Part shown: positions 1 to 64,000 of the stretch, piece by piece
How positions within the stretch are numbered: the stretch's first letter is position 1
Layout: the number at the start of each line of letters is the position of its first letter
DNA from: Escherichia coli
GTDB taxonomy: Bacteria > Pseudomonadota > Gammaproteobacteria > Enterobacterales > Enterobacteriaceae
Length of the DNA stretch: 64,000 nucleotides
Assembly (NCBI RefSeq): GCF_050920415.1
Contig: NZ_CP169309.1
Strand: one strand, 5' to 3'
Notes under the pieces: model-generated
Databases searched by the model: none
What the model was told of the DNA's origin: nothing
Seen by the model: only the letters and a program-made list of their open reading frames with translations
Made by a program: the position numbers and the translations under genes

Positions 1-1679
1 AACTCCGCCGGAAAAGAAACCGCCGCAAACCTGTGCCCTATGAACTCATTCCGGGTTCGCTGGCGCGTATGCTGTGCGCCGACTGGTGGTATCGGAAATT
101 ATGGAAGATGCGTTGCGAATGGCGGGAAGAGCAGTTGCGTGCTGTCTGTCTGGTCAGCAAAAAAGCATCTCCCTATGTCAGCTATGAAGCCGTGATGCAT
201 AAACGTGAGCAGCGCCGTAAGTCGCTGGAGTTTTTCCGTTCTCATGAACTGGTGAACGAAGACGGCGACACGCTGGACATGGAGGATGTGGTAAACGCCA
301 GCAGCAGCAACCCTGCGCATCGCCGCAATGAGATGATGGCCTGTGTTAAAGGCCTGGAGCTTATCGCGGAAATACGCGGTGACTGCGCCGTTTTCTACAC
401 CATCACCTGTCCGTCACGTTTCCATTCCACGCTAAATAACGGCAGGCCCAACCCGACCTGGACAAATGCGACGGTAAGACAAAGCAGTGATTATCTGGTT
501 GGCATGTTTGCTGCATTTCGTAAGGCGATGCACAAAGCCGGATTGCGCTGGTATGGCGTGCGGGTGGCTGAGCCGCATCATGACGGTACAGTTCACTGGC
601 ACCTGTTGTGTTTTATGCGCAAAAAAGATCGCCGCGCCATTACTGCTTTGTTGCGTAAGTTTGCCATTCGTGAAGACCGCGAGGAGCTGGGGAATAACAC
701 GGGACCACGCTTTAAGTCTGAGTTGATTAACCCGCGCAAAGGAACGCCGACAAGCTACATCGCGAAATATATCAGTAAGAACATTGACGGGCGTGGTCTG
801 GCTGGCGAGATCAGCAAGGAAACGGGTAAATCCCTGCGTGATAACGCTGAATACGTGAATGCCTGGGCGTCTCTGCATCGTGTTCAGCAATTCCGCTTCT
901 TTGGCATTCCGGGGCGTCAGGCTTACCGTGAACTGCGATTGCTGGCTGGTCAGGCGGCAAGGCAACAGGGTGACAAAAAAGCAGGTGCGCCGGTACTGGA
1001 TAACCCGCGCCTTGATGCAATCCTGGCTGCTGCTGATGCTGGTTGTTTTGCCACCTACATCATGAAGCAGGGCGGCGTACTGGTTCCCCGTAAATATCAC
1101 CTCATCAGAACCGCTTATGAAATCAACGAAGAGCCAACCGCCTATGGCGATCACGGTATTCGTATTTATGGCATCTGGTCACCCATTGCAGAGGGCAAGA
1201 TCTGCACTCATGCAGTGAAGTGGAAAATGGTTCGTAAGGCCGTTGACATTCAGGAGGCGGCAGCCGACCAGGGCGCTTGCGCCCCTTGGACTCGTGGCAA
1301 TAACTGTCCCCTTGCTGAAAATTTGAACCAACAGGAGAAAGATAAATCAGCTGATGGGGGCCCCAGAACGGACTTTACCCGCATGGATGACAAGGAGTTG
1401 CACGATTACCTGCACAGTATGAACAAAAAGGGGCGCCGGGAACTGGCTGCAAGGTTACGTCTGGTGAAACCGAAACGGCGTAGAGACTACAAACAGCGAA
1501 TTACAGACCATCAACGACAGCAGCTCGTCTATGAACTGAAATCCAGAGGATTTGATGGCAGCGAGAAAGAGGTCGATTTACTCCTTCGCGGCGGCAGTAT
1601 TCCGTCAGGAGCAGGCCTGCGTATCTTCTATCGGAACCAGCGTTTGCAGGAAGATGATAAGTGGCGGAACCTGTATTAA
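1..1679 (+). CDS. phage replication initiation protein (P2 gpA-like rolling-circle endonuclease), 5' end outside window
   Basis: Frame is open from window start (no stop before the GTG at 33); 548+ aa resembling P2/186 gpA; position upstream of the A-Q variable region. Confidence 0.8.
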
Positions 1680-1772
1680 TTACGCTGGTTAACAATTCGT
1701 GCTCTTAATAATACCAGGCATATCAGGCTGATAAGCGTAAAAAAAACGTTTTACATCAGTAAGATTATTATA

Positions 1773-1792
1773 TACTGTAAATATAAACAGTG
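1773..1792 (+). promoter_or_regulatory. LexA (SOS) box tACTGT-N8-ACAGtg
   Basis: Sequence tactgtaaatataaacagtg fits CTGT-N8-ACAG consensus; lies ~45 bp upstream of the small ORF/DinI-like pair. Confidence 0.55.
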
Positions 1793-1833
1793 GTTATACA
1801 TACAGCATTGCGTGTGGTGTCATAGGAGGAAAG

Positions 1834-2022
1834 ATGCAGGACTATTTTTTGGAGTCTTTGAAGCTCCAGCGCATTGATTTTTTTCTTAAGCTTGTAGCGG
1901 CTAGTGAGTGTAGTGATGAAGAGAAGGGGCTGGCTCTGCAGTGGGTTTCTGAATTGACTGATGAACTCATGGCAAAAATCAGAAGCCACGAATACAACCG
2001 CTCAATGGATGTCATCAGCTGA
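1834..2022 (+). CDS. small hypothetical protein, possible Tum-like antirepressor N-terminal part
   Basis: 62 aa ORF with ggagga RBS 6-8 nt upstream; follows LexA box; overlaps the DinI-like frame by ~60 nt in a different frame. Confidence 0.45.
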   Translation: MQDYFLESLKLQRIDFFLKLVAASECSDEEKGLALQWVSELTDELMAKIRSHEYNRSMDVIS

Positions 2023-2032
2023 GGTGACTTTT

Positions 2033-2266
2033 ATGCGCATTGAAATAATGATCGATAAAGAGCAGAAGATTAGCCAGTCTACCCTGGACGCCCTTGAATC
2101 CGAGCTTTACCGCAATCTGCGCCCCCTGTATCCCAAAACGGTAATCCGTATCCGTAAAGGTAGCTCTAACGGTGTGGAACTGACCGGACTGCAACTGGAC
2201 GAAGAAAGAAAACAAGTGATGAAAATTATGCAGAAGGTGTGGGAAGACGACAGCTGGCTGTATTGA
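2033..2266 (+). CDS. DinI-family protein (damage-inducible, RecA modulator-like)
   Basis: 77 aa starting MRIEIMIDK...; conserved DinI motifs (MRIE, LDAL..EL, WE..W near C-terminus); gagg RBS before ATG 2033. Confidence 0.75.
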   Translation: MRIEIMIDKEQKISQSTLDALESELYRNLRPLYPKTVIRIRKGSSNGVELTGLQLDEERKQVMKIMQKVWEDDSWLY

Positions 2267-2321
2267 TTTTGTCAATAGACGCTTGTTTTTACTAATCAAA
2301 AAGGGTTACATATGAGTGAGA

Positions 2322-2352
2322 GGCGATGTCAATCAGATATCGCCTTGTTTTT
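2322..2352 (+). terminator. putative rho-independent terminator after DinI-like gene
   Basis: ggcgat...atcgcc stem followed by ttgtttttt. Confidence 0.35.
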
Positions 2353-2379
2353 TGTCAAGAAAAGAATAATAGGCTAAAA

Positions 2380-3057
2380 ATGAAAATTAATAATGTAGCG
2401 TTACCAATATCTCTTGCTGTAATCCTAACTGGTTGCGTGCCACATGCTTCTAACCGAAATATCACTGCTATTGAAGTGGTGAAGCCTGCTATTGGGCAAA
2501 GTGCTACCGCCTACATGGGCGATCCCATTATCACATCTGCTACTGGATTTAAAACGGACGTACTAGAACTTGGTGCGGCTAATGGTGCATTGTCTTCTAT
2601 CGCTGCTGGTACATATTGCAGTGAGGGGAATGGAATTTACCGCAATTATCATAACCCTCAAGCTGTTGCGTTAAAAAATCTCTATGGGCAAATCGGTAAC
2701 TATGTTGATTATGTTAGTTACGATGCTGCAAAAAATGAGATATCACCGCCAAATGGTACTTCTTATACTGCATCAGAAATTTCTATCAAACGTGTTCCTG
2801 ATGGGCTGTGTCGAGTTAGTAACTCATTGGTTAAGACTATCGAATACAATGGAAATGCAGGCGGTGTAATGAAGTTCACCTATCGTGAATTTGCAAACGA
2901 TATGGCTCGTGCAGCATTTACAACAGATTTTTCTGTAGATTCTAAGGGAAGTGACGTTATCGCTTACAAAGGTGCCAAGTTCAAAGTGAACAAGGCTGAT
3001 AACTCGTCTATTTCTTATACAATTATTTCTGGCTTTGACAAGGCTGTCACGTTCTAG
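2380..3057 (+). CDS. orphan lipoprotein (225 aa), unknown function
   Basis: Signal peptide MKINNVALPISLAVILTG followed by Cys (lipobox LTGC); AT-rich relative to phage backbone; ORF-track start 2326 trimmed to ATG 2380. Confidence 0.6.
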   Translation: MKINNVALPISLAVILTGCVPHASNRNITAIEVVKPAIGQSATAYMGDPIITSATGFKTDVLELGAANGALSSIAAGTYCSEGNGIYRNYHNPQAVALKNLYGQIGNYVDYVSYDAAKNEISPPNGTSYTASEISIKRVPDGLCRVSNSLVKTIEYNGNAGGVMKFTYREFANDMARAAFTTDFSVDSKGSDVIAYKGAKFKVNKADNSSISYTIISGFDKAVTF

Positions 3058-3161
3058 GTTTCACGCTTACTGAGTATGTTACGATTTTGCACATTCTGCA
3101 TAAGCGCGCATGTCTATGCTGCATGAGATCGCATGATCGTTTGAGGATCTTTTGTGTTAAG

Positions 3162-3186
3162 GCCCGCCAGTTCTGGCGGGCTTTTG
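3162..3186 (+). terminator. rho-independent terminator
   Basis: gcccgcca-gttc-tggcgggc hairpin followed by ttttg. Confidence 0.55.
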
Positions 3187-3230
3187 CGTAGATCATGCAG
3201 GTGCATGAAAACCACTACATAAAGCGGGCA

Positions 3231-3250
3231 GGCGTGGCGGGGATACGAGC
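3231..3250. other. candidate cos (cohesive end) site of P2/186-like phage
   Basis: ggcgtggcggggatacgagc resembles the GGCG(A/T)GGCGGGGAAAGCA(C/T) cohesive-end sequence of P2/186 as I recall it; lies between the accessory region and the portal end. Confidence 0.3.
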
Positions 3251-3374
3251 GCGCGCTCATGGTTGAATTAATGAAATTATGGTGTTAAATAGGCTAGCTT
3301 TTTAAGTCGTGAATATTTGTCAACGCCAAGATTATTGGCCGTTTTTCGCCATTTTTAATGTCCGCTATTGGTCA

Positions 3375-4167
<793 letters not shown>

Positions 4168-4171
<4 letters not shown>

Positions 4172-5338
4172 AACAGCTCCTCATAGGCACTCAACGGCCT
4201 GTGTTCCACCTGACTGACCTGCTGCCAGAGTGGGGCGTGATGCTCCGGCACGGTCTGCCAGCCGTATACAGCCGAACAGAGACGGTGCGATGCTACCTGT
4301 TGCTCATTACTGTAGATCCGCAGTTCATCATCCAGCGAGATCCGTATTGATACCGGCTGGCCACACAGGCTTTCCGGCACGCTGTAACGGTTCCCGCCAA
4401 CCTCGATATAGCCATCCCAGGAGACATGACGGATATCGAAGTAGCTGGTATCGAAGTCCGTACCTGGCAGCGCCTGCAGATGCACCTGTTCCTGCGTGAA
4501 GCGCTGTTCCGGTGTCTGCCTGAACTGGCGAAGTCCCGCCTGTCGGCAACGTCAGCCATCCACTGCTCCAGTAGCTGATTAACATGGGCGAAGCTGTCGA
4601 ACCGGCGGTACCGGACGAAGAAGTTTTCCTTGAGGTATTTCACCATCCGTTCCACCTTACCTTTGGTTCTGGCCCTTCGTGGACGGCAGGCCCGTGGCAG
4701 GAAGCCATAGTGATGGCCAGCAGCAGGAACCCGGAGTTGAACACCACCTTCCCGTTGTTATTTTTCAGCACTGCGGCTTTCTGGTTATCGACCAGCACGG
4801 TTTTCACGCTGCCGCCGAAGTAGCGAAAGGCGCGGACCAGTGACTCATAGGTATGTTCAGCATCCTGCTTTGGTGCCGCGAAGACATGGAAGCGACGTGA
4901 GAACCCCAGCGTATTAACCGCGAAGTTAACCCTGCATCGTTGCCCGGCAACCTCAGCCTCAACTTCTCCCCAGTCATGCTGTAGCTGGTAACCGGGCTGA
5001 GTTTCGAAGCGAACCGTTTTCTTCGATGGCCGCATCTTACGTTTGGGCTGGATGTAGTAACGCAACATGGAACGGCCACCGGTATAACCCATCGCTTTGA
5101 TTTCCGCCAGGATGACCTCGCCGTTCCAGACATTCTCAGCCAGACGCATGTCGATATAGTCCATGAACGGCTTGAGTTTGGCCATTTTGTGGCGTGTTTT
5201 TCTGGCCGGAGGTTCCGGGTATTTCAGGTACCGTCTGACAGTCCGCTCAGAGCAACCAACCTGAGTGGCAATATCAACAATATACGCACCTTGCTGGCGC
5301 ATTTGCTTTATCATGTAAAAGTCCTCTCTGCTCAGCAT
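4168..5338 (-). pseudogene. istA: istA (IS21 transposase) split by at least two frameshifts
   Basis: Three consecutive ORF fragments (4640-5338, 4293-4655, 4168-4485) together cover an IstA-like protein. Confidence 0.6.
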
Positions 5339-5485
5339 GAGTGTTCCCTTTGTGGTGTAGGAACCTTAAGGAAACAACATGTTGGGTGGAGCGGACAATC
5401 CAAATGGTGAATTACTGTCTTATATCATTGGCGCTGACATATTCAATTTTTCAACTCATTTTTTTCATAGGGAGGAGTAATTGAC

Positions 5486-6184
5486 ATGGTTATGTTAGTG
5501 GATGACTGTCCACGATGTGGATCACAAAAAATAGCGTTTGATGTTAATGGGCTGAATTGCACTAGGGTTTACAATGCATTGGGCGGGGGTAAAACATACG
5601 AGTACGAGGTCTATTGTGTTTGCCGAGAGTGTCATAAAACGACAATGTTTCTTTGCAGACCTTTAACGAAAAATAAAACTTTAGATGGCTATAATTGGGA
5701 AAGTGGAATATTCGGCTTAAAGGAAGTTGCAGAGGTTGTTAGGCCTATATCACCGGCAGACTTAGCAGTAGAGGAGCCACCAGAGTTCTTACCTGAGCAT
5801 ATCAATAGTGCATATGAGGAAGGGGCGAAATGTTTGGCTATAGGTTGTTATAATGCAGCAGCAACCATGTTTAGGCTTTGCCTTGATTATGCCACAAAAG
5901 GACTTCTTCCTGATGGGGAGCAAGGGCCTGCGCAAAAAATAAGGAGAAGCCTAGGGTTAAGAATGGAGTGGTTATTTGATAATCATCTACTGCCTGAAGC
6001 TTTAAGGGAACTAGCTGAATGCGTTAAAGATGACGGAAATGATGGAGCGCATGAAGGTATTTTGGATAAAGCTGCTGCTGAGGATCTTGAAGATTTTACC
6101 TATCTTTTTTTAGAACGGCTTTACACTGAACCTCAACGCCTTATCGAAGCCAAGACAAGGCGTGAACAAAGAAGAAACAAATAA
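5486..6184 (+). CDS. orphan protein with N-terminal 4-Cys zinc ribbon and C-terminal DUF4145-like domain; candidate phage-encoded defence/abortive-infection gene
   Basis: CPRC...CREC motif at N-terminus; C-terminal region with LAECVKDDGNDGAHEG signature typical of DUF4145 as I recall it; agggaggag RBS; AT-rich; sits between IS21 and the portal gene. Confidence 0.6.
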   Translation: MVMLVDDCPRCGSQKIAFDVNGLNCTRVYNALGGGKTYEYEVYCVCRECHKTTMFLCRPLTKNKTLDGYNWESGIFGLKEVAEVVRPISPADLAVEEPPEFLPEHINSAYEEGAKCLAIGCYNAAATMFRLCLDYATKGLLPDGEQGPAQKIRRSLGLRMEWLFDNHLLPEALRELAECVKDDGNDGAHEGILDKAAAEDLEDFTYLFLERLYTEPQRLIEAKTRREQRRNK

Positions 6185-6192
6185 GTTCGGAA

Positions 6193-7230
6193 TTATTCTT
6201 CTGAAAGAATATAGGGCGTAAATTTAATCACTTCTTCGCCCAGCCAGTCGTTCAGCTCTTGTAGCCTTTTTTGCAAGGGAGTTAATTCATTACGTACAAA
6301 TACGCGACTGGCCTTCTCCACATCCCCAAACCCTCCAACATTATTAGGCATAATCCCCATCATTTGCGGCGGCACGCGGTGCGCAGCCATCATGTCGTCG
6401 CGGCTGACATTTTTGATATTCAAAAACTCATCCTTCGCCGCGACTTCTGACAATGGGATGATCTGAAGCCCGTCTTTTTTGCCGTTAGGCGAGTACATAA
6501 ACAGGTTGCGGAAGTTGCCTGGACCTTTGGCGCTTTTCATCGCATTGCGGAGGTTGTTCACATCCTCCTGGTTTTGCGCGGCATCGGTCATGTACATGAT
6601 AAAGCCCGCATGACTGCCGTTAATGTAATACTTGCGACGGAACAGCGTGGCGGACTCGTTGAGCAGGGCTGACGGAATGGCAGAAAGATAACCGGGCAGG
6701 CCGTAGATCTCCTGATTAATATCCGGTTCCATCAGATGAAAAATGCTGCCTTTCGTGAACTGATACGGCTGGGTTGTCATACCGTATTGCACAAACCAGT
6801 AGGTATCCAGGTCTAACCCGCGTCGGGTGTATTTTGCCAGTGCAGGCTCAAGGGCGATAACTTCACCGAAGCGGTTCGTGCGTTTCTCCAGGTAGGCGTT
6901 ACCAAAAACCAGATAGTCCTGCACAAAACGCGAAAAAGCCTGCTGGCTGAGCAGCGGGTGAGGGATGTAGGTGCTGGTCAGAATGTTGCACTTTACTGCA
7001 ATCGGGGAACTATGATGCACGGCAGCGCGGAAGGTGCGCGCCAGTCCGTCAAAGCTGACGGGCGGCTCATACCAGCGGTCCATCTGTACGCATTCCACAT
7101 AATCCAGCAGTTCTCGGCGGTCCAGAACAGGAACGGGATCGCCGAAGCTGAATGCTTCGGCTGTAGTTTGACTTTTAAGCTGGATCTGTTTCGTCGCCGC
7201 AGCGCGGTTCTTCTTACTCTTTCCCATCAA
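6193..7230 (-). CDS. portal protein (P2 gpQ-like)
   Basis: 345 aa, P2 Q-like; divergent from capsid operon; overlaps terminase gene by 4 nt. Confidence 0.9.
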   Translation of the reverse strand: MMGKSKKNRAAATKQIQLKSQTTAEAFSFGDPVPVLDRRELLDYVECVQMDRWYEPPVSFDGLARTFRAAVHHSSPIAVKCNILTSTYIPHPLLSQQAFSRFVQDYLVFGNAYLEKRTNRFGEVIALEPALAKYTRRGLDLDTYWFVQYGMTTQPYQFTKGSIFHLMEPDINQEIYGLPGYLSAIPSALLNESATLFRRKYYINGSHAGFIMYMTDAAQNQEDVNNLRNAMKSAKGPGNFRNLFMYSPNGKKDGLQIIPLSEVAAKDEFLNIKNVSRDDMMAAHRVPPQMMGIMPNNVGGFGDVEKASRVFVRNELTPLQKRLQELNDWLGEEVIKFTPYILSEE

Positions 7231-8993
7231 AAAATCTCCACAATATTGCTGGTATTGGCGGATTCGCCCTGCAGCGGTTCGTTAAACAGTGCGTGCATCG
7301 TTGCCCAGGCCAGATCGGCGTGGCTGGCTTCTTCGCTGCGGCTGGCTTCATAGGTCGGGCGGTTGCCACTGGCGGTGGTGGCGCGACGGATTGCCATAAA
7401 GGACTGCGCTATGTCGGTGTGTCCGGCGTCAAACTCCAGACGGCGGTGGCTGATAATGTCGTAGGCCTTGAGTACCAGGGCGTTTTTAACGTTGGGGTTG
7501 TAGACAAACTCCCGGACGGCAGGAAAAAACGCTTTCACGTTCTCGTAAACCCCGTGACCAACGCCGGTTGAGTCGATACCGATATAGGTCACGTTGTACT
7601 GTTCGGTCAGTTTTTTGATGGCGTCAGCCTGGGCGCGGAAGTCCATTCCGCGCCACTGGTGACGCTCAAGAATGCGGAACTTACCGCCCGGCACGGCTGG
7701 CGGCGCCACCACCACGCATCCGGCGCTGTCGCCGTTCTGCGTACCTTTCGCCGGGTCATATCCGATCCACACTTCGCGCCAGCCAAACGGGCGCAGGGCC
7801 AGTGCATGAAAGTCGGTCCAGACTTCCCAACTGTCCACCATGCACGCCTGCAGCTCGCTGAGCGGGAACACGGACGCGAGATCGTCCACGAACTCGCACA
7901 TCAGCAGGTTCTGGTATTCGTCCGGGCTGTACTCCATGCGCAACTGGTCAAGGTCGAACAGGTTACAGCCGCCGCGCACCGCATCTTCCACGGTGACTAT
8001 CTGGCGGTACTGCCCGTCTGCGCACAGCAGGCCGGGGGCCAGATTGCTGTGGGACAGGTCGATGTCCACCTTATCGGCTTTGTTGCGCCCTCGGTTGAAC
8101 AGCGCACCGGACCAGAACGGATAAGCACTGTGTGTCAGGCTGGATGGCGTGGAAAAATAGGTTTGTCGCCATTTTTTGTGAATAGCCATACCGGAAGCCA
8201 CTTTGCGCAGCTCCTGGAATTTCGGTATCCAGAAATATTCATCCAGATACAGGTTGCCGTGGTAACTCTGGGCCGTGCGGGCATTGGTGCCGAGGAAGTA
8301 AAGCGTGGCCCCGTTAGGAAGCACCATCGGATCGCCTTTCAGCTCCACCTCGACTTCTTTGGCGAAGTCGATGATGTACTGCTTAAAGACGTGGGCCTGT
8401 GCCTTACTGGCGGAAAGGAAAATCTGGTTACGTCCGGTCAGCAGGGCGTCAATCAGGGCTTCACGGGCAAAGTAAAAGGTCGCGCCGATCTGGCGAGACT
8501 TCAGCAGGTTGCGGATGCGATTGGTTTTTCCGGCTTCCCACCAGTGGCGCTGGTAGTTGAACATGGAGGAATGGAAGATTTCTTCCAGCTTCTCAATCTG
8601 TTCATCGGTGAAAACATTCTTTTCCGGCTGACGGCGCGGCCCTTTGTTGCGGTTGGCGACGTTAGGGTTTAAGTCGGCTTCGTTGCCGCCATTGTTAAAC
8701 TTGCCGATCCGCGCGTGGCGCTCCGACTGGCGCGCCAGCAGGTCAATTTCTTTGAAATCTTTCCCTTCTTTGTGCTCCTTCATAATGAGCTGGCAGTAGC
8801 GGGCGGCGGTGGTGAGCTGCATCTGATCCAGCGGCCCATAGTCACCCCACTTGTCGCGTTTTTTCCAGCTGTGAACGGTTGCAACTTTCTCGCCCAGCAT
8901 TTCAGCAATGCGGGCTACGCGGTATCCCTGAAAGTACAGCAGCATGGCCTGCCGACGGGGATCGAGATCTGCGGGTGTCAGTGTGGTGTTCAT
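7227..8993 (-). CDS. terminase large (ATPase) subunit (P2 gpP-like)
   Basis: 588 aa; P2 P-like; downstream of divergent late promoter region. Confidence 0.9.
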   Translation of the reverse strand: MNTTLTPADLDPRRQAMLLYFQGYRVARIAEMLGEKVATVHSWKKRDKWGDYGPLDQMQLTTAARYCQLIMKEHKEGKDFKEIDLLARQSERHARIGKFNNGGNEADLNPNVANRNKGPRRQPEKNVFTDEQIEKLEEIFHSSMFNYQRHWWEAGKTNRIRNLLKSRQIGATFYFAREALIDALLTGRNQIFLSASKAQAHVFKQYIIDFAKEVEVELKGDPMVLPNGATLYFLGTNARTAQSYHGNLYLDEYFWIPKFQELRKVASGMAIHKKWRQTYFSTPSSLTHSAYPFWSGALFNRGRNKADKVDIDLSHSNLAPGLLCADGQYRQIVTVEDAVRGGCNLFDLDQLRMEYSPDEYQNLLMCEFVDDLASVFPLSELQACMVDSWEVWTDFHALALRPFGWREVWIGYDPAKGTQNGDSAGCVVVAPPAVPGGKFRILERHQWRGMDFRAQADAIKKLTEQYNVTYIGIDSTGVGHGVYENVKAFFPAVREFVYNPNVKNALVLKAYDIISHRRLEFDAGHTDIAQSFMAIRRATTASGNRPTYEASRSEEASHADLAWATMHALFNEPLQGESANTSNIVEIF

Positions 8994-9038
8994 GGCACAA
9001 ACCTACAGCCTTGAATGAAGGCTTTCCCCGCCTGCGGT

Positions 9039-9056
9039 TTGTGTGGTTGTCGGTAC
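9039..9056. promoter_or_regulatory. Ogr/Delta-type late promoter activator box (TGT-N12-ACA) in divergent P/O promoter region
   Basis: tgt-gtggttgtcggt-aca in the 142 bp intergenic region between terminase and scaffold genes. Confidence 0.4.
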
Positions 9057-9135
9057 AAATACCGCGCATTGTTTCACTGCCCCCATCACCGCAACCATAA
9101 GGCTCCAGTAAGTTTTTTCTAACGGAGCACGGCTC

Positions 9136-9969
9136 ATGACAGTGAAAGCAAAGCGTTTTCGCATCGGGGTGGAAGGTGCCACTACCGACGGACGCGAAAT
9201 CCAGCGTGAATGGCTGGAACAGATGGCAGCCAGCTACAACCCGGCGGTGTATACCGCGCTGATTAACCTTGAGCACATTAAGTCTTATCTGCCGGACAGC
9301 ACGTTTAACCGCTACGGCAAGGTGACGGCGCTGTTTGCTGAAGAAATCGCGGAAGGTCCGCTGGCAGGCAAGATGGCACTGTATGCCGACGTTGAGCCAA
9401 CGGAGTCCCTGGTGGAACTGGTGAAAAAAGGCCAGAAATTATTCACCTCTATGGAAGTCAGCCCGAAGTTTGCTGATACGGGCAAAGCCTACCTGGTCGG
9501 CCTGGCTGCCACTGATGATCCCGCCAGTCTGGGTACGGAAATGCTGACATTCAGCGCCAGTGCAGCCCATAACCCGCTGGCAAACCGCAAGCAGAATCCT
9601 GCCAATCTTTTTACCGCTGCAGAGGAAACGGTGATCGAACTGGAAGAAATCCAGGAGGACAAGCCGTCCCTGTTTGCCCGCGTCACGGCGCTGTTTACCA
9701 AAAAAGAGCAGTCCGATGACGTCCGGTTCTCTGATGTGCATAAGGCCGTGGAACTGGTCGCCACTGAGCAGCAGAACCTGAGCACGCGCACCGAAAAATC
9801 CCTGTCTGAGCAGGAAGAACGCCTGTCTGAGCTGGAGACTGCTCTGCAGGAGCAGCAAACCGCCTTTAACGAACTGGTGGATAAGCTGAGTCATGAAGAC
9901 AGCCGCCAGGACTACCGCCAGCGTGCAACAGGCGGCAACGCCCCCGCTGACACTCTGACCAATTGCTGA
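9136..9969 (+). CDS. capsid scaffolding protein (P2 gpO-like)
   Basis: 277 aa, position and similarity to P2 O. Confidence 0.85.
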   Translation: MTVKAKRFRIGVEGATTDGREIQREWLEQMAASYNPAVYTALINLEHIKSYLPDSTFNRYGKVTALFAEEIAEGPLAGKMALYADVEPTESLVELVKKGQKLFTSMEVSPKFADTGKAYLVGLAATDDPASLGTEMLTFSASAAHNPLANRKQNPANLFTAAEETVIELEEIQEDKPSLFARVTALFTKKEQSDDVRFSDVHKAVELVATEQQNLSTRTEKSLSEQEERLSELETALQEQQTAFNELVDKLSHEDSRQDYRQRATGGNAPADTLTNC

Positions 9970-9985
9970 TGGAGCATAAAACCCA

Positions 9986-11044
9986 ATGAAGAAGAATACC
10001 CGTTTTGCTTTTAACGCTTACCTGCAGCAACTGGCGCGTCTGAACGGTGTGGCAGTTGAGGAACTGTCCAGCAAGTTCACCGTAGAGCCGTCTGTGCAGC
10101 AGACGCTGGAAGACCAGATCCAGCAGTCCGCCGCTTTCCTGACGCTGATTAACGTCACGCCAGTGACTGAGCAGTCCGGTCAGCTGCTTGGATTGGGTGT
10201 TGGCAGCACCATTGCCGGAACCACTGACACCACCGCGAAAGAGCGTGAACCTGTCGATCCGACGCTGATGATCGATGTGGAATACAAATGCGAACAGACC
10301 AACTTTGACACGGTGCTGACCTACGCGAAGCTGGACCTGTGGGCGAAGTTTCAGGATTTCCAGGTGCGTATCCGTGACGCCATCGTGAAACGCCAGGCAC
10401 TGGACCGCATCATGATCGGCTTTAACGGCGTGAAGCGTGCGAAAACCTCCAACCGTAGCGAAAACCCGCTGCTGCAGGATGTGAACAAAGGCTGGCTGCA
10501 GAAAATCCGTGAGGATGCACCGGATCACGTCATGGGCAGCACCACCACGGGCGGTGAAACCACACCGGGTGCGGTGAAAGTCGGGAAAGGTGGCGAATAT
10601 GCCAACCTGGACGCCGTGGTGATGGATGCGGTCAATGAGCTTATCGACGTGGTCTACCAGGACGATGACGATCTGGTGGTGATTTGCGGTCGTGAGCTGC
10701 TGTCTGACAAGTATTTCCCGCTGGTCAACAAAGAGCAGGAAAACAGTGAAAAACTGGCTGCCGATATGATCATCAGTCAGAAACGCATGGGTGGCCTGCA
10801 GGCCGTGCGTGCGCCGTTCTTCCCGCCGAATGCGCTGCTGATCACCCGTCTGGATAACCTGTCCATTTACTGGCAGGAAGACACCCGCCGCCGTTCGGTT
10901 ATCGACAACCCGAAACGTGACCGGATTGAAAATTTTGAATCCGTTAACGAAGCCTATGTGGTTGAGGACTACCGCTGCGCCGCACTGGTGGAAAACATCC
11001 AGATTGGCGACTTCAGCGCCGCCGCAGCAGAAACCGGAGCGTAA
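9986..11044 (+). CDS. major capsid protein (P2 gpN-like)
   Basis: 352 aa, P2 N-like. Confidence 0.9.
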   Translation: MKKNTRFAFNAYLQQLARLNGVAVEELSSKFTVEPSVQQTLEDQIQQSAAFLTLINVTPVTEQSGQLLGLGVGSTIAGTTDTTAKEREPVDPTLMIDVEYKCEQTNFDTVLTYAKLDLWAKFQDFQVRIRDAIVKRQALDRIMIGFNGVKRAKTSNRSENPLLQDVNKGWLQKIREDAPDHVMGSTTTGGETTPGAVKVGKGGEYANLDAVVMDAVNELIDVVYQDDDDLVVICGRELLSDKYFPLVNKEQENSEKLAADMIISQKRMGGLQAVRAPFFPPNALLITRLDNLSIYWQEDTRRRSVIDNPKRDRIENFESVNEAYVVEDYRCAALVENIQIGDFSAAAAETGA

Positions 11045-11047
11045 ACC

Positions 11048-11698
11048 ATGAGCCTGAGTCCCGCACGGCAGCATCGCCTGCGCGTTCAGGCTGAACAGGC
11101 CGCCCGCGAGGGCGGCAGCGTTCGCCACGCGTCGGGCTATGACCTGATGCTGCTGCAACTGGCAGAAGACCGCCGCCGTCTCAAGGGCGTTCAGTCCACG
11201 GTCAAAAAAGCGGAAATCAAGGTGGAGCTGCTGCCGAAATACGCCGCCTGGGCGGAGGGTGTCCTGGCTGCCGGAGGCGCTCAACAGGATGACGTGCTGA
11301 TGTACGTGATGCTGTGGCGCATTGATGCCGAAGATTATGTCGGAGCGCTGGAGATCGGGCGTCATGCCCTGCGTCATGGCTGGGTGATGCCGCTGGGTAA
11401 CCGCAACGTGCAGACCGTGCTGGCAGAGGAAATGGCAGACGCAGCGCAGAGCGCAATGCTTGCCACTACCGGCTTTGATGTCGATCTGCTGCTGCAGACG
11501 CTGGAGCTGACAGACGGTCTGGATATGCCGGACCAGTCACGGGCGCGTCTGCATAAAGCGATTGGCGCTGTCCTGAGTGAAAGTAATCCGGCTTCCGCCC
11601 TTAATCATCTCAACCATGCGTTACAGCTCGATCCCCGCTGTGGCGTGAAAAAAGACAAACAGCAGCTGGAGCGCAGACTGCGCAATGACAGCCGCTGA
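11048..11698 (+). CDS. terminase small (endonuclease) subunit (P2 gpM-like)
   Basis: 216 aa, position after capsid gene. Confidence 0.85.
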   Translation: MSLSPARQHRLRVQAEQAAREGGSVRHASGYDLMLLQLAEDRRRLKGVQSTVKKAEIKVELLPKYAAWAEGVLAAGGAQQDDVLMYVMLWRIDAEDYVGALEIGRHALRHGWVMPLGNRNVQTVLAEEMADAAQSAMLATTGFDVDLLLQTLELTDGLDMPDQSRARLHKAIGAVLSESNPASALNHLNHALQLDPRCGVKKDKQQLERRLRNDSR

Positions 11699-11793
11699 CA
11701 GAACGTGCCCCCGCGCACGGGCGGCACGGGGTGGCGAAAGGCACTGCCACATCAAAACCCCGTCCACCGCCCTTTATTTCAGGAGAAAGCAGC

Positions 11794-12258
11794 ATGAAGT
11801 TTGTTGCGCCAGAACAGGCACCGGAACAGGCGGAAATCATCAGAAATACGCCGTTCTGGCCTGATGTGGACCTGTCGGAGTTTCGCAGTGTCATGCGCAC
11901 TGACGGCACGGTGACGCAGCCGCGTTTAAAGCAGGTTGCGCTGTCGGCAATTTCGGAGGTCAACGCAGAGCTGTATGAGTTTCGCAGACGCCAGCAGATG
12001 CTGGGGTATGCCTCGCTGGCAGAAGTCCCGGCGGAACAACTGGACGGCAAAAGCGAGCGCATTCAGCACTATTTCAACGCGGTTTACTGCTGGGCACGCG
12101 CCATGCTCAACGAACGTTACCAGGACTATGACGCCACGGCATCCGGTGCGAAGCGAGGCGAGGAACTGGCGGAAGCAAGCGGTGATTTATGGCGTGACGC
12201 CCGCTGGGCCATCAGCCGGGTGCAGGATGCGCCGCACTGCACAGTGGAGCTTATCTGA
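11794..12258 (+). CDS. head completion/stabilisation protein (P2 gpL-like)
   Basis: Start set at ATG 11794 (MKFVAPEQ) preceded by aggag RBS; ORF-track start 11731 is probably upstream read-through. Confidence 0.8.
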   Translation: MKFVAPEQAPEQAEIIRNTPFWPDVDLSEFRSVMRTDGTVTQPRLKQVALSAISEVNAELYEFRRRQQMLGYASLAEVPAEQLDGKSERIQHYFNAVYCWARAMLNERYQDYDATASGAKRGEELAEASGDLWRDARWAISRVQDAPHCTVELI

Positions 12259-12461
12259 TGAAAGTGCGTGCGCATCAGTATGACACGGTGGACGCACTTT
12301 GCTGGCGTCATTACGGGCGCACGCAGGGTGTCACGGAGCAGGTACTGAAGGCAAATCCGGGGCTTGCCGAATACGGCCCCTTTTTACCTCACGGGCTGCA
12401 GGTGGAGCTGCCGGACATTCCGACAACCACCACCGTGCAGACCGTCCAGCTATGGGACTGA
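12258..12461 (+). CDS. tail protein X (P2 gpX-like)
   Basis: 67 aa, same size and position as P2 X. Confidence 0.7.
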   Translation: MKVRAHQYDTVDALCWRHYGRTQGVTEQVLKANPGLAEYGPFLPHGLQVELPDIPTTTTVQTVQLWD

Positions 12462-12464
12462 ATT

Positions 12465-12680
12465 ATGACGCTTGAGCGAATCAGCGCCTTTATCACGTAT
12501 TGCATCGCCGTCGTGCTGGCCTGGCTGGGCGATTTGTCCATCAAGGATGCCTCAACGCTGGGCGGCCTGATGATTGGTGTGCTGATGCTGGCTATCAACT
12601 GGTACTACAAACACAAAGCCTACCAGCTTCTGCGCGACGGGCAGATTTCGCGGGAGGACTATGAATCCATCAATCGTTAA
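12465..12680 (+). CDS. holin (small, two predicted TM segments; pinholin-like)
   Basis: 71 aa with two hydrophobic stretches and charged C-terminus; immediately upstream of SAR endolysin. Confidence 0.6.
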   Translation: MTLERISAFITYCIAVVLAWLGDLSIKDASTLGGLMIGVLMLAINWYYKHKAYQLLRDGQISREDYESINR

Positions 12681-13176
12681 ACGCTGCCTTGTCGGAGCCG
12701 TGCTGGCTATTGCTGCCACGCTGCCGGGGTTTCAGCAGCTTCACACCTCCGTGGAGGGGCTGAAACTGATTGCCGATTACGAAGGTTGTCGTCTGCAGCC
12801 GTATCAGTGCAGCGCGGGTGTCTGGACCGACGGCATTGGAAATACGTCGGGCGTCATTCCCGGCAAAACAATCACGGAACGACAGGCAGCAGAAGGGCTT
12901 ATTTCCAACGTGCTGCGTGTGGAGCGGGCGCTGGAAAGGTGTGTGAAGCAACAGCCGCCGCAGAAGGTATATGACGCTACGGTGTCGTTTGCCTTCAACG
13001 TGGGAACGGGCAATGCCTGCAGTTCTACGCTGGTGAAATTGCTCAATCAGCGGCGCTGGGCAGAAGCGTGCCGACAGTTGCCGCGCTGGGTTTATGTGAA
13101 AGGTGTGTTTAATCAGGGGCTGGATAACCGCCGTGCGCGGGAGATGGCCTGGTGCCTTAAAGGAGCTGGATTATGA
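12661..13176 (+). CDS. SAR endolysin (GH24 lysozyme with N-terminal signal-anchor-release domain)
   Basis: N-terminal weakly hydrophobic Ala/Gly-rich segment CLVGAVLAIAATLPGF; E-8aa-C-5aa-T catalytic spacing (YEGCRLQPYQCSAGVWT). Confidence 0.75.
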   Translation: MNPSIVKRCLVGAVLAIAATLPGFQQLHTSVEGLKLIADYEGCRLQPYQCSAGVWTDGIGNTSGVIPGKTITERQAAEGLISNVLRVERALERCVKQQPPQKVYDATVSFAFNVGTGNACSSTLVKLLNQRRWAEACRQLPRWVYVKGVFNQGLDNRRAREMAWCLKGAGL

Positions 13177-13601
13177 CGCGTGCGCTGGCGGTAGTGGCGG
13201 CGCTGGCACTCGTTGCGCTGGGCTGGCAGTCGTGGCGGCTTAACAGCGCCAGCCACACCATCGAAACGCAGCGCGCGGCGCTGAAAAGTAAAGCGCACGA
13301 ACTAACGAAGAAAAATAGCCAGCTGATCAGTCTGTCCATTCTGGCTGAAACCAATAACAGGGAGCAGGCGCGGCTCTATGCCGAAGCAGAACAGACCAGC
13401 GCGCTGCTGAGACAACGACAACACCGGATCGAGGAACTGAAACGTGAGAACGAGGATTTACGCCGCTGGGCTGATACTCCTTTGCCTGCTGACATTATCC
13501 GGCTGCGGGAACGTCCGGCACTCACCGGAGGTGCAGCTTACCGTCAGTGGTTGTCCGCGAGTGACGCCGTGTCGGCTGGAGCAGGCAGCGCCGCGCACTA
13601 A
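13173..13601 (+). CDS. i-spanin (LysB/Rz-like)
   Basis: 142 aa, N-terminal TM, coiled-coil-like; start overlaps endolysin stop (ATGA). Confidence 0.6.
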   Translation: MTRALAVVAALALVALGWQSWRLNSASHTIETQRAALKSKAHELTKKNSQLISLSILAETNNREQARLYAEAEQTSALLRQRQHRIEELKRENEDLRRWADTPLPADIIRLRERPALTGGAAYRQWLSASDAVSAGAGSAAH

Positions 13602-13734
13602 CGGTGATCTGAACGCATTGCTGGATGAAACGGAGGCCGCCTGGGCGGTCTGTGCAGACAAAGTGGACATGATTATTGCGTGTCAGGAGCGAAACAGTGA
13701 ACAAACCACAATCCCTGCGCCACGCCCTCAATAA
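13444..13734 (+). CDS. o-spanin lipoprotein (LysC/Rz1-like), overlapping i-spanin in +1 frame
   Basis: 96 aa with lipobox LTLSGC; begins inside the i-spanin gene. Confidence 0.55.
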   Translation: MRTRIYAAGLILLCLLTLSGCGNVRHSPEVQLTVSGCPRVTPCRLEQAAPRTNGDLNALLDETEAAWAVCADKVDMIIACQERNSEQTTIPAPRPQ

Positions 13735-14128
13735 AGCAGTGCCTTATGTCCGCAATAACCCGGATAAGCTGCATCTGTTTGTGGATAACGGTTCGCTGGT
13801 TGCCACGGGGGCCAGCTCCATGTCATGGGAGTACCGTTATACCCTCAACGTGGTGATTGAGGATTTCAGCGGCGACCAGAATCTGCTGATGGCCCCGGTT
13901 TTGCTGTGGCTGCGTGATAACCAGCCCGATGCCATCAATAATCCGGCGTTACGGGAAAAGTTATTCACCTTTGAGGTGGATATTCTGCGCAACGATGTCT
14001 GTGATATCAGCCTCAACCTGCAACTGACGGAACGTGTGCTGGTCAGCACTGACGGAAGTGTGTCGAGCGTTGAAGCAGTAGCGGAACCCGATGAACCTGA
14101 AGAAATGTGGACGGTGAAACGTGGCTGA
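13697..14128 (+). CDS. tail completion protein R (P2 gpR-like)
   Basis: Similarity to P2 R (NPDKLHLFVDNGS, RYTLNV motifs); GTG start at 13697 after ggagcg RBS. Confidence 0.8.
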   Translation: MNKPQSLRHALNKAVPYVRNNPDKLHLFVDNGSLVATGASSMSWEYRYTLNVVIEDFSGDQNLLMAPVLLWLRDNQPDAINNPALREKLFTFEVDILRNDVCDISLNLQLTERVLVSTDGSVSSVEAVAEPDEPEEMWTVKRG

Positions 14129-14573
14129 ACTGCAGAAGGTGGACGACTGGCTGAGTGCTTTGCTGGCGAATCTGGAACCAGCCGCAAGAAGCCGAATGAT
14201 GCGCCAGCTGGCGCAGGAACTGCGCCGGACACAGCAGCAGAATATCAGGATGCAGCGCAATCCAGATGGCAGCAGTTATGAGCCGCGCAGGGTAACAGCA
14301 CGCAGCAAGAAGGGGCGCATCAAACGTCAGATGTTTGCAAAGCTGCGCACCACAAAATACCTGAGAACTGCCGCCAGCGCGGATTCTGCCAGCGTACAGT
14401 TTGAAGGTAAGGTACAGCGTATTGCCCGTGTTCATCACTACGGTCTGCGCGATCGCGTCAGTCCAAAGGGGGGAGTCATTAAGTATCCATCCCGAAAATT
14501 GCTGGGTTTAAATGAACATACTGAAAATGAAGTAAGAGATTTACTTTTAAAGTATTTATTGATGAAAAATTAG
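14121..14573 (+). CDS. tail completion protein S (P2 gpS-like)
   Basis: 150 aa; last ~30 codons are AT-rich and abut a convergent AT-rich orphan gene. Confidence 0.8.
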   Translation: MAELQKVDDWLSALLANLEPAARSRMMRQLAQELRRTQQQNIRMQRNPDGSSYEPRRVTARSKKGRIKRQMFAKLRTTKYLRTAASADSASVQFEGKVQRIARVHHYGLRDRVSPKGGVIKYPSRKLLGLNEHTENEVRDLLLKYLLMKN

Positions 14574-14578
14574 AATGT

Positions 14579-15109
14579 TTACGCTCTTAATAAACTTAAA
14601 TAACTTTTTATGCTTTGGCAAAAAGGGAAAAGGTCTATTTTAATTTTCCAGTTTTTTTTGTTTTGAACCCCAGAAGCAATAATAGAACCGTCCCAATATT
14701 TTATTCCATTTTTGCCGGTCTTTTTTGTTAACTCAAAACTTAATGCGTGAATAATTTTATTGCAGCATTCGCGTATAGAATCTTTAACATGACCATCTAT
14801 AACAAAAAGTATATTTTCATGTTCTTCAAATGCTTCTTTCTCAGGTGAGTAATCTGGGTTCCACTCATGTTCACTAGTGTCTTGGAGAATTCGTAGTTTT
14901 GTACAAAGGCTAATAAGATTGTTGCTAATGGTATATTCCAACCATCCGTTGTACGATAACTCCTCCATTTCAAATTCAGTTACTATAGAACCATCATATA
15001 CTTTCTGTGTGGAATATATACGCTGTAAATAAAATTCAGATGAACAGCATAATTGCTCAATTATTCTTGCGTGTTCTTCTATAGCGTAATAATCAATTGG
15101 ATGGCTCAT
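14579..15109 (-). CDS. AT-rich orphan gene antisense to the late operon (176 aa, no recognised domain)
   Basis: ORF on minus strand between S and V; aaagg RBS before ATG (MSHPIDYY); markedly AT-rich; ends 5 bp from S stop. Confidence 0.55.
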   Translation of the reverse strand: MSHPIDYYAIEEHARIIEQLCCSSEFYLQRIYSTQKVYDGSIVTEFEMEELSYNGWLEYTISNNLISLCTKLRILQDTSEHEWNPDYSPEKEAFEEHENILFVIDGHVKDSIRECCNKIIHALSFELTKKTGKNGIKYWDGSIIASGVQNKKNWKIKIDLFPFCQSIKSYLSLLRA

Positions 15110-15140
15110 TCTTTTACCTTTCTTTGATTGGAATTGTATT

Positions 15141-15158
15141 TGTGTCATTTACCACACA
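15141..15158 (+). promoter_or_regulatory. Ogr/Delta-type late promoter box (TGT-N12-ACA) upstream of V
   Basis: tgt-gtcatttaccac-aca ~50 bp upstream of V start. Confidence 0.4.
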
Positions 15159-15204
15159 AGGACGTATTGATGCCATAGATTCAAGGTCCGTGCAACCTAA
15201 CCCT

Positions 15205-15783
15205 ATGAACGCACAACTAACCGAAATCATGCGCCTTATCACCAACCTGATCCGCACTGGTGTAGTCACCGAAGTGGACCGGGAAAACTGGCTTTGCCGG
15301 GTTAAAACGGGCGAGCTTGAAACCAACTGGATCAGCTGGCTGACGCTGCGTGCCGGGAATGCCCGCACATGGTGGCGACCATCGGAAGGTGAGCAGGTGG
15401 TGCTGCTGAGTCTGGGCGGCAATCTGGAAACTGCCTTTGCGCTGCCCGCTGTCTATTCGAATCAGTTCGCACCACCGTCGACGTCGGCAGACGCCTGCGT
15501 GACAGAACATCCTGACGGCGGCTGGTTTGAATACGAACCCACTACCGGGCGCTGGTATGTCAGGGGCATCAAATCAATGGTCATTGAGGCCGCTGACAAC
15601 ATCACCATGAAAACCAGTGAGTTTGTACTGGAGGCTGACCGCACGCGCATTAACAGCGAAGTGGTGATCAATGGTGGCGTTACCCAGGGCGGCGGAGCGA
15701 TGAGTTCTAACGGGATCGTGGTTGATGCGCATCAGCATACTGACGTCCTGAAAGGCGGCGACACAACCGGAGGCCCGGTATGA
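15205..15783 (+). CDS. baseplate spike/assembly protein V (P2 gpV-like)
   Basis: Similarity to P2 V; start set at ATG 15205 (MNAQLTEIMRL). Confidence 0.85.
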   Translation: MNAQLTEIMRLITNLIRTGVVTEVDRENWLCRVKTGELETNWISWLTLRAGNARTWWRPSEGEQVVLLSLGGNLETAFALPAVYSNQFAPPSTSADACVTEHPDGGWFEYEPTTGRWYVRGIKSMVIEAADNITMKTSEFVLEADRTRINSEVVINGGVTQGGGAMSSNGIVVDAHQHTDVLKGGDTTGGPV

Positions 15784-16139
15784 CGCTTTATAGCGGGATG
15801 AACAATACCAGCGGTAAAGCCATTACTGATATTGATCATCTGCGCCAGTCGGTGCGGGACATTTTGCTGACGCCGCAGGGTAGCCGCATTGCCCGTCGGG
15901 AATATGGTTCCCTGCTGTCGGCACTGATAGACCAGCCACAAAATCCGGCATTACGCCTGCAGGTCATGTCGGCAGTGTATGTGGCGCTGAGTCGCTGGGA
16001 GCCACGGCTGACGCTGGATTCCATCACCATTAACAGCAATTTTGACGGTTCAATGGTGGTGGAGCTGACCGGGCGGCGTAATAACGGTGTGCCTGTTTCC
16101 CTTTCCGTATCAACAGGAGCAGAGAATGGCAGTGATTGA
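15780..16139 (+). CDS. baseplate protein W (gp25-like)
   Basis: 119 aa, position and size as P2 W. Confidence 0.8.
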   Translation: MTLYSGMNNTSGKAITDIDHLRQSVRDILLTPQGSRIARREYGSLLSALIDQPQNPALRLQVMSAVYVALSRWEPRLTLDSITINSNFDGSMVVELTGRRNNGVPVSLSVSTGAENGSD

Positions 16140-17034
16140 CCTTTCGCAGTTGCCTGCGCCGCAGATTGTGGATGTGCCGGACTTTGAGACGCTGCTTGCC
16201 GAACGCAAGGCAGAATTTGTGGCGCTTCATCCGAAAGATGAGCAGGAAGCAGTGATCCGCACGCTGGAACTGGAATCTGAACCCGTCACCAAATTGTTGC
16301 AGGAGAATGCTTACCGTGAGTTGCTTCTGCGCCAGCGCATTAACGAAGCCGCGCAGGCGGTGATGGTGGCTTATGCCATAGGGGGCGATCTGGACCAGCT
16401 CGCCGCCAACTACAACGTGAAACGCCTGACGGTGACGCCTGCTGATAATGACGCTGTGCCGCCCGTTGCAGCTGTGATGGAAAGCGATGAAGCGTTACGC
16501 CTGCGTGTGCCTGCAGCCTTTGAAGGGCTTTCAGTTGCGGGGCCAACTGCAGCTTATGAATTTCATGCCCGAAGCGCCGACGGTCGGGTGGCGGATGCCA
16601 GTGCAACCAGCCCAGCACCTGCAGAGGTGGTGCTGACTGTCCTTAGCCGCGAAGGCGATGGAACTGCAGAAAAAGACCTGCTGGACGTGGTGAAAAAAGC
16701 TCTGAACAGTGAGAACGTCCGCCCGGTGGCTGACCGTCTTACGGTTCGCAGCGCAGAAATCATCCCGTATCGCGTGGAAGCCACCATTTTTCTCTATCCG
16801 GGACCGGAAGCAGAGCCGGTAATGGCAGCGGCAAAAGCCAGTCTGCAGAAGTACATTGCCAGCCAGACGAGGCTTGGTCGGGATATTCGCCGTAGCGCCA
16901 TCTTTGCTGCTCTGCATGTTGAGGGTGTTCAACGTGTGGAACTGGCTTCTCCGCTGGCGGATGTGGTCCTGAACAAAACACAGGCGGCATCATGTACGCA
17001 GTGGAGCGTAACCAACGGAGGAACGGATGAATAG
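16126..17034 (+). CDS. baseplate wedge protein J (P2 gpJ-like)
   Basis: 302 aa from ATG 16126 (MAVIDLSQLP). Confidence 0.85.
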   Translation: MAVIDLSQLPAPQIVDVPDFETLLAERKAEFVALHPKDEQEAVIRTLELESEPVTKLLQENAYRELLLRQRINEAAQAVMVAYAIGGDLDQLAANYNVKRLTVTPADNDAVPPVAAVMESDEALRLRVPAAFEGLSVAGPTAAYEFHARSADGRVADASATSPAPAEVVLTVLSREGDGTAEKDLLDVVKKALNSENVRPVADRLTVRSAEIIPYRVEATIFLYPGPEAEPVMAAAKASLQKYIASQTRLGRDIRRSAIFAALHVEGVQRVELASPLADVVLNKTQAASCTQWSVTNGGTDE

Positions 17035-17632
17035 TCTGCTGCCACCGGGTTCAACTTCACTGGAGCGCCGACTGGCGCAAACCTGTAGCGGGATTTCTGA
17101 TCTGCAGGTGCCGCTGCGTGACTTGTGGAATCCGGCTACCTGTCCGGTCAGCTTCCTGCCTTATCTCGCCTGGGCGTTCTCTGTGGATCGCTGGGACGAG
17201 GGCTGGACAGAAAGCGTCAAACGCCAGGTAGTGAAGGATGCTTTTTATATTCATCAGCATAAAGGAACTACCAGTGCCGTGCGGCGGGTGGTGGAACCGT
17301 TCGGATTCCTGATCCGCATTATTGAGTGGTGGCAGACCGGAGAAACACCGGGCACGTTTCGCCTGGATATCGGCGTGCAGGACCAGGGCATCACTGAAGA
17401 TACCTATCTGGAACTTGAGCGGCTGATAAGCGATGCCAAACCATGTAGCCGTCACATGATCGGCATGTCCATCAATCTGCAGACCAGCGGTCCGCATTGG
17501 GTGGGGGCCGCCAGCTATCTTGGCGAAGAAATCACGATCTATCCGTATATCAACGAAACAATTATTTCCGGCGGCACCGCGCATGAAGGCGGGGCGGTCC
17601 ATGTTATTGACACAATGAGAGTGAATCCATGA
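17027..17632 (+). CDS. baseplate protein I (P2 gpI-like)
   Basis: 201 aa, overlaps J stop and H start. Confidence 0.8.
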   Translation: MNSLLPPGSTSLERRLAQTCSGISDLQVPLRDLWNPATCPVSFLPYLAWAFSVDRWDEGWTESVKRQVVKDAFYIHQHKGTTSAVRRVVEPFGFLIRIIEWWQTGETPGTFRLDIGVQDQGITEDTYLELERLISDAKPCSRHMIGMSINLQTSGPHWVGAASYLGEEITIYPYINETIISGGTAHEGGAVHVIDTMRVNP

Positions 17633-19026
17633 GCACAAAATTTTATACCCTGCTGACGGATATTGGCGCGGCGAAACTTGCCAGCGCCGCCGCGCTCGGT
17701 GTGCCGCTAAAAATTACCCATATGGCGGTGGGCGATGGCGGCGGAACATTGCCAACGCCGGACGCCAAGCAGACAGCATTGGTAAATGAGAAACGCCGGG
17801 CTGCGCTGAATATGCTCTATATCGACCCGCAGAACAGCAGCCAGATTATTGCTGAACAGGTGATCCCTGAAAACGAGGGCGGTTGGTGGATACGTGAAGT
17901 GGGCCTGTTTGATGAGTCCGGGGCATTGATTGCCGTGGGCAACTGCCCGGAAAGCTATAAGCCGCAACTGGCTGAAGGCAGCGGGCGTACCCAGACCGTG
18001 CGCATGGTGCTGATTACCAGCAGCACGGACAATATCACCCTGAAAATCGACCCTGCCGTAGTGCTGGCAACCCGCAAGTATGTGGATGACAAGGTACTGG
18101 AGCTGAAGGTGTACGTGGATGATCAGATGGCAAAACATCTTGCCGCACCGGACCCGCATTCACAGTATGCACCCAAAGAAAGTCCGACGTTTACCGGGAC
18201 ACCAAAAGCGCCAACTCCAGCGGCAGGGAATAACACCACGCAGGTTGCGACCACCGCGTTTGTTCAGGCGGCACTGACGGCTCTTATTAATGGTGCGCCA
18301 GCCACGCTGGACACGCTGAAAGAAATAGCCGCAGCCATTAACAATGATCCGAATTTCAGTACCACCATTAACAATGCGCTGGCACTGAAAGCGCCGTTGT
18401 CGAGTCCGGCACTCACCGGAACGCCAACAGCCCCCACTGCTGCACAGTCGGTCAACAATACACAGATTGCCACCACGGCTTTTGTGAAATCGGCGATTGC
18501 AGCAATGGTAGGTTCTGCACCTGCGGCACTGGATACACTGAACGAACTGGCGTCGGCGTTGGGGAATGATCCGAACTTTGCCACGACAATGCTTAATGCG
18601 CTGGCAGGTAAACAACCGCTGGACAATACGCTGACTAATTTGAGTGGAAAGGATGTCGCTGGTCTTCTCGCATACCTTGGTTTGGGGGAATTGGCTCTGG
18701 CTGGCGCAACAACCGGCGCTATGTTGGTGAATGGGTATGTAGCAATTCCATTAATTATTTCTGGCGTTCGGAGACCACTTATTATCCAGTGGGGAGTGGG
18801 GCAGTTTGGGGGAAGTCTGGGGGATGATGCGGGATATTTAAACAATTTCCCTTTCGCTTTTCCGTCGGCGTGCTACGTGATGGTTGCCAGCCACGTGGGG
18901 CATACACCTTCGGGTGCCGGAATACTATCTGCTTCCGCAATCACAAAAAGCGGCTTTCGTGGTTTTTCCAGCGTAGTGACTGCCGCAAATCCTGTATCGG
19001 GCTGTTATGTTGCTATAGGAGGGTGA
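17629..19026 (+). CDS. tail fibre protein H; C-terminal 112 codons lie inside an invertible segment
   Basis: 465 aa; conserved N-terminus (MSTKFYTLLTDIGAAK...); internal tandem repeats; recombination site within codons LLAYLGLGE. Confidence 0.85.
   Translation: MSTKFYTLLTDIGAAKLASAAALGVPLKITHMAVGDGGGTLPTPDAKQTALVNEKRRAALNMLYIDPQNSSQIIAEQVIPENEGGWWIREVGLFDESGALIAVGNCPESYKPQLAEGSGRTQTVRMVLITSSTDNITLKIDPAVVLATRKYVDDKVLELKVYVDDQMAKHLAAPDPHSQYAPKESPTFTGTPKAPTPAAGNNTTQVATTAFVQAALTALINGAPATLDTLKEIAAAINNDPNFSTTINNALALKAPLSSPALTGTPTAPTAAQSVNNTQIATTAFVKSAIAAMVGSAPAALDTLNELASALGNDPNFATTMLNALAGKQPLDNTLTNLSGKDVAGLLAYLGLGELALAGATTGAMLVNGYVAIPLIISGVRRPLIIQWGVGQFGGSLGDDAGYLNNFPFAFPSACYVMVASHVGHTPSGAGILSASAITKSGFRGFSSVVTAANPVSGCYVAIGG
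18181..18624 (+). repeat. two tandem ~222 bp (74 aa) repeats within tail fibre gene
   Basis: SPTFTGTPKAP...NDPNFSTT and SPALTGTPTAP...NDPNFATT segments are clearly homologous. Confidence 0.6.
18665..18690. repeat. Hin/Gin-type recombination crossover site (left, inside H)
   Basis: ttctcgcatacc-tt-ggtttgggggaa: imperfect 26 bp palindrome matching hix/gix-like sites; inverted copy at 20480-20505. Confidence 0.55.
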
Positions 19027-19027
19027 T

Positions 19028-19462
19028 GTGTTTTTTAGTCCATCTTTAAATATTTTTGTGAATCCTGCGCTTAAGGATGACTACATCAATGTAAATTCAT
19101 GGCCAGATGATGCTGTTGAAGTTGATGAGCAGGTGTATATTGAGTTTTCCGGATTACCGCCGAAAGGAAAAATCCGTATCGCTGGGGAAAATGGTTTTCC
19201 TGCATGGTCTGAAATTCCACCACCAACGCATGAGGAACAGATTGCCGCAGCCGAATTGAAAAAACAGCAATTGATTAATCAGTCCAACGAATATATGAAT
19301 ACCAAGCAATGGCCTGGTAAAGCGGCTATTGGTCGTCTGAAAGGTGAGGAACTGGCGCAATATAATTTGTGGCTGGATTATCTGGACGCACTGGAACTGG
19401 TTGATACCTCCAGTGCTCCAGATATTGAATGGCCTACGCCTCCGGCAGTTCAGGCCAGATGA
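19028..19462 (+). CDS. tail fibre assembly chaperone (P2 gpG-like), active orientation
   Basis: 144 aa directly after H stop. Confidence 0.8.
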   Translation: MFFSPSLNIFVNPALKDDYINVNSWPDDAVEVDEQVYIEFSGLPPKGKIRIAGENGFPAWSEIPPPTHEEQIAAAELKKQQLINQSNEYMNTKQWPGKAAIGRLKGEELAQYNLWLDYLDALELVDTSSAPDIEWPTPPAVQAR

Positions 19463-20027
19463 CATCCGGCGCGGTGCTCGTATCTGTTGCCGTCACCGCG
19501 TCAATGTAATCAAGCACGGCGTTAAGCCGGGTGGTTTCTGCCTGCGTCAGCTTCCGCCCGGCCTGTAATTTCAGCTGAATCAGACTGATGGAAGCCATTG
19601 CAGCATCAATCAGTGACTGGCGCTGTGCTTCTGCCGCTTCTACTGCGGCACCGTGTTGTGCCTCAGTATCTGTCACCCATTTCTCACCATCCCATTTATC
19701 GTATGGCGTTAACGGTGAAAGCGTGACATAACCGTCTTTGATGGCACCGATATAATCCACTGTAACAGCAGCACCATTTTCGATTGAGTAAACAGTCTCA
19801 TTGCGATGGTCTTCTTCATGGCTCCATCCCTTACCTGTAAATACTGCCACTCTTCCCGGAATGTTTTCGCCAGGGTCAATACCAGTTGAACAGGCGGGCA
19901 TACTTACGCCAGTATTAATATATTCATCAGACCAGCCCGTATACTCAGATGTTTCAGCATCATAATAAAAACAACGCATATCACCCGGCACTGTAGCCAG
20001 CCCATTTTCATCAAAAACAGGTTTCAT
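19434..20027 (-). CDS. alternative tail fibre assembly chaperone (for inverted orientation)
   Basis: 197 aa minus-strand ORF inside invertible segment; C-terminus resembles the + strand chaperone (DYIDAV/LDYLDAL, IWPELP/IEWPTP). Confidence 0.75.
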   Translation of the reverse strand: MKPVFDENGLATVPGDMRCFYYDAETSEYTGWSDEYINTGVSMPACSTGIDPGENIPGRVAVFTGKGWSHEEDHRNETVYSIENGAAVTVDYIGAIKDGYVTLSPLTPYDKWDGEKWVTDTEAQHGAAVEAAEAQRQSLIDAAMASISLIQLKLQAGRKLTQAETTRLNAVLDYIDAVTATDTSTAPDVIWPELPEA

Positions 20028-20492
20028 TATGCAGCCCTCACAATATAATTAAAGGCGATGTTACGTGGACGGTTTTCATTAGCTGTTGGCACGACACGAG
20101 AGGCGTCGAATCCAAGGTCATCGGTTTTGTCTATAGTAGTTGTGTTATTCGGCATTCTCGCTGATCGTGTTCCTGCATCGTAAAAAGCCCCTCTGATTGC
20201 ATCAAAAGACATACCGATCCCGCCATCTGCGAATCCCTCAATATTTCTTATTGCATCCCCCTGTGAAGATAATAATTGTCGCCCGGCATCCACTCCACGT
20301 CCGTCATCCCAGCCACGAATAAATTCACCGCGTAAATCAGGCAATTTATTTTTCGGATAAACCTTTGCCAGTTCCGGGTATTCTTCAGCAGAAAAAGCCG
20401 CACCGTTGCATTTCAGCCAGCCAGTAGGCGGTGTGGCTGAAGGCCACGGAACAGGCACACCAACGGGTAATGCTGAACCTTCTCCCAAACCA
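20027..20492 (-). CDS. alternative tail fibre C-terminal cassette (promoterless; expressed only after inversion)
   Basis: Minus-strand frame open through right crossover site; contains Mu S'/P1-type fibre tip motif LPDLRGEFIRGWDDGRGVDAGR. Confidence 0.7.
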
Positions 20493-20505
20493 ACGTTTAT
20501 GAAAA
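20480..20505. repeat. Hin/Gin-type recombination crossover site (right)
   Basis: ttctcccaaacc-aa-cgtttatgaaaa; inverted relative to site at 18665-18690; 55 bp upstream of invertase gene. Confidence 0.55.
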
Positions 20506-20560
20506 TGCAGAGATAACGGCTAACTGGCATCATCTCCGGTTTTTATTCAGGGGGATGATC

Positions 20561-21127
20561 ATGCTTATTGGCTATGTACGCGTGTCAACAAATGACCAGA
20601 ACACCGATTTGCAACGTAATGCACTGAACTGCGCGGGATGTGAGCGGATTTTTGAGGATAAAATCAGTGGCACTAAGTCCGACAGACCGGGGCTGAAAAA
20701 GCTGCTCAGGACACTATCGGCAGGAGACACGCTGGTTGTCTGGAAGCTGGACAGGTTGGGGCGCAGTATGCGGCATCTTGTTACGCTGATAGAGGAGTTG
20801 CGCCAGCGTGGTGTGAATTTCCGAAGCCTGACTGACAGTATTGATACCAGTACCCCAATGGGCCGTTTCTTTTTTCATGTCATGGGTGCCCTGGCTGAAA
20901 TGGAACGCGAACTGATAGTTGAACGTACCAGGGCAGGGCTGGCTGCAGCTCGTGCCAAAGGCAGAGTAGGTGGACGCCGTCCTAAGTTGACCACCGAACA
21001 GTGGGCACAGATTGGGCGTTTACTCGAGGCCGGAGAATCAAGACAGCGTATTGCACTGATTTTTGATGTGGGTGTTTCCACAATTTATAGAAAATTTCCG
21101 GCAAATAAGAGTAATGAATCCCCCTGA
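20561..21127 (+). CDS. site-specific DNA invertase, serine recombinase (Hin/Gin/Cin/Pin family)
   Basis: N-terminus MLIGYVRVSTNDQNTDLQRNAL with catalytic Ser; resolvase fold plus C-terminal HTH (GVSTIYRKF). Confidence 0.85.
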   Translation: MLIGYVRVSTNDQNTDLQRNALNCAGCERIFEDKISGTKSDRPGLKKLLRTLSAGDTLVVWKLDRLGRSMRHLVTLIEELRQRGVNFRSLTDSIDTSTPMGRFFFHVMGALAEMERELIVERTRAGLAAARAKGRVGGRRPKLTTEQWAQIGRLLEAGESRQRIALIFDVGVSTIYRKFPANKSNESP

Positions 21128-21175
21128 ATCAGCATTATTTTGATTATCCCTGCAAGTAGACAAATACCGTCATTT

Positions 21176-21193
21176 TGTGTGAATAACGGTACA
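21176..21193 (+). promoter_or_regulatory. Ogr/Delta-type late promoter box (TGT-N12-ACA) upstream of sheath gene
   Basis: tgt-gtgaataacggt-aca ~75 bp upstream of FI start. Confidence 0.4.
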
Positions 21194-21269
21194 ACTGCGC
21201 TTAGCTGTTTGTCAGGCACAATCACTTCAACATAGGGCGAAGCCTAATCCAATCAGGAGGTTCGCCACT

Positions 21270-22442
21270 ATGGCTCAGGATTACCACCACGGGGTGCGCG
21301 TTGTTGAAGTCAACGAAGGCACCCGATCCATTACCACGGTGAGCACCGCCATCGTGGGCATGGTCTGCACGGGCGATGATGCCGATGCAAAAATGTTTCC
21401 TCTTAACAAACCTGTGCTGATCACTGATGTGCTGACTGCCAGCGGTAAAGCGGGTGAGTCCGGCACGCTGGCCCGTTCGCTGGATGCCATCGCTGACCAG
21501 GCAAAACCCGTGACCGTTGTTGTGCGTGTGCCGCAGGGTGAAACGGAAGAAGAAACCACGACCAATATCATCGGCGCAGTGACTGCTGAAGGTAAAAAAA
21601 CAGGCATGAAAGCTCTGTTATCTGCCCAGTCACAGCTCGGCGTTAAACCGCGCATTCTCGGCGTGCCAGGTCACGATAACAAAGCCGTTGCGACTGAGTT
21701 GCTGAGCGTGGCGCAAAGCCTGCGTGGGTTTGCTTACCTGTCAGCGTATGGCTGCAAGACGGTACAGGAGGCGATCACTTACCGTGAAAACTTCAGCCAG
21801 CGCGAAGGAATGCTGATCTGGCCCGACTTTACTGGCTGGGACACGGTGCTGAATGCCGAAGCAACGGCATATGCCACCGCCCGTGCACTTGGTCTGCGTG
21901 CCAAAATTGATGAGCAGACCGGGTGGCACAAAAGCCTGTCCAACGTGGGCGTGAACGGTGTCACCGGAATTTCTGCAGATGTGTTCTGGGATCTGCAGGA
22001 CCCGGCAACCGATGCAGGTCTGCTGAACCAGAACGACGTCACCACGCTTGTGCGTAAAGACGGTTTCCGCTTCTGGGGTTCCCGCTGTCTGAGCGATGAT
22101 CCGCTTTTTGCCTTCGAAAACTACACCCGCACGGCGCAGGTGCTGACGGACACAATGGCAGAAGCACACATGTGGGCGGTGGATAAACCGCTTAACCCGT
22201 CGCTGGCCCGCGACATTATCGAAGGTATCCGCGCCAAAATACGCAGCCTGGTCAGTCAGGGCTATCTCATTGGTGGTGATTGCTGGCTGGATGAGTCGGT
22301 GAACGACAAAGACACGCTGAAAGCCGGAAAACTCACCATCGACTATGACTACACGCCAGTGCCGCCACTTGAAAATCTGATGCTGCGCCAGCGCATCACC
22401 GATCAGTACCTGGTGAATTTCGCCAGCCAGGTCAGCGCGTAA
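21270..22442 (+). CDS. contractile tail sheath protein (P2 gpFI-like)
   Basis: 390 aa, P2 FI-like. Confidence 0.9.
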
Positions 22443-22451
22443 GGGGACAAC

Positions 22452-22967
22452 ATGGCTTTACCACGCAAATTAAAACATCTGAACCTGTTTAACGACGGGA
22501 ACAACTGGCAGGGGATCGTTGAGTCGCTGACGCTGCCGAAATTCACCCGCAAATATGAGAAGTATCGCGGCGGCGGAATGCCGGGTGCAGTGGATGTGGA
22601 TCTGGGGCTTGATGACAGTGCGCTGGACACAGAATTTTCCATTGGTGGTACTGAACTGCTGCTGTTTAAGCAGATGGGCAAAGCCACGGTAGATGGCATT
22701 CAGCTGCGCTTTACCGGCTCTATCCAGCGTGACGATACCGGGGAAGTGCAGGCCGTGGAGCTTGTGGTGCGTGGACGTCACAAAGAAGTGGATTCCGGCG
22801 AGTGGAAGACGGGCGAAAGCAACACCACCAAAGTGACCAGTACCAACAGCTACGCGAAGCTGACCATCAATGGTGAGGTGCTCTATGAAGTGGACCTTAT
22901 CAACATGGTGGAAATTGTGGACGGTGTGGACCTGATGGAAGCGCACCGCAACGCCCTCGGCCTCTGA
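22452..22967 (+). CDS. tail tube protein (P2 gpFII-like)
   Basis: 171 aa, P2 FII-like. Confidence 0.9.
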   Translation: MALPRKLKHLNLFNDGNNWQGIVESLTLPKFTRKYEKYRGGGMPGAVDVDLGLDDSALDTEFSIGGTELLLFKQMGKATVDGIQLRFTGSIQRDDTGEVQAVELVVRGRHKEVDSGEWKTGESNTTKVTSTNSYAKLTINGEVLYEVDLINMVEIVDGVDLMEAHRNALGL

Positions 22968-23021
22968 TGTATCTGAACGGCGCGGGATACCGCGCCAGAA
23001 CCCAATTTACAGGACAGCAAA

Positions 23022-23324
23022 ATGAGCGATAAGCAGACTGAAAAGACTATTCAACTGGATACCCCCATCAAGCGCGGTAAAACAGAAATCACCGAAATTG
23101 TGCTGCGTAAACCGCAGTCCGGTGCGCTGCGCGGTACACGCCTGCAGGCCATTATGGATATGGATGTGAACGCGATGATGACCGTGATCCCCCGTATCTC
23201 CAGTCCGGCACTGACTGCACAGGAAATTGCAGAGATGGACCCGGCAGATCTCACTGCCATGTCGGTTGAGGTTGTCACTTTTTTGTTGAAGAAGTCGGTG
23301 CTTGCCGGTTTACCGACAGCCTGA
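23022..23324 (+). CDS. tail assembly chaperone E (P2 gpE-like); E+E' extension by -1 frameshift would end at 23457
   Basis: 100 aa; slippery T-TTT-TTG near 3' end; -1 frame stays open to TGA at 23455-23457. Confidence 0.8.
   Translation: MSDKQTEKTIQLDTPIKRGKTEITEIVLRKPQSGALRGTRLQAIMDMDVNAMMTVIPRISSPALTAQEIAEMDPADLTAMSVEVVTFLLKKSVLAGLPTA
23279..23285 (+). promoter_or_regulatory. programmed -1 ribosomal frameshift slippery heptamer (E/E')
   Basis: T TTT TTG in zero frame of E; downstream -1 frame encodes ~57 further aa overlapping tape-measure start. Confidence 0.5.
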
Positions 23325-23450
23325 CGGTTGACGATCTGGTGGCTGATATCGCCACCATCTTTCACTGGCCGCCATCCGTTACTGACGTTATGCCGCTGAC
23401 CGAAGTGCTGGAATGGCGGTATAAAGCGATTCAGAGAAGCGGGGCCAACG

Positions 23451-26400
23451 ATGAGTGATAACAACCTGCGGCTGCAGGTCATTCTTAATGCGGTTGACAA
23501 ACTCACCCGCCCATTCCGTGTTGCACAGGCCAGTTCGAAAGAGCTGGCTGGCGCAATTCAGAATACCCGAAACAGCCTCAAAGAACTGAATAAGCAGGCT
23601 GGCAGAATTGATGAATTTCGCAAGACGCGCTCGCAACTAGCCATAACAGCCAACAACCTGAACGCAGCCCGCGAAGAGGCGGCAAAACTCGCCACACAAT
23701 TTGCTGCCACTAACAGGCCAACCGCCGCGCAGGCAAAGTTATTCAGTCAGGCCAAAACACGAGTACAGGAACTTCAGCAGACCTATAACGGCTTGTTGGG
23801 GGCGGTCCAGAGACAACGTCAGGCACTTAAAGAATCAGGGATTGATACCAGACAACTCAGTAGTGCCCAGCGAGAACTTAAGAAAAATGCTGAAGAAACA
23901 AGGCAGGCACTGGAGGGCCAGCAAAAAGCACTTAAACGTCTGGGTGAACAACAGTCACGGATGAACGCTGCCAGAGAACAATACTCAAGACGGCTTGAAG
24001 TGCGCGATCGCATCGCAGGAGCCGGAGCCACTACCACGGCTGCAGGGCTGGCAATGGGTGCGCCAGTGATGGCAGCAGTAAAAAGCTATACCAGCATGGA
24101 AGATGCCATGAAAGGTGTGGCAAAGCAGGTCAATGGTCTGCGTGATGATAATGGCAACCGCACTGCGCGTTTTTACGAAATGCAGGATGCCATCAAGGCT
24201 GCCAGCGAACAGTTGCCGATGGAAAACGGTGCTGTGGACTTTGCCGCACTGGTTGAAGGTGGTGCGCGCATGAACGTCGCAAATCCTGACGACAGCTGGG
24301 AAGACCAGAAACGTGACCTGCTGGCCTTCGCCAGCACGGCAGCAAAGGCGGCAACAGCCTTTGAGCTGCCAGCGGATGAACTGTCAGAAAGTCTGGGGAA
24401 AATCGCCCAGCTCTACAAAATCCCTACCCGCAATATTGAACAGCTCGGTGATGCGCTGAACTATCTGGATGATAACGCCATGTCGAAAGGGTCAGACATC
24501 ATTGATGTCATGCAACGCCTGGGCGGTGTGGCAGATCGTCTGGATTATCGTAAAGCGGCGGCGCTGGGTTCCACCTTCCTGACACTGGGCGCTGCGCCGG
24601 AGGTTGCTGCCAGTGCAGCAAACGCGATGGTGCGTGAATTGTCCATTGCCACCATGCAAAGTAAGAGTTTCTTTGAAGGGATGAATCTGCTGAAACTCAA
24701 TCCTGAAGTGATTGAAAAGCAGATGACGAAGGATGCGATGGGAACTATCCAGCGTGTGCTGGAGAAGGTGAACGCACTGCCGCAGGACAAGCGTCTGTCT
24801 GCCATGACCATGTTGTTTGGTAAAGAGTTTGGTGATGATGCAGCGAAACTGGCAAACAACCTTCCGGAACTGCAGCGCCAGCTAAAACTGACAGCGGGCA
24901 ATGATGCGCTCGGTTCCATGCAGAAAGAATCCGACATCAACAAAGACTCACTTTCCGCTCAGTGGTTGCTGGTCAAAACCGGAGCGCAGAACACCTTCAG
25001 CAGCCTGGGCGAAACGCTGCGCCAGCCGCTGATGGATATTCTGTACACGGTGAAAAGCATCACGGGGGCGTTGCGCCGCTGGGTGGAAGCTAACCCGGAA
25101 CTGACAGGCACACTGATGAAAGTAGCGGCTGTTGTGGCTGCGGTTACCGTAGGCCTCGGCACCTTAGCGGTGGCGCTGGCTGCAGTGCTGGGGCCGCTGG
25201 CAGTCATCCGTCTGGGATTCTCTGTGCTGGGTATCAAAACGTTACCTTCCGTTACGGCAGCAGTAACACGAACCAGCAGCGCGTTGTCCTGGTTAGCTGG
25301 CGCTCCACTGGCACTGCTGCGACGCGGGCTTGCTTCATCGGGCAACGCAGCGGGTTTACTTACTGCGCCGTTGTCGTCTTTGCGCCGCACCGCATCACTG
25401 ACGGGGAATGTCCTGAAAACTGTAGCAGGTGTGCCGGTTGCACTGTTGCGGTCTGGATTATCCGGTTTACGTGCGGTTGCTGTGATGTTTATGAATCCAC
25501 TGGCAGCACTACGCGGTGGACTGGCTGCCGCAGGCGCGGTGCTGCGTGTGCTGGCATCCGATCCGCTGGCGATGCTGCGCGTTGCCCTGTATGCCGTATC
25601 TGGTCTGTTAGGTGCTCTGCTCAGTCCGATAGGTCTTGTGGTTACTGCACTGGCGGGCGTGGCGCTGGTTGTCTGGAAATACTGGCAACCCATCACCGCA
25701 TTTCTCGGTGGCGTGGTGGAAGGATTCAAAGCGGCGGCAGGTCCCATCAGTGCTGCATTCGAACCGCTTAAGCCCGTGTTCCAGTGGATTGGCGACAAAG
25801 TACAGGCGTTGTGGGGCTGGTTTACTGATCTGCTGACGCCTGTTAAGTCGACCTCTGCCGAACTGCAGAGCGCAGCGGCAATGGGGCGACGATTCGGGGA
25901 GGCACTGGCGGAAGGGCTGAATATGGTCATGCATCCGTTGGACTCCCTGAAATCCGGCGTTTCCTGGTTGCTGGAGAAACTCGGTATTGTCAGTAAAGAG
26001 GCTGCAAAGGCGAAACTGCCGGAAAGCGTGACGCGTCAGCAACCTGCGACGGTGAATGCAGACGGTAAAGTGATGATGCCATCGGGTGGTTTTCCGTCAT
26101 GGGGATATGGCTTTGCGGGGATGTATGACAGCGGCGGCTATATCCCGCGCGGGCAGTTCGGCATTGTCGGTGAAAACGGGCCTGAAATTGTCAACGGTCC
26201 GGCAAACGTGACCAGTCGGAGAAATACAGCTGCACTGGCTGCCGTTGTTGCCGGAATGATGGGCGTTGCTGCCGCGCCTGCAGAGCTTCCGCCGTTACAT
26301 CCTTTGGCACTTCCCGCGAAAGGCGGCGAAGCGATGGTGAGTCGTGCAGCCACTGTGCCGCCCGCTCAACGGATTGAGGCACCGACGCAGATCATCATCC

Positions 26401-26528
26401 AGACGCAGCCAGGACAAAGTGCGCAGGATATTGCGCGGGAGGTGGCACGCCAGCTTGATGAACGTGAACGCAGGCTGAAGGCAAAAGCCAGGAGTAACTA
26501 CAGCGATCAGGGGGGATACGACGCATGA
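23451..26528 (+). CDS. tail tape measure protein (P2 gpT-like), 1025 aa
   Basis: Long alpha-helical-type protein with central hydrophobic Ala/Leu-rich block; position between E and U. Confidence 0.85.
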   Translation: MSDNNLRLQVILNAVDKLTRPFRVAQASSKELAGAIQNTRNSLKELNKQAGRIDEFRKTRSQLAITANNLNAAREEAAKLATQFAATNRPTAAQAKLFSQAKTRVQELQQTYNGLLGAVQRQRQALKESGIDTRQLSSAQRELKKNAEETRQALEGQQKALKRLGEQQSRMNAAREQYSRRLEVRDRIAGAGATTTAAGLAMGAPVMAAVKSYTSMEDAMKGVAKQVNGLRDDNGNRTARFYEMQDAIKAASEQLPMENGAVDFAALVEGGARMNVANPDDSWEDQKRDLLAFASTAAKAATAFELPADELSESLGKIAQLYKIPTRNIEQLGDALNYLDDNAMSKGSDIIDVMQRLGGVADRLDYRKAAALGSTFLTLGAAPEVAASAANAMVRELSIATMQSKSFFEGMNLLKLNPEVIEKQMTKDAMGTIQRVLEKVNALPQDKRLSAMTMLFGKEFGDDAAKLANNLPELQRQLKLTAGNDALGSMQKESDINKDSLSAQWLLVKTGAQNTFSSLGETLRQPLMDILYTVKSITGALRRWVEANPELTGTLMKVAAVVAAVTVGLGTLAVALAAVLGPLAVIRLGFSVLGIKTLPSVTAAVTRTSSALSWLAGAPLALLRRGLASSGNAAGLLTAPLSSLRRTASLTGNVLKTVAGVPVALLRSGLSGLRAVAVMFMNPLAALRGGLAAAGAVLRVLASDPLAMLRVALYAVSGLLGALLSPIGLVVTALAGVALVVWKYWQPITAFLGGVVEGFKAAAGPISAAFEPLKPVFQWIGDKVQALWGWFTDLLTPVKSTSAELQSAAAMGRRFGEALAEGLNMVMHPLDSLKSGVSWLLEKLGIVSKEAAKAKLPESVTRQQPATVNADGKVMMPSGGFPSWGYGFAGMYDSGGYIPRGQFGIVGENGPEIVNGPANVTSRRNTAALAAVVAGMMGVAAAPAELPPLHPLALPAKGGEAMVSRAATVPPAQRIEAPTQIIIQTQPGQSAQDIAREVARQLDERERRLKAKARSNYSDQGGYDA

Positions 26529-27010
26529 TGATGGTGCTGGGATTGTACGTGTTTATGCTGCGCACTGTGCCGTATCAGGAACTGCAGTATCAACGCAGCT
26601 GGCGACATGCGGCAAACAGCCGGGTCAACCGACGTCCGTCCACGCAGTTTCTGGGACCGGACAACGACATGCTGACGCTTTCTGGTGTTCTTATGCCGGA
26701 GATAACAGGCGGCAGGCTGTCGTTGCTGGTACTGGAGCAGATGGCAGAACAGGGGAAAGCATGGCCCCTGATTGAAGGCAGCGGCACGATTTACGGCATG
26801 TATGTGATTGAGGGACTGAATCAGACTAAAACGGAGTTTTTCCGCGACGGTATGCCGCGCCGGATTGAGTTCACCCTGTCGCTCAAACGGGTGGATGAAT
26901 CCCTGTCCGATATGTTCGGTGATCTCAGTGCGCAACTGAATAATCTGCAGGACACGGCAACGTCTGCCTTAAGCGATATCAGTAAAACGGTGGGAGGGCT
27001 GCTGTCGTGA
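26525..27010 (+). CDS. tail protein U (P2 gpU-like)
   Basis: 161 aa, overlaps T stop. Confidence 0.8.
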   Translation: MMMVLGLYVFMLRTVPYQELQYQRSWRHAANSRVNRRPSTQFLGPDNDMLTLSGVLMPEITGGRLSLLVLEQMAEQGKAWPLIEGSGTIYGMYVIEGLNQTKTEFFRDGMPRRIEFTLSLKRVDESLSDMFGDLSAQLNNLQDTATSALSDISKTVGGLLS

Positions 27011-28107
27011 ATTTCAGCTCTGAACTGCTTAACAAAGGCAACAAAACTCCCGCATTCAGCATCAGTATTGAGGGCAGGGATATCACCACTGTGCTGGATA
27101 ACCGCCTGATGAGTTTGACGCTGACGGACAATCGGGGCTTTGAAGCAGACCAGCTTGATCTGGAGCTGGACGACGCCGACGGAAAAATCGTGCTGCCGCG
27201 CCGTGGTGCGGTTATTACGCTGGCGCTGGGCTGGAAGGGGCAGCCGCTTTTCCCGAAAGGGGCATTCACGGTGGACGAGATTGAACACACTGGCGCACCG
27301 GACCGCCTGACTATCCGGGCGCGAAGTGCTGATTTTCGTGAAACGCTGAATACCCGCCGTGAAAAGTCGTGGCACAAGACCACCGTTGGGGAAGTGGTGA
27401 AGGAAATAGCTGCACGGCACAAACTGAAGATGGCATTGGGTAAAGACCTGTCAGATAAACCCGTGGAACATATAGACCAGACCAATGAGAGTGACGGCAG
27501 TTTTCTGATGCGACTGGCGCGCCAGTACGGTGCTATTGCGTCGGTGAAAAATGGCAATCTGTTATTCATCCGGCAGGGACAGGGCAAAAGCGCCAGCGGT
27601 AAACCACTGCCGGTGATCACTATCACGCGTAAGGACGGCGACAGTCACCGCTTTACCCTGGCAGATCGCGGAGCCTATACGGGCGTCATTGCCAGCTGGT
27701 TGCATACCCGCGAACCCGCGAAGAAAGAAAGCACCACGGTGAAGCGTAAGCGCAGAACTAAGAAGCAGAAGAAAGAGCCGGAAGCGAAGCAGGGCGATTA
27801 TCTGGTGGGGACGGATGAAAACGTGCTGGTACTTAATCGCACTTATGCCAACCGGAGCAACGCCGAACGAGCGGCGAAAATGCAGTGGGAACGCCTGCAA
27901 CGCGGTGTTGCGTCATTCTCGCTACAACTGGCGGAAGGTCGGGCAGATCTCTACACGGAAATGCCTGTGAAGGTCAGTGGCTTTAAACAGCCAATAGATG
28001 ATGCGGAATGGACCATTACGACTCTGACACATACCGTCAGCCCGGATAACGGTTTTACGACCAGTATTGAACTTGAAGTGAAAATTGGTGATCTTGAAAT
28101 GGAATAA
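27007..28107 (+). CDS. tail protein D (P2 late control gene D-like)
   Basis: 366 aa, P2 D-like. Confidence 0.85.
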   Translation: MNFSSELLNKGNKTPAFSISIEGRDITTVLDNRLMSLTLTDNRGFEADQLDLELDDADGKIVLPRRGAVITLALGWKGQPLFPKGAFTVDEIEHTGAPDRLTIRARSADFRETLNTRREKSWHKTTVGEVVKEIAARHKLKMALGKDLSDKPVEHIDQTNESDGSFLMRLARQYGAIASVKNGNLLFIRQGQGKSASGKPLPVITITRKDGDSHRFTLADRGAYTGVIASWLHTREPAKKESTTVKRKRRTKKQKKEPEAKQGDYLVGTDENVLVLNRTYANRSNAERAAKMQWERLQRGVASFSLQLAEGRADLYTEMPVKVSGFKQPIDDAEWTITTLTHTVSPDNGFTTSIELEVKIGDLEME

Positions 28108-28175
28108 ATGGTTCTCAATATTGGTATTTTGTGTATCATTGCAATGATTCTGATAGCAAAGGTAGGGATCTGGAT

Positions 28176-28394
28176 ATGATGAATTGTCCAAAGTGTGGTC
28201 ATGCGGCGCACACAAGGAGCAGTTTTCAAGTAACAGAAAGCACCAAAGAGCGTTACTGCCAGTGCCAAAATATTAACTGCGGGAGCACTTTTGTTACCCA
28301 TGAAACAGTGGTCCGGTTTATTGTGACACCTGCAGTGATTGCCACAGCCCCTCCACATCCATTGCCAGGTGGTCAGGGCCATATGAATTTTTAA
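28176..28394 (+). CDS. ogr: Ogr/Delta zinc-finger late transcription activator
   Basis: MMNCPKCGHAAHTRSS...ERYCQCQNINCGSTF: C-x2-C...C-x4-C pattern of Ogr; 72 aa from ATG 28176. Confidence 0.8.
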   Translation: MMNCPKCGHAAHTRSSFQVTESTKERYCQCQNINCGSTFVTHETVVRFIVTPAVIATAPPHPLPGGQGHMNF

Positions 28395-28420
28395 GAAAGA
28401 GAACCTGCTACGGCAGGTTT

Positions 28421-28903
28421 TTATTCATCTGGGATCTCACCCGTTTCAAGAAAATGTATAAAGCCAGGCTCATCTATGATGATAGTGCCTTTCATCCTGG
28501 CTGCCGATACTTTTGATGGGCCTGCATTGTAACCGCAACAGAGCATCTGAAGGTTTTGGGTTACAGATGTTCTTACCGTTAATCCTTGTTCATTCGCCTT
28601 ATCAACCAACCTTTCTTTATCTGCTTTCTTAAATCCGGTGAAACACACATCGAATGTATTTTTTTTCGGACCTGACTGCTTAGTGAGATGTGAGTAGTTT
28701 TCGGGGAGGAATGACGCGCATTCCTGAATGGCTTGTTCTTGTGAATCGTATTGTTTAAGAATGCGGTCTTTTCGGAAGGTTTTTATTCGATCGGTGTTCT
28801 TACAAATGCCCTGTATGTGATTTTCGCTATAACTGATGCTCTGTATTGAGTGAACACCGATACGACCATTTGCATTGATGTAAACAAAGTGAAGTTCTTC
28901 CAT
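28421..28903 (-). CDS. orphan protein with N-terminal WYL-like region and C-terminal BRCT-like domain (160 aa)
   Basis: R-x-F-R-x-D-R-I signature (IKTFRKDRI) in N-half; C-half FDVCFTGF...CCGYNAGPSKVSAARMKGTIIIDEPGF fits BRCT pattern; AT-rich; between ogr and ssrA. Confidence 0.5.
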   Translation of the reverse strand: MEELHFVYINANGRIGVHSIQSISYSENHIQGICKNTDRIKTFRKDRILKQYDSQEQAIQECASFLPENYSHLTKQSGPKKNTFDVCFTGFKKADKERLVDKANEQGLTVRTSVTQNLQMLCCGYNAGPSKVSAARMKGTIIIDEPGFIHFLETGEIPDE

Positions 28904-28989
28904 GTCAAACCTCTTTGCATGATTTCAAGATGGCGACAGGCAAGATGGACGCAAAAGTCTGTCGCCATTTTGCCGCCACTACCTAAGAA

Positions 28990-29026
28990 AAAGGGGCTAC
29001 GCTTTCACGTAACCCCTTGATTTATT
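28990..29026 (-). terminator. ssrA transcription terminator
   Basis: On minus strand ggggttacg-tgaaag-cgtagcccc hairpin followed by ttttt, directly after tmRNA 3' end. Confidence 0.5.
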
Positions 29027-29389
29027 TGGTGGAGCTGGCGGGAGTTGAACCCGCGTCCGAAATTCCTACATCCTCGGTACTACATGCTTAGTCAGTCTTT
29101 ACATTCGCTTGCCAGCTGCGGACGGACACGCCACTAACAAACTAGCCTGATTAAGTTTTAACGCTTCAACCCCAGGCAGGGCTTCCACGCGATCTCTTTT
29201 GGGTTTGACCTCTCTTGATCCCCGTCCTAAGAGCGGAGGCTAGGGAGAGAGGGCTCTAAGCAGGTTATTAAGCTGCTAAAGCGTAGTTTTCGTCGTTTGC
29301 GACTATTTTTTGCGGCTTTTTACGAGGCCAACCGCCCCTCGGCATGCACCTTGGGTTTCGCAAATCCCGTCGAATCCAGAATCAGCCCC
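29027..29389 (-). ncRNA. ssrA: tmRNA (SsrA), 363 nt
   Basis: Reverse complement matches E. coli tmRNA from GGGGCUGAUUCUGG 5' end to GCCAGCUCCACCA 3' end, including tag-encoding region. Confidence 0.95.
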
Positions 29390-29603
29390 AATGTGTAACG
29401 GTAAGTATACCAGATTCATGAGTGCCATGACCAGCCTCAATGGCGTTATCGTTAAAGATTTAGCACCCATGTAGCCTGATTTTTATTCGATTAAGCAATG
29501 GGATGGCAACATTTGGGTCGGATGTGATAGCCAATAAGATGTTCATTCGCGCCGCCGGAGAGGGTGGCGCGGTGAGGAACTGGTCAATAATTGGAGTGCA
29601 GAT

Positions 29604-30086
29604 TTAACGGTGGGCGTTTTTCATGATACGCGCTTTATCCACCTGCCATTCGCGTTCTTTGATGTCTGAACGTTTATCGTGCTGTTTCTTACCTTTAGCG
29701 ACGCCGATTTTCACTTTGCACCAGGCATTTTTCCAGTACAGGGAGAGCGCCACTACGGTATAGCCTTCTCGATTGACGCGACCGTACAATGAGTCCAGTT
29801 CGCGCTGGTTGAGAAGTAACTTGCGGGTACGGGTAGGATCGCACACCACATGCGTGGATGCCACAGCCATTGGCGTGATGTTAGCGCCAAACAGAAATGC
29901 TTCTCCATCACGTAGAAGGACGTAGCTGTCGCTGATATTGGCTTTTCCTGCGCGCAGGGATTTAACCTCCCAGCCTTGCAGGGCAAGTCCCGCTTCGAAC
30001 TCTTCTTCGATAAAGTATTCGTGACGGGCGCGCTTGTTAAGCTCGATGGTCGCTGAACCAGGTTTATGTGCTTTTTTCTTCGTCAT
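29604..30086 (-). CDS. smpB: SsrA-binding protein SmpB
   Basis: 160 aa [28 protein letters not shown]...; directly upstream of ssrA. Confidence 0.95.
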
Positions 30087-30217
30087 AAGCGTTGTGAATC
30101 ATCGGTAATCTGAAATCGAAAACACCCCATATCAATCCTGCGGGGGACAAGGCTCTATCTTAGCATGAACCCGATGTTACCCAGCGCCGGGATAGCGTTT
30201 TTTTTACAGCAGGATAA

Positions 30218-30694
30218 ATGATATTATTTGTTGGATTTTTGTTGATGGAAATTGTTATGCCTCAGATTAGCCGGACCGCACTGGTACCCTACAGCGCGGA
30301 GCAAATGTATCAGTTAGTGAATGACGTTCAGTCTTATCCTCAGTTTTTGCCGGGTTGTACCGGAAGTCGGATTCTGGAGTCCACTCCTGGGCAGATGACC
30401 GCGGCGGTAGATGTCTCTAAGGCTGGGATCAGCAAAACGTTTACTACCCGCAACCAGTTGACCAGTAACCAAAGTATTCTTATGAATCTGGTGGATGGGC
30501 CGTTCAAGAAATTGATCGGTGGATGGAAGTTTACGCCGCTGAGCCAGGAGGCGTGTCGTATCGAGTTTCATCTCGACTTTGAGTTTACCAATAAGTTGAT
30601 TGAACTCGCCTTTGGCCGCGTGTTTAAAGAGCTGGCGGCTAATATGGTGCAGGCTTTTACGGTTCGTGCGAAAGAGGTTTACAGTGCCAGGTAA
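30218..30694 (+). CDS. ratA: ribosome association toxin RatA (SRPBCC family)
   Basis: 158 aa; conserved neighbour of smpB. Confidence 0.85.
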
Positions 30695-30974
30695 AATTGC
30701 CGTTGAGGTGGCTTATGCTCTACCTGAGAAGCAGTACCTGCAGCGCGTGACGCTGCAGGAGGGCGCGACGGTTGAGGAAGCTATTCGCACCAGTGGCTTG
30801 CTGGAATTGCGTACCGATATCGATTTAACTAAAAACAAAGTCGGCATTTACAGCCGTCCGGCAAAACTGAGCGATACCGTGCATGATGGCGATCGGGTGG
30901 AGATTTATCGTCCTCTCATTGCCGATCCGAAAGAGCTTCGCAGGCAACGAGCAGAAAAATCAGCGAATAAATAA
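30684..30974 (+). CDS. ratB: RatB/YfjF (RnfH-family small protein)
   Basis: GTG start at 30684 ([14 protein letters not shown]...) overlapping ratA stop; 96 aa. Confidence 0.75.
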
Positions 30975-30981
30975 CAGACAG

Positions 30982-31010
30982 AAAAAAGGTGCTCATTGAG
31001 CACCTTTTTT
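30982..31010. terminator. bidirectional rho-independent terminator between ratB and bamE
   Basis: aggtgctc-att-gagcacct hairpin flanked by A-run and T-run. Confidence 0.55.
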
Positions 31011-31035
31011 AACGTCTTTGAGAGCAACTTTATTA

Positions 31036-31377
31036 TTAGTTACCACTCAGCGCAGGTTTGTTATCAATGTTGGTCAACACCCCGCTACTGTTAAAGGTCA
31101 GCGTCAGCGTTTGCTGCGTTACACCTTCATGACCTGGTTGCTGGCGGAAGACATAGAACCAGGTATTCGTACCAAATGGATCGGACATCAGCGGTGTACC
31201 CAATGCGTACGCAACTTGTTGTTGCGTCATGCCAACACGTATTTTGGATACGTCGTTAGCGGTCAGATAGTTCCCCTGGTTGATGTCAGGACGGTAAACC
31301 ACTCGCTCCAGAGTGGAACAGCCTGCGGTCAACATCAATAGTACTGCTGCTGCAGCAGTCAGCGTTTTACAGCGCAT
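31036..31377 (-). CDS. bamE: outer membrane protein assembly factor BamE (SmpA)
   Basis: 113 aa lipoprotein, lipobox LTAGC. Confidence 0.9.
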
Positions 31378-31525
31378 AGTGATTTGATTCCTTTTCGGGC
31401 CCGAGCAGTACGTGGCTCATCTGTAATATGCCGATGATAATAGACCTTTCATCACTTTAAAACCTTTTGCTTTCCGGTCTTACGGCGTTTTGCTGTTTAC
31501 TCTGACCGTGAAGCAGGAAAAAAGT

Positions 31526-33187
31526 TTACGCCGCAAGCAGTTCTTTCGCATTCGCCAGTGTGTTACGTGTGACTTCACTGCCACCAAGCAGGCGCGCCAG
31601 CTCTTGTAACCGCGCTTTTTTGTCCAGCGACTCCATATGCGTTTCTGTCATCGCACCATCGGTTTCTTTGCTGACAAAATAGTGTTGATGACCACATCCC
31701 GCGACTTGTGGCAGGTGGGTAACACACATCACCTGAGTTGATTCGCCGAGTTGACGCAGCAGTTTGCCGACAACTGCCGCTGTTGGACCGCTAATCCCTA
31801 CATCCACTTCATCAAAAATCAGTGCCGGGGTTTCCATTTTACGCGCTGTGATGACCTGAATTGCCAATGCGATGCGGGACAATTCACCACCAGATGCGAC
31901 TTTGGCAATAGGCTGCATTGGCTGACCTGGGTTGGTGGTTACCCGAAACTCAATACGATCAGCGCCGTCAGCGCCCAGGTGATGCTCGTCAAATTTAACA
32001 TCAATCGTAAACTGCCCATGCGGCATAGAGAGTGCATGCATACTGTCGGTGATCAGCTGTGCCAACTCATTTGCATAATGCTGGCGTTGCTGGTGTAACG
32101 CGCGCGCCGTTTCCAGTGCCTGCTGATGATGTTTCGTTACCGCCAGCGCGAGCGTTTCTTGTGAGTCGGCCTGATTGTCCAGTTGCTGCTGCTCTTCCAG
32201 TAGCGACTGGTAATACTGTGGCAATACCTCAGGGCTGACGTGATGTTTACGTGCCAGCGAAATCTGTTTTGAGATGCGCTGTTCAAGTTCAAACAGTCGG
32301 TTGGGATCGAGATCCAGACGATCGCAGTAGTGGCGTAGTTCGTCGCTGGCTTCAACAATCTGGATGGTAGCTTCTTCCAGCATATCAAGTACGCCGGACA
32401 GTTTGCTGTCCATGCCAATCAATTCGCTCACCAGTTGTTTAGCCGTGTAAAGCTGACTTTGCAGGTTTGCGTCTTCGCCGTCGGCCATTAATGCCAATGC
32501 ATTCTGGCTGGTGGTCAGCAATTGACCGCTGTTCGCCAGACGTTTGTACTCTTCGTCGATTTGCTCAAACTCTCCGGGCTGCGGATTAAATTCGTTCAGT
32601 TCTTTTAATTGGTATTGCAGCAGCTCCGCACGAGCGGCGCGTTCCTGACTTAACTGTTGATGATGCGCGAGGTCGCGGCAGCTTTGATGCCACAACTGAT
32701 AACGTGCGGTCATTTCCTGAAGCAGAGAGGTTTCATTGGCATAGCCATCAAGCAGGAATTTTTGGTGCTCGGGTTTGGTGAGTAATTGATGGGCGTGCTG
32801 ACCATGGATCTGAATGAGCAACTGGCCCAGTTCGCGCAGTTGTGACAGTGGAACAGCTGTACCGTTGATAAAACCACGAGAGCGACCATCGCTACTGATT
32901 ACGCGACGAAGCAGGCATTCACGGCCATCTTCCAGTTGGTTTTCTTCCAGCCAGCGCAGTGCTGCGGGTGTATCTTTCAGAGAAAAACGGGCGCACAGAT
33001 CTGCGCGAGCAGCGCCGGTACGCACCATGTCGGCTTCAGCGCGACCGCCGAGACAAAGGCCCAGGGCATCTATTGCAATAGATTTACCCGCGCCAGTCTC
33101 GCCGGTGATTACGGTCATGCCGCTGTGAAAATCAATCTCAAGCTCACGAACGATAGCAAAGTTGCTGATGGTCAGTTGTGCCAACAT
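31526..33187 (-). CDS. recN: DNA repair protein RecN
   Basis: 553 aa, Walker [12 protein letters not shown]-like. Confidence 0.95.
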
Positions 33188-33213
33188 AGTTGTTTTCCTG
33201 TATGAAAAACCAT

Positions 33214-33255
33214 TACTGTTATTGTGTACAGTATAAACTGGTTTTATATACAGTA
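33214..33255 (-). promoter_or_regulatory. tandem LexA boxes in recN promoter
   Basis: tactgttattgtgtacagta (33214-33233) and aactggttttatatacagta (33236-33255) fit CTGT-N8-ACAG. Confidence 0.7.
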
Positions 33256-33272
33256 AAGAGGCTGGCGTAAAA

Positions 33273-34151
33273 TTAGAATAATTTTTTTGACCAGCCGAGC
33301 TTGGTGCTTAATGTATTGAAATAACTGTAATCTTTCGGATGAATCAGATTCAGATGGTAATCACAGCGACGAATCAGGACATCTTCTCCTTCCTGAATCG
33401 GCAGTGCTATCTGACTGTCGCAACTGATTTCCAGGTCGTTACGGCGATGTGAAAAACGCAGACGGATCGTGCTGCTGCTGTTTATGACCAGTGGTCGTGC
33501 TGACAACGTATGCGGGAACATGGGCACCAGGGTAATCGCATCCAGAGAAGGCGTCAGGATTGGACCGCCTGCCGAGAGAGAATAGGCAGTAGAGCCTGTA
33601 GGTGTCGAAATAATCAGGCCATCGGAACGCTGCGAAAACGCAAAGATCTCGTCGATATATACTTCGAATTCAATCATATGCGCCACTTTTCCTGGGTGAA
33701 GCACCACTTCATTTATCGCGGTGCTGATGCGCTTTTGGCAATCTTGCTGACAGACTTGCGCTTCCAGCAAAAAACGTTTCTCGCTGATGTAGTGACCTTC
33801 CAGCACATCGGCTAATTGTTGCTGAGCGTTATCGGGGTCAAGGTCGGTCAGGAAACCCAGGTTGCCACGGTTGATTCCAATAACTTTAATATCGTAACGG
33901 GCGAGTGTGCGCGCCGCGCCCAGCATATTACCGTCGCCACCAACGACTACCGCGAGATCAGCCAGTTGCCCAATCTCCGCGAGCGTGCCAGTTTTCACAT
34001 TCTTCAGTTGCAGTTCGTGAGCGATTTGTTGCTCAACGATGACCTCGTAACCTTTTGTGCACAGCCAGCGGTAGAGCATTTCATGTGTTGTCAGTGCAGT
34101 AGGGTGCCGTGGGTGTCCCACAATGCCAATACACTTGAAATGATTATTCAT
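33273..34151 (-). CDS. nadK: NAD kinase
   Basis: 292 aa, GGDG motif ([14 protein letters not shown]). Confidence 0.95.
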
Positions 34152-34197
34152 TTTTCCGAGGTCCTTGTTGCGAAGATTGATGACAATGTGAGTGCTT

Positions 34198-34230
34198 CCC
34201 TTGAAACCCTGAAACTGATCCCCATAATAA
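34198..34230 (+). promoter_or_regulatory. sigma32 heat-shock promoter of grpE
   Basis: cccTTGAAA -35 and CCCCATAAT -10 with ~13 bp spacer, ~45 bp upstream of grpE. Confidence 0.55.
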
Positions 34231-34240
34231 GCGAAGTTAG

Positions 34241-34867
<627 letters not shown>

Positions 34868-34921
34868 TTTCTGCTTTCGTAATAAATCACGGCCCAGCAT
34901 GCGAATGCCGGGCCGTTTTCG

Positions 34922-36184
34922 TTACTCCGCCACACTCTCACGCAGCGGTTTCACAGGAAAAACTTTTACCTGCTTAATCATATTGTCCTGTACATCGAGA
35001 ATATCGATATCGTACTCGCCAATACGCACGCGAGTTCCTGCGACAGGAATCTCTTCCAGTGCCTCAAGAATGACGCCATTAACCGTTCGTGCATCATCTT
35101 CCGGTAGATGCCAGTTAAAGGCTTTGTTGATTTCCCGCACGTTGGCAGTGCCATCGATAATCACCGAACCGTCGTTTTGCGGCGTGACCTCTTCGGCGAG
35201 CGTTGGCGACATCGACGTGGTGAAATCACCAACAATCTCTTCGAGAATATCTTCGACCGTCACCAGACCCTGAATATCTCCATACTCGTTGACGACCAGG
35301 CCGACTTTCTTTTTGTTGCGCTGAAACTTCACCAGCTGCGTGCTGAGCGGCGTACCTTCCGGGACAAAATAGATTTCGTCCGCGGCGCGTAGCATGGTTT
35401 CTTTGGTGAACTCTTTTTTCTCCGACATCAACCGCCAGGCTTCACGCACACGCAGCATACTGATGGCGTCGTCCAGCGAGTCACGGTAGAGCACGATGCG
35501 TCCGTGAGGTGAGTGGGAGAGTTGGCGGAGAATCGATTTCCAGTCATCGTTGATATCAATACCGATAATTTCACTACGCGGCACCATGATGTCATCGACG
35601 GTCATCTTTTCCAGATCGAGTACCGACAGCAGCATATCCTGATTGCGACGGGAAATTTGTGAGCGCGATTCGTGCACGATAGTACGCAACTCTTCTTTGC
35701 TCAAAGAGCCGCTAACCACGATATCGGTTTTGATGCCCATCATGCGCATTAACATTCGGGTAATAGCATTCAGCAACCAGACCAGCGGCATCATCAAAAT
35801 TTGTAGCGGTGCCAGCAGAAAACTACTTGGATAGGCGACTTTTTCCGGGTACAGCGCGGCAATGGTTTTCGGCAATACTTCAGCAAAAACCAGTACGACA
35901 AAAGTTAGTACACCAGTCGCAATTGCCACGCCCGCATCCCCGTACAAACGCATCCCCACAATAGTACCGAGCGCGGAGGCAAGAATATTGACCAGGTTAT
36001 TGCCGATTAACACCAGGCTTATCAGGCGGTCTGGCTTACGCAGCAATTTTTCGACGCGTTTGGCCGAGCGATTACCCTGTTTCGCCATATGCCGCAGACG
36101 ATAGCGGTTGAGTGTCATCATTCCGGTTTCGGACCCGGAAAAATAGGCTGAAATGACCACCATGATGATCAGAATAATGATCAA
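34922..36184 (-). CDS. yfjD: CNNM/CorC-family inner membrane protein with CBS domains (YfjD)
   Basis: 420 aa from the ORF-track start; N-terminal TM region (DUF21-like) plus CBS pair and CorC C-terminal region; true start may be a few codons upstream. Confidence 0.85.
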   Translation of the reverse strand: MIIILIIMVVISAYFSGSETGMMTLNRYRLRHMAKQGNRSAKRVEKLLRKPDRLISLVLIGNNLVNILASALGTIVGMRLYGDAGVAIATGVLTFVVLVFAEVLPKTIAALYPEKVAYPSSFLLAPLQILMMPLVWLLNAITRMLMRMMGIKTDIVVSGSLSKEELRTIVHESRSQISRRNQDMLLSVLDLEKMTVDDIMVPRSEIIGIDINDDWKSILRQLSHSPHGRIVLYRDSLDDAISMLRVREAWRLMSEKKEFTKETMLRAADEIYFVPEGTPLSTQLVKFQRNKKKVGLVVNEYGDIQGLVTVEDILEEIVGDFTTSMSPTLAEEVTPQNDGSVIIDGTANVREINKAFNWHLPEDDARTVNGVILEALEEIPVAGTRVRIGEYDIDILDVQDNMIKQVKVFPVKPLRESVAE

Positions 36185-36228
36185 CGTAGTAGTAGAAATG
36201 TGTTCCAGGGGAAACTCCTTTTCTGGGT

Positions 36229-37020
36229 TTAGCTGATTAACTGCTGGACAATTCGGCTGCCGAAGTAGGCCAGTGTCAGAATGACTGCACCCGCAACGTT
36301 AAACCAGACGACGCGGCGTCCACGCCATCCTTCATGATAATGTCCCCACAGCAGCACAATATAGACAAACCACGCCACGATAGAGAGCACGGCCTTGTCG
36401 ATATTTTCCATGCTAAATAAGTTGTGCATGTAGAACAGGCCAGTGCAAAGAGTGAGCGTTAACAGCACCACGCCAATCTGCGTGATGTGGAACATTTTAC
36501 GCTCGATACTCATCAACGGCGGCATTTCCTGGTTAAACGCCAGCTTCTTGTTCTTCAGTTGGTAATCAATCCACGCCAGTTGTAATGCATACAGAGCGGC
36601 GATAATCAGCGTGGCATAGGAAAAGAGCGATAAGCCAATGTGCACCAGCATCCCAGGCGTTGCTTCCAGATGGGTGATGTATTCATTGGGCATAAAGGTT
36701 GCCAGCGCCAGGTTGATAAGCGCAAAGGCATAGACAATGGGTAGCAGTAACCAGCCACGATTGCGGGAAGCCACGATGGTCATTACCGTACAGATCATCA
36801 AACTGACCAGCGAACCAACGTTCAGTAAGCTGAGGTTTTGTCCGCTATCACCGTCGGGCAAGATGCGGGCTTCCAGAGCGATTGCGTGGCAGACCAGCGC
36901 GATGACCGCAGAAATAATAGCCATGCGCCGCCAGCCGCCGTTTTTTTGCAGCAGACCGGGAACAATCAGCGCAAGACTGACGGAGTAGGCGACAAGCGCG
37001 AGCAGAGCAAAAACGGGCAT
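36229..37020 (-). CDS. ypjD: inner membrane protein YpjD (CcsA-like)
   Basis: Multi-TM protein; start set at ATG 37020 (MPVFALLALVAY), 263 aa. Confidence 0.8.
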   Translation of the reverse strand: MPVFALLALVAYSVSLALIVPGLLQKNGGWRRMAIISAVIALVCHAIALEARILPDGDSGQNLSLLNVGSLVSLMICTVMTIVASRNRGWLLLPIVYAFALINLALATFMPNEYITHLEATPGMLVHIGLSLFSYATLIIAALYALQLAWIDYQLKNKKLAFNQEMPPLMSIERKMFHITQIGVVLLTLTLCTGLFYMHNLFSMENIDKAVLSIVAWFVYIVLLWGHYHEGWRGRRVVWFNVAGAVILTLAYFGSRIVQQLIS

Positions 37021-37186
37021 AGTAATGTCGACAGTTTGAGCAATAAGAAAGAGAAGCAGTATAGCGTCAGGTGAACGCTGCTCCAACCGTTGCATAACAA
37101 CAAAGACGCCTTCATGTTATACTGCGGCAAAATACTGATGATGTGTCGCGATTGCGGCCAACCGTTTCCACCCCAGGCGAGAGACA

Positions 37187-38548
37187 ATGTTTGATAATTT
37201 AACCGATCGTTTGTCGCGCACGCTGCGCAATATCAGTGGCCGTGGACGCCTCACTGAAGACAACGTAAAAGATACGCTGCGCGAAGTGCGCATGGCGCTG
37301 CTGGAGGCGGACGTCGCCCTGCCGGTAGTGCGTGAGTTTATCAATCGCGTAAAAGAGAAAGCGGTTGGTCATGAAGTTAATAAGAGCCTGACGCCGGGGC
37401 AGGAGTTCGTCAAAATCGTCCGTAACGAACTGGTTGCGGCGATGGGCGAAGAGAACCAGACCCTGAATCTGGCTGCGCAACCGCCAGCGGTGGTACTGAT
37501 GGCGGGCCTGCAAGGTGCCGGTAAAACAACCAGCGTGGGCAAGCTCGGTAAGTTCCTGCGTGAGAAGCACAAGAAAAAAGTGCTGGTGGTTTCTGCCGAC
37601 GTTTATCGTCCGGCGGCAATCAAACAGCTGGAGACGCTGGCAGAGCAGGTGGGTGTTGATTTCTTCCCTTCTGATGTTGGTCAGAAGCCGGTTGATATCG
37701 TTAACGCGGCGCTGAAAGAAGCCAAACTGAAATTCTACGACGTGTTGCTGGTGGATACCGCCGGTCGTTTGCACGTTGACGAAGCGATGATGGACGAGAT
37801 CAAGCAGGTCCATGCATCGATTAATCCGGTTGAAACTTTGTTCGTGGTTGACGCCATGACCGGTCAGGATGCGGCCAATACGGCAAAAGCATTCAATGAA
37901 GCGTTACCGCTGACCGGTGTGGTACTGACTAAAGTCGACGGCGATGCCCGTGGCGGTGCGGCGCTCTCTATTCGTCACATTACGGGCAAACCGATCAAGT
38001 TCCTCGGTGTTGGCGAGAAAACTGAGGCGCTGGAGCCGTTCCATCCGGACCGTATCGCTTCCCGTATTCTCGGCATGGGCGACGTACTGTCGCTGATCGA
38101 AGATATCGAAAGCAAAGTTGACCGCGCGCAGGCAGAGAAATTAGCCAGCAAGCTGAAAAAAGGTGACGGCTTCGATCTCAACGACTTCCTTGAGCAACTG
38201 CGCCAGATGAAAAATATGGGCGGCATGGCTAGCCTGATGGGCAAACTGCCGGGCATGGGGCAGATCCCGGATAACGTCAAGTCGCAGATGGACGATAAAG
38301 TGCTGGTGCGTATGGAAGCCATCATCAACTCGATGACGATGAAAGAGCGCGCTAAGCCAGAAATCATCAAAGGTTCGCGTAAACGCCGTATCGCTGCCGG
38401 TTGCGGTATGCAGGTGCAGGACGTTAACCGTCTTCTGAAACAGTTCGACGACATGCAGCGCATGATGAAGAAAATGAAGAAGGGCGGAATGGCGAAGATG
38501 ATGAGAAGCATGAAAGGGATGATGCCGCCGGGATTTCCTGGTCGCTAA
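37187..38548 (+). CDS. ffh: signal recognition particle protein Ffh
   Basis: 453 aa, GTPase motifs (GLQGAGKTT, DTAGR), Met-rich C-terminal M-domain. Confidence 0.95.
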   Translation: MFDNLTDRLSRTLRNISGRGRLTEDNVKDTLREVRMALLEADVALPVVREFINRVKEKAVGHEVNKSLTPGQEFVKIVRNELVAAMGEENQTLNLAAQPPAVVLMAGLQGAGKTTSVGKLGKFLREKHKKKVLVVSADVYRPAAIKQLETLAEQVGVDFFPSDVGQKPVDIVNAALKEAKLKFYDVLLVDTAGRLHVDEAMMDEIKQVHASINPVETLFVVDAMTGQDAANTAKAFNEALPLTGVVLTKVDGDARGGAALSIRHITGKPIKFLGVGEKTEALEPFHPDRIASRILGMGDVLSLIEDIESKVDRAQAEKLASKLKKGDGFDLNDFLEQLRQMKNMGGMASLMGKLPGMGQIPDNVKSQMDDKVLVRMEAIINSMTMKERAKPEIIKGSRKRRIAAGCGMQVQDVNRLLKQFDDMQRMMKKMKKGGMAKMMRSMKGMMPPGFPGR

Positions 38549-38606
38549 ATGACCTTATGCGACAGAGTTATTAACTGCTGATTGCATTTTCTCCAGAAAT
38601 CAGTAA

Positions 38607-38933
<327 letters not shown>

Positions 38934-38951
38934 TCTGTCACGGTGGTCATG

Positions 38952-39500
38952 ATGAGCAAACAACTCACCGCGCAAGCACCTGTTGATCCCATCGTTTTGG
39001 GAAAAATGGGTTCGTCTTACGGTATTCGTGGGTGGCTCAGAGTGTTTTCTTCCACCGAAGACGCCGAAAGCATTTTTGACTATCAGCCCTGGTTTATCCA
39101 GAAGGCGGGTCAGTGGCAGCAAGTCCAGCTGGAAAGCTGGAAGCACCACAATCAGGACATGATCATCAAGCTGAAAGGCGTTGACGATCGTGATGCGGCG
39201 AACCTGCTGACGAATTGTGAAATTGTCGTGGATTCATCGCAGCTGCCTCAGCTTGAAGAGGGTGACTACTACTGGAAAGACCTGATGGGCTGCCAGGTAG
39301 TAACCACTGAAGGCTACGATCTCGGTAAAGTCGTCGATATGATGGAAACCGGATCTAATGACGTTCTCGTCATTAAGGCAAACCTGAAAGATGCGTTTGG
39401 TATCAAGGAACGACTTGTACCGTTCCTCGATGGGCAGGTTATCAAGAAAGTCGATCTCACTACTCGTTCAATCGAAGTAGATTGGGATCCTGGTTTTTAA
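38952..39500 (+). CDS. rimM: ribosome maturation factor RimM
   Basis: 182 aa from ATG 38952. Confidence 0.9.
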
Positions 39501-39530
39501 ACCACCGGATAAACGGTAAAAGACGGCGCT

Positions 39531-40298
39531 ATGTGGATTGGCATAATTAGCCTGTTTCCTGAAATGTTCCGCGCAATTACCGATTACGGGGTAACTGGCC
39601 GGGCAGTTAAAAATGGCCTGCTGAGCATCCAGAGCTGGAGTCCTCGTGACTTCACGCATGACCGGCACCGTACCGTGGACGATCGTCCTTACGGCGGCGG
39701 ACCGGGGATGTTAATGATGGTGCAACCTTTACGGGACGCCATTCATGCAGCAAAAGCCGCGGCGGGTGAAGGCGCAAAGGTGATTTATCTGTCACCGCAG
39801 GGGCGCAAGCTTGATCAAGCAGGCGTCAGCGAACTGGCAACGAATCAAAAATTGATTCTGGTGTGCGGTCGCTACGAAGGTATAGATGAGCGCGTGATCC
39901 AAACCGAAATTGACGAAGAATGGTCAATCGGCGATTACGTTCTCAGTGGTGGTGAGTTACCCGCAATGACGCTGATTGACTCCGTTTCCCGGTTTATTCC
40001 GGGAGTACTGGGACATGAAGCTTCGGCAACGGAAGACTCCTTTGCTGAAGGATTGCTGGATTGCCCGCACTATACGCGGCCTGAGGTGTTAGAAGGGATG
40101 GAAGTTCCGTCAGTGTTACTGTCGGGCAACCATGCCGAGATACGTCGCTGGCGTTTGAAACAGTCGCTGGGCCGTACCTGGCTTAGAAGACCTGAACTTC
40201 TGGAAAACCTGGCTCTGACTGAAGAGCAAGCAAGGTTGCTGGCGGAGTTCAAAACGGAACACGCACAACAGCAACATAAACATGATGGGATGGCGTAA
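39531..40298 (+). CDS. trmD: tRNA (guanine37-N1)-methyltransferase TrmD
   Basis: 255 aa. Confidence 0.95.
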
Positions 40299-40336
40299 GC
40301 CCCCGAGATATCAGTTTACCCAGGATAAGAGATTAA

Positions 40337-40687
<351 letters not shown>

Positions 40688-40716
40688 GATTTCGCTTAAG
40701 CGACATCCTGTTAAGA

Positions 40717-40746
40717 AGGGCTGGCCAATTGGCTGGCCCTTTTTTT
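40717..40746 (+). terminator. rho-independent terminator of rpsP operon
   Basis: agggctggcc-aatt-ggctggccct hairpin (with G-U pairs) followed by tttttt. Confidence 0.55.
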
Positions 40747-40763
40747 GTCTGTTTGCTCGTGTT

Positions 40764-41246
40764 TTAAGGGGTTGTAATCACCACTGCGACGCGGCGGTTC
40801 TCGGCGCGACCCTGGGCGGTCTTGTTACTGGCTATGGGATATTTTTTTCCTAAACCCTGTGTGGTGAGATTTCTGCGCGGAATTTGTCCACCCATAGCCC
40901 ATGCATCGGCCACAACATTCGCCCGTTTCAATGATAAGGCTTCGTTGTAACTGTCTTCACCATAGTTGTCGGTGTGTCCATCCATACGGGCATGCGTTAG
41001 CCCTGTCGAGGCCAATTTGGCTGCCATGGTTTGGATCTGTTGCTGGCTTTCCGGGAGCAATTTGTAGTCATTTTTTGCGAACAGAATGGCATCTGATAAT
41101 CCCAGCGACCAGTCGCCGGCGGATTCAGTAAATCCATAAGATTGCATAGCGGCAACTTGCTCAGGAGTAAACTTTCCCTGAGGGGACTGGCAGCCAGTCA
41201 GTACTAGCGAGGTGAAAATCAGGGGTGCTACCAGGTGCTTTATCAT
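40764..41246 (-). CDS. yfiB: OmpA-family lipoprotein YfiB
   Basis: 160 aa, lipobox LTGC, OmpA-like C-terminal domain. Confidence 0.85.
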   Translation of the reverse strand: MIKHLVAPLIFTSLVLTGCQSPQGKFTPEQVAAMQSYGFTESAGDWSLGLSDAILFAKNDYKLLPESQQQIQTMAAKLASTGLTHARMDGHTDNYGEDSYNEALSLKRANVVADAWAMGGQIPRRNLTTQGLGKKYPIASNKTAQGRAENRRVAVVITTP

Positions 41247-41261
41247 ATCGATATATCCTTG

Positions 41262-42488
41262 TTATCTCACCAGCTTTTCGGCACGCTGGTGTTTGGCCTG
41301 ATACATATTGTGATCGGCCAGCTCTTGTAATTTTTCCGCAGAGGCATGCTCAATGGTCATCGCGTAACCAATGCTTAATGTCATGGTGGTCTGATGACCA
41401 TTATGAAGATCAAACGGGCGATTAAAGATTTGTGTCAGTGCTGAGCAAATCCGCTGTACTTCGGATTCCGACTGTACACCAAAGAGGACCATCGCAAATT
41501 CATCGCCGCCTATGCGGTATGCTTTATGTTGCAGCCCGCCAAATTCAGCTAACCGTTTTGCTACCTCAATCAAGACACGATCGCCCGTCGCATGACCCCA
41601 GGTATCATTGATATATTTGAAATTATCGCCATCAAGAAATAGTAACGCCGACGTTTTTCGGGCGTCGGAACTGCTCATCAACGTGTTGATGCCGCTACGA
41701 AACGCAGCCCGGTTCGCCAGCCCGGTTAATGGGTCATGTAGCGCGGTACGTAGCAGCTGCGCATTTTTAGCCTGTAAGCGAAGCTGCCACTCTTCCATTT
41801 CATCCAGCAGACTGTTGAAGTCGAGAGCGAAGCGGTGAAACTCAGCGATACGTTCTTCCGAAACTCGTCGGGAAAAATTGCGGTTGGAACGCACATCATG
41901 TACGACATCGGTGATATTTTTCAGCGCTTCCACCAGGCCATTGTGCAAATGGCGGGTGAGGGTAATTGCGATGCCTGATGCCAGCAGAATACAACCGGTC
42001 AGGACAGCGAGCGAAAACCAGATAAAATGGCTGATCGAGCTGTCGCGAGCGGTTAAGCGTACTTCGCCAATGGTTTCACCATTGTGACGAATCGGCTGAG
42101 TGATGGGGGCAGGGAAGAGCCAGTGGCTTATGAAATTGCTGAAAGTATCGCCTGGATCCTTACGGGTGTAATGCCAGGATGCCAGAATATTTTGCTGCTT
42201 ATCACGCACTTCTGCAGTTGAAAATTGCCCTTGCTTCCCCAGCGCTGCCAGTGTTTGAGTTGCTGCAGGGCCATCGGCAAAAACGACCGCTGCTTCCAGA
42301 CTGTAAGTCATTGTTGCTGCTGTCAGTGCCAGGTTTTTTTGCGCGTACTGTTTCAGAGTCAGCACCGAGGTCACGGAAAGCAGCAACCAGATCAGCATCA
42401 TAGTGATAAATATGCTGGTCATACTGATGTTGCGTAATGCTCTTTTAAACGTGGGGCGCTTATTAAGAGAATTATCGTTATCCATCAT
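41262..42488 (-). CDS. dgcN: diguanylate cyclase YfiN (DgcN)
   Basis: 408 aa, TM/HAMP then GGDEF domain (RIGGDEF). Confidence 0.85.
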
Positions 42489-42996
42489 TTTTCTTCCGTG
42501 CGAGCATTAAGACATCCGGGTTGACCTTTACACCGCTACGCGATAAGGCATCCAGGTTTACGGCAAATCTGACGTCATTATTGTGGATGATCAGACAAAA
42601 GGCGCTACCAATAATGCAATCGGTATTTTGTTCGGCAATTAATAATAACGCCTTTGACGGATATTGTTCGGTTAATTCCATCTGGAATGTCGGTGACTCC
42701 TTGCCAAAATAAAAACCATTGCAGCCTGAAATCATCGCCTCTTGTTGAGTGTGAATGATGACAGGCAAATAAGGCAAAGATGTCGCGGCATTCTCTTGTA
42801 GGGCGGTACTAAAACGTGAAGATGAAAAGATACATAACTTTGGTGGCCCTGATAGCACGGGCCAGCGGGTGTAACTGACAATACCGGAAACCATCATACG
42901 CACGTTTTTCGCAACGTCAGAAGGTTCCTGAGCGAGTATTGGTGCTCCCGTCAGCAGGAGAATCAGCAGTAAGAACAGTCGGTGAGAAAAACGCAT
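42478..42996 (-). CDS. yfiR: periplasmic repressor YfiR
   Basis: 172 aa with signal peptide; first gene of yfiRNB. Confidence 0.8.
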
Positions 42997-43145
42997 TCAG
43001 GGATCCTCACCATCTTCGCTCGAAATGCATCGATATTTTTTCAGAATGCTCATTAAAATATCATTCTTTCATGCGTTCGTCATCAATGTGAGAAATAAAA
43101 CACAATGAGTAGAATCTCATGTTTAATTTATTTGTGGGGGTTTAA

Positions 43146-43511
43146 TTAATTTAATCGTATTGTGCTGGCATTTTCATCAGCCCCTTTTTGCCATACTTCA
43201 TGCAGTTGGCTGGCATTTTCAACATTGTTGCAGCTGGCAGGAAAGATTTTACCGGAAAGTCCTCGGGCATAAGTAAAATCGGTCTGGCAAGTTTTCTTTT
43301 GTCCTTCGGCATATCCTTTAAGGTATAGACCGCGATCCGCCTGTGAATCGCTAAATGCATCGTCTTCTTTTATGGCGTTGCCCGATATCGCATCTTCCAT
43401 ACCAACATCATACCAGTCGGTGCTGGTCAAGGTTGGCGCGTGAGTATAAGGATCAATCTGACATCCGCTAACCAGTAAAGCCAACAAGGGGGCGATAAAC
43501 TTTTTCATCAT
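43146..43511 (-). CDS. yfiL: lipoprotein YfiL
   Basis: Start set at ATG 43511 (MMKKFIAPLLALLVSGC). Confidence 0.7.
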   Translation of the reverse strand: MMKKFIAPLLALLVSGCQIDPYTHAPTLTSTDWYDVGMEDAISGNAIKEDDAFSDSQADRGLYLKGYAEGQKKTCQTDFTYARGLSGKIFPASCNNVENASQLHEVWQKGADENASTIRLN

Positions 43512-43556
43512 TTCTTTCTCCTTTTTCAAAGCATAGCGGATTGTTTTCAAAGGCGA

Positions 43557-43649
43557 TGTAAATTTATTTATACATAAACAAGGGTTAAAAGCGCGAATAA
43601 ATTGCTTGTGTAAAGAAAAATGTACGAAATATGGATTGAAAACTTTACT
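43557..43649 (+). promoter_or_regulatory. TyrR boxes in aroF promoter region
   Basis: TGTAAA-N6-TATACA (43557-43574), TGTAAA-N6-TGTACG (43609-43626), TGGATT-N6-TTTACT (43632-43649). Confidence 0.5.
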
Positions 43650-43720
43650 TTATGTGTTATCGTTACGTCATCCTCGCTGAGGATCAACTATCGCAAACGA
43701 GCATAAACAGGATCGCCATC

Positions 43721-44791
43721 ATGCAAAAAGACGCGCTGAATAACGTACATATTACCGACGAACAAGTTTTAATGACTCCGGAACAACTGAAGGCCGCTTT
43801 TCCATTAAGCCTGCAACAGGAAGCCCAGATTGCTGACTCGCGTAAAACCATTTCAGATATTATCGCCGGGCGCGATCCTCGTCTGTTGGTAGTATGTGGT
43901 CCTTGTTCCATTCATGATCCGGAAACTGCTCTGGAATATGCTCGTCGATTTAAAGCCCTTGCCGCAGAGGTCAGCGATAGCCTCTATCTGGTAATGCGCG
44001 TCTATTTTGAAAAACCCCGTACCACTGTCGGTTGGAAAGGGTTGATTAACGATCCCCATATGGATGGCTCTTTTGATGTAGAAGCCGGGCTGCAGATCGC
44101 GCGTAAATTGCTGCTTGAGCTGGTGAATATGGGACTGCCACTGGCGACGGAAGCGTTAGATCCTAATAGCCCGCAATACCTGGGCGATCTGTTTAGCTGG
44201 TCAGCAATTGGTGCTCGTACAACGGAATCGCAAACACACCGTGAAATGGCCTCCGGGCTTTCCATGCCGGTTGGTTTTAAAAACGGCACCGACGGCAGCC
44301 TTGCAACGGCTATTAACGCTATGCGTGCCGCCGCCCAGCCGCACCGTTTTGTTGGCATTAACCAGGCAGGGCAGGTTGCGTTGCTACAAACTCAGGGGAA
44401 TCCGGACGGGCATGTGATCCTGCGCGGTGGTAAAGCGCCGAACTATAGCCCTGCGGATGTTGCGCAATGTGAAAAAGAGATGGAACAGGCGGGACTGCGC
44501 CCGTCTCTGATGGTAGATTGCAGCCACGGTAATTCCAATAAAGATTATCGCCGTCAGCCTGCGGTGGCAGAATCCGTGGTTGCTCAAATCAAAGATGGCA
44601 ATCGCTCAATTATTGGTCTGATGATCGAAAGTAATATCCACGAGGGCAATCAGTCTTCCGAGCAACCGCGCAGTGAAATGAAATACGGTGTATCCGTAAC
44701 CGATGCCTGCATTAGTTGGGAAATGACCGATGCCTTGCTGCGTGAAATTCATCAGGATCTGAACGGGCAGCTGACGGCTCGCGTGGCTTAA
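43721..44791 (+). CDS. aroF: DAHP synthase, Tyr-sensitive
   Basis: 356 aa from ATG 43721 ([11 protein letters not shown]...). Confidence 0.95.
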
Positions 44792-44801
44792 GAGGTTTAT
44801 T

Positions 44802-45923
44802 ATGGTTGCTGAATTGACCGCATTACGCGATCAAATTGATGAAGTCGATAAAGCGCTGCTGAATTTATTAGCGAAGCGTCTGGAACTGGTTGCTGAAGTT
44901 GGCGAGGTGAAAAGCCGCTTTGGACTGCCTATTTATGTTCCGGAGCGCGAGGCATCTATGCTGGCCTCGCGGCGTGCAGAGGCGGAAGCTCTGGGTGTAC
45001 CGCCAGATCTGATTGAGGATGTTTTGCGTCGGGTGATGCGTGAATCTTACTCCAGTGAAAACGACAAAGGATTTAAAACGCTTTGTCCGTCTCTGCGTCC
45101 GGTGGTTATCGTCGGTGGTGGCGGTCAGATGGGACGTCTGTTCGAGAAGATGCTGGCACTCTCGGGTTATCAGGTGCGGATTCTGGAGCAACATGACTGG
45201 GATCGAGCGGCTGATATTGTTGCCGATGCCGGAATGGTGATTGTTAGTGTGCCCATCCACGTTACTGAACAAGTTATTGGCAAATTACCGCCTTTACCGA
45301 AAGATTGTATTCTGGTCGATCTGGCATCGGTGAAAAATGGACCATTACAGGCCATGCTGGCGGCGCATGATGGTCCGGTGCTGGGGTTACACCCGATGTT
45401 CGGCCCGGACAGCGGTAGCCTGGCAAAGCAAGTTGTGGTCTGGTGTGATGGACGTAAGCCGGAAGCATACCAATGGTTTCTGGAGCAAATTCAGGTCTGG
45501 GGCGCTCGGCTGCATCGTATTAGCGCTGTCGAGCACGATCAGAATATGGCGTTTATTCAGGCACTGCGCCACTTTGCTACTTTTGCTTATGGGCTGCACC
45601 TGGCAGAAGAAAATGTTCAGCTTGAGCAACTTCTGGCGCTTTCTTCGCCGATTTACCGCCTTGAGCTGGCGATGGTTGGGCGACTGTTTGCTCAGGATCC
45701 GCAACTGTATGCCGACATTATTATGTCGTCAGAGCGTAATCTGGCGTTAATCAAACGTTACTATAAGCGTTTCGGCGAGGCGATTGAGTTGCTGGAGCAG
45801 GGCGATAAGCAGGCGTTTATTGACAGTTTCCGCAAGGTGGAGCACTGGTTCGGCGATTACGCACAGCGTTTTCAGAGTGAAAGCCGCGTGTTATTGCGTC
45901 AGGCGAATGACAGTCGCCAGTAA
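44802..45923 (+). CDS. tyrA: T-protein: chorismate mutase / prephenate dehydrogenase
   Basis: 373 aa. Confidence 0.95.
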
Positions 45924-45965
45924 TAATCCAGTGCCGGGTGGCGTGTTTCACCCGGCACGATTTCA

Positions 45966-47126
45966 TTATGCCGGATCGACTGGTACCACATTCTCGCTTG
46001 GGTAACAGCCCAGGACTTTCATCGAGCGAGTGATTTCACCTAGCTCTTTCAACGCCTGTTGCATTTCCGCTGATTCCAGATTGGCCTGAATATCCAGATA
46101 AAACATCTCTTCCCACGGGTTTCCGTGAATCGGGCGTGATTCCAGACGGGTCATAATCAGATTGTGGTTGCGCAGTACCAGCAACGCTTCAACCAGCGCA
46201 CCAGCTTGTTGTCCGGTCGCCATTAACAACGTCGTTTTCGCCGGAACCTGGTCAGAAACGTTAATGGCTTTACGTGCCAACACCACAAATCGGGTGAAGT
46301 TTTGTCGCTGATTCGCTTCAATATGCTCCAGTACCTGCAAACCGTACAAAGTGCCGCCAGCTTCGCTTCCCAACGCAGCAACATGCGGTGATTTTGCCTG
46401 TGCAACCTTTTCCATTGCCGCAGACGTACTTTCGGTATATTCAATCTTCCAGTGCGGATAACGATTAAGGAATTTGCTGCATTGCTGGAATGGCTGCGGA
46501 TGGCTGTAGACCGTATTAATGGTGGATAAATCAGTAGTGCCGGAGACCAACAAACAATGATCGATAGTTAACGTCATCTCGCCAACAATCGACAAACTGG
46601 TATGTTGCAGCAGATCGTAAACGTCGTTTATGGCACCGGAGCTGGTATTTTCAATCGGTACGACGGCATAGTCGGCCTGGCCGGTTTCCACCTGATTAAA
46701 AATATCGGCAAATTTGGCGCAGCCACTTTCAATGAATTGCTCAAAGTGACGCGCAGCGTACTGACGAGCGGCAAGATGTGAATAGGAGCCTTTGGGGCCG
46801 AGAAAAGCGATGCGTGCTGAGTGCGGATTAATTTTATTGAGATGTTGCTGGAGCAGTGCCTGCTGAGTTAATACGGAATCTTCAATGATGAGCTGGAACA
46901 GGCGAGTAATGTAATGGGCGTCCAGATGGTGCGCTTTACCGAGCGTAATTAATCTTTCCAGCAAATCGCGTTCGCGATCAATATCACGTACCGGGCGATG
47001 AGAGAGCAGTTTGGCTTTTCCCACCTCGACGGCCAGTTCGCGCCGCTCTGCCAGTAATGCTAATAATTTTTCATCCAGCGCGCTGATTTTCTCTCGCAGC
47101 GCCAGTAACGGGTTTTCCGATGTCAT
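45966..47126 (-). CDS. pheA: P-protein: chorismate mutase / prephenate dehydratase
   Basis: 386 aa. Confidence 0.95.
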
Positions 47127-47153
47127 AGTGTTGCCTTTTTGTTATCAATAAAA

Positions 47154-47178
47154 AAGGCCCCCCGGTTTGGGAGGCCTT
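47154..47178 (-). terminator. pheA attenuator terminator
   Basis: On minus strand aaggcctccc-aaac-cggggggcctttttt between pheL and pheA. Confidence 0.6.
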
Positions 47179-47223
47179 ATTGTTCGTCTTCGCATTCTGT
47201 TTCACACGACGAAACGCCTCCCA

Positions 47224-47271
47224 TTCAGGGGAAGGTAAAAAAGAATGCGAAGAAAAACGGTGTGTGTTTCA
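47224..47271 (-). CDS. pheL: pheA leader peptide
   Basis: Minus strand ATG AAA CAC ACA CCG TTT TTC TTC GCA TTC TTT TTT ACC TTC CCC TGA = MKHTPFFFAFFFTFP. Confidence 0.85.
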
Positions 47272-47326
47272 TGTTTGTTTCCTTAAGTGACTTTAGTACA
47301 GTACCCGTACTGTTTTCACGCTGTCA

Positions 47327-47352
47327 ACAAAAAACGCGCCCGAAGGCGCGTT
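47327..47352 (-). terminator. raiA terminator
   Basis: aacgcgcc-ttcg-ggcgcgtt hairpin followed by tttttgttg on minus strand. Confidence 0.5.
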
Positions 47353-47375
47353 GGCGATACACTCAATATAAAGGA

Positions 47376-47771
<396 letters not shown>

Positions 47772-47963
47772 TCAAAATGTGTGATGGAAATCTCATAATT
47801 TTGTCACTTTTTGTCAACGAATCTTTTTTGTGAGAAATCGCAGGAAGAGGTGTTTTTTTACTTGAGGAATATCTCAAAGCGAGCCATATTTGATGAGATC
47901 GGTAGTGACTAAATCGCTTCAGTTACACAACTAACAGAATAAAAAAACGGTAGCTCAAGGCTG

Positions 47964-48688
47964 TAATGCCAGTCAGTTAAGCAACTGACTGGCTCTTTTT
48001 TGGGGCTGTGGGGTATTTCCAGGGCCTCTCCTTTACCACTCTCGGGAAGGCCCTTTCCCTTCTTGTCGGTAATTTCACAAGTTGTCCCATACTTGCAAGA
48101 TCGCGCATCAGCTCCGGTATACGTCCCGGTGAAGCGCATGGCGTCCGTCATCGACGTCAGCAGATGGCTGGTCAGTTCCATCTGGCAGACCATTTTGACC
48201 TGCGGGTAGAGCGCCGGGGTCCCGGTATGTGTCTGGCGAGGGAAGGCTGCATCGTTCTCTGGTGTATCCGGTGTGCGCCAGAACACACCATCGATGGCCA
48301 GCAGGGTCAGGCCGCACCAGTGCGGATGCGGCGTGGCGTTATGCCAGAGCTGCGCTGTTTTCGTGAACACGCGGCGGACAGCCTCACTTCCCAGGCGCTG
48401 GCGGGCCTGAATAACGGCACTGGGGGCAACGAAGGGGCGATTGCCCGGCAGCATGATGTCCAGGCGATTCACAATCTGGTGAAGAGGTTCTTTACGCTCA
48501 AGCGCCATGCCAACAATACACCAGACCATCATTTCGAGGGGAAGACGGCGCTTGCGTAGCGTTACAGTACCTGATTCGGCAAGGCAACGAGAGATGAGTT
48601 CGGGGTCGAGGTAATCCCCCAGAGAAGTCAGTGGGTTACGCAGAGAATCGTAACGGGATACCAAATCAAGGGCCTGTCCAATGAGCAT
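47964..48688 (-). pseudogene. truncated IS4 transposase
   Basis: N-terminal ~195 aa look like IS4 transposase (LLAIDGVFWRTPDTPEN region), then frame runs into unrelated sequence. Confidence 0.55.
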
Positions 48689-48773
48689 AAAAAAAATCCG
48701 GAAACGAGTGAGCGTTTCCGGATTCTTACACAGGCACTGGATCGGTCAACTGATCCTTAACTGATCGGCATTA
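47964..48773 (-). mobile_element. internally deleted IS4 copy (~810 bp) flanked by 12-bp target-site duplication
   Basis: Ends taatgccagtcagttaag / rc taatgccgatcagttaag are inverted repeats; agctcaaggctg present directly outside both ends (47952-47963, 48775-48786); truncated transposase inside. Confidence 0.65.
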
Positions 48774-48809
48774 CAGCTCAAGGCTGCCGTTTTGTGTTTC
48801 AGGTTTCTG

Positions 48810-49547
48810 TTATGTATTGCTGCTGTTTGCGGCGATGATTTTCGCTACTTTTTCAGCTTGCGCATTCATCTGCATCTGACGGTATGCATTTTCCATCAGC
48901 GGCAGCGCATCACGCGTAGCCTGGGTATCCGGATAGTCGCGCAACATGTCTTCTACGCGGTTAACGACAGCAACCCATGCACCACGTTCTGTATAGTACT
49001 CGGCAACGGAGTATTCATATTTCGCCAGACGATCTTTCAGGAATACCAGACGTTTGGTGGCATCGGTGGTGTACTGACTGTTCGGATAGCCGCGCACCAG
49101 TTTGGAAAAGTCACTAAACGCAGCTCGTGCATGTTGAGGATCGCGATCGCTACGGTCAACGCCAAAGAACCCTTGCAGCGCACTGTCATCCAGCGCCATA
49201 TTGGTCAGGCCACGCATGTACATGACATAATCGATATTCGGATGGGTCGGGTTAAGGCGAATAAAACGATCGATGGCAGCCTGTGCTAACGGCAAATCGG
49301 CGTTTTTATAGTAGGCGTAGATGAGATCCAGCTGCACCTGCTGCGAATACGGACCAAACGGATAGCGATTATCTAACGCTTCCAGTTGCGTTATTGCCTG
49401 TCTCCAGTTACCGTCCTGCAGCTTTTGTTGTGCAGTCGCGTAAATTTCATTTGGCGGATTATCAGGTACTTCTTCCTTTGACCCCGAGCAACCCGCCAAA
49501 AACAGGCTTAGTGTGGCGGCTGCCACCAGATATTTCATGCGCGTCAT
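48810..49547 (-). CDS. bamD: outer membrane protein assembly factor BamD
   Basis: 245 aa TPR lipoprotein (lipobox LAGC). Confidence 0.9.
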
Positions 49548-49681
49548 GACGTTTTGACTTTCCTCAAAATGTAATACGGGAGATTCTCTGTTCCTGCTCC
49601 CGGTTAAGACCAGCTACAATAGCACACTATATTAAACGGCAAAGCCGTAAAACCCCAACGATAAACGAAGAAGCAGTATAT

Positions 49682-50662
49682 ATGGCACAACGAGTACAGC
49701 TCACTGCAACGGTGTCCGAAAACCAACTCGGTCAACGCTTAGATCAGGCTTTGGCCGAAATGTTCCCGGATTATTCACGTTCGCGAATAAAAGAATGGAT
49801 CCTCGACCAGCGCGTGCTGGTTAACGGCAAAGTTTGCGATAAGCCGAAAGAAAAAGTATTGGGTGGCGAGCAGGTGGCCATCAACGCTGAGATTGAAGAA
49901 GAAGCGCGTTTTGAACCGCAGGATATCCCGCTGGATATCGTCTATGAAGATGAAGATATCATCGTCATTAATAAACCACGCGACCTGGTGGTACATCCTG
50001 GCGCGGGTAACCCGGATGGCACGGTACTGAATGCGTTGCTTCATTATTATCCGCCCATTGCCGATGTACCGCGTGCGGGCATCGTCCATCGTCTGGATAA
50101 AGACACCACCGGCCTGATGGTTGTGGCAAAAACCGTTCCGGCTCAGACGCGTTTAGTCGAATCTTTGCAACGGCGTGAAATTACTCGTGAGTATGAAGCG
50201 GTGGCAATTGGTCATATGACCGCTGGCGGTACAGTAGATGAACCAATCAGCCGCCACCCGACCAAACGTACTCACATGGCGGTGCATCCGATGGGTAAAC
50301 CGGCGGTCACTCACTATCGCATCATGGAACACTTCCGTGTGCACACGCGTCTGCGGTTGCGTCTGGAAACCGGACGTACGCACCAGATCCGCGTGCATAT
50401 GGCCCATATCACTCATCCGCTGGTGGGCGATCCGGTTTATGGCGGCCGTCCGCGTCCGCCAAAAGGTGCTTCGGAAGCGTTTATCTCCACGCTGCGTAAG
50501 TTTGACCGCCAGGCGCTTCATGCAACCATGCTGCGTCTTTATCACCCGATCTCCGGCATCGAAATGGAATGGCATGCGCCTATTCCACAAGATATGGTGG
50601 AGCTGATTGAGGTGATGCGCGCCGATTTCGAAGAGCATAAGGATGAAGTGGACTGGTTATGA
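49682..50662 (+). CDS. rluD: 23S rRNA pseudouridine synthase RluD
   Basis: 326 aa, S4 domain then RluA-family catalytic core (HRLDKDTTG). Confidence 0.95.
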   Translation: MAQRVQLTATVSENQLGQRLDQALAEMFPDYSRSRIKEWILDQRVLVNGKVCDKPKEKVLGGEQVAINAEIEEEARFEPQDIPLDIVYEDEDIIVINKPRDLVVHPGAGNPDGTVLNALLHYYPPIADVPRAGIVHRLDKDTTGLMVVAKTVPAQTRLVESLQRREITREYEAVAIGHMTAGGTVDEPISRHPTKRTHMAVHPMGKPAVTHYRIMEHFRVHTRLRLRLETGRTHQIRVHMAHITHPLVGDPVYGGRPRPPKGASEAFISTLRKFDRQALHATMLRLYHPISGIEMEWHAPIPQDMVELIEVMRADFEEHKDEVDWL

Positions 50663-51390
50663 GTAAGCTGATTGTCCCGCAGTGGCCGCTGCCAAAAGGT
50701 GTTGCGGCCTGTAGCTCTACCCGTATCGGCGGCGTGAGCTTGCCGCCGTATGACTCGCTCAACCTCGGTGCCCATTGTGGCGATAACCCGGATTACGTCG
50801 AGGAAAATCGTAAGCGACTTTTTGCTGCGGGCAATTTGCCTTCAAAACCGGTCTGGCTTGAGCAGGTACACGGCAAAGATGTGCTTAAGCTTACTGGCGG
50901 ACCTTATGCCTCAAAACGAGCGGATGCCTCTTATAGCAATACGCCCGGCACGGTTTGCGCCGTGATGACGGCTGACTGCCTCCCTGTGCTGTTTTGCAAT
51001 CGAGCGGGAACGGAAGTCGCCGCCGCTCATGCTGGCTGGCGTGGACTGTGCGCAGGCGTGCTGGAAGAGACGGTTTCCTGTTTTGCTGATAATCCCGAAA
51101 ACATTCTCGCCTGGTTAGGGCCGGCAATTGGTCCACGCGCGTTTGAAGTGGGAGCGGAGGTTCGCGAGGCGTTTATGGCAGTAGACGCCAAAGCGAGTGC
51201 AGCTTTCATTCAGCATGGAGATAAATATCTGGCGGATATTTATCAGCTTGCCCGGCAGCGTCTGGCGAATGTTGGTGTTGAGCAAATTTTCGGCGGTGAC
51301 CGCTGTACATACACAGAAAATGAGACATTCTTCTCTTATCGTCGCGACAAGACCACTGGTCGTATGGCAAGTTTCATTTGGCTGATATAA
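50659..51390 (+). CDS. yfiH: YfiH/PgeF (DUF152 laccase-like purine nucleoside enzyme)
   Basis: 243 aa, overlaps rluD stop. Confidence 0.9.
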   Translation: MSKLIVPQWPLPKGVAACSSTRIGGVSLPPYDSLNLGAHCGDNPDYVEENRKRLFAAGNLPSKPVWLEQVHGKDVLKLTGGPYASKRADASYSNTPGTVCAVMTADCLPVLFCNRAGTEVAAAHAGWRGLCAGVLEETVSCFADNPENILAWLGPAIGPRAFEVGAEVREAFMAVDAKASAAFIQHGDKYLADIYQLARQRLANVGVEQIFGGDRCTYTENETFFSYRRDKTTGRMASFIWLI

Positions 51391-51451
51391 CCTAAAGAAT
51401 CAAGACGATCCGGTACGCGTGATTTTCTTTTCACATTAATCTGGTCAATAA

Positions 51452-51482
51452 CCTTGAATAATTGAGGGATGACCTCATTTAA
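51452..51482 (+). promoter_or_regulatory. sigma32 heat-shock promoter of clpB
   Basis: CCTTGAA -35 and GACCTCATTTA -10-like element ~40 bp upstream of clpB. Confidence 0.5.
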
Positions 51483-51519
51483 TCTCCAGTAGCAACTTTG
51501 ATCCGTTATGGGAGGAGTT

Positions 51520-54093
51520 ATGCGTCTGGATCGTCTTACTAATAAATTCCAGCTTGCTCTTGCCGATGCCCAATCACTTGCACTCGGGCACGACAACCAA
51601 TTCATCGAACCACTTCATTTAATGAGCGCCCTGCTGAATCAGGAAGGGGGTTCGGTTAGTCCTTTATTAACATCCGCCGGCATCAATGCTGGTCAGTTGC
51701 GCACAGATATCAATCAGGCATTAAATCGTTTACCGCAGGTTGAAGGCACTGGTGGCGATGTCCAGCCCTCACAGGATCTGGTGCGCGTTCTTAATCTTTG
51801 CGACAAGCTGGCGCAAAAACGTGGTGATAACTTTATCTCGTCAGAACTGTTCGTTCTGGCGGCACTTGAGTCTCGCGGCACGCTGGCCGACATCCTGAAA
51901 GCAGCAGGGGCGACCACCGCCAACATTACTCAAGCGATTGAACAAATGCGTGGAGGTGAAAGCGTGAACGATCAAGGAGCTGAAGACCAACGTCAGGCTT
52001 TGAAAAAATACACTATCGACCTCACCGAACGAGCCGAACAAGGCAAACTCGATCCGGTGATTGGCCGTGATGAAGAAATTCGCCGTACCATTCAGGTACT
52101 GCAACGTCGTACTAAAAATAACCCGGTGCTGATTGGTGAACCAGGCGTTGGTAAAACAGCCATCGTTGAAGGTCTGGCTCAGCGTATTATCAATGGCGAA
52201 GTACCGGAAGGGCTGAAAGGCCGCCGCGTACTGGCGCTGGATATGGGCGCGCTGGTGGCCGGGGCGAAATATCGCGGTGAGTTTGAAGAACGTTTAAAAG
52301 GCGTGCTTAACGATCTCGCCAAACAGGAAGGCAACGTCATCCTGTTTATCGACGAATTACATACCATGGTCGGTGCGGGTAAAGCCGATGGCGCAATGGA
52401 TGCCGGCAACATGCTGAAACCGGCGCTGGCGCGTGGTGAATTGCACTGCGTAGGTGCCACGACGCTTGACGAATATCGCCAGTACATCGAAAAAGATGCT
52501 GCGCTGGAACGTCGTTTCCAGAAAGTGTTTGTTGCCGAGCCTTCTGTTGAAGACACCATTGCTATTCTGCGTGGCCTGAAAGAACGTTACGAACTGCACC
52601 ACCATGTGCAAATTACTGACCCGGCAATTGTTGCAGCGGCGACGTTGTCTCATCGCTACATTGCTGACCGTCAGTTGCCGGATAAAGCCATCGACCTGAT
52701 CGATGAAGCAGCATCCAGCATTCGTATGCAGATTGACTCAAAACCAGAAGAACTCGACCGACTCGATCGTCGTATCATCCAGCTCAAACTGGAACAACAG
52801 GCGTTAATGAAAGAGTCTGATGAAGCCAGTAAAAAACGCCTGGATATGCTCAACGAAGAACTGAGCGACAAAGAACGTCAGTATTCCGAGTTAGAAGAAG
52901 AGTGGAAAGCTGAGAAAGCGTCGCTTTCTGGTACGCAGACCATTAAAGCGGAACTGGAACAGGCGAAAATCGCCATTGAACAGGCTCGCCGTGTGGGTGA
53001 TCTGGCGCGGATGTCTGAACTGCAATATGGCAAAATTCCAGAACTGGAAAAGCAACTGGAAGCCGCAACGCAGCTCGAAGGCAAAACTATGCGTCTCTTG
53101 CGTAATAAAGTGACCGACGCCGAAATTGCTGAAGTGCTGGCGCGTTGGACGGGGATTCCGGTTTCTCGCATGATGGAAAGCGAGCGCGAAAAACTGCTGC
53201 GTATGGAGCAAGAACTGCACCATCGCGTTATTGGTCAGAACGAAGCGGTTGATGCGGTATCTAACGCTATTCGTCGTAGCCGTGCGGGGCTTGCGGATCC
53301 AAATCGCCCGATTGGTTCATTCCTGTTCCTTGGCCCAACTGGTGTGGGTAAAACTGAGCTTTGTAAGGCGCTGGCGAACTTTATGTTTGATAGCGACGAG
53401 GCGATGGTCCGTATCGATATGTCCGAGTTTATGGAGAAACACTCGGTGTCTCGTCTGGTTGGTGCGCCTCCGGGATATGTCGGTTATGAAGAAGGTGGCT
53501 ACCTGACCGAAGCGGTGCGTCGTCGTCCGTATTCCGTCATCCTGCTGGATGAAGTGGAAAAAGCGCATCCGGATGTCTTCAACATTCTGTTGCAGGTACT
53601 GGATGATGGACGTCTGACTGACGGGCAGGGGAGAACGGTCGACTTCCGTAATACGGTTGTCATTATGACCTCTAACCTAGGTTCCGATTTGATTCAGGAA
53701 CGCTTCGGTGAACTGGATTATGCGCACATGAAAGAGCTGGTACTCGGTGTGGTAAGCCATAACTTCCGTCCGGAATTCATTAACCGTATCGATGAAGTGG
53801 TGGTCTTCCATCCGCTGGGTGAACAGCACATTGCGTCGATTGCGCAGATTCAGTTGAAACGTCTGTACAAACGTCTGGAAGAACGTGGTTATGAAATCCA
53901 CATTTCTGACGAGGCGCTGAAACTGCTGAGCGAGAACGGTTACGATCCGGTCTATGGTGCACGTCCTCTGAAACGTGCTATCCAGCAGCAGATCGAAAAC
54001 CCGCTGGCACAGCAAATACTGTCTGGTGAATTGGTTCCGGGTAAAGTTATTCGCCTGGAAGTTAATGAAGACAGGATTGTCGCCGTCCAGTAA
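51520..54093 (+). CDS. clpB: disaggregase chaperone ClpB
   Basis: 857 aa from ATG 51520 ([11 protein letters not shown]); two AAA+ modules. Confidence 0.95.
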
Positions 54094-54100
54094 TGATAAA

Positions 54101-54125
54101 ACGAGTCCTTCGGGGCTCGTTTTTG
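54101..54125 (+). terminator. clpB terminator
   Basis: acgagtcc-ttcg-gggctcgt followed by ttttt. Confidence 0.55.
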
Positions 54126-54206
54126 TCTATAAATTAGACGGAAAAGACTATATTCAAGATGTTTTGCCTGAAAAATGAGCGAACGATAAAGTTTTTATAT
54201 TTTTCG

Positions 54207-54354
54207 CTTGTCAGGCCGGAATAACTCCCTATAATGCGCCACCACTGACACGGAACAACGGCAAACACGCCGCCGGGTCAGCGAGGTTCTCCTGAGAATC
54301 TCGACAGAGAAAAGCAAAAAAAATGCTTGACTCTGTAGCGGGAAAGCGTATTAT
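54207..54354 (+). promoter_or_regulatory. rRNA operon promoters P1 and P2
   Basis: P1 cttgtca-16bp-tataat (54207-54235); P2 ttgact-16bp-tattat (54327-54354); A/T-rich UP region upstream. Confidence 0.6.
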
Positions 54355-54535
54355 GCACACCCCGCGCCGCTGAGAAAAAGCGAAGCGGCACTGCTCTTTA
54401 ACAATTTATCAGGCAATCTGTGTGGGCACTCGAAGATACGGATTCTTAACGTCGCAAGACGAAAAATGAATACCAAGTCTCAAGAGTGAACACGTAATTC
54501 ATTACGAAGTTTAATTCTTTGAGCATCAAACTTTT

Positions 54536-56070
<1,535 letters not shown>

Positions 56071-56242
56071 CCTTAAAGAACTGTTCTTTGCAGTGCTCAC
56101 ACAGATTGTCTGATGAAAAGTGAATAGCAAGGCGTTTACGCGTTGGGAGTGAGGCTGAAGAGAATAAGGCCGTTCGCTTTCTGTTAATGAAAGCTCACCC
56201 TACACGAAAATATCACGCAGCGCGTGATAAGCAATTTTCGTG

Positions 56243-56318
56243 TCCCCTTCGTCTAGAGGCCCAGGACACCGCCCTTTCACGGCGGTAACAGGGGTTCGAA
56301 TCCCCTAGGGGACGCCAC
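56243..56318 (+). tRNA. gltW: tRNA-Glu (UUC) in 16S-23S spacer
   Basis: gtccccttcgtctagaggcccaggacaccgccctttcacggcggtaacaggggttcgaatcccctaggggacgcca. Confidence 0.95.
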
Positions 56319-56501
56319 TTGCTGGTTTGTGAGTGAAAGTCGCCGACCTTGATATCGTTAAAGATGACTTACGAGTCATGTTTAAGATATTTGCTCTTTA
56401 AAAATCTGGATCAAGCTGAAAATTGAAACACTGAACAACGAAAGTTGTTCGTGAGTCTCTCAAATTTTCGCAATCAGAAGTGAAACATCTTCGGGTTGTG
56501 A

Positions 56502-59401
<2,900 letters not shown>

Positions 59402-59494
59402 ACAACGCCGAAGATGTTTTGGCGGATTGAGAGAAGATTTTCAGCCTGATACAGATTAAATCAGAACGCAGAAGCGGTCTGATGAAACAGAATT

Positions 59495-59614
59495 TGCCTG
59501 GCGGCCTTAGCGCGGTGGTCCCACCTGACCCCATGCCGAACTCAGAAGTGAAACGCCGTAGCGCCGATGGTAGTGTGGGGTCTCCCCATGCGAGAGTAGG
59601 GAACTGCCAGGCAT
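59495..59614 (+). rRNA. rrf: 5S ribosomal RNA
   Basis: TGCCTGGCGGCC...GGAACTGCCAGGCAT, 120 nt. Confidence 0.95.
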
Positions 59615-59626
59615 CAAATTAAGCAG

Positions 59627-59653
59627 AAGGCCATCCGTCAGGATGGCCTTTTT
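59627..59653 (+). terminator. rrn operon terminator
   Basis: aaggccatcc-gtca-ggatggcctt followed by ttt. Confidence 0.6.
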
Positions 59654-59672
59654 GCGCTGGTGCGGAAAAAAT

Positions 59673-59709
59673 GCCGGATGCGACGCTGGCTGCATCTTAT
59701 CCGTCCTAC
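59673..59709. repeat. REP-like palindromic element
   Basis: gccggatgcgacgctggc...tcttatccg resembles E. coli REP consensus. Confidence 0.3.
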
Positions 59710-59938
59710 GCTCCCACATAAGCCAGATTCAACAGCGAATACGGCTTCCCCAACTTGCCCACTTCTATACGTCCTCCATACCTGAATTCTATACTGAAGA
59801 TCCTCAATAACTATTCCCCTGCTAACTAAATTCATGGTTAAGGTTGCATAATTACATGCAACAAATGTATAACATTTTCTTTGCCAAAAAATAACGATAA
59901 CCGATAAAGCATCGGATTACGGCAGGAGACATAATGGC

Positions 59939-61237
59939 ATGACTGAAAGTACTGTAACGGCAGACAGCAAACTGACAAGTAGTGATACTCGTCGCCGCAT
60001 CTGGGCAATTGTGGGGGCCTCTTCAGGTAATTTGGTCGAGTGGTTCGATTTCTATGTCTACTCGTTCTGTTCACTCTACTTCGCCCACATCTTCTTCCCT
60101 TCCGGGAACACGACGACTCAACTACTGCAAACAGCAGGTGTTTTTGCTGCGGGATTTCTGATGCGCCCAATAGGCGGTTGGCTATTTGGCCGGATAGCCG
60201 ATAAACATGGTCGCAAAAAATCGATGTTGTTATCGGTGTGTATGATGTGTTTCGGCTCACTGGTTATCGCCTGTTTGCCAGGCTACGAAACAATCGGTAC
60301 CTGGGCTCCGGCATTATTGCTTCTTGCTCGTTTATTCCAGGGATTATCCGTTGGCGGAGAATATGGCACCAGCGCCACCTATATGAGTGAAGTTGCCGTT
60401 GAAGGGCGCAAAGGTTTTTACGCATCATTTCAGTATGTGACGTTGATCGGCGGGCAACTGCTAGCTCTACTGGTTGTCGTGGTTTTACAACACACCATGG
60501 AAGACGCTGCACTCAGAGAGTGGGGATGGCGTATTCCTTTCGCGTTAGGAGCTGTGTTAGCTGTTGTGGCGTTGTGGTTACGTCGTCAGTTAGATGAAAC
60601 TTCACAACAAGAAACACGCGCTTTAAAAGAAGCTGGATCTCTGAAAGGATTATGGCGCAATCGCCGTGCATTCATCATGGTTCTCGGTTTTACCGCTGCG
60701 GGCTCCCTTTGTTTCTATACCTTCACCACTTATATGCAGAAGTATCTGGTAAATACTGCGGGAATGCATGCCAACGTGGCGAGTGGCATTATGACTGCCG
60801 CATTGTTTGTATTCATGCTTATTCAACCACTTATTGGCGCGCTGTCGGATAAGATTGGTCGTCGTACCTCAATGTTATGTTTCGGTTCTCTGGCAACCAT
60901 TTTTACCGTTCCTATTCTCTCAGCATTGCAGAACGTTTCTTCGCCTTATGCCGCTTTTGGTCTAGTGATGTGCGCCCTGCTGATAGTGAGTTTTTATACT
61001 TCAATCAGTGGAATACTAAAGGCTGAAATGTTCCCGGCACAGGTTCGCGCATTAGGTGTTGGTCTGTCGTATGCGGTCGCCAATGCTATATTTGGTGGCT
61101 CAGCAGAGTACGTAGCGTTGTCGCTGAAATCAATAGGAATGGAAACAGCCTTCTTCTGGTATGTGACCTTGATGGCCGTGGTGGCGTTTCTGGTTTCTTT
61201 GATGCTACATCGCAAAGGGAAGGGGATGCGCCTTTAA
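59939..61237 (+). CDS. kgtP: alpha-ketoglutarate permease (MFS)
   Basis: 432 aa, 12-TM MFS transporter. Confidence 0.9.
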
Positions 61238-61557
61238 TTATGCGCCAACTGCCAGACGGTATAGCCAGTAGTTGCACCGGCGACATCCCAGGTAAAATCT
61301 TTCCAGCTCCAGCCGCTCCCCTCGGGGCGGCTATCCCAAAGTTCTTTTGACGCGCCCAGCCCAACAGAGAACATCAGCCCGAAAGTGGCACTGCGATCGC
61401 GACTCATCCCCTGATGCTGTGAATATTCATTTCCGGCAGCGGAAAGCATCGCCGAGGCGATAAAGTGTTGAGCTTTATCCTGCCCGCTCCAGCTATCGTT
61501 AGCCATATGGCTGCATCCAGAAAGTAACAATAGCGAACAGACAAAAAGAATACGCAA
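61234..61557 (-). CDS. yfiM: lipoprotein YfiM
   Basis: 107 aa, lipobox LLSGC. Confidence 0.8.
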
Positions 61558-61601
61558 AACGTGGCCTCCAAAAACAAACCCCGTACAGGACGGGGTTGTG
61601 A

Positions 61602-62957
61602 TTACAGGATGCGGCTAATTAATCGGTCGATGCGGATACGGCGCAAACGGCGGATAAGTTTACGAACCTTCACCGGATAATCGGCAATGCTTTGCAGATC
61701 GCGGTAGTGCTTAACGATGGTGGTATGCTCGCGGATCAGTTCCAGTTCTTTCTCACGCTGTGGCGCAAGTTCCAGTTGCGGATCGTGAATCAAAATGGCG
61801 TTTTCCAGATCCAGACGCCAGGCGCGTGGGTTCAGGTTATTGCCGGTGATCAGCATCCACTTATCATCAACCCACATCCCTTTCAGGTGATAGGTGTTGT
61901 CGTCGTCTTTCCATAACCGAACCACTAACTGGTCAGTATTGACGTAATACTGCAAACGGCTCAGGAAACGACGCAGATTGATCTCATAGAGATAAGGCAG
62001 TGCACCGATTATCTTGAAAGGTTCATCTTCCGGAATAAAGAAGTCATTCGCAGTTTTATCGCCAACAATAATTTCGACCTTTTTCCCTTCGCGCAGTAAC
62101 TGGATGATATTACGCACAAGGATTGCTGGCAGGTTGAAATATGGTGTACAAATGGTTAGTTTCTGCTCGGCACAAGGCATAAGATGGAAAATGGTCTTGT
62201 TCAACAGACTCGATTTCCCCAGACCTACCAACGGCGTTACGGAAAGCTGATCGTTGTCAGCATCGCCCTGGAAATGATAAGCGGCATCACGCAGCTCCTG
62301 GCGGAACAGACGAATATCGTTCTTGATTTCCGGGCTTTTTGGCCGATTAACATCATCCAGACGATTAACGCCGCGGCCATTCATAATATTCTGTGTAACC
62401 CATTCAAACATAATGTCTGACATCTTACGGTTACGGATCAGATGATAACGGTCGTAGCGATATTTATCGTGCTGATGCAGGTAAACATCGTTCAGGCTGG
62501 CACCGCTATAAAGTACGGTATCGTCGATGATAAAGCCTTTAAAGTGCAGGACGCCAAGGGCTTCACGGGTATTGATTGGAACGCCATAAACCGGAACATC
62601 TACGCCCGGATTTTCCTGCGCCATGCGGCAGTACCAGTCAGCGTTAGTATTAGACGCCGCAGCACCAATGCGTCCACGTTGTGCACGATGCCAGTCGACC
62701 AGCACCCGCACATCCAGTTCCGGACGCTGCCGTTTAGCCTCATACAACGCGTTCAGAATGCCTTTGCCACCGTCATCCTGTTCGAGATACAGGGCGACAA
62801 TGCAAATGCGCTGCTTCGCGCTGGCTATTTTTTCCAGCAGCGTCTCCCGGAAGTCGGCGGGAGCGTAAAAGAAATCGACATCATCAACTGATTGAGAAAT
62901 CTTGGGTAGTTGGGCAAGGTGTTGTTGATGTTTATTACGCTTAAATTTTGACAACAT
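61602..62957 (-). CDS. pssA: phosphatidylserine synthase
   Basis: 451 aa from [12 protein letters not shown]; PLD-type HKD motifs. Confidence 0.9.
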
Positions 62958-63070
62958 CACAGTGCATTTCTTCTCTGTTCATTGAAGGGTCCTCTGTGCA
63001 ATGCAGACGACATAAGCGGGCAATAATAACACCAGTCCCGATTAAGTGGTCAACATTTCCAGTACCTTAC

Positions 63071-64000
63071 TCATGATTCCTCGCGCTGGGCAAGATTTAG
63101 CGTAAGCCCAACGATCCCCTCTTCGAGCTGGATATCAACGTTAAACCCGAGCTTGCGGGCCAGCGCCACCATGCCACGATTGTTTGGCATCGTAATACCA
63201 TTCAGACGTTGCAGTCCGTGATCTCGCGTATAGGTAATCAACTTTTCCATTAAGCGTCGACCTAAGCCTAACCCTTTGAGATCCGAGCGAACCAGCACGG
63301 CAAATTCGGCATCGATGTTATCAGGATCGGAGATCGCACGCGTGACGCCGAGGATCTCTTCCGTTTGATCAATACGTCGTACCGCTACAAACGCCATTTC
63401 CCGATCGTAGTCGATCTGCGTCATGTTGGCTAAATCTTCATGGGTAAATTCGTTGATCTCGCTAAAGTAGCGGTAATAAAGATCTTCTTTGGTGACTCGC
63501 GAAATGAATTGCTGAAGCTGTGGCTCATCTTCCGGCAAAATCGGGCGGAACAAGCAACGTTCGCCGTTTTTCAATTCTACCCATTCTTCCAGCTGATGAG
63601 GATAAGGGCGCACAGCCAGGCGACTCTCGTTATCGCCTTCAAACGGAGCGATATCCAGCGTGACATCAAGCGCGGTAAATTCATTGCCGGAAGCCAGCAA
63701 AGGATGAATATCCAGCCTCTGAATCTCCGGACAATCAACAATCAAGTTAGAAACCTGCACCAGTAACTGGCTTAATCCCGCCACATCCAGCGGGCGTAGC
63801 GCACTACGCGCACGAATCTTTTTACTTTTGATCCCCTGAATGACCAGATAACGTGCCAGGTTCATGTTCAGCGGCGGTAGTGCGACGACGGCTTGATCTT
63901 CAGGACGCCACTCCACACCGCCTTCGCCCAGCATGATCAACGGTCCGAAAACCGGATCGTGCTCAACCACTACTCGCAACTCCTGAGCGCCAGCACGGTT
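63071..64000 (-). CDS. patZ: protein lysine acetyltransferase PatZ/YfiQ, C-terminal part (5' end beyond window)
   Basis: 302 aa ORF is the GNAT-containing C-terminus; frame remains open to the window edge. Confidence 0.85.
   Translation of the reverse strand, partial: NRAGAQELRVVVEHDPVFGPLIMLGEGGVEWRPEDQAVVALPPLNMNLARYLVIQGIKSKKIRARSALRPLDVAGLSQLLVQVSNLIVDCPEIQRLDIHPLLASGNEFTALDVTLDIAPFEGDNESRLAVRPYPHQLEEWVELKNGERCLFRPILPEDEPQLQQFISRVTKEDLYYRYFSEINEFTHEDLANMTQIDYDREMAFVAVRRIDQTEEILGVTRAISDPDNIDAEFAVLVRSDLKGLGLGRRLMEKLITYTRDHGLQRLNGITMPNNRGMVALARKLGFNVDIQLEEGIVGLTLNLAQREES

What the first reader, a model, noticed from the sequence alone, without database searches (positions are those of the whole stretch)
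1755..2266. SOS-box-controlled Tum/DinI-like module, possibly a split antirepressor
A near-perfect LexA box precedes a 62-aa ORF and an overlapping DinI-family ORF in a different frame. Together they are ~139 aa, close to the single Tum antirepressor of phage 186, whose C-terminus is DinI-like. This suggests the prophage is SOS-inducible (186-type) rather than P2-type, and that tum is either naturally split or frameshifted here.
Basis: partly seen in the sequence, partly recalled or inferred. Interest (0 to 1): 0.45.

Follow-up and report, generated by a model that had tools for sequence, protein, structure and literature searches.

The report
Split Tum antirepressor SOS module
This is the well-known DNA-damage switch of a Fels-2-type (P2/186-like) prophage: a LexA-repressed promoter driving a small antirepressor gene (tumA) and a separate DinI-like gene (tumB). 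It is ordinary and already described, not a frameshifted gene.

Summary
A LexA box (1773-1792) lies 61 nt upstream of a 62-aa ORF (1834-2022), followed by a DinI-family ORF. The "overlap" comes from choosing the longest ORF. The conserved DinI start is ATG 2033, 10 nt after the first stop, with its own Shine-Dalgarno.

The 62-aa protein is homologous to the N-terminus of 186 Tum, shown by Smith-Waterman, HMM and PHROG tests. The DinI ORF is 41% identical to Tum residues 71-145.

The split is natural. Eight relatives keep 189-bp and 234-bp cistrons. Their spacers are 10, 11 or 12 nt, giving all three relative frames, and pN/pS is about 0.1. The module occurs in 1124 of 5426 complete E. coli genomes, annotated as two genes in every record inspected.

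It is 96.8% identical to Fels-2 and 646/651 nt identical to the E. coli HS prophage. A 2024 preprint deleted exactly this ORF in HS and lost mitomycin-C induction. Lemire et al. 2011, citing Bunny et al. 2002, already describe tum as split in Fels-2 and PSP3.

One detail may be undescribed. The operator looks like a colicin-type pair of overlapping SOS boxes (second box 1788-1807), whereas I found one LexA box upstream of 186 tum.

Verdict: already known; low interest.

The parts
33..1679 (+). C-terminal 548 codons of the P2/186 gpA replication endonuclease. It is cut by the window start and is the gene immediately upstream of the SOS module, as in 186, PSP3 and Fels-2.
   Evidence: Pfam Phage_GPA E=7.8e-116. 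Gene order is the same in 186, Fels-2 and PSP3.
1750..1755 (+). Predicted -35 hexamer TTTACA of the SOS promoter, the equivalent of 186 p95.
   Evidence: TTTACA (TTTACT in one relative) sits exactly 17 nt before TACTGT in all seven Fels-2-type relatives, although the spacer sequence has diverged. The layout matches the p95 promoter annotated in the 186 record. The generic promoter scan did not find it.
1773..1792 (+). SOS (LexA) box 1, TACTGTAAATATAAACAGTG. Its left half, TACTGT (1773-1778), doubles as the predicted -10.
   Evidence: In 186 the annotated -10 is also the TACTGT inside the LexA site.
1788..1807 (+). Putative SOS box 2, CAGTGGTTATACATACAGCA, overlapping box 1 by 5 nt. The left half is degenerate and the right half is ACAGCA (ACAGTA in E. 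coli HS and Fels-2).
   Evidence: The CAGTGG(T/A)TA...TACAG motif is invariant in seven relatives. The Fels-2 copy of the operator is 90.5% identical over 42 nt to the region about 43 nt upstream of colicin-like bacteriocin genes on ColE1-type plasmids. [quoted passage not shown] LexA binding here is not tested.
1834..2022 (+). tumA: 62-aa antirepressor homologous to the N-terminal domain of 186 Tum, with SD GGAGG at 1825-1829. It is predicted to be a helical hairpin.
   Evidence: - Homology to 186 Tum.
- 100% identical to E. coli HS WP_001154431.1, the gene deleted as 'tum' in PMC11195241.
- pN/pS 0.08-0.13.
- AF2 model pLDDT 87.6, helices 2-23 and 28-61.
2033..2266 (+). tumB: 77-aa DinI-family protein with SD GAGGTG at 2021-2026. 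It corresponds to the C-terminal half of 186 Tum and to its internal product Tum72.
   Evidence: - Pfam DinI E=6.6e-23.
- 41% identity to Tum residues 71-145.
- phrog_189 E=1.5e-29.
- PDB 1GHH DinI E=2.4e-6.
- pN/pS 0.05-0.16.
2320..2356 (+). Intrinsic terminator-like hairpin (11-bp stem, 5-nt loop) followed by a T-run, 54 nt after the tumB stop. It is the positional analogue of 186 t95a.
   Evidence: -17.5 kcal/mol, z = -2.95. The 186 record annotates t95a at the same relative position.
2380..3057 (+). Downstream gene in the position of 186 orf97: a 225-aa putative lipoprotein (MKINNVALPISLAVILTGC...) of unknown function. It may be reached by read-through of the terminator.
   Evidence: phrog_1353 E=3e-105, unknown function. 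PGAP uses this start in E. coli 95-3322 and HS. There is no similarity to 186 Orf97 and no Pfam or PADLOC hit. Whether it belongs to the operon is inferred only.

Best explanation
This is the SOS operon of a Fels-2-type (186-like) P2-family prophage, in its naturally bicistronic tumA-tumB form.

Proposed mechanism:
1. In undamaged cells LexA occupies the operator at 1773-1807. The operator overlaps the -10 element and the predicted transcription start of a TTTACA-17 nt-TACTGT promoter.
2. DNA damage activates RecA and LexA cleaves itself, so the promoter fires.
3. TumA (62 aa) is made and binds the prophage's 186-type CI repressor, preventing operator binding. This switches on lytic transcription.
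4. TumB (77 aa, DinI family) is co-expressed and modulates RecA filaments, and so the SOS signal.

Shown here: the sequence features, their homology, their conservation, and the identity with experimentally studied modules. Taken from the literature: tum and cleavable LexA are both required for mitomycin-C induction in E. coli HS, and lexA-null is lethal in Salmonella LT2 because of Fels-2. Inferred: the TumA-CI contact, the role of TumB, and that this particular prophage is still inducible.
For: - Synteny: gpA, LexA promoter, tum, terminator and a downstream gene occur in the same order as in 186.
- TumA is homologous to 186 Tum residues 5-48. TumB is 41% identical to Tum residues 71-145 and is a DinI-family protein.
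- The region is 96.8% identical to Fels-2 and 97.8% identical to many Klebsiella P2-like phages. PSP3 annotates the same pair as tumA and tumB.
- Eight relatives keep both cistrons at fixed lengths with spacers of 10-12 nt, and pN/pS is about 0.1 at pS up to 0.6.
- The module is in 1124 of 5426 complete E. coli genomes, annotated as two intact genes in every record inspected.
- A LexA box lies upstream in all eight loci scanned. The -35 and its 17-nt spacing are conserved in the Fels-2-type relatives.
- PMC3121763 states that Fels-2 and PSP3 have tum split in two, with the PSP3 upstream gene carrying antirepressor activity.
- PMC11195241 deleted the gene bounded exactly by window 1834 and 2022 in E. 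coli HS. The primers match the window exactly, TumA is 100% identical, and 646/651 nt are identical. Mitomycin-C-induced lysis was lost, as it was in lexA(Ind-).
- HS and E. coli 95-3322 prophages with this module carry a CI/CII/Fil 186-type left arm.
Against: - BLASTP found no similarity between the 62-aa ORF and 186 Tum. Homology rests on more sensitive tests.
- PSP3 TumA does not score against the Fels-2-type HMM (E=1.1).
- The cI/apl/int region of this prophage lies outside the window, so the target repressor and prophage integrity are unverified.
- An IS21-family element has inserted about 1 kb downstream.
- No binding or expression data exist for this exact locus.
- The statement that PSP3 TumA is the antirepressor traces to a personal communication cited in the literature.
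Confidence: 0.92

Rival explanations
1. The locus is a fused 186-type tum gene broken by a recent frameshift or an assembly error. It would be a pseudogene, or would need programmed frameshifting or read-through to make a full-length Tum.
For: The two ORFs add up to 139 aa against 146 aa for 186 Tum and lie in different frames. The nearby IS copy carries frameshifted istA/istB, so frame disruptions do occur in this region.
Against: - The arrangement (189 bp + 234 bp) is identical in Fels-2, SopEPhi, LF82, HS, a Klebsiella phage, a Yersinia phage and other E. coli prophages.
- Intergenic spacers of 10/11/12 nt give relative frames +1, +2 and 0, so no single frameshift or read-through rule could apply.
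- Each cistron has its own SD and ATG.
- Both are under purifying selection.
- Some relatives (ESSI-2 and the Yersinia YenM phages) carry the tumA-like gene with no DinI gene at all.
- No fused forms appear among the 120 best of 484 homologues.
Confidence: 0.02
2. The module is intact but orphaned. The prophage in this genome is defective, through a damaged left arm outside the window or other lesions. The LexA-controlled tumA-tumB pair would then fire without producing phage, or would act only in trans on other 186-type prophages.
For: The window starts inside gene A, so int, cI, apl, cII and the origin-proximal genes are unseen. An IS21-family element with frameshifted genes sits in the cargo region at about 3317-5441. 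Trans-acting antirepressor crosstalk is documented for Salmonella prophages (PMC3121763).
Against: Most of the segment from gene A to the D gene is collinear with the functional E. coli HS prophage at 94.5-98% identity (blocks longer than 300 nt). Full-length portal, terminase, capsid and tail ORFs are present. The prophage abuts ssrA, the Fels-2/SopEPhi attachment site. The IS lies in the variable cargo region rather than in an essential gene.
Confidence: 0.12
3. The 62-aa ORF is not the antirepressor. The functional SOS product would be the DinI homologue alone, and the upstream ORF would be a leader peptide or unrelated small protein.
For: Databases call it 'hypothetical protein', 'unknown function' or 'levan regulatory protein'. 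It has no Pfam family and no solved relative.
Against: It is homologous to the Tum N-terminus in the same register. pN/pS is about 0.1. A precise in-frame deletion of the identical gene in E. coli HS, leaving the DinI cistron in place, abolished induction. tumA-like genes occur behind LexA boxes without any DinI gene in other P2-like phages.
Confidence: 0.02

Closest known systems
Fels-2 (Salmonella LT2) STM2728 / STM2726.1, and the same pair in SopEPhi, RE2010, the E. coli HS P2-like prophage and many Klebsiella P2-like phages
   Same: The DNA is 96.8% identical to Fels-2 across 1680-2330. Cistron lengths (189 and 234 bp), the 10-nt spacer, the LexA operator and the position after gpA are the same. 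TumA is 100% identical and TumB differs by one residue from E. coli HS. Like Fels-2 and SopEPhi, the prophage sits at ssrA.
   Different: There are a few substitutions, including T to C at 1806 in the right half of putative SOS box 2 relative to HS and Fels-2. The cargo downstream differs, and an IS21-family element has inserted. The HS prophage sits at a different attachment site, near ybjJ/rcdA.
Tum antirepressor and the p95 SOS operon of coliphage 186
   Same: - The gene order is A, LexA-controlled promoter, tum, partial terminator, downstream ORF.
- The -10 TACTGT lies inside the LexA box.
- The N-terminal domain is homologous to TumA and the C-terminal DinI-like domain is 41% identical to TumB.
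- 186 also makes a separate DinI-like product from an internal GTG at the position where TumB starts.
   Different: 186 Tum is one 146-aa polypeptide, whereas here there are two cistrons. My scan of 200 nt upstream of 186 tum found one CTG-N10-CAG box, and the 186 record annotates one LexA site. Here the operator resembles a double box. The downstream gene is unrelated to orf97. Similarity in the N-terminal part is too low for BLASTP to detect.
PSP3 tumA / tumB
   Same: It has the same split architecture and the same position. TumB is 234 bp, and the record annotates tumA as 'similar to 5' end 186 tum; UV induction of prophage'. The literature assigns antirepressor activity to the upstream gene.
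   Different: In PSP3 the two cistrons are in the same frame, separated by a stop codon plus 3 nt. PSP3 TumA (60 aa) is only about 14% identical to the window protein and is not detected by the Fels-2-type HMM.
Colicin/cloacin-type double overlapping SOS boxes on ColE1-like plasmids
   Same: The Fels-2 operator is 90.5% identical over 42 nt to the sequence about 43 nt upstream of colicin-like bacteriocin genes. The window copy, TATACTGTAAATATAAACAGTGGTTATACATACAGCAT, aligns with both and shares the invariant CAGTGG...TACAG motif. Colicin operators of this kind are reported to bind two LexA dimers.
   Different: In the plasmid sequence the only TTGACA lies 26 nt upstream of box 1, so by my reading both boxes sit downstream of its -10. 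In the tum promoter box 1 overlaps the predicted -10. The gene controlled is an antirepressor rather than a toxin. Whether the similarity reflects exchange or convergence is unknown.
Gifsy-prophage dinI-gfoA/gftA LexA-controlled antirepressor operons
   Same: A LexA-repressed operon combines a DinI homologue with a small antirepressor that inactivates a non-cleavable repressor.
   Different: The gene order is reversed, with dinI first. According to PMC3121763 the Gifsy antirepressors act on different repressors. I did not compare their sequences with TumA.

Membership tests
186-type Tum SOS antirepressor module | LexA-repressible promoter immediately downstream of replication gene A, with the LexA box overlapping the -10 | tested here: met
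   gpA ends at 1679. TTTACA is at 1750-1755, followed by 17 nt and then TACTGT inside the LexA box at 1773-1792. The layout matches the p95 promoter annotated in the 186 record.
186-type Tum SOS antirepressor module | Protein homologous to the Tum N-terminal (non-DinI) domain | tested here: met
   - Smith-Waterman 57 against shuffles 21.4 +/- 4.0, 0 of 3000 reaching it.
- HMM E=1e-5 against a best decoy of 0.38.
- 186 Tum residues 7-44 hit phrog_698, the window protein's family, at 2.4e-5.
- BLASTP alone found nothing.
186-type Tum SOS antirepressor module | Antirepressor and DinI-like domains fused in one polypeptide of about 146 aa | tested here: not met
   There are two cistrons, separated by a stop codon and 10 nt and lying in different frames. 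This is conserved in relatives. It works like Tum but is the split variant rather than the fused 186 form.
186-type Tum SOS antirepressor module | Protein binds the CI repressor and blocks operator binding, and is required for SOS induction | not testable with these tools
   The literature supplies what is known. Deletion of the identical gene in E. coli HS abolishes mitomycin-C induction, and PMC3121763 describes 186 Tum as binding CI. The cI gene of this prophage is outside the window.
Split tumA/tumB module (Fels-2 / PSP3 type) | Two adjacent, separately initiated cistrons: a small N-terminal-Tum homologue followed by a DinI homologue | tested here: met
   1834-2022 has SD GGAGG and 2033-2266 has SD GAGGTG. 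The arrangement and lengths are the same in Fels-2, SopEPhi, LF82, HS, a Klebsiella phage and a Yersinia phage.
Split tumA/tumB module (Fels-2 / PSP3 type) | Both cistrons maintained by purifying selection, so this is not a decaying pseudogene | tested here: met
   pN/pS is 0.08-0.13 for tumA and 0.05-0.16 for tumB, at pS up to about 0.6.
DinI family (Pfam PF06183) | Significant match to the family profile over its full length | tested here: met
   E=6.6e-23, 81.3 bits against a cut-off of 24.2, covering profile positions 1-63 of 63. PDB 1GHH DinI scores E=2.4e-6.
DinI family (Pfam PF06183) | Binding to RecA filaments and modulation of the SOS response | not testable with these tools
   Inferred from family membership and from the 186 record's note on truncated Tum ('modulates SOS induction').
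Colicin-type double overlapping SOS operator | Two 20-nt LexA boxes overlapping by a few nucleotides, with sequence similar to colicin operators | tested here: inconclusive
   The sequence similarity is clear: the Fels-2 operator is 90.5% identical over 42 nt to plasmid bacteriocin promoters, and the CAGTGG...TACAG motif is invariant across seven relatives and the plasmid. However, box 2 has a degenerate left half (CAGTGG) and, in this window, ACAGCA instead of ACAGTA. I did not score it with a LexA matrix.
Colicin-type double overlapping SOS operator | Occupancy by two LexA dimers | not testable with these tools
   This needs a footprint or gel shift.

The most novel reading that the evidence does not exclude
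Fels-2-type tum promoters, this one included, may carry a colicin-type pair of overlapping SOS boxes rather than the single box I found in 186. That would let two LexA dimers hold the antirepressor off until late or severe SOS, giving a high-threshold, all-or-none induction. It would also imply that Col plasmids and P2-like phages have exchanged, or converged on, the same roughly 40-nt operator. I found no description of this for tum, but I could not read Bunny et al. 2002, the paper most likely to have noted it.
Probability: 0.4. Interest if true: 0.3.

Novelty: already known. Interest (0 to 1): 0.1.

Why it matters
The module explains how this very common class of E. coli, Salmonella and Klebsiella P2-like prophages responds to DNA damage, including damage from antibiotics. 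It is present in about 21% of complete E. coli genomes. That has bearing on phage-mediated gene transfer in the gut.

The biology is already established. What this check adds:
- It shows the locus is not a frameshift artefact.
- It ties the 62-aa "hypothetical protein" (no Pfam family; PHROG families labelled "unknown function") to a published antirepressor. This is an annotation gap, not a knowledge gap.
- It flags a colicin-like double SOS box that could set the induction threshold.

Tried and rejected
- BLASTP of the 62-aa ORF against 186 Tum gave no alignment. Smith-Waterman with shuffles, an HMM against decoys, and PHROG profiles then detected the homology.
- Pfam, PDB sequence search and Foldseek of the AF2 model gave nothing specific for TumA. 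The Foldseek hits were generic helical hairpins, none with E below 0.001.
- I tested a hairpin spanning the tumA stop and the tumB SD (2011-2028) as a possible translational-coupling element. It is not significant (z = -1.28) and the intergenic sequence differs in SopEPhi, so I dropped it.
- The downstream long ORF (2326-3057) is 243 aa, the same length as 186 Orf97, but the two share no similarity.
- The generic sigma-70 scan missed the SOS promoter because TACTGT is a poor -10. I assigned the promoter by comparison with 186 p95 and by conservation.
- The E. coli HS prophage-junction primers are absent from the window. The prophage here is at ssrA, not at the HS site.
- Bunny et al. 2002 (PMC151935) is not held in the library. 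I used what later papers say about it.
- A full-text search for the operator sequence string found only irrelevant papers.

Full report
**1. What is in the sequence**

The window begins inside a P2/186-type replication gene A (33-1679; Pfam Phage_GPA E=7.8e-116). The features downstream, in order, are:
- A 20-nt LexA box, TACTGTAAATATAAACAGTG, at 1773-1792, with one mismatch to TACTGT-N8-ACAGTA.
- A 62-aa ORF at 1834-2022, preceded by GGAGG.
- A DinI-family ORF (Pfam PF06183 E=6.6e-23, above the curated cut-off).
- A strong terminator-like hairpin at 2320-2346 followed by a T-run (z = -2.95).

The box alone is not statistically decisive in 64 kb. There are 4 hits at up to 2 mismatches against 1.37 expected, and 3 of 100 shuffles do as well. 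Its position settles the matter, as described in section 3.

The start annotated in Fels-2, SopEPhi, LF82 and HS is ATG 2033. It lies 10 nt after the TGA stop and is preceded by GAGGTG. The PSP3 tumB start and the 186 Tum72 start align with it.

**2. Relation to 186 Tum**

The 186 record shows the order A, p95 with a LexA site, tum, terminator t95a, orf97. Tum is 146 aa and has in-frame internal starts. One is a GTG that yields a truncated, DinI-like Tum.

The window's DinI ORF is 41% identical to Tum residues 71-145 and begins at that internal start.

BLASTP found nothing between the 62-aa ORF and Tum. Three more sensitive tests agree that the two are homologous:
- Smith-Waterman aligns residues 6-41 to residues 6-41 with a score of 57. 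Shuffles average 21.4 +/- 4.0, and 0 of 3000 reach 57.
- An HMM built only from Fels-2/ESSI-type proteins hits 186 Tum residues 5-48 at E=1e-5 and a Yersinia phage "tum protein" at 1.7e-6. The best of 560 decoys scores 0.38.
- In PHROGs the window protein hits phrog_698, phrog_8554 and phrog_1993. The 186 Tum N-terminus hits the same three, including phrog_698 at 2.4e-5 over residues 7-44.

The multiple alignment shows a shared core, L-x-R-I...L-x-A...C...A-L...E. AlphaFold2 predicts a helical hairpin with pLDDT 87.6. It has no informative structural neighbours.

**3. Natural split or frameshift**

The region 1680-2330 is 96.8% identical to Fels-2 and 97.8% identical to many Klebsiella P2-like phages, and its first 585 nt are 99.3% identical to an E. 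coli prophage record. Where these records are annotated, they show two genes.

The window and seven relatives all keep tumA at exactly 189 bp and tumB at 234 bp. Six of the relatives are E. coli 95-3322, LF82, Fels-2, SopEPhi, E. coli STEC383 and a Klebsiella phage; the seventh is a Yersinia pestis phage. The intergenic spacer is 10, 11 or 12 nt, so the second cistron lies in frame +1, +2 or 0 relative to the first. Each cistron has its own Shine-Dalgarno sequence. pN/pS is 0.08-0.13 for tumA and 0.05-0.16 for tumB, at synonymous divergence up to about 0.6.

The module is present in 1124 of 5426 complete E. coli genomes. It is annotated as "hypothetical protein" plus "DinI(-like) family protein" in every full-length hit of the 15 records sampled, and in the four loci inspected in detail. 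Among 484 homologues of the 62-aa protein, the 120 best are all about 62 aa or N-terminally over-called, and none is fused. Some P2-like phages (ESSI-2, ESSI2_ev015, Yersinia YenM phages) carry the tumA-like gene behind a LexA box with no DinI gene.

A frameshift, an assembly error or programmed recoding is therefore excluded. The two functions are modular.

**4. The promoter and operator**

A CTG-N10-CAG box lies 38-65 nt upstream of the tumA-like start in all eight loci scanned. These are the window, Fels-2, SopEPhi, PSP3, ESSI2_ev015, two Yersinia YenM phages and 186.

In the Fels-2-type relatives a TTTACA hexamer (TTTACT in one) sits exactly 17 nt before the TACTGT of the box, although the spacer sequence has diverged. 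This mirrors the annotated 186 p95, whose -10 is the TACTGT inside the LexA site. I infer a transcription start near 1785.

The sequence just 3' of the box, CAGTGG(T/A)TA...TACAG, is also invariant across seven relatives. Read as a 20-mer (1788-1807), it is a second LexA-like site overlapping the first by 5 nt.

A 45-nt Fels-2 operator query hit 1212 plasmid records, mostly small mobilisable ColE1-type plasmids. The strongest plasmid hits are copies of the prophage module itself, and the small ColE1-type plasmids follow at 90.5% identity over 42 nt. In the two plasmids I inspected, the hit lies about 43 nt upstream of a colicin-like bacteriocin gene that is followed by immunity and lysis genes. 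The sequences align base for base.

[quoted passage not shown] My scan of 186 found only one box upstream of tum.

In this window the right half of box 2 reads ACAGCA, where E. coli HS and Fels-2 read ACAGTA. Binding of a second LexA dimer is inferred, not shown.

**5. What the literature already says**

- Lemire et al. 2011 (PMC3121763) note that Tum looks like an antirepressor fused to DinI. [quoted passage not shown] 2002. [quoted passage not shown]
- The PSP3 record annotates tumA and tumB accordingly.
- lexA-null is lethal in Salmonella LT2 because of Fels-2 induction (PMC8072944).
- The Phollow preprint (PMC11195241) built an in-frame tum deletion in the P2-like prophage of E. coli HS by fusing the start and stop codons. 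It reports that the tum deletion and lexA(Ind-) both abolish mitomycin-C-induced lysis and virion foci.
- Their junction primer, ATAGGAGGAAAGATG|TGAGGTGACTTTTATGCGCATTG, matches window 1822-1836 and 2020-2042 exactly, and their confirmation primers match as well. Their "tum" is therefore precisely the 62-aa ORF.
- The HS locus is 646/651 nt identical to the window. TumA is 100% identical and TumB differs by one residue. The HS prophage has a CI/CII/Fil left arm of the 186 type.

**6. Mechanism and confidence**

The proposed sequence of events is as follows. DNA damage activates RecA. LexA then cleaves itself, and the TTTACA/TACTGT promoter is released. A tumA-tumB mRNA is made, with possible read-through of the terminator into the lipoprotein-like gene at 2380-3057. 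TumA binds the prophage CI repressor and blocks its DNA binding, which starts lytic development. TumB (DinI) modulates RecA filaments.

Sequence anatomy, homology, conservation and identity to experimentally tested loci are shown here. The biochemical steps come from 186 and from the relatives' literature.

It is inferred that this particular prophage is still inducible. Its left arm is outside the window, and an IS21-family element lies in the cargo region. Most of the segment from gene A to gene D is collinear with the functional HS phage at 94.5-98% identity, and the prophage abuts ssrA at 29027-29389.

**7. Verdict**

The frameshift alternative is rejected.

The module is already known, so interest is low. 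The only possibly undescribed point is the colicin-like double SOS box. It is a modest regulatory detail and needs a LexA footprint.

Noticed in passing
window 33214-33255: Two strong LexA boxes 2 nt apart (TACTGTTATTGTGTACAGTA and AACTGGTTTTATATACAGTA) lie just upstream of a 553-aa minus-strand ORF (31526-33187). From its size and neighbours (292-aa and 197-aa ORFs, 160-aa and 158-aa ORFs, then ssrA) this looks like recN with its known multiple SOS boxes. It serves as an internal positive control for the LexA search. I identified it from synteny and ORF length only.
   Followed up: partly
window 29027-29389 (-): The tmRNA gene ssrA (tag ANDENYALAA) lies directly beyond the prophage's D/ogr end. 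This is the attachment site reported for Fels-2 and SopEPhi (PMC3448106). The near-identical tum module of E. coli HS and 95-3322 belongs to prophages at a different site, near ybjJ/rcdA. I did not map the exact att core.
   Followed up: partly
window ~3317-5441: An IS21-family element (ISEc62-like) has inserted in the prophage cargo region between the tum operon and the portal gene. Both istA and istB are broken into several ORFs. A 99.8% identical copy in another E. coli genome is likewise annotated as frameshifted. This suggests a degenerate IS lineage, or shared homopolymer sequencing errors.
   Followed up: partly
window 5486-6184 (+): A 232-aa cargo protein. Its LF82 counterpart at the same position is annotated DUF4145. 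It matches phrog_1305 'DNA binding protein' at 9.5e-53 and has a weak PADLOC hit to the defence candidate PD-T7-4 (1.2e-6). It sits in the variable slot between tum and the portal gene. Relatives carry other proteins there, such as AIPR-family or DUF262-domain proteins.
   Followed up: partly
window 2326/2380-3057 (+): A putative lipoprotein (MKINNVALPISLAVILTGC...) occupies the position of 186 orf97. The longest ORF is 243 aa, exactly the length of Orf97, but there is no sequence similarity. It matches phrog_1353, unknown function. The ATG at 2326 lies inside the terminator hairpin, so 2380 is the likelier start, and PGAP uses it in relatives.
   Followed up: partly
L005, L006, L007, L009 (ESSI2_ev015, ESSI-2, Yersinia YenM phages): In these P2-like phages a tumA-like gene sits behind a LexA box with no DinI gene after it. 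In ESSI-2 the ORF is not annotated at all. This shows the antirepressor and DinI modules are separable.
   Followed up: partly
window 1834-2022 and its homologues in public databases: There is an annotation gap. The TumA-type antirepressor has no Pfam family. Its PHROG families (698, 8554, 1993) are labelled 'unknown function'. RefSeq calls it 'hypothetical protein', and some records call it 'levan regulatory protein'. Meanwhile the full-length 186 Tum is labelled only 'RecA filament binding protein DinI'.
   Followed up: yes
window 1806: The window and E. coli 95-3322 have C where E. coli HS and Fels-2 have T, in the right half of putative SOS box 2 (ACAGCA versus ACAGTA). If box 2 is functional, this natural variant could change the induction threshold.
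   Followed up: no
window 59950-59969: A LexA-like 20-mer with one mismatch (TACTGTAACGGCAGACAGCA) lies inside the first codons of a 432-aa ORF (59939-61237). It is probably a chance match.
   Followed up: no
window 56242-56317: A tRNA-Glu (UUC) lies in an ORF-poor stretch between an 861-aa ORF (51508-54093) and the 432-aa ORF. It presumably sits in the spacer of an rRNA operon. I did not check this.
   Followed up: no

What the first reader, a model, noticed from the sequence alone, without database searches (positions are those of the whole stretch)
2380..3057. Orphan 225-aa lipoprotein in the tin/old-equivalent slot
It has a clear lipoprotein signal (lipobox LTGC) and no recognisable domain, and sits where P2 encodes its superinfection-exclusion genes. 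Phage lipoproteins in such slots often block receptors or DNA entry of other phages. It is followed by its own terminator.
Basis: partly seen in the sequence, partly recalled or inferred. Interest (0 to 1): 0.55.

Follow-up and report, generated by a model that had tools for sequence, protein, structure and literature searches.

The report
Prophage outer-membrane lipoprotein of unknown function
The gene is real and encodes a lipoprotein carried as an optional extra by a P2-family prophage of E. coli, but it is not an orphan: it belongs to a large, unnamed family found mostly on phages and plasmids, whose function (possibly keeping rival phages out) has never been tested.

Summary
The ORF at 2380-3057 (+) is real and encodes a 225-aa lipoprotein precursor (lipobox LTG|C19, Val at +2, so probably outer membrane). 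It is under strong purifying selection (dN/dS 0.03-0.15).

"Orphan" is wrong. It is 100% identical in 24 Klebsiella P2-like phages, 99% identical to Fels-2 STM2726, and matches PHROG 1353. At least 1,456 clusters (50% identity) of ~220-aa lipoproteins are related. None has a Pfam or NCBIfam model, a name, or a close solved structure.

About 13 of 15 sampled contexts are mobile elements; two are chromosomal.

Here the gene is an 843-bp, low-GC insertion between the LexA-controlled orf62/dinI-like operon and the cos site, which I located at 3231-3249. That is P2's tin/old position. An "empty" relative lacks it.

The "own terminator" belongs to the conserved cos flank, not to the insert. The variable defence cargo (DUF4145) lies on the other side of cos, separated by an IS21 insertion.

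Function is untested. My best guess is an envelope-level blocker of incoming phages or mobile elements, expressed mainly on SOS induction (confidence 0.4). It is not homologous to Cor, Bor, TraT or GfcB.

The parts
1750..1790 (+). SOS promoter region. It has a perfect LexA box, CTGTAAATATAAACAG (1775-1790), overlapped by a promoter-like TTTACA-17 nt-TACTGT.
   Evidence: One search gives the exact match to CTGT-N8-ACAG. The box and TTTACA are conserved in Fels-2, two E. coli relatives and diverged alleles L044 and L047. The promoter assignment is my inference, by analogy with the LexA-controlled tum operon of coliphage 186.
1834..2022 (+). orf62, first gene of the SOS operon (Fels-2 STM2728 equivalent).
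   Evidence: PHROG 698, unknown function; 97-100% identical in all P2-like loci.
2033..2266 (+). DinI-like gene (Fels-2 STM2726.1/STM2727, PsP3 TumB-like).
   Evidence: PHROG 189, E 1.4e-30, and a weak NCBIfam DinI match. Annotated as DinI family in Fels-2 and E. coli.
2267..3107 (+). The inserted lipoprotein module (about 0.84 kb, ~40% G+C against 53-57% for the phage core). It is absent from an otherwise collinear 'empty' prophage.
   Evidence: Alignment with E. coli NCTC11023 (L077): homology stops at 2264 and resumes at 3108. Composition.
2320..2353 (+). Terminator-like hairpin (11 pairs) plus a T-run between dinI and the lipoprotein gene. It probably attenuates read-through from the SOS promoter.
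   Evidence: scan; dG -17.1 kcal/mol. L044 carries a compensatory change, GGCGAT...ATCGCC to GGTGAT...GTCACC. It is absent in the 79%-identity alleles.
2380..3057 (+). Lipoprotein gene: 225-aa precursor, mature protein ~21.9 kDa. The signal peptide is residues 1-18 (2380-2433) and the lipidated Cys19 codon is 2434-2436.
   Evidence: dN/dS 0.03-0.15. AlphaFold2 model with pLDDT 91, all-beta.
3108..3256 (+). Conserved cos flank of the phage backbone.
3231..3249 (+). Cohesive-end sequence GGCGTGGCGGGGATACGAG (cos). The lipoprotein gene is therefore the last gene at the right end of the packaged genome.
   Evidence: Homology to the P2 right end...AAGCGGGCGGGCGAGGCGGGGAAAGCAC. In every P2-like locus that has the gene, cos lies ~177 bp after its stop.
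3318..5439 (-). IS21-family element (ISEc62-like). It has inverted ends TGTCAACGCCAA / TGTCAGCGCCAA and a 4-bp target duplication TATT (3314-3317 and 5440-5443). It is not part of the lipoprotein module; it separates cos from the left-end cargo.
   Evidence: Comparison with the uninterrupted locus L031. Annotation of matching copies. istA and istB are broken into several ORFs here, as in the closest E. coli copy.
5486..6184 (+). DUF4145-type protein: the variable cargo on the other side of cos, next to portal gene Q. It is not a partner of the lipoprotein.
   Evidence: PHROG 1305 and a weak PADLOC PD-T7-4 match. Annotated DUF4145 in E. coli RM10740. It is replaced by other genes in most loci that keep the lipoprotein.

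Best explanation
Shown or strongly supported:
- The gene is a single-gene accessory module of a Fels-2/186-type P2-family prophage of E. coli.
- It encodes a secreted, lipid-anchored, all-beta protein with no enzyme-like motifs.
- It lies at the extreme right end of the phage genome, just after the LexA-controlled orf62/dinI-like operon and just before cos.

Inferred:
- After Lgt/LspA/Lnt processing, the Lol pathway sends it to the outer membrane, because there is no Asp at +2.
- It is transcribed mainly by read-through of an attenuating hairpin from the SOS promoter. Its level would therefore rise when the prophage is induced.
- In the periplasm or at the outer membrane it binds a conserved envelope component. 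This blocks adsorption, DNA entry or transfer by other phages or mobile elements. It may also protect the induced cell and its progeny, as T5 Llp and phi80/N15 Cor do.
- It does so using a different, so far undescribed fold.
For: Lipoprotein:
- The lipobox rule is met, and 112 of 144 family members also meet it.
- Cys19 is conserved in 134 of 144 members, and +2 is never Asp.
- Cys80 and Cys144 co-occur, as expected for an exported, disulfide-bonded protein.

Functional gene: dN/dS is 0.03-0.15.

Accessory insertion:
- It is absent from an otherwise collinear prophage.
- It is present in 49 E. coli genomes against 1,276 with the cos flank.
- Its G+C is ~40%.

Position equals P2 tin/old, within the described anti-phage hotspot (PMC9122126).

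SOS coupling:
- A LexA box is conserved upstream of orf62.
- No convincing promoter lies directly upstream of the gene.
- In Salmonella, the STM2726-STM2727-STM2728 group, which includes the 99%-identical orthologue, was up-regulated by the mutagen MX. Fold changes ranged from 14.8 to 2.6, all with p<0.05 (PMC2225428).

Mobile-element carriage as a lone module:
- P2-like phages.
- Prophages with serine recombinases, next to OLD-like genes.
- ~5-kb Rep-lipoprotein-MobC-relaxase plasmids.
- 95-128 kb IncFIB plasmids with a DnaB-like helicase, likely phage-plasmids.
- A lambdoid early-region insertion.
- An integrase-AlpA-VapE island.
- Three siphophage lineages where it sits between the tail chaperones and the tape measure. 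N15 likewise carries cor inside its tail gene cluster.
Against: - There is no experiment on any family member. Every relative is 'hypothetical' or 'Lipoprotein'.
- There is no PADLOC hit.
- There is no homology to known exclusion lipoproteins.
- The protein is identical across phages of Klebsiella, Salmonella and E. coli that presumably use different receptors. It therefore cannot simply mask its own phage's receptor.
- P2-type phages bind LPS, which a lipoprotein is unlikely to mask (my knowledge of P2, not tested here).
- It is the invariant border of the hotspot rather than variable cargo.
- A Brevundimonas homologue lies among core genes such as sucAB, prfB and ispG. Another lies among immunity-like genes on a chromosome-like contig. 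The family therefore also has a purely cellular role.
- The microarray paper assigned the operon computationally and does not say which gene had the 2.6-fold value.
- SOS-dependent expression would give little protection to an uninduced lysogen.
Confidence: 0.4

Rival explanations
1. It helps the phage's own lytic cycle rather than excluding others. In this reading it is an envelope protein made at induction, or late in siphophages, that conditions the outer membrane or periplasm for lysis, release or particle stability.
For: It is coupled to the SOS operon that starts induction. In three siphophage lineages it sits inside the late tail operon. It is strongly conserved rather than fast-evolving.
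Against: It is dispensable: collinear P2-like prophages lack it, and only 49 of about 1,276 related E. coli prophages have it. It is also carried by 5-kb plasmids and an integrative island that have no lytic cycle. P2-family phages already have their own lysis genes (my knowledge).
Confidence: 0.2
2. It is a lysogenic-conversion factor that benefits the host, such as serum resistance, adhesion or envelope robustness. The models are lambda Bor and plasmid TraT, which are outer-membrane lipoproteins carried by mobile elements.
For: It is an outer-membrane-type lipoprotein on prophages and plasmids of clinical Klebsiella, Salmonella and E. coli. TraT has a similar size, 243 aa.
Against: There is no homology to Bor or TraT beyond the signal peptide. 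The family is widespread in marine and environmental bacteria such as Shewanella, Pseudoalteromonas, Idiomarina, Flavobacterium and Planctomycetes, where serum resistance is irrelevant. SOS-linked or late-operon expression is unlike a constitutive conversion gene.
Confidence: 0.15
3. It is an immunity or protection protein against toxins that act in the periplasm, such as type VI effectors, colicins or tailocins. Mobile elements would carry it as an orphan immunity gene.
For: One homologue lies in a cluster of SMI1_KNR4, DUF4303 and DUF4265 genes. I recall these as families classed as polymorphic-toxin immunity proteins (for the context; the classification is from memory). Many periplasmic immunity proteins are small beta-rich lipoproteins (my knowledge). 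Small colicin-type (ColE2-like replicase) plasmids carry a homologue.
Against: This rests on a single context. No toxin gene is adjacent in any of the 15 contexts sampled. No similarity to a known immunity family was found by Pfam, NCBIfam, PDB sequence search or fold search.
Confidence: 0.1

Closest known systems
Cor of phages phi80 and N15, and Llp of T5 (superinfection-exclusion lipoproteins that inactivate the FhuA receptor)
   Same: It is phage-encoded with a lipoprotein signal and is a single-gene module. Cor sits in the tail gene cluster of N15, as several homologues of this family do in siphophages. Expression in the lytic phase is plausible.
   Different: There is no sequence relationship outside the signal peptide (for Cor; Llp was not compared directly). 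The protein is about three times larger (206 mature residues against ~60, from my memory for Llp and 78-aa precursor for Cor). Its two-part all-beta model has no match in the PDB. The carrier phages include LPS-binding P2 types. No target is known.
P2 Tin and Old (exclusion genes between gene A and the right cos end)
   Same: It occupies the same genome position: last genes before the right cohesive end, optional, and of low G+C.
   Different: Tin and Old are cytoplasmic proteins transcribed leftwards from a promoter next to cos. This gene is exported, unrelated in sequence and transcribed rightwards towards cos, behind the SOS operon.
TraT (F-type plasmids) and Bor/Iss (lambda): outer-membrane lipoproteins of mobile elements
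   Same: It is a lipoprotein cargo of mobile elements. TraT has a similar length (243 aa) and acts in surface exclusion (my knowledge).
   Different: hhalign finds no homology: TraT probability 9%, and Bor matches the signal peptide only. No Pfam family matches.
PHROG 1353 / Fels-2 STM2726 / Klebsiella phage 4LV2017 and ST437-OXA245phi4.2 hypothetical proteins
   Same: This is the same protein: full-length profile match at E 3e-105 and 99-100% identity.
   Different: None of these entries has a name or a tested function.
GfcB/YjbF/YmcC lipoproteins of group 4 capsule operons
   Different: Profile comparison with E. coli GfcB aligns only the signal peptide, with probability 17%. No Pfam match. 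No capsule genes are nearby.

Membership tests
Bacterial lipoproteins (Lgt/LspA/Lnt substrates) | Positively charged N-terminus, uncharged hydrophobic stretch, lipobox [LVI][ASTVI][GAS]C, with the Cys at residues 15-35 | tested here: met
   K2, VALPISLAVILTG (mean Kyte-Doolittle 2.2), L-T-G-C19. My script of the PROSITE-type rule passes. Cys is conserved in 134 of 144 relatives.
Bacterial lipoproteins (Lgt/LspA/Lnt substrates) | Actual acylation and signal peptidase II cleavage | not testable with these tools
   This needs globomycin sensitivity or palmitate labelling, with a C19A control.
Outer-membrane lipoproteins (Lol-sorted, Enterobacteriaceae) | No Lol-avoidance signal (Asp at +2) | tested here: met
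   +2 is Val. None of the 134 relatives with the Cys has Asp at +2. Localisation itself is inferred.
Phage 'moron' (extra gene present in some related phages only) | Presence/absence polymorphism between otherwise collinear phages, with deviant base composition | tested here: met
   An empty site exists in E. coli NCTC11023. The gene is in 49 genomes against 1,276 with the cos flank. G+C is ~40% against 53-57%.
Phage 'moron' (extra gene present in some related phages only) | Own promoter upstream | tested here: inconclusive
   The only consensus-like site (2352-2381) ends after the start codon. A terminator-like hairpin, not a promoter, precedes the gene. The published SOS response of the orthologue suggests read-through.
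Phage 'moron' (extra gene present in some related phages only) | Own terminator downstream | tested here: not met
   The hairpin at 3162-3185 lies in the backbone cos flank, which is present without the gene.
Cor (phi80/N15 exclusion lipoprotein) | Homology of the mature protein | tested here: not met
   hhalign of the family profile against N15 Cor aligned only the 19 signal-peptide residues.
Bor/Iss | Homology of the mature protein | tested here: not met
   hhalign against lambda Bor aligned the signal peptide only. No Pfam hit.
TraT | Homology of the mature protein | tested here: not met
   hhalign against F TraT gave probability 9% over 28 columns. No Pfam hit.
T5 Llp | Homology of the mature protein; binding to FhuA | not tested
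   No direct comparison was run. The PHROG scan returned only phrog_1353 at E<=0.01.
GfcB/YjbF/YmcC | Sequence-profile homology; capsule operon context | tested here: not met
Known anti-phage defence systems (PADLOC-DB 2.0) | Match to a defence-protein model | tested here: not met
   No family matched at E<=0.01.
PHROG 1353 | Full-length profile match | tested here: met
   E 3.1e-105, residues 1-223 on profile positions 1-230 of 230. The family has no function assigned.
Siphophage tail assembly chaperone (considered for the Acinetobacter/Moraxella homologues) | Being the gene pair directly before the tape measure, with no other chaperone present | tested here: not met
   In L083 the Phage_TAC_1 and Phage_tail_T genes precede the lipoprotein gene. 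In L074/L075 a 105-aa plus 78-aa pair does. The lipoprotein is therefore an extra gene.

The most novel reading that the evidence does not exclude
This protein is the enterobacterial representative of a large, structurally new family of lipoproteins. Phages, phage-plasmids, small plasmids and islands would have repeatedly captured it from a cellular envelope gene as a single-gene barrier against competing phages, plasmids or periplasm-acting toxins. In P2-family phages it would be wired to the SOS switch, so the barrier goes up at induction.
Probability: 0.3. Interest if true: 0.7.

Novelty: new variant of a known kind. Interest (0 to 1): 0.42.

Why it matters
If the family is an envelope-level barrier, it would add a widespread, single-gene and easily testable class to the few known exclusion lipoproteins (Llp, Cor, Ltp, TraT). 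The known families are narrow in host range.

The identical protein is carried by P2-like prophages of epidemic carbapenemase-producing Klebsiella clones (ST11, ST258, ST437, ST512). It could therefore bear on phage-therapy host range.

Independently of function, there is a family with more than a thousand 50%-identity clusters, a confident all-beta model, and no Pfam entry or close PDB match. That is a clear target for structure and function work.

For this window, the practical outcome is a corrected map of the right end of the prophage. It now shows the SOS operon, the inserted lipoprotein module, cos, the IS21 insertion and the left-end defence cargo.

Tried and rejected
- **Two-gene system with the DUF4145 neighbour: rejected.** The two genes lie on opposite sides of cos. 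The neighbour is replaced by other genes in Fels-2, in other E. coli loci and in most IMG/VR loci. The 232-aa neighbour in a Citrobacter prophage is unrelated.
- **Longer 243-aa reading from ATG 2326: rejected**.
- **Tail assembly chaperone reading of the Acinetobacter/Moraxella homologues: rejected**.
- **Cor, Bor, TraT and N15 gp23 (same length): no homology**.
- **BFVD viral fold search:** nothing at E<=0.001.
- **Pfam on 144 members and on 10 longer relatives with inserts:** nothing.
- **Search for an own sigma-70 promoter:** nothing convincing.
- **Literature searches by locus tags, accessions and PHROG number:** only the 2007 microarray paper turned up.
- **The search for related loci with the 144-sequence alignment failed** because it has no conserved stretch. 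It worked with a 35-sequence alignment.
- **Not used:** the genome-contig scan, the second structure job and the metagenome scan.

Full report
**1. The observation**

The ORF at 2380-3057 on the + strand is real: 225 aa, starting MKINNVALPISLAVILTGCVPH.
- It satisfies the usual lipoprotein rule: Lys2, an uncharged hydrophobic stretch, lipobox L-T-G-C, and Cys at residue 19.
- The mature part (~21.9 kDa) has no further hydrophobic segment.
- An in-frame ATG at 2326 would give 243 aa, and the Fels-2 record uses it. Homologues start at the Met-Lys, and diverged alleles lack an in-frame upstream ATG. NCBI's own annotation of an E. coli copy is 225 aa.
- Pairwise dN/dS between alleles is 0.03-0.15, so this is a protein under purifying selection.

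**2. Not an orphan**
- Pfam finds nothing even at E<=10. NCBIfam and PADLOC find nothing.
- The protein matches PHROG 1353 (unknown function) end to end, E 3e-105.
- It is 100% identical in 24 Klebsiella P2-like phage records, 99.1% identical to Fels-2 STM2726, and 98.7% identical in Salmonella phage RE2010.
- A phmmer scan of 1.84 billion cluster representatives gives 1,456 relatives at E<=0.001 and 191 at E<=1e-10. Most are 215-240 aa.
- Of 144 full-length relatives, 134 keep the lipobox Cys, and none has Asp at +2.
- None of the 144 matches any Pfam family.
- Every relative with a source name is 'hypothetical protein' or 'Lipoprotein'.
- The most conserved part is the C-terminal ~75 residues. 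G47 and G158 are invariant. C19, P36, Y156, Y168, E170, R177, D187, N208, Y213 and F219 are nearly invariant.
- Cys80 and Cys144 occur together: 37 sequences have both, 14 have only the first, none has only the second. This fits a disulfide in an exported protein.

**3. Structure**
- AlphaFold2 on the 144-sequence alignment gives a confident all-beta model: mean pLDDT 91, pTM 0.76, 18 strands, with a short tether after Cys19.
- The viral structure library gives nothing.
- The AlphaFold database returns only unnamed lipoproteins from Gamma-, Beta-, Alpha- and Deltaproteobacteria, Bacteroidota and Planctomycetes.
- The same holds for N15 Cor and lambda Bor. F TraT and N15 gp23 show no relationship.

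**4. Local anatomy**

The host is E. coli: pheA-tyrA-aroF further along the window is 99.8% identical to E. coli chromosomes.

The order here is:
- gpA (33-1679);
- a perfect LexA box at 1775-1790, overlapped by TTTACA-17-TACTGT;
- orf62 (1834-2022);
- a DinI-like gene (2033-2266);
- a hairpin plus T-run (2320-2353);
- the lipoprotein gene (2380-3057);
- a conserved 149-bp block (3108-3256);
- an IS21-family element (3318-5439);
- a DUF4145 gene (5486-6184);
- portal Q and terminase P on the minus strand.

The 149-bp block contains GGCGTGGCGGGGATACGAG at 3231-3249. With its left flank, this is clearly homologous to the right end of P2...AAGCGGGCGGGCGAGGCGGGGAAAGCAC. This is the cos site.

The lipoprotein gene is therefore the last gene at the right end of the packaged DNA, the place of P2 tin and old. 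DUF4145 sits at the left end, between cos and Q.

**5. It is an insertion, and the 'own terminator' is not its own**
- E. coli NCTC11023 has a collinear prophage with gpA-orf62-dinI-[cos block]-portal and nothing else. Homology to the window stops at 2264 and resumes at 3108.
- The inserted module is thus ~2267-3107. Its G+C is ~40% against 53-57% for the core.
- The cos block occurs in 1,276 of 5,426 complete E. coli genomes. The lipoprotein gene occurs in 49.
- The GC-rich hairpin with TTTT at 3162-3185 (dG -23.6) lies in that backbone block. The terminator scan did not call it. It may still stop transcription before cos.
- In ~40 IMG/VR P2-like loci the order gpA-orf62-dinI-lipoprotein is fixed, and the protein is usually 100% identical. 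Meanwhile gpA varies from 92 to 100%, and the distance from the gene to the portal varies by 1.0-3.6 kb.
- cos always lies ~177 bp after the stop.
- So the lipoprotein is the constant border of the hotspot, and the variable cargo is on the other side of cos.
- Rousset et al. list an E. coli allele (WP_139303458) as 'hypothetical' next to HEPN and DUF262 genes. They describe the whole gpA-gpQ interval as a hotspot that holds defence systems but also partition systems and a toxin.

**6. Expression**
- I found no convincing promoter directly upstream. The one consensus-like site ends after the start codon.
- The hairpin before the gene is part of the insert. It shows one compensatory change in an 88%-identity allele and is missing from the 79%-identity alleles.
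- The LexA box and its TTTACA are conserved in Fels-2, in E. coli relatives with and without the insert, and in diverged alleles.
- A 2007 microarray study of Salmonella TA100 (Fels-2 positive) treated with the mutagen MX lists STM2726-STM2727-STM2728 as one operon. All three genes went up at p<0.05. Fold changes ranged from 14.8 (STM2727, also in their LexA table) to 2.6 (PMC2225428).
- The operon assignment there is computational, and the gene with the 2.6-fold value is not named.
- I infer that the lipoprotein is made mainly by partial read-through from the SOS promoter, that is, when the prophage is induced.

**7. Where the family lives**

I sampled 15 independent contexts.

Mobile (about 13):
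- P2-like prophages;
- Citrobacter and Pantoea prophages with serine recombinases, close to OLD-like genes;
- ~5-kb circular plasmids with Rep-lipoprotein-MobC-relaxase plus a toxin-antitoxin pair (39% identity);
- 95-128 kb non-mobilizable IncFIB plasmids with a DnaB-like helicase and ParA-like ATPase, probably SSU5/pHCM2-type phage-plasmids by my reading;
- a Vibrio plasmid, where it follows a small beta-barrel outer-membrane protein gene;
- a Shewanella element with recombinases and a prohead protease;
- a Pseudoalteromonas integrase-AlpA-VapE island;
- a lambdoid prophage, where it points against the early-left operon;
- siphophages of Acinetobacter, Moraxella and an unnamed host, where it sits between the tail chaperones and the tape measure.

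Chromosomal (2):
- a Vibrio-like contig, among SMI1_KNR4, DUF4303 and DUF4265 genes;
- Brevundimonas, among sucAB, prfB and ispG, conserved across assemblies.

The family is therefore mostly, but not only, mobile-element cargo.

**8. Interpretation**

The solid part is this: an optional, single-gene, probably outer-membrane lipoprotein module, with no catalytic-looking motifs, kept intact by selection, and picked up by many unrelated mobile elements.

The most economical function is one that any mobile element benefits from at the cell envelope. I commit to blocking of entry by competitors as the leading idea (0.4). It would be timed to the lytic phase in phages: the SOS operon here, the tail operon in siphophages, as cor is in N15.

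Weaknesses:
- There are no data on function.
- There is no homology to known exclusion proteins.
- The same protein is carried by phages with different receptors.
- Some relatives are chromosomal.

Rivals are a role in the phage's own lysis or release (0.2), host-benefit conversion of the Bor/TraT type (0.15), and immunity to periplasm-acting toxins (0.1).

**9. Verdict**

The finding is a real gene and a reasonable candidate. It is an already catalogued 'hypothetical' of a large family, not an orphan, and two details of the description are wrong. Interest is moderate. It would rise sharply with one positive phenotype.

Noticed in passing
window 1750-2266: This looks like a LexA-controlled operon of the coliphage 186 tum type. 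It has a perfect LexA box at 1775-1790 overlapping a promoter-like site, then orf62 and a DinI-like gene. It is conserved in all relatives examined, which suggests an SOS-inducible antirepressor switch for this prophage.
   Followed up: partly
window 3231-3249 (block 3108-3256): This is the cos site of the prophage (GGCGTGGCGGGGATACGAG), homologous to P2 cosR. Cargo is inserted on both sides of it: the lipoprotein on the right-end side and DUF4145 on the left-end side. The flank block is present in 1,276 of 5,426 complete E. coli genomes.
   Followed up: yes
window 3318-5439 (TSD TATT at 3314-3317 and 5440-5443): An ISEc62-like IS21-family element is inserted 68 bp beyond cos, adding 2.1 kb to a P2-size genome. 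Its istA and istB are each split into several ORFs. The closest copy in another E. coli (99.8% identical) is also annotated as frameshifted in both genes. No complete E. coli genome in the collection has this insertion at this site.
   Followed up: partly
window 5486-6184: This is a 232-aa DUF4145-type protein (PHROG 1305, 'DNA binding protein') with a weak match to the PADLOC model PD-T7-4 (E 1.2e-6). It lies 8 bp from the end of portal gene Q. It is probably the actual defence cargo of this prophage. It is identical in three IMG/VR loci and in E. coli RM10740.
   Followed up: partly
L063-L066 (about 5-kb circular contigs from E. coli, Salmonella, Klebsiella and Enterobacter samples): Small mobilizable plasmids have a 222-aa homologue of the lipoprotein as their only cargo besides Rep, MobC, relaxase and a toxin-antitoxin pair. 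Its start overlaps the end of rep.
   Followed up: partly
L005 10457-12277 and L012 3611-5434: OLD-like ATPase/TOPRIM genes lie a few kb from the 55-57%-identity lipoprotein homologues in Citrobacter and Pantoea prophages with serine recombinases. In other words, the lipoprotein sits in accessory/defence regions there too.
   Followed up: no
L069 4447-5678 (Vibrio parahaemolyticus plasmid): A homologue directly follows, with overlapping stop and start, a 185-aa small outer-membrane beta-barrel gene (weak OmpA/AcfA-type matches). This may be a two-gene envelope module.
   Followed up: no

What the first reader, a model, noticed from the sequence alone, without database searches (positions are those of the whole stretch)
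3231..3250. Candidate cos site inside the accessory region
ggcgtggcggggatacgagc shares its first 13 bases with the 19-nt cohesive end I recall for phage 186 and P2. If real, it places the lipoprotein at the right genome end and the IS21 + DUF4145 gene at the left end before Q, which defines what is phage cargo on each side of the packaging site.
Basis: inference. Interest (0 to 1): 0.3.

Follow-up and report, generated by a model that had tools for sequence, protein, structure and literature searches.

The report
Packaging (cos) site of P2-like prophage

Summary
The sequence is present as described. GGCGTGGCGGGGA occurs once in 64 kb, against 0 in 100 shuffles. The real unit is the 19-mer at 3231-3249, GGCGTGGCGGGGATACGAG. 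Base 3250 belongs to the conserved CGCGCGC that follows it.

The 19-mer is identical to the cos annotated in Salmonella phage SEN8, whose record starts at this base. It also occurs in Fels-2, RE-2010, SopEPhi and E. coli phage Cartapus. It lies inside the 55-bp P2/P4/186 cos core (3202-3256), which matches P2, P4 and 186 at 42-44 of 55 positions. The site sits between the gpA-side accessory genes and the portal-terminase genes, and gpQ, gpP and gpM are intact.

All relatives lose similarity at 3256/3257. This is the start of the known cos-proximal cargo hotspot, which here holds a decayed IS21-family element (3318-5439) and a DUF4145 gene. Cartapus is the IS-free twin of this left arm and produces encapsidated DNA. 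The IS lies 61 bp beyond the conserved core, so it should not affect cos.

Cleavage itself is inferred by homology. I found no end-mapping for this cos variant.

One side observation: phased YGCAT repeats lie up to 124 bp on the right-arm side and are shared with P4.

The parts
3231..3249 (+). 19-nt cohesive-end sequence GGCGTGGCGGGGATACGAG. The predicted top-strand nick is between 3230 and 3231 and the predicted bottom-strand nick is between 3249 and 3250. This would give 5' overhangs.
   Evidence: Identical to the cos annotated for SEN8. The SEN8 record begins at this 19-mer and ends at the base equivalent to window 3230. It aligns in register with the annotated cohesive ends of P2 and 186. 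The nick positions are inferred from the 186 record's note.
3202..3256 (+). 55-bp P2-family cos core: 29 nt of right-arm side, the 19-mer, then 7 nt (CGCGCGC) of left-arm side.
   Evidence: Identity is 42/55 to P2, 44/55 to 186 and 43/55 to P4. It is 54-55/55 to Fels-2, RE-2010, SopEPhi, SEN8 and Cartapus. The 55-bp core concept comes from Ziermann & Calendar 1990, as cited in PMC9594776 and PMC5694545. A GCGSGC hexamer ends one base before each predicted nick on its own strand.
3107..3139 (+). Upstream block of three YGCAT repeats at -124, -111 and -101 from the top-strand nick (window 3107, 3120, 3130). Candidate terminase-binding array (inferred).
   Evidence: The same offsets occur in P2, 186, P4, SopEPhi and SEN8. 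Among 114 distinct IMG/VR cos regions they occur in 63%, 85% and 84%, against a background of 0.18% per position.
3161..3186 (+). GC-rich hairpin GGCCCGCCAG..CTGGCGGGC followed by TTTT. It looks like the terminator of the rightward accessory genes and sits at the position of the conserved CGCCAGnnCTGGCG palindrome.
   Evidence: The DNA fold shows an 11-bp stem. The palindrome is conserved at -66..-50 in the IMG/VR set. It is absent from P2, so it is not essential for cos. The consensus terminator scan did not list it.
3194..3213 (+). CATGCAGGTGCATGAAAACC: the ATGCA/TGCAT pair at -36/-29 plus an A-tract. This is the right-arm edge of the strongly conserved block.
   Evidence: High information content from -36 to -1 in 114 distinct cos regions. 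YGCAT at -29 is present in 97% of them.
3257..3317 (+). First 61 bp of left-end cargo DNA, shared only with Cartapus-type phages. In the IS-free phage it continues at 5440-5485, upstream of the DUF4145 gene.
   Evidence: Homology to Fels-2, RE-2010, SEN8, SopEPhi and to most of the listed E. coli prophages stops at 3256-3258. Window 3199-3317 is 99.2% identical to Cartapus 1-119.
3318..5439 (-). IS21-family element, ISEc62-like, 2122 bp. Ends are TGTCAACGCC...GGCGCTGACA. The 4-bp target duplication TATT is at 3314-3317 and 5440-5443. Both istA and istB are frameshifted.
   Evidence: 98% identical to the intact ISEc62 of E. coli E24377A, with three 1-bp deletions at window 3830, 4534 and 4715. 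The insertion point and duplication were defined against the uninterrupted Cartapus sequence. The ORFs are fragmented.
5486..6184 (+). DUF4145 gene (232 aa), left-end cargo between cos and Q.
   Evidence: Pfam DUF4145, E=4.5e-7. phrog_1305. Weak PADLOC hit to PD-T7-4, E=1.2e-6. Lies within the stretch that is 99.9% identical to Cartapus, where the corresponding gene is gp01.
2326..3057 (+). 243-aa ORF, the last gene before the right genome end. Predicted lipoprotein; the likely true start is Met19, at 2380.
   Evidence: MKINNVALPISLAVILTG|C lipobox. The phrog_1353 match begins at residue 19. No Pfam or PADLOC hit. A same-sized ORF sits at this position in Fels-2 (STM2726), where the flanking DNA is near-identical. 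No similarity to 186 Orf97.
6193..8993 (-). Portal gpQ (6193-7230) and large terminase gpP (7227-8993).
   Evidence: Pfam Phage_portal, and Terminase_5 + Terminase_6N + Terminase_6C. 99.9% identical to Cartapus with no indels.
11048..11698 (+). Small terminase gpM, the presumed cos-recognition subunit.
   Evidence: Pfam Phage_term_smal, E=1.6e-39, and phrog_74. The gpM lineage tracks the ...ATACGAG cos variant.
33..2266 (+). Right-arm genes before the cargo: gpA C-terminal part (33-1679; the window starts inside the gene), a 62-aa ORF (1834-2022) and DinI (2033-2266).
   Evidence: Pfam Phage_GPA and DinI. Same gene order as Fels-2, RE-2010, SEN8 and Cartapus.
29027..29389 (-). ssrA (tmRNA) gene. 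Its 3' end is the right attachment site of the prophage. Similarity to Cartapus ends at 29071.
   Evidence: ARAGORN, blastn against Cartapus, and the E. coli context smpB-ratA-bamE.

Best explanation
Window 3231-3249 is the cohesive-end site (cos) of a P2-family prophage. The prophage is of the Fels-2/Cartapus type (genera Felsduovirus/Elveevirus) and is integrated at the 3' end of ssrA in an Escherichia chromosome.

Proposed mechanism:
1. After excision and replication, the phage terminase (small subunit gpM, 11048-11698; large subunit gpP, 7227-8993) recognises the cos region on circular phage DNA.
2. It makes two staggered nicks: top strand between 3230 and 3231, bottom strand between 3249 and 3250.
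3. This produces a linear genome with 19-nt 5' overhangs.
4. The left end starts at 3231 and is followed by the cargo (IS21 element, DUF4145 gene) and then Q. The right end stops at 3249, just after the lipoprotein gene and its hairpin.

Recognition determinants lie almost entirely on the right-arm side. They are the 29 nt of core plus phased YGCAT repeats out to about -124. Only 7 bp (CGCGCGC) are constrained on the left-arm side. That would explain why foreign DNA can begin at +27.

Shown here: sequence identity, register, genomic position, intact terminase genes, and the conservation pattern.

Inferred: the cleavage positions, terminase binding to the repeats, and whether this particular prophage is still inducible.
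For: - The motif is unique in the window, with 0 of 100 shuffles matching.
- The 19-mer equals the annotated cos of SEN8, a phage sequenced from virions, and the SEN8 record is permuted to start exactly there.
- The 55-bp core aligns without gaps to the sequenced cohesive ends of P2, 186 and P4 at 42-44/55.
- The site lies between gpA/DinI/lipoprotein and Q-P, and gpM is present.
- In 114 distinct IMG/VR cos regions, conservation runs from -36 to +26 and drops to zero at +27. The top-listed E. coli prophages, and all the phages compared, lose homology at 3255-3258.
- Cartapus carries the same cos, DUF4145 gene and late genes. It is 99.9% identical with no indels over 21.8 kb, and its DNA is found in DNase-protected virions.
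- The IS lies at +88, in DNA that is unconstrained among relatives.
- The cos variant co-occurs with this terminase lineage.
Against: - I found no experimental end-mapping for the ...ATACGAG variant. SEN8 and Cartapus both label it 'putative', so the cut positions rest on homology to P2, 186 and P4.
- The attL-to-gpA part of the prophage is outside the window, so the integrity of int, cox, the repressor and B is unknown.
- The IS adds 2.1 kb. The estimated genome is about 35.6 kb, against 33.4 kb for Cartapus, 35.2 kb for SEN8 and 33.6 kb for P2. This could reduce packaging efficiency.
- Positions 1-13 and 21-26 of the IMG/VR profile were fixed by the search pattern, so only the flanks are independent evidence.
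Confidence: 0.88

Rival explanations
1. The cos sequence is intact but is a relic. The prophage is defective, through the IS insertion, damage in the unseen left part, or an over-length genome, so the site is never cut in this strain.
For: - An IS21-family element with frameshifted istA and istB sits 61 bp from the core, which shows this locus has accumulated damage.
- The attL-gpA segment is not in the window.
- Even the IS-free twin Cartapus gives only about 3e5 genomes/mL spontaneously, and no indicator host was found for it.
- The estimated size is about 35.6 kb.
Against: - Every late gene visible in the window is 99.9% identical to Cartapus with no indel.
- The cos core and upstream repeats are unchanged.
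- The IS lies in DNA that varies freely among functional relatives.
- SEN8 and SopEPhi have 35.2-kb genomes.
Confidence: 0.2
2. Chance resemblance: a GC-rich 13-mer that happens to match the 186 cohesive end, with no packaging role.
For: With 2 mismatches allowed, the 13-mer has chance-level matches elsewhere. One is at 26109, and shuffles give a mean of 2.1.
Against: - The exact 13-mer was found in 0 of 100 shuffles.
- 55 contiguous bases align in register with three phages whose ends were sequenced.
- The phased repeats at about -124, -111 and -101 line up as well.
- The genomic position is correct.
Confidence: 0.005
3. The site belongs to a P4-like satellite, which shares the P2 cos core, rather than to the helper-type prophage.
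For: P4 has the same core, and like the window it has CGCGCGC after the 19-mer.
Against: - The site is flanked by gpA/DinI on one side and by portal, terminase and capsid genes on the other, collinear with Fels-2, SEN8 and Cartapus.
- No P4 genes (psu, gop) are adjacent to the site.
- The 19-mer differs from that of P4.
Confidence: 0.005

Closest known systems
cos of Salmonella phage SEN8 / Fels-2 / RE-2010 / SopEPhi (Felsduovirus) and E. coli phage Cartapus (Elveevirus)
   Same: The 19-mer GGCGTGGCGGGGATACGAG is identical and the 55-bp core matches at 54-55/55. The gene context is the same: DinI ... cos ... cargo ... Q-P. Homology breaks 7 bp after the 19-mer in every case.
   Different: The cargo on either side differs. 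Fels-2 shares the 243-aa lipoprotein gene but has a different left-end gene. Cartapus shares the DUF4145 gene but has two other genes in place of the lipoprotein. Only the window has the IS21-family insertion.
cos of coliphages P2, 186 and satellite P4 (19-nt 5' cohesive ends; 55-bp core of Ziermann & Calendar 1990)
   Same: The overhang register is the same 19 nt. Positions 1-13 match (186 exactly; P2 and P4 differ at position 5). The GCGSGC hexamer sits one base before each nick. The AAAACC tract and the YGCAT repeats at about -124, -111, -101 and -29 are shared. The site has the same position next to the portal gene.
   Different: Positions 14-19 read TACGAG instead of AAGCAC/T. The core is only 42-44/55 identical. 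The cognate gpM is about 48% identical to that of loci carrying the P2/186-type cos variants. P2 has no cargo between cos and Q and instead carries old and tin on the other side.
cos-proximal cargo / defence hotspot of P2-like phages (Dodd & Egan 1996; Nakayama 1999; Rousset et al. 2022, PMC9122126)
   Same: Variable accessory genes lie between gpA and gpQ, directly abutting cos, with sharp homology breakpoints.
   Different: No defence function has been shown for either cargo gene here. DUF4145 gives only a weak PD-T7-4 hit. A decayed IS occupies 2.1 kb of the left-end slot.

Membership tests
P2-family cos site | 19-nt GC-rich cohesive-end sequence beginning GGCG(A/T)GGCGGGGA | tested here: met
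   3231-3249 = GGCGTGGCGGGGATACGAG. It is unique in the window.
P2-family cos site | Embedded in the 55-bp core conserved among P2, P4 and 186 | tested here: met
   An ungapped alignment gives 42/55 (P2), 43/55 (P4) and 44/55 (186). Fels-2-type phages give 54-55/55.
P2-family cos site | Located between the gpA-side accessory region and the divergent portal-terminase (Q-P) operon of a P2-like genome | tested here: met
   gpA at 33-1679, DinI at 2033-2266, Q at 6193-7230 (-) and P at 7227-8993 (-). The order is collinear with Cartapus.
P2-family cos site | Cognate two-subunit terminase (gpM + gpP) encoded by the same element | tested here: met
   Pfam Phage_term_smal and Terminase_5/6N/6C. There are no indels against Cartapus.
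P2-family cos site | Staggered cleavage giving 19-nt 5' single-stranded ends in virion DNA | not testable with these tools
   This needs virion DNA. I found only homology-based annotations for this variant.
P2-family cos site | Sufficient in cis for packaging or transduction by the cognate phage | not testable with these tools
   This needs a cosmid transduction assay. Flank length affects P2 cosmid efficiency.
P2 cos-proximal cargo hotspot | Gene content differs between otherwise near-identical phages, with breakpoints at the edge of the cos core | tested here: met
   The breakpoint is at 3256/3257 against Fels-2, RE-2010, SEN8 and SopEPhi, and at 3255-3258 against the top-listed E. coli prophages. 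Information content is zero from +27 in 114 cos regions.
P2 cos-proximal cargo hotspot | Cargo encodes anti-phage or other host-fitness functions | tested here: inconclusive
   DUF4145 protein: PADLOC PD-T7-4, E=1.2e-6. Lipoprotein: no PADLOC or Pfam hit.
IS21 family (ISEc62-like) | Terminal inverted repeats starting TGTC..., short target duplication, istA-istB gene pair | tested here: met
   Ends are TGTCAACGCC/GGCGCTGACA, the TATT duplication is present, and identity to ISEc62 is 98%.
IS21 family (ISEc62-like) | Intact istA and istB reading frames (autonomous element) | tested here: not met
   Three 1-bp deletions split istA into three pieces and istB into two.

The most novel reading that the evidence does not exclude
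The functional cos of P2-family phages and P4 satellites may be much larger and more asymmetric than the textbook 55-bp core. A phased array of YGCAT repeats lies at -124, -111, -101, -36 (as ATGCA) and -29, all on the right-arm side. It is conserved in register in P2, 186, P4 and the Fels-2 group, and may be the gpM-binding (cosB-like) element. The left-arm side needs only 7 bp. That asymmetry would explain mechanistically why cargo begins exactly at +27 across the relatives compared here. I could not read Ziermann & Calendar 1990, so this may already be described there.
Probability: 0.2. Interest if true: 0.35.

Novelty: already known. Interest (0 to 1): 0.1.

Why it matters
The cos position fixes the ends of the packaged genome. 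It separates the right-end cargo (DinI and the lipoprotein gene) from the left-end cargo (the IS21 element and the DUF4145 gene) in a hotspot already known to hold anti-phage genes. This is useful for annotating the prophage and for choosing the DUF4145 gene as a candidate defence gene to test. It does not change what is known about P2-type packaging.

Tried and rejected
1. 186 Orf97 has the same length (243 aa) and the same position as the window's lipoprotein ORF, so I tested for homology. There is none.
2. I looked for a sigma-70 promoter between cos and the IS that could drive the DUF4145 gene. My candidate by eye (TTGAAT-17-TAAATA at 3264-3292) does not pass the consensus scan, and no plus-strand promoter was found either here or in Cartapus. 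I make no claim about it.
3. The consensus terminator scan did not list the 3161-3186 hairpin, although the fold shows it. I call it terminator-like only.
4. I searched for experimental mapping of the ...ATACGAG ends. The SEN8 note, the SEN1-34 paper, the Cartapus/LF82 paper and an ELPhiS/RE-2010 search gave annotation-level statements only. The SopEPhi paper (Pelludat 2003) and Ziermann & Calendar 1990 are not held.
5. I checked whether the cos variant co-varies specifically with gpM rather than with the whole head module. It tracks the whole lineage (Q, P, O, N and M all shift together), so this gives no specific co-evolution signal.
6. I looked for a second cos-like site in the window, as might come from a satellite. 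There is none.

Full report
**Observation.** Window 3231-3250 reads GGCGTGGCGGGGATACGAGC. The 13-mer GGCGTGGCGGGGA occurs once in the 64-kb window on either strand, and none of 100 dinucleotide-preserving shuffles contained it. With two mismatches allowed there is one further hit, at chance level. The annotated cohesive ends in the public records are GGCGAGGCGGGGAAAGCAC for P2 and GGCGTGGCGGGGAAAGCAT for 186. The unit is 19 nt (3231-3249). Base 3250 belongs to the flanking CGCGCGC.

**What it is.** I joined the right and left ends of P2, 186, P4 and SEN8, and took the internal sites of Fels-2, RE-2010, SopEPhi and Cartapus. All align to the window without gaps across a 55-bp block: 29 nt (TGCATGAAAACCACTACATAAAGCGGGCA), the 19-mer, and CGCGCGC. 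This is window 3202-3256.
- Identity is 42/55 to P2, 43/55 to P4 and 44/55 to 186.
- Identity is 54-55/55 to the Fels-2-type phages.
- This block is the '55-bp core' attributed to Ziermann & Calendar 1990 in papers I could read.

The exact 19-mer is published as the cos of Salmonella phage SEN8 (PMC5427200). The SEN8 record starts at that base and ends at the base equivalent to window 3230. E. coli phage Cartapus annotates the same region as 'putative cos site, homologous to the cos of P2 phage'.

**Context.** The window begins inside gpA (33-1679). It continues with a 62-aa ORF, DinI (2033-2266) and a 243-aa ORF (2326-3057) before reaching cos. After cos come an IS21-family element (3318-5439), a DUF4145 gene (5486-6184), portal gpQ and large terminase gpP on the minus strand (6193-8993), then O, N and small terminase gpM (11048-11698). 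The prophage ends at the 3' end of ssrA (tmRNA 29027-29389; similarity to Cartapus ends at 29071). The flanking chromosome is about 99% identical to E. coli genomes. No ORF of 50 aa or more overlaps the cos core.

**Cargo boundaries.** Fels-2, RE-2010, SEN8, SopEPhi and the Klebsiella phage records lose similarity within a few bases of the CGCGCGC. The top-listed E. coli prophages lose it at 3255-3258. Each carries different genes between that point and Q.

In 114 distinct cos regions recovered from IMG/VR, per-column information is high from -36 to +26 and falls to zero at +27. Columns 1-13 and 21-26 were fixed by the search pattern. The flanks were not.

This matches the known cos-proximal hotspot. 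Dodd & Egan 1996 and Nakayama 1999 described it as cited in PMC5694545, and Rousset et al. 2022 described it in PMC9122126.

On the right-arm side the 243-aa ORF is shared with Fels-2, but Cartapus has two other genes there. The ORF has a lipobox (MKINNVALPISLAVILTG|C) after Met19, and its PHROG match starts at that residue.

**The IS.** Cartapus is 99.2% identical to window 3199-3317 and 99.9% identical to 5435-18690 and 20479-29071.
- Comparison with the uninterrupted Cartapus sequence defines the element as 3318-5439 (2122 bp), with a TATT target duplication.
- It is 98% identical to the intact ISEc62 of E. coli E24377A.
- It has three single-base deletions (window 3830, 4534, 4715) that frameshift both istB and istA.
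- The rest of the prophage shows no indel against Cartapus over 21.8 kb, so these look like real decay rather than assembly error.
- The IS starts at +88, which is 61 bp beyond the last constrained base of cos, in DNA that is unconstrained among relatives. I therefore do not expect it to affect cos.
- It does separate the DUF4145 gene from 61 bp of its native upstream DNA. I found no convincing promoter there.

**Mechanism (mostly inferred).** The 186 record states that the top strand is cut at the 5' end of the 19-bp feature and the bottom strand at its 3' end. By homology, terminase should nick between 3230 and 3231 on the top strand and between 3249 and 3250 on the bottom strand, giving 19-nt 5' overhangs.

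A GCGSGC hexamer ends one base before each predicted nick on its own strand. This holds in the window and in eight of the nine phages compared; 186 has GTGGGC on the top strand. This partial two-fold symmetry accounts for the 7 conserved bases on the left-arm side.

On the right-arm side there are YGCAT repeats at -124, -111, -101 and -29, and ATGCA at -36. In the window these are at 3107, 3120, 3130, 3202 and 3195.
- The same offsets occur in P2, 186, P4, SopEPhi and SEN8.
- Among the 114 IMG/VR regions they occur in 63%, 85%, 84% and 97% respectively, against a background of 0.18% per position.
- P4 is reported to share nothing else with P2, so this phasing suggests a terminase-binding array. 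That is my inference.

A GC-rich hairpin followed by TTTT (3161-3186) lies between the repeat groups. A related palindrome is common in the IMG/VR set but absent in P2.

The ...ATACGAG variant always accompanies the head and terminase lineage of the window. gpM is about 96% identical within that group and about 48% identical to loci with other cos variants. All head genes shift together, so this marks the lineage rather than showing specific co-evolution.

**Is it functional here?** Cartapus, the IS-free twin, yields DNase-protected genomes at a low level (PMC9928086). If the unseen attL-gpA part equals that of Cartapus, this prophage is about 35.6 kb. That compares with 35.2 kb for SEN8 and SopEPhi and 33.6 kb for P2. 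This is plausible but untested. I found no direct end-mapping for this cos variant.

**Verdict.** The feature is an ordinary P2-family cos whose sequence is identical to published annotations, lying inside a known cargo hotspot. Novelty: already known. Interest: low. The extended phased-repeat architecture is the only point that might go beyond textbook knowledge, and it may already be in literature I could not access.

Noticed in passing
window 3107-3213; also L003-L013 and the IMG/VR loci L015-L134: There are phased YGCAT repeats at -124, -111, -101 and -29, and ATGCA at -36, relative to the top-strand cos nick. They are conserved in register in P2, 186, P4 and the Fels-2-type phages, well outside the 55-bp core. 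They may be a terminase-binding array.
   Followed up: partly
window 3318-5439: The ISEc62-like IS21-family element has three single-base deletions (3830, 4534, 4715) that frameshift istB and istA. The surrounding prophage has no indel against Cartapus over 21.8 kb, so the IS copy appears to be decayed and non-autonomous.
   Followed up: yes
window 5486-6184: The DUF4145 protein in the cos-Q cargo slot has a weak PADLOC match to the single-gene defence candidate PD-T7-4 (E=1.2e-6). The IS sits 46 bp upstream of its start codon and separates it from its native upstream DNA.
   Followed up: partly
window 18690-20479: This segment covers the end of the tail-fibre gene and the tail-fibre assembly genes, next to a Gin-like invertase gene (20555-21127). 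It shows no nucleotide similarity to Cartapus, although the flanks are 99.9% identical. This looks like a host-range cassette swap or a different invertible segment.
   Followed up: no
window 2326-3057: A predicted lipoprotein (phrog_1353, no Pfam family) is the last right-arm gene. A same-sized ORF sits at this position in Fels-2 (STM2726) and the DNA is near-identical in many E. coli prophages. Cartapus has two unrelated genes in its place.
   Followed up: partly
window 29027-29071: About 45 bp at the 3' end of ssrA are shared with the phage (Cartapus) sequence. This is the attachment core of an ssrA-integrating P2-like phage. smpB, ratA and bamE follow.
   Followed up: partly
window ~54100-59900: A gap of about 5.8 kb has no ORF of 150 aa or more and contains tRNA-Glu(TTC) at 56242-56317, downstream of an 861-aa ORF (51508-54093). 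This is probably a ribosomal RNA operon.
   Followed up: no

What the first reader, a model, noticed from the sequence alone, without database searches (positions are those of the whole stretch)
5486..6184. Zinc-ribbon + DUF4145-like orphan gene between putative cos and the portal gene
A 232-aa protein (CPRC...CREC zinc ribbon, then a DUF4145-type C-terminal domain with a DDGNDGAHEG-like signature) sits in a slot that in P2 is only ~130 bp of non-coding DNA between cos and Q. It is AT-rich against a GC-rich backbone, has its own strong RBS and is not part of any virion module. DUF4145 domains recur in bacterial immunity islands, and the A-to-Q region of P2-like phages is a recognised hotspot for anti-phage cargo. 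This is my best candidate for an uncharacterised single-gene defence or abortive-infection function.
Basis: partly seen in the sequence, partly recalled or inferred. Interest (0 to 1): 0.78.

Follow-up and report, generated by a model that had tools for sequence, protein, structure and literature searches.

The report
RAZR-like zinc-ribbon RNase defence gene
This P2-like prophage gene encodes a zinc-ribbon plus HEPN RNase protein distantly related to the recently characterised abortive-infection protein RAZR (PD-T7-4), so it is probably another phage-defence gene of a known kind and not an orphan; in this genome an insertion sequence has cut it off from its upstream DNA.

Summary
The ORF is real: 5486-6184 (+), 232 aa, low GC, strong RBS, a CPRC...CREC zinc ribbon, and a Pfam DUF4145 domain (E 7e-7).

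It is not an orphan. The protein is 100% identical to CARTA_1 of Escherichia phage Cartapus (the E. coli LF82 prophage). It belongs to a large family of about 230-aa proteins (1,859 clusters at 50% identity).

This family shares RAZR's architecture, the x7 spacing before the catalytic His, and a fast-evolving zinc-finger domain. It differs in having Lys181 where RAZR has its catalytic Arg, and in a longer, variable linker.

About 50 viral contigs carry it 14-48 bp from a P2-type portal gene, in convergent orientation. It is rare in E. coli: 45 of 5,426 complete genomes. Published LF82 RNA-seq shows it is transcribed in the lysogen.

In this window a 2.1-kb IS21-family element lies between cos and the gene, 46 bp upstream of the ATG, so expression here is uncertain.

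Verdict: a probable, untested RAZR-like defence gene in the known P2 hotspot. Moderate interest.

The parts
3199..3257 (.). P2-type cos site of the prophage
   Evidence: Exact matches to the cos core and to the sequence just after it in phage Cartapus, whose positions 1-59 are annotated 'putative cos site'. The same core is conserved in E. coli 08-00022 and in about 17 IMG/VR loci.
3258..3317 (+). Native upstream region of the gene, with a conserved block directly after cos (possible promoter or cos flank). It is now 2.2 kb away from the gene.
   Evidence: Identical to Cartapus 60-118. The block 'tcatggttgaa...tgtggtatcaaa' is conserved among diverged alleles. The simple consensus promoter scan found nothing on the + strand here, so the promoter assignment is an inference.
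3318..5439 (-). IS21-family insertion sequence. istA and istB are on the minus strand and each is split into several ORFs. Ends TGTCAACGCC... / ...GGCGCTGACA, with a 4-bp 'tatt' target duplication.
   Evidence: NCBIfam transpos_IS21 (E 1.5e-49) and IS21_help_AAA IstB (E 5e-43), both below the curated cut-offs because the ORFs are fragments. The junctions were read against Cartapus. Similarity to LF82 starts at window 5435.
5440..5485 (+). Remaining 46 bp of native leader, including the GGGAGGAG ribosome-binding site
   Evidence: Identical to Cartapus 116-161.
5486..6184 (+). RAZR-like gene, 232 aa, 100% identical to Cartapus CARTA_1 and, at 100% DNA identity, to the LF82 gene annotated WP_000245245.1
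5486..5665 (+). N-terminal Cys4 zinc-ribbon domain (aa 1-60). Knuckles C8/C11 (nt 5507-5518) and C46/C49 (nt 5621-5632).
   Evidence: The four Cys are invariant in 32 homologues and are Cys in 101 of 104, 102 of 102, 109 of 110 and 109 of 110 non-gap residues among 111 sequences. The AF2 model has beta strands at 3-6, 16-30, 36-46 and 52-59.
5666..5785 (+). Linker (aa 61-100), the most variable segment. It includes a predicted strand at 82-88.
   Evidence: Mean column entropy 3.22, against 1.90 for the HEPN domain. Identity between alleles is 18-78%. Model.
5786..6100 (+). DUF4145/HEPN domain (aa 101-205)
6026..6052 (+). Predicted catalytic motif K181-DDGNDGA-H189. This is the R-x7-H motif of DUF4145/RAZR with Lys in place of Arg.
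   Evidence: K181, G184, N185, D186, G187, A188 and H189 are invariant in 32 close homologues. In 111 sequences (the query plus 110 representatives), position 181 is R in 63, K in 37, Q in 5 and T in 2, and H189 is His in 107 of 109 non-gap residues. Distant phage relatives have R here. RAZR's catalytic residues are R146 and H154.
6101..6181 (+). End of a long C-terminal helix (aa 195-231) with a basic tail (RREQRRNK)
   Evidence: AF2 model. R225 and R229 are invariant.
6193..7230 (-). Portal gene Q of the P2-like prophage. It is convergent with the gene, 8 bp from its stop codon, and no tQ-like terminator lies between them.
   Evidence: TIGR01540, E 1.2e-111. No terminator-like site at the junction and no hairpin followed by a U-run. 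P2 has tQ at the corresponding place.

Best explanation
The gene encodes a single-protein abortive-infection nuclease of the zinc-ribbon/HEPN (DUF4145) kind. It is a distant relative of RAZR (PD-T7-4) and is carried as accessory cargo in the cos-to-Q slot of a P2-like prophage.

Proposed mechanism:
- In its native context, the prophage expresses the protein during lysogeny.
- The fast-evolving N-terminal zinc-ribbon domain and linker act as the sensor. They bind a multimeric protein of a superinfecting phage. By analogy with RAZR this would be a portal or recombinase ring.
- Binding repositions the dimerising C-terminal HEPN domains, whose K181...N185...H189 site then cleaves RNA, stops translation and aborts the infection.

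What is shown: the domain architecture, the HEPN fold, the conservation pattern, the weak but significant match to the PD-T7-4 model, the genomic slot, and lysogenic transcription in LF82.

What is inferred: defence activity, RNase activity with Lys in place of Arg, and the nature of the trigger.

In this particular window an IS21-family element has separated the intact ORF from cos and from its native upstream DNA, so the gene may be poorly expressed here.
For: Architecture and fold:
- An invariant Cys4 ribbon plus Pfam DUF4145.
- The AF2 model (pLDDT 83.8) has a beta-rich N-terminal domain and a helical C-terminal domain.

Homology to a validated system:
- The only PADLOC hit is PD-T7-4, E 1.2e-6. 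For other family members the match is E 3e-8 and spans residues 7-214 against profile positions 15-182 of 211, so it covers both domains.
- PD-T7-4/RAZR is a Zn-finger/HEPN abortive-infection protein whose R146 and H154 are required, and whose zinc-finger domain sets specificity and is its most variable part.

Same pattern in this family:
- The basic residue and the His have the same x7 spacing.
- Between alleles, the zinc-ribbon domain is 28-80% and the linker 18-78% identical, against 46-95% for the HEPN domain.

Context:
- The gene lies in the published P2 gpA-gpQ hotspot and is listed there as cargo in Rousset Table S5A.
- The slot holds different cargo or nothing in other P2-like phages.
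- The gene is present in only 45 of 5,426 complete E. coli genomes, against 1,244 with a P2-type portal, so it is dispensable for the phage.
- Its upstream partners differ between prophages, which points to a single-gene unit.

Expression: in LF82, CARTA_1 reads log2(fpkm+5) 4.7 in LB and 9.5-9.6 in macrophages, while the adjacent portal gene stays at 2.5-3.1.
Against: - No experiment exists for this subfamily in the literature I could search. It was not among the P2 systems cloned by Rousset et al..
- The match to the PD-T7-4 model is weak (24-31 bits). I could not obtain the RAZR sequence or structure for a direct alignment.
- The catalytic Arg of RAZR (R146A abolishes defence) is Lys in this whole clade.
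- The linker is about twice as long as RAZR's and is the least conserved part, whereas RAZR's linker is described as mostly conserved.
- A portal-sensing protein encoded by a phage that makes its own portal ring raises a self-activation problem that nothing here resolves.
- In this window the IS insertion 46 bp upstream may silence the gene.
Confidence: 0.6

Rival explanations
1. The ORF is intact but functionally silenced in this genome. The IS21-family insertion removed its promoter or read-through transcription, so it is a stranded cargo gene on its way to decay. This concerns the gene's current state and is compatible with the defence reading of the protein.
For: - The IS sits 46 bp upstream of the ATG, between the gene and the conserved post-cos block.
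- No sigma-70-like site was found on the + strand in 5340-5486.
- The gene abuts the istA-proximal end of the IS. From my own knowledge of IS21, that end is not the one known to carry an outward -35.
- None of the complete E. coli genomes searched shares this junction; the best coverage was 87%.
Against: - The protein is 100% identical to the Cartapus protein, with no frameshift or stop, and the RBS is intact.
- The real promoter has not been mapped, so it could lie within the remaining 46 bp or form at the IS junction.
- The consensus scan is crude.
Confidence: 0.3
2. The protein serves the phage itself at the packaging or portal step, for example as a cos- or portal-associated factor or nuclease, and does not defend the host against other phages.
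For: - It is tightly and repeatedly placed next to packaging genes: 14-48 bp from the portal gene in about 50 P2-like contigs, even where gpA is only 30-35% identical.
- It is gene 1, between cos and terS, in Gordonia phage Meyran.
- It lies upstream of terL in two other viral contigs.
- RAZR physically binds portal rings.
Against: - It is absent from P2 and from about 96% of E. coli genomes that carry a P2-type portal.
- The slot holds unrelated cargo in another prophage.
- It is transcribed in lysogens while the portal and terminase genes are silent.
- Relatives also occur in the nin region of lambdoid phages next to HigBA, beside an integrase, after tail genes, and in a Nitrospira chromosome with no obvious mobile element nearby.
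Confidence: 0.08
3. It is a catalytically altered decoy. A phage-encoded RAZR look-alike would coat the phage's own portal, or co-assemble with a host RAZR, and so block host abortive infection. That would make it an anti-defence gene.
For: - The Arg that RAZR requires is replaced by Lys in every portal-linked allele.
- The gene is phage-borne and adjacent to the portal gene.
Against: - The motif K-DDGNDGA-H is invariant in the clade, and N185 and H189 are conserved family-wide. An inactive site would be expected to drift.
- Lys is a conservative substitution, and R and K alternate within one family.
- The gene is expressed in the lysogen and not together with the late genes.
Confidence: 0.05
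4. It is a DNA-binding regulator, as the PHROG label says, or a stand-alone HEPN addiction toxin.
For: - PHROG 1305 is labelled 'DNA binding protein' (E 9.5e-53), as is one GenBank record of a Stx-phage homologue.
- Many HEPN proteins are toxins of toxin-antitoxin pairs.
Against: - The PHROG label is an annotation carried over, not a tested function.
- No helix-turn-helix or other DNA-binding Pfam hit was found.
- No conserved neighbouring antitoxin exists: the native upstream is cos and the downstream gene is the portal gene.
- RAZR is not toxic on its own.
Confidence: 0.05

Closest known systems
RAZR (= PD-T7-4) of E. coli UMB1727 (Vassallo et al. 2022, PMC9519451; Zhang et al. 2026, PMC13017515)
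   Same: - Single gene of about 220-230 aa.
- N-terminal Cys4 zinc ribbon, then a linker, then a C-terminal DUF4145/HEPN domain.
- A basic residue and a His separated by 7 residues.
- The zinc-finger region is the fastest-evolving part.
- Found on mobile elements, and some family members sit beside an integrase, as reported for PD-T7-4.
- Significant hit to the PADLOC PD-T7-4 model.
   Different: - The similarity is only 24-31 bits against the PD-T7-4 model.
- Lys181 replaces the essential Arg146.
- The linker is about 40 aa and variable, against 14 aa and mostly conserved in RAZR.
- There is a long C-terminal helix with a basic tail.
- It is carried between cos and the portal gene of a P2-like prophage.
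- Trigger, oligomeric state and RNase activity are untested.
DS-38 (DefensePredictor; WP_001313577.1, gene of 1,101 bp)
   Same: A validated E. coli defence protein with a zinc finger and a HEPN domain. Its authors compared it with PD-T7-4.
   Different: It is a different, longer protein of about 366 aa. Its authors found that only its HEPN domain aligns with PD-T7-4. It is not this gene.
Other DUF4145/HEPN defence proteins: BxaP (BREX-associated; PMC10799925) and Ishtar (anti-plasmid; bioRxiv 10.64898/2026.07.06.735840)
   Same: They use a DUF4145-type HEPN domain as the presumed effector in immunity.
   Different: In these proteins the HEPN domain is N-terminal and fused to other domains (a HEAT-like domain, or a beta-rich C-terminal domain). 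They have no zinc ribbon.
old, tin and other cargo of the P2 gpA-gpQ hotspot (Rousset et al. 2022, PMC9122126; Vassallo et al. 2022)
   Same: Same variable, cos-adjacent region of P2-like prophages, with AT-rich accessory genes that exclude other phages.
   Different: The proteins are unrelated. Here the gene lies on the Q side of cos, at the left end of the virion DNA, and not between A and cos.

Membership tests
RAZR / PD-T7-4 family | N-terminal Cys4 zinc-ribbon domain | tested here: met
   CPRC (8-11) and CREC (46-49) are invariant in 32 homologues. They are Cys in 101 of 104, 102 of 102, 109 of 110 and 109 of 110 non-gap residues among 111 sequences. The AF2 model is beta-rich here.
RAZR / PD-T7-4 family | C-terminal DUF4145 domain with a HEPN fold | tested here: met
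RAZR / PD-T7-4 family | Catalytic His (H154 in RAZR) | tested here: met
   H189 is invariant in 32 homologues and is His in 107 of 109 non-gap residues.
RAZR / PD-T7-4 family | Catalytic Arg eight positions before the His (R146 in RAZR; R146A abolishes defence) | tested here: not met
   Position 181 is Lys in this protein and in all 32 close homologues. Across 111 sequences it is R in 63, K in 37, Q in 5 and T in 2. The spacing is the same. Whether Lys supports catalysis is unknown.
RAZR / PD-T7-4 family | Sequence match to the family model (PADLOC PDLC04109) | tested here: inconclusive
   E 1.2e-6, 26 bits, residues 36-200 against profile positions 39-165 of 211. Family members give E 3e-8 to 6e-6 over residues 7-216 against positions 15-186. 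This is significant but weak. No RAZR sequence or structure was retrievable for a direct alignment.
RAZR / PD-T7-4 family | The zinc-finger domain is the most variable region (the specificity determinant) | tested here: met
   Mean column entropy is 2.53 for the zinc-ribbon domain and 3.22 for the linker, against 1.90 for HEPN.
RAZR / PD-T7-4 family | Short, mostly conserved linker packing on the HEPN domain | tested here: inconclusive
   Here the linker is about 40 aa and is the least conserved segment. Its packing could not be inspected because the tool does not return model coordinates.
RAZR / PD-T7-4 family | Abortive-infection phenotype; not toxic alone; activated by assembling as a 24-mer around phage portal or Gp77 rings; non-specific ssRNA cleavage | not testable with these tools
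   These need phage challenge, co-expression, biochemistry and cryo-EM.
HEPN superfamily, DUF4145 family (Anantharaman et al. 2013, PMC3710099) | Alpha-helical HEPN core with an R-x(n)-H motif. The paper's table lists the motif as conserved in about 80% of DUF4145 members and lists zinc-ribbon fusions. | tested here: met
   The fold is met. The His is met, and the Arg is replaced by Lys. The paper's table notes that the motif is only 'mostly conserved (80%)' and notes fusion to a zinc ribbon.
Cargo of the P2 gpA-gpQ defence hotspot | Lies between gpA and gpQ next to cos; variable occupancy among P2-like prophages; atypical base composition | tested here: met
   Window layout. A different cassette in E. 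coli 08-00022 and an empty slot in P2. 45 genomes carry the gene against 1,244 with the portal. GC profile. Listed in Rousset Table S5A.
Prophage moron (expressed in the lysogen) | Transcribed in the lysogen independently of lytic genes | tested here: inconclusive
   Published LF82 RNA-seq gives CARTA_1 about 25.6 normalised reads in LB, against 5-8 for virion genes. That is below the authors' 5-fold moron cut-off, but the value reaches 9.5-9.6 log2 in macrophages against 2.5-3.1 for the portal gene. There are no data for the IS-disrupted copy in this window.

The most novel reading that the evidence does not exclude
A sensor of portal-type rings is kept genetically welded to the prophage's own portal gene. 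The linkage would let each zinc-finger allele co-segregate with a 'self' portal that it does not recognise. The convergent arrangement, with only 8 bp between the genes and no terminator, would let late P-Q transcription silence the gene by antisense interference during the phage's own lytic cycle. That would be a self/non-self solution for an immune sensor whose trigger class the carrier phage itself produces.
Probability: 0.12. Interest if true: 0.7.

Novelty: new member of a known kind. Interest (0 to 1): 0.4.

Why it matters
If active, this gene would extend the RAZR mechanism, a zinc-finger/HEPN RNase switched on by assembling on a phage protein ring, to a large and distant sister family (1,859 clusters at 50% identity with E<=1e-3).

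It would show whether Lys can replace the canonical HEPN Arg.

It would also pose a concrete question: how does a prophage that builds its own portal ring carry such a sensor without killing itself on induction?

On the practical side, it adds one more probable defence gene to the P2 hotspot catalogue. It also gives a case in which an insertion sequence may have disarmed that gene.

Tried and rejected
- **Second metal site.** I asked whether the four invariant Cys in the HEPN domain (C116, C121, C132, C179) bind a second metal. Rejected: across 111 sequences they are often Ser or Ala.
- **Identity with DS-38**, the validated ZF-HEPN system of DefensePredictor. Rejected: DS-38 is WP_001313577.1, a gene of 1,101 bp.
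- **NCBIfam.** No family matched.
- **Zinc-ribbon Pfam models.** Only a non-significant Lar_restr_allev hit, E 1.7.
- **Partner gene or toxin-antitoxin pair.** None is conserved.
- **Promoter and terminator.** The consensus scan found no + strand promoter in front of the gene and no terminator at the gene/Q junction. Folding the junction gave no significant structure, z -1.3 to -1.7.
- **Strict vertical co-inheritance with the portal gene.** Not supported as the only process: alleles only 57% identical sit next to portals that are 88% identical.
Full report
**Observation.** The ORF at 5486..6184 (+) exists and encodes 232 aa.
- It has two CxxC knuckles (C8-P-R-C11 and C46-R-E-C49) and the stretch DDGNDGAHEG at residues 182-191.
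- A GGGAGGAG Shine-Dalgarno sequence lies 8 nt before the ATG.
- GC is 0.40-0.43, against 0.55-0.62 in the adjacent virion genes.
- Pfam finds DUF4145 at residues 114-203 (i-Evalue 7e-7).
- The convergent downstream gene (6193..7230, minus strand) is a PBSX/P2-type portal gene (TIGR01540, E 1e-111), followed by the terminase ATPase, scaffold and P2-family capsid genes.

**Anatomy of the window.**
- The protein is 100% identical to CARTA_1 of Escherichia phage Cartapus (Peduoviridae, Elveevirus), the P2-like prophage of E. coli LF82. In that record cos is annotated at 1-59, the gene at 162-860 and the portal gene at 869-1903.
- In the window the same cos sequence is at about 3199-3257 and the Cartapus post-cos sequence continues to 3317.
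- A 2,122-bp IS21-family element follows at 3318-5439. Its istA and istB are on the minus strand, each broken into fragments. A 4-bp 'tatt' duplication flanks it.
- Similarity to Cartapus resumes 46 bp before the ATG.
None of the complete E. coli genomes searched has that junction.
- The host is E. coli: the pheA-tyrA-aroF region is 99.8% identical.
- Upstream of cos lie the 3' part of gpA (33..1679), a DinI-like ORF and an AT-rich lipoprotein-like ORF.
- P2 itself has no gene here: cosL is 1-19, the tQ terminator 160-181, and Q ends at 187.

**Not an orphan.**
- A search of 5.8 billion proteins gave 603 hits. The best 120 are all about 230 aa, cover the full length, and are at least 49% identical. 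They come from Enterobacterales, Pseudomonas, Oceanimonas, Kushneria, Nitrospira and metagenomes.
- A profile search of 1.84 billion 50%-identity representatives gave 1,859 clusters at E<=1e-3, 719 at E<=1e-10 and 226 at E<=1e-30.
- In 32 diverse members, these residues are invariant: C8, C11, C46, C49, E112, R130, D134, K181, G184, N185, D186, G187, A188 and H189.
- In 111 sequences (the query plus 110 full-length representatives), the four ribbon Cys, E112, R130, N185 and H189 stay nearly invariant.
- Position 181 is R in 63, K in 37, Q in 5 and T in 2 of them.
- The HEPN-domain cysteines are often Ser or Ala.
- More distant phage relatives (a lambdoid phage, Burkholderia phi644-2, Gordonia Meyran) have R at that position.

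**Structure.**
- AlphaFold2 with this alignment gave mean pLDDT 83.8. The model has beta strands at 3-59, a strand at 82-88, and helices at 104-118, 122-138, 148-165 and 195-231. The loop 184-187 is of low confidence.
- In Foldseek the only high-probability matches were the HEPN proteins 1o3u, 2q00, 1wol and 2hsb.
- AFDB50 shows a continuum of 200-250-aa DUF4145 proteins that align over the full length, down to about 19% identity.

**What is known.**
- DUF4145 was placed in the HEPN RNase superfamily in 2013, and zinc-ribbon fusions were noted then (PMC3710099).
- PADLOC gives a single hit, PD-T7-4 (E 1.2e-6). Other family members score E 3e-8 over both domains.
- PD-T7-4 was found in a functional screen and described as 'Zn finger-HEPN' (PMC9519451).
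- In February 2026 it was renamed RAZR (PMC13017515). RAZR has a Cys4 zinc-finger domain, a linker and a DUF4145/HEPN domain.
  - R146 and H154 are essential.
  - The protein is not toxic alone.
  - It is activated when 24 copies assemble around the 24-mer Gp77 ring of SECphi27 or around the dodecameric portals of T7, T3 and SECphi18.
  - It then cleaves ssRNA non-specifically and stops translation.
  - The zinc-finger domain is the most variable part and sets specificity.
- The P2 gpA-gpQ region is a published defence hotspot (PMC9122126, PMC9519451).
- Rousset's Table S5A already lists WP_000245245, the accession this gene carries in LF82, as 'DUF4145' cargo. It is not among the systems they cloned.
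- DS-38, a validated ZF-HEPN system, is a different, longer protein.
- I found no experiment on this subfamily.

**Same as RAZR and different from it.**
- Same: a single gene of similar size; Cys4 ribbon, then linker, then HEPN; a basic residue and a His with x7 spacing; a fast-evolving sensor region.
  - Zinc-ribbon identity between alleles is 28-80% and linker identity 18-78%, against 46-95% for HEPN.
  - Mean column entropies are 2.53 and 3.22 against 1.90.
- Different: the similarity to the family model is weak; Lys replaces the essential Arg in every close relative; the linker is longer and poorly conserved; there is a long C-terminal helix with a basic tail.
- I could not align directly to RAZR. 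Its sequence and its PDB entries (9Y9C, 9Y6U) were not retrievable.
- I therefore file the gene under the kind (zinc-ribbon/HEPN single-protein abortive-infection systems) as a sister family, and not as a RAZR orthologue.

**Context and population.**
- Of 79 IMG/VR loci, every locus at least 49% identical that still has downstream sequence, except one (L038), lies convergent to a P2-type portal gene. That is about 50 loci.
  - All but three of these are 14-48 bp from it.
  - This holds even where the portal is only 62-68% identical and gpA only 30-35% identical.
  - The Dickeya copy is in the same slot.
- Alleles only 57% identical also sit beside portals that are 88% identical.
- The slot carries an unrelated 97-aa ORF plus terminator in E. 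coli 08-00022, with similarity breaking exactly after cos.
- So the slot behaves as a cassette site bounded by cos and the 3' end of Q.
- More distant relatives lie in several other contexts:
  - upstream of terminase genes;
  - after tail genes;
  - in a lambdoid nin region beside HigBA;
  - beside an integrase;
  - in a Nitrospira chromosome.
- In complete E. coli genomes the gene occurs in 45 of 5,426, against 1,244 with a P2-type portal. It is therefore dispensable for the phage.

**Expression.**
- In the LF82 RNA-seq re-analysed by Misson et al. 2023 (S1 Table), CARTA_1 (LF82_788) reads log2(fpkm+5) 4.65/4.71 in stationary LB and 9.52/9.62 inside macrophages at 6 h. The adjacent portal gene stays at 2.5-3.1.
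- The gene is therefore transcribed in the lysogen independently of the late genes, although in LB it falls below the authors' 5-fold moron cut-off.
- The upstream cargo genes rise in parallel, so read-through across cos is possible.
- In this window either source of transcription is interrupted by the IS, and no consensus promoter was found in the remaining 46 bp. Expression here is uncertain.
- No tQ-like terminator separates Q from the gene. Late P-Q transcripts would therefore run antisense through it. This is an inference from the sequence.

**Mechanism, with status.**
- Shown: the architecture, the HEPN fold, the conserved K...N...H site, the variable sensor region, a statistically significant but weak match to a validated abortive-infection system, accessory status in a defence hotspot, and lysogenic transcription in a sister strain.
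- Inferred: that the protein defends against phages; that it is an RNase with Lys substituting for Arg; that it is kept inactive until its zinc-ribbon/linker region binds a multimeric phage protein; and that this trigger is ring-shaped, as for RAZR.
- My rough probabilities are 0.75 for an anti-phage role, 0.7 for HEPN nuclease activity, and 0.35-0.4 for a ring-type trigger.

**Rivals.**
- Silencing by the IS concerns the gene's state and not its kind (0.3).
- A packaging or portal role for the phage itself is suggested by the recurrent position, but is contradicted by rarity, by absence from P2 and by lysogenic expression (0.08).
- An inactive decoy or anti-RAZR protein is suggested by K181, but is contradicted by the invariant motif (0.05).
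- A DNA-binding regulator or a lone toxin rests only on an annotation label (0.05).

**Novelty and interest.**
It sits in a hotspot described in 2022, where this very protein accession was already catalogued.
- What remains open and interesting:
  - the Arg-to-Lys change;
  - the size of this sister family;
  - how a prophage that makes its own portal ring can carry a relative of a portal-ring sensor right beside its portal gene.
- Interest 0.4.

Noticed in passing
window 3318-5439: IS21-family insertion sequence (2,122 bp, 'tatt' target duplication) inserted between cos and the gene. Both istA (fragments at 4640-5338, 4293-4655 and 4168-4485) and istB (3812-4171 and 3375-3788) are split into several ORFs, so the element looks decayed, or the sequence carries errors. 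Its last 135 bp match 2,420 of 5,426 E. coli genomes, most of them at 90-95% identity and mostly on plasmids.
   Followed up: partly
window 2326-3057 (+): AT-rich ORF of 243 aa between gpA and cos. It has an internal Met followed by a lipoprotein-like signal (LAVILTGC). It matches PHROG 1353 (unknown function, E 4e-105), with no PADLOC or NCBIfam hit. This is different cargo from what LF82 carries at the same place, and a possible surface or exclusion lipoprotein.
   Followed up: partly
window 28421-28903 (-): A 160-aa ORF at the far end of the prophage, just before ssrA. It is the same length (483 bp) and in the same position as Cartapus CARTA_32, a 'putative exonuclease' that is a moron 15-fold above background in LF82. 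I did not compare the sequences directly. It has weak PADLOC hits to PDC-S48 (E 1.6e-7) and to the C-terminus of SspE.
   Followed up: partly
window 29027-29389 (-): The tmRNA gene ssrA (Rfam, 296 bits) lies directly beyond the prophage end, so the prophage appears to be integrated at or next to ssrA. An rRNA operon is at 54536-59612, a Phe leader at 47148-47273 and RyfD at 51401-51539.
   Followed up: no
L089 (E. coli 08-00022, NZ_CP013662.1) 2138-2431: In another P2-like prophage the same cos-to-Q slot holds an unrelated 97-aa ORF (WP_000849765.1) followed by a GC-rich hairpin. Similarity to the window breaks immediately after the cos core. There is no PADLOC hit. The Q side of cos is therefore a small cassette site of its own.
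   Followed up: partly
window 6193-6310 (3' end of portal gene Q): In all ten listed spread-sample P2-type portal matches that cover most of the gene, other than the 99.9% hit, the alignment starts only at query positions 34-119. So the last 11-40 codons of Q, those next to the cassette, diverge together with the cassette.
   Followed up: no
L003 (Escherichia phage PhiR5_2) 5040-5714; also Shigella Stx phages POCJ13 and 75/02: A branch of the same zinc-ribbon/DUF4145 superfamily, about 25% identical and with Arg in the motif, sits in the nin region of lambdoid and Stx phages next to a HigB/HigA pair. One record annotates it only as 'DNA binding protein'.
   Followed up: partly
L009 (Gordonia phage Meyran) 94-783: An actinophage carries a homologue (27% identity; PADLOC PD-T7-4 E 3.8e-5) as gene 1, between the genome end and the small terminase gene. 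This echoes the cos-adjacent position seen in P2-like phages.
   Followed up: no

Follow-up and report, generated by a model that had tools for sequence, protein, structure and literature searches.

Conserved TGT-N12-ACA boxes as putative activator sites of four late promoters in a P2-like prophage of Escherichia coli

The late (head, tail and lysis) operons of P2-like phages are switched on through activator boxes, a mechanism that has been textbook material since the 1980s, and late transcription dependent on Ogr, B or Delta requires both the activator and the alpha subunit of the host RNA polymerase (the rpoA109 phenotype). A stretch of 64,000 nucleotides of E. coli DNA (contig NZ_CP169309.1; here called the window) contains a P2-like prophage (99.9% identity with Escherichia phage Cartapus) in which boxes of the form TGT-N12-ACA lie ahead of late genes, and the question is whether these are the sites from which its late operons are activated. 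According to the open reading frames and the Cartapus annotation, there are four such operons: P-Q (6193-8993, minus strand), consisting of the portal gene Q (6193-7227) and the terminase large subunit gene P (7227-8993, ATG at 8993); O-to-S (9136-14573, plus strand), encoding the scaffold, capsid, small terminase, head completion protein, X, holin, endolysin, spanin, R and S; V-to-G (15205-19462, plus strand), encoding baseplate proteins V, W, J and I, tail fibre H and assembly protein G; and FI-to-D (21270-28107, plus strand), encoding the sheath, tube, E/E', tape measure, U and D. The predicted cognate late activator is a 72-aa Ogr homologue (28176-28394, plus strand; PF04606 Ogr_Delta, E 9e-21) with an intact CX2CX22CX4C zinc finger, 54% identical to Ogr of P2, 76% identical to its Fels-2 homologue and 62.5% identical to B of phage 186, the closest characterised activator.

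The original prediction placed boxes with exactly 12-bp spacing upstream of O (divergent with P), V and FI, and exact matches are indeed present there. The first, TGTGTGGTTGTCGGTACA (9040-9057, with TTGT...ACAA flanks spanning 9039-9058), lies between the ATG codons of P (8993, minus strand) and O (9136) and would serve the leftward promoter pP and the rightward promoter pO; the second, TGTGTCATTTACCACACA (15141-15158, plus strand), lies inside the 95-bp gap between the ATG of an AT-rich antisense orphan gene (15109, minus strand) and that of V (15205), the short gap in which it had been described, and is assigned to pV; the third, TGTGTGAATAACGGTACA (21176-21193, plus strand), lies 48 nt after the invertase stop codon and 76 nt before the FI ATG (21270), and is assigned to pF. 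These three intergenic regions are the only ones that precede late operons.

The count of the bare motif is by itself no proof: TGT-N12-ACA is not enriched in the 64-kb window, with 16 matches versus 15.9 +/- 3.4 in dinucleotide shuffles. The original prediction had named a comparable density of matches at random positions as the observation that would speak against it; that density is what the bare motif shows, but the test is too weak to decide, and the case rests instead on position and conservation. The extended motif TTGT-N12-ACAA matches the three boxes and nothing else in the window, although at least three hits also occur in 22 of 100 shuffles. With a scoring matrix trained on relatives and excluding the box cores of the window itself, the three boxes rank first to third (15141-15158, 24.6 bits; 9040-9057, 23.8 bits; 21176-21193, 22.8 bits), the next-best site in the window scoring 14.8 bits and the best shuffle 17.4; the training sequences were chosen for containing TGT-N12-ACA, such that the invariance of the six bases is partly built in, a circumstance mitigated by the presence of such a box in nearly all related loci (see below). 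The tally of three near the late genes overlooked a fourth match to the bare motif (8982-8999), over the P start codon, which was rejected as an activator site and judged a chance match: its score of 14.8 is inside the shuffle range, it lacks the T/A flanks, and Fels-2 as well as 18 of 77 relatives have lost it. The delta-dependent promoters Psid and PLL of satellite P4 share the consensus TGT-N12-ACA, and the matrix scan of the 64-kb window found no further activator site and none of this satellite-promoter kind.

Perfect boxes are kept in 234 of 236 related loci (80/80 at FI, 80/80 at V, and 74 of 76 at P, where 77 loci were anchored and one was too close to the locus end to be scored), although most of these loci are closely related (90-100% identity at the protein level) and thus not independent, except at the S-V and FI-upstream hotspots. 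The P-O box is found in all 46 distinct intergenic sequences; its distance to the P ATG is 46 nt in every one, and its central 8 nt vary. The 80 FI loci represent 60 unique sequences that include several unrelated promoter families, all with a perfect box. In representatives of ten distinct S-V alleles and in Fels-2, the box is 46-47 nt from the V ATG, and the median identity of the ten alleles outside the box is 32%, i.e. they are mostly unrelated. Central bases, spacers and flanking non-coding sequence vary freely while the box persists. An explanation in which the boxes are chance occurrences of a loose motif of six specified bases, devoid of any regulatory role, agrees with the density of the bare motif and with the shuffles that yield three or more extended matches, but it is extremely improbable, given that the boxes occupy, ahead of late operons, the positions that P2 and 186 predict to the nucleotide, that related loci retain them while their surroundings change, and that ten mostly unrelated V alleles have a perfect box at 46-47 nt, where the expectation is about 2.5e-4 per position. 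By these comparisons, chance would appear to be effectively refuted already.

The boxes are dyads, and a simple scan flags a terminator-like hairpin (9051-9064) that overlaps the first of them, which raises the question of whether they are real but serve a host factor, for example CRP, or form a hairpin such as a terminator. The CRP site is TGTGA-N6-TCACA, i.e. TGT-N10-ACA, whereas the spacing here is N12. The outer TTGT and ACAA alone are conserved and the inner bases vary without compensation, contrary to what a hairpin would require; the boxes fall where Ogr sites are annotated in P2 and B sites in 186; and an Ogr-family gene is found in every element that bears the boxes. A host factor or a hairpin is therefore very improbable, and the annotated sites of P2 and 186 together with the PF04606 gene support the original assignment of the boxes to Ogr-dependent late promoters, with P and O sharing one.

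Downstream of each box, a single geometry recurs at all four promoters: the box, then 34 or 35 nt, then a -10-like hexamer of the form nAnnnT. At pP the hexamer is TAGGTT (9000-9005, minus strand; 34 nt from the box and at -12 to -7, counted from the A of the P start codon), which in relatives is TAGGTT, TATGTT, TAGGCT, TAACCT or TAATCT, with T1, A2 and T6 invariant and the middle variable; nAnnnT occurs at a gap of 34 in 28 of 28 unique sequences. The pO hexamer is AACCAT (9093-9098, plus strand), 35 nt from the box, a gap at which nAnnnT is found in 34 of 36 unique relatives; the predicted start at about 9105 would leave about 31 nt of leader, in which a GGAG Shine-Dalgarno sequence precedes the O ATG (9136). 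At pF, CAACAT (21228-21233, plus strand) is 34 nt from the box, as is nAnnnT in 59 of 60 unique relatives, and transcription is predicted to start at about 21240, with a leader of about 30 nt that includes an AGGAGG Shine-Dalgarno sequence. The pV hexamer, CAACCT (15193-15198, plus strand), is at -12 to -7 relative to the V ATG; upstream of V in 11 alleles, A(-11) and T(-7) are the sole invariant positions besides the box, which shifts by 1 nt. The box-to-hexamer gap and the distance from box to V ATG match those of P2 and 186, by which the starts in the window are predicted. On the gene strand ahead of P, O, V and FI, a promoter scan found no canonical sigma-70 promoter, as expected if the promoters are activator-dependent; with only the nAnnnT hexamers conserved and no good -35, the core promoters would be too weak alone.

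Two of the predicted starts fall on initiation codons, and the transcripts of P and V would therefore begin at AUG and be leaderless. Transcription of V is predicted to start at 15205, on the A of its ATG, as in P2. For P the start would be at about 8993, again the A of the ATG: the gap from box to ATG is 46 nt, making this A the 47th nucleotide, and box-to-start distances in P2 and 186 are 47-50 nt. The P start codon itself is supported by homology to the P proteins of P2 and 186 from Met1 and by an in-frame stop three codons upstream. P, like V, is thus probably translated from a leaderless mRNA in the Fels-2-like clade, in which its leader and Shine-Dalgarno sequence appear to have been lost. 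We know of no earlier report of a leaderless large-terminase gene P.

From the observed sequences, geometry and conservation of the boxes and the presence of the activator gene, we infer activator binding, start sites and activator dependence, and consider it highly probable (roughly 90%) that the boxes bind the Ogr/B-type zinc-finger activator encoded by the prophage itself and together define the four late promoters. Each box is a partial dyad of 18 bp, TTGT-N12-ACAA. A weak -10 (nAnnnT) follows after 34-35 nt, with no usable -35, such that polymerase would fire only with the activator bound. The activator, made once replication begins, would sit at about -55 and recruit RNA polymerase, which in P2 occurs via the C-terminal domain of the alpha subunit. 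Because the dyad is symmetric, the box at 9040-9057 may drive P-Q leftward and O-to-S rightward, and with one box common to the divergent P and O promoters, three boxes suffice for four promoters; 15141-15158 would drive V-to-G and 21176-21193 would drive FI-to-D.

The orphan gene next to the pV box (14579-15109, minus strand; 176 aa, PHROG 18838) is antisense to the late operons and occupies the position of orf30 in P2. Its product was considered as a HEPN-domain toxin and rejected, the all-alpha four-helix HEPN fold with its catalytic Rx4-6H motif not being found. The gene is part of an AT-rich module (approximately 14470-15204; GC 0.24-0.39, versus 0.49-0.65 in the flanks), delimited by composition profile, empty-site alignment and blastn breakpoints against the empty allele; the module also includes the 3' end of S in recoded form and, for pV, both box and core promoter. 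Compared with empty-site relatives (500465-1, Fels-2 and about 55 IMG/VR loci), homology stops inside the 3' end of S, where the final ~100 nt are recoded AT-rich in the window, and returns only 13 nt before the V ATG. In the empty allele the box, TGTATCAGCACTGATACA, begins 4 nt after the S stop codon and the spacer begins with AGTTGCAGC, whereas the window has another box sequence and, as far as 13 nt before the V ATG, another spacer. Since the break in homology spans this whole interval, the box and spacer of the window are not ancestral but a different version that belongs to the AT-rich module.

It had been proposed that insertion of the orphan left the V promoter intact, the gene being simply placed between S and an ancestral promoter that stayed untouched. 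An intact box at the proper distance from V, beside an AT-rich antisense gene, is what such an event would leave, and one cassette (c1883) breaks merely 2 nt before the S stop codon; nevertheless, simple insertion is unlikely, considering that the box and spacer differ from those of the empty site and the end of S is recoded, that all nine cargo cassettes regain homology to the empty allele just 0-15 nt before the V ATG, and that a divergent Enterobacter cloacae P2-like prophage has the entire S-orphan-V block, with its own box TGTACCACTCATAACACA, as one homologous unit at 71% identity. There are at least ten S-V alleles (nine cargo cassettes and the empty site), each with its own box. The proposed mechanism was thus mistaken: by these alignments, pV is part of the exchangeable, AT-rich S-V module that carries the orphan, rather than an ancestral promoter that survived an insertion.

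In the S-V cassettes, the antisense cargo gene starts 4-48 nt from its own box, and its promoter would therefore have to overlap the box or pV. The cassettes may be self-contained two-way modules, each with an antisense cargo gene, a private box and a core promoter, and binding of Ogr late in lytic growth could turn off a cargo gene expressed in the prophage while turning on V. A combined scheme, in which box spacing fixes the 5' AUG of leaderless V and P and the two-way S-V cassettes are switched by Ogr binding, is tentative and rather doubtful as a whole.

The late-promoter finding is correct but ordinary, the mechanism being a known one, and the main result is an annotation of the late-gene switch in a prophage family common in E. 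coli, Salmonella and Klebsiella. The annotation tables of the Cartapus, 500465-1 and Fels-2 records contain no promoter or activator-site feature, and so the coordinates and the extended matrix, which joins TTGT-N12-ACAA, 34/35 nt and nAnnnT, are useful for annotation and in the construction of inducible late-gene reporters. Swapping at the S-V hotspot for accessory genes moves the cargo and, with it, the promoter for an essential baseplate operon. The alleles form a series of naturally occurring, unrelated promoters in which only the activator half-sites, the spacing and two bases of the -10 are retained, and this series amounts to an existing mutational analysis of the requirements of an Ogr-type promoter. 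If confirmed, P would be a second leaderless late gene beside V, for which a start at the ATG is recorded only in P2.

The late promoters of P2 are PP, PO, PV and PF, with Ogr as the activator (Christie & Calendar 1985, as cited in PMC3931495). In the P2 record (NC_001895), pO and pP have a single "activator binding site" between them, pV and pF have one site each, and the window's boxes occupy the same positions, as the original prediction anticipated. The two phages share the four operons, the common P/O site, an AT-rich antisense gene that abuts the V site (in P2 the nonessential orf30), and a 72-aa zinc-finger activator encoded after gene D. In P2 the dyad is centred ~55 nt ahead of the start, and the V operon is recorded as beginning at the first base of the V coding sequence; both are predicted for the window. 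They differ in that the P2 sites are imperfect (TGT-N12-CCA at pO/pP and pF, TGT-N11-ACA at pV) whereas the three of the window are perfect; in the distance from the box to the P ATG (69 nt in P2, 46 nt in the window) and in what precedes P, a 23-nt leader and a GAGG Shine-Dalgarno sequence in P2 but no conserved Shine-Dalgarno sequence in the window; and in the cargo, a 261-aa Orf30 in P2. Phage 186 (NC_001317) has one B-protein site shared by the divergent p12 and pV and another for pJ, at the same positions as boxes of the window, with starts 47-49 nt from the box edge; its sites are TGT-N12-CCA, unlike the perfect boxes of the window, its V homologue (orf32) is preceded by a left half-site only (TGT-N12-CGG) with no annotated B site, and no cargo gene lies between its S and V homologues. 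The imperfection of the experimentally studied P2 and 186 sites means that a perfect match is neither necessary nor, alone, sufficient. In Stenotrophomonas phage Smp131, one TGT-N12-ACA box (nt 4381-4398) is assigned in PMC3931495 to both the P-type and the O-type putative promoters, the same sharing as in the window. The window also resembles the group of Fels-2, 500465-1 and Cartapus (Felsduovirus, Wadgaonvirus and Elveevirus): apart from the empty S-V site of Fels-2 and 500465-1, with a 68-bp gap, these phages have, like the window, a 142-bp P-O region whose box is 46 nt from the P ATG, perfect boxes ahead of V and FI, and an invertase with an invertible tail-fibre segment, next to ssrA.

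The TGT-N12-ACA boxes at 9040-9057, 15141-15158 and 21176-21193 are, with a probability of roughly 0.9, binding sites of the late activator of a P2-like prophage, and direct reading of the sequence finds all three exactly as the original prediction described them. The same prediction supposed that such matches would be sparser at random positions, which did not hold for the bare motif: TGT-N12-ACA is not enriched in the 64-kb window (16 matches, compared with 15.9 +/- 3.4 expected from dinucleotide shuffles), and its count was therefore replaced by positional, matrix and comparative tests. The three boxes nevertheless exceed chance by three independent arguments, namely flanks together with matrix score, position, and conservation. 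The extended form TTGT-N12-ACAA matches only these boxes in the window, and a symmetric matrix of 26 columns, trained on 75 non-redundant boxes of relatives with the window's own box cores left out, gives them 24.6, 23.8 and 22.8 bits, against 14.8 for the next site (8982) and 17.4 for the best of 20 shuffles. Weaker matrix matches, such as 27909-27926 upstream of ogr with 10.4 bits and 43087-43104 with 9.9 bits, were set aside, all being below the shuffle maximum. A fourth TGT-N12-ACA match, missing from the original list, overlies the P start codon (8982-8999), 58 nt from the real box. As a second site, comparable to that of P4 Psid, it was rejected because it is unconserved (18 of the 77 relatives, and Fels-2, have lost it), lacks the T/A flanks and is situated downstream of the point where pP is predicted to start; with a score within the shuffle range, it was judged a chance match.

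Over 92% of their length, bases 6000-29000 share 99.9% identity with the Elveevirus Escherichia phage Cartapus (Peduoviridae); many Fels-2-like prophages of E. coli, Klebsiella and Salmonella match them at about 96%. As in P2, the genes run in the order Q and P (leftward), O to S, V to G, an invertible segment for the tail fibre together with its invertase, FI to D, and ogr. The product of the ogr homologue (28176-28394), a zinc-finger protein of the Ogr/Delta family with 72 aa (PF04606, E 9e-21; CX2CX22CX4C), shares 54% identity with Ogr of P2, 62.5% with B of 186 and 76% with its Fels-2 counterpart. The invertible segment (19434-21127) contains two antisense fibre and assembly ORFs and a Gin/Cin-type invertase (PF00239, E 2e-53) that ends 48 nt before the pF box; from the V region to the FI region the coordinate offset between the window and Cartapus changes by 284 bp, which probably places the unmatched 8% in this segment. 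On the right, the tmRNA gene ssrA (29027-29389, minus strand) comes shortly after the final phage ORF, some 600 bp beyond ogr, which suggests that the prophage is integrated next to or into ssrA; smpB-side host genes come after it, as in the 500465-1 record. Between ogr and ssrA, a 160-aa protein annotated as a putative exonuclease in Cartapus (28421-28903, minus strand) has weak partial PADLOC matches to PDC-S48 and SspE, and is a candidate for another accessory or defence gene. At the other end, a DUF4145 gene (5486-6184, plus strand; weak PADLOC match to PD-T7-4, E 1e-6) lies between the P2-type cos region, as placed by the Cartapus record, and Q, a position that falls in the gpA-gpQ hotspot already known for defence genes in P2-like phages.

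That three boxes mark four late promoters was borne out, their positions agreeing with the P2 and 186 records and a cognate Ogr-family gene being present. The box at 9040-9057 is common to pP (operon P-Q) and pO (O to S), and thus three boxes cover four promoters. The P2 record likewise annotates one shared activator binding site for pO and pP, one for pV and one for pF, plus mapped starts, and the 186 record a B-protein site common to p12 and pV and another for pJ; a shared site for a divergent pair is therefore found in both, and one box has similarly been proposed for both divergent promoters of Smp131 (PMC3931495). From the annotations, the distance between box edge and start is 47 nt for pP, 47 for pO, 49 for pV and 48-50 for pF in P2, and 47 nt for p12, 48 for pV and 49 for pJ in 186. 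Each promoter of the window has a -10-like nAnnnT hexamer 34 or 35 nt after the box: TAGGTT (9005-9000, minus strand) for pP, AACCAT (9093-9098) for pO, CAACCT (15193-15198) for pV and CAACAT (21228-21233) for pF. A start about 7 nt past the hexamer would fall 47-48 nt from the box. Upstream of the four operons, the promoter scan detected nothing of the canonical sigma-70 type on the gene strand. The phage's Ogr-type activator would be expected to act at the boxes, some 55 nt ahead of the four promoters, all of them weak, with the symmetric box at 9040-9057 driving both pP and pO. In P2 the activator recruits RNA polymerase through its alpha subunit, and by analogy the activator of the window phage may do the same.

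In the comparative sample, V, FI and P were each represented by 80 IMG/VR loci. A perfect box is present upstream of V in all 80 loci, upstream of FI in all 80, and between P and O in 74 of 76 scorable loci (of the 77 anchored, one was too close to the end of its locus). The box is missing from L177 and L185, whose P genes are near-identical; rearranged DNA takes the place of part of their promoter region, and they may be degraded prophages or assembly joins. Across the P-O region the outer TTGT/ACAA never varies, and the central eight bases take at least 12 forms. The 60 unique sequences upstream of FI belong to several unrelated promoter families, with nAnnnT at a gap of 34 in 59.

The proposal that the AT-rich antisense orphan gene (14579-15109, minus strand) was inserted between S and V without destroying the V promoter was not upheld, as the 3' end of S, the box and the spacer all differ from the empty site, the S-V interval without cargo, up to 13 nt before the V ATG. 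In the empty site (500465-1, Fels-2 and about 55 IMG/VR loci) the box, TGTATCAGCACTGATACA (TGTGCCACTGCTGGCACA in Fels-2), comes 4 nt after the S stop, and the V ATG lies exactly 46 nt past the box. In the window, similarity to the empty alleles fades about 100 nt before the end of S and returns only 13 nt before the V ATG, and GC is 0.24-0.39 from about 14470 to about 15200. The last 100 nt or so of S (14470-14573, about 33 codons) are AT-rich and recoded relative to empty-site relatives, with a C-terminus still homologous as protein; the left recombination junction of the module is therefore inside the essential tail gene S. Among phages with V proteins at least 96% identical, the interval takes at least 10 forms: the empty site and cassettes of 546, 631 (the window), 844, 880, 986, 1041, 1208, 1876 and 1883 bp, with left breakpoints scattered in the 3' end of S and right breakpoints 0-15 nt before the V ATG. 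From one cassette to another, the 75 nt that precede V are unrelated (a median of 32% identity when the box is left out), yet in every cassette a perfect TGT-N12-ACA stands 46 or 47 nt from the V ATG, with A(-11) and T(-7) as the sole further invariant bases. Thus the box and core promoter travel together with the cargo. In independent support of this, a prophage of Enterobacter cloacae has the same S-orphan-V block, with a 60%-identical orphan homologue and its own box, TGTACCACTCATAACACA, at 47 nt; it is 71% identical to the window over the 1.7-kb region compared. The published hotspot literature that was readable deals with the cos-proximal locus and cargo turnover (PMC9122126; 2026 bioRxiv preprint), and neither source mentions Ogr, late promoters or the S-V locus.

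The gene adjoining V is antisense in eight of nine cassettes, as is orf30 of P2, which starts 83 nt upstream of the V ATG; in the cassettes this gene begins 4-48 nt from the box (taking the annotated start, 15109, for the window cassette). Divergent activation of the orphan from the V box, in the manner of pP and pO, was considered and rejected, the start 47 nt leftward (15094) falling inside the orphan coding sequence (ATG 15109). The promoter scan of the window found no match for the orphan on the minus strand, and a less stringent scan across the nine cassettes gave candidates for cargo promoters that were weak and did not agree with one another. A TACAAT seen by eye (15138-15133, minus strand) abuts the V box without a usable -35, and any -35 would overlap the box, hence the idea that Ogr binding might shut the cargo gene off.

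The orphan protein has 176 aa, and conservation of the N-terminal MSHPI sets its start at 15109. The family to which it belongs, PHROG 18838, has no assigned function, and the protein has no match in Pfam or PADLOC. Its sixteen homologue clusters, all hypothetical proteins, share an invariant SIRECCNKIIHA motif, and distant homologues are found outside phages. The AF2 model is confident (pLDDT 90) and has no neighbour in the PDB by Foldseek; assignment as a HEPN protein was rejected, as the R-x7-H spacing and the beta-sheet half of the model do not fit.

According to the P2 record, the transcript of the V operon begins with the first nucleotide of the V CDS, and the invariance of A(-11) and T(-7) with the 46-47 nt spacing fits this arrangement, so that V is probably leaderless in the window phage as well; a search for published data on a leaderless P2 gene V yielded nothing useful. 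The distance from the shared box to the ATG of P, the gene for the large terminase subunit, is also 46 nt (8993-9039, minus strand), with no indel in 28 unique variants, whereas the O side varies in length by several nt. The hexamer at -12 to -7 of P is TAGGTT, TATGTT, TAGGCT, TAACCT or TAATCT, with the key -10 positions fixed and the middle free, and consequently the Shine-Dalgarno-like AGG before P is not conserved. The ATG at 8993 is the homologous start of P, and the reading frame is closed by a stop three codons before it. Judged from these sequences, phages of the Fels-2-like clade probably make a leaderless P mRNA. In the window, O and FI each have a clear Shine-Dalgarno and a leader of some 30 nt, and P2 and 186 have 69 nt on the P side, a mapped 23-nt leader and GAGG before the ATG.

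The window phage adds one more example to the late-promoter system of P2 and 186, and in this respect the central finding, though correct, is ordinary. The phage differs in having perfect half-sites, whereas those of P2 and 186 are mostly CCA and P2 pV has an 11-nt spacer; in the shorter P side of its shared promoter region; and in carrying a different cargo gene from P2 at the orf30 position. The type phages are less regular than the window clade (L001, 10239-10266; L005, 9660-9728), with CCA in place of ACA at pO/pP and pF/pJ, and the 186 region before orf32, the V homologue, contains the left half-site only, the record giving no B site there.
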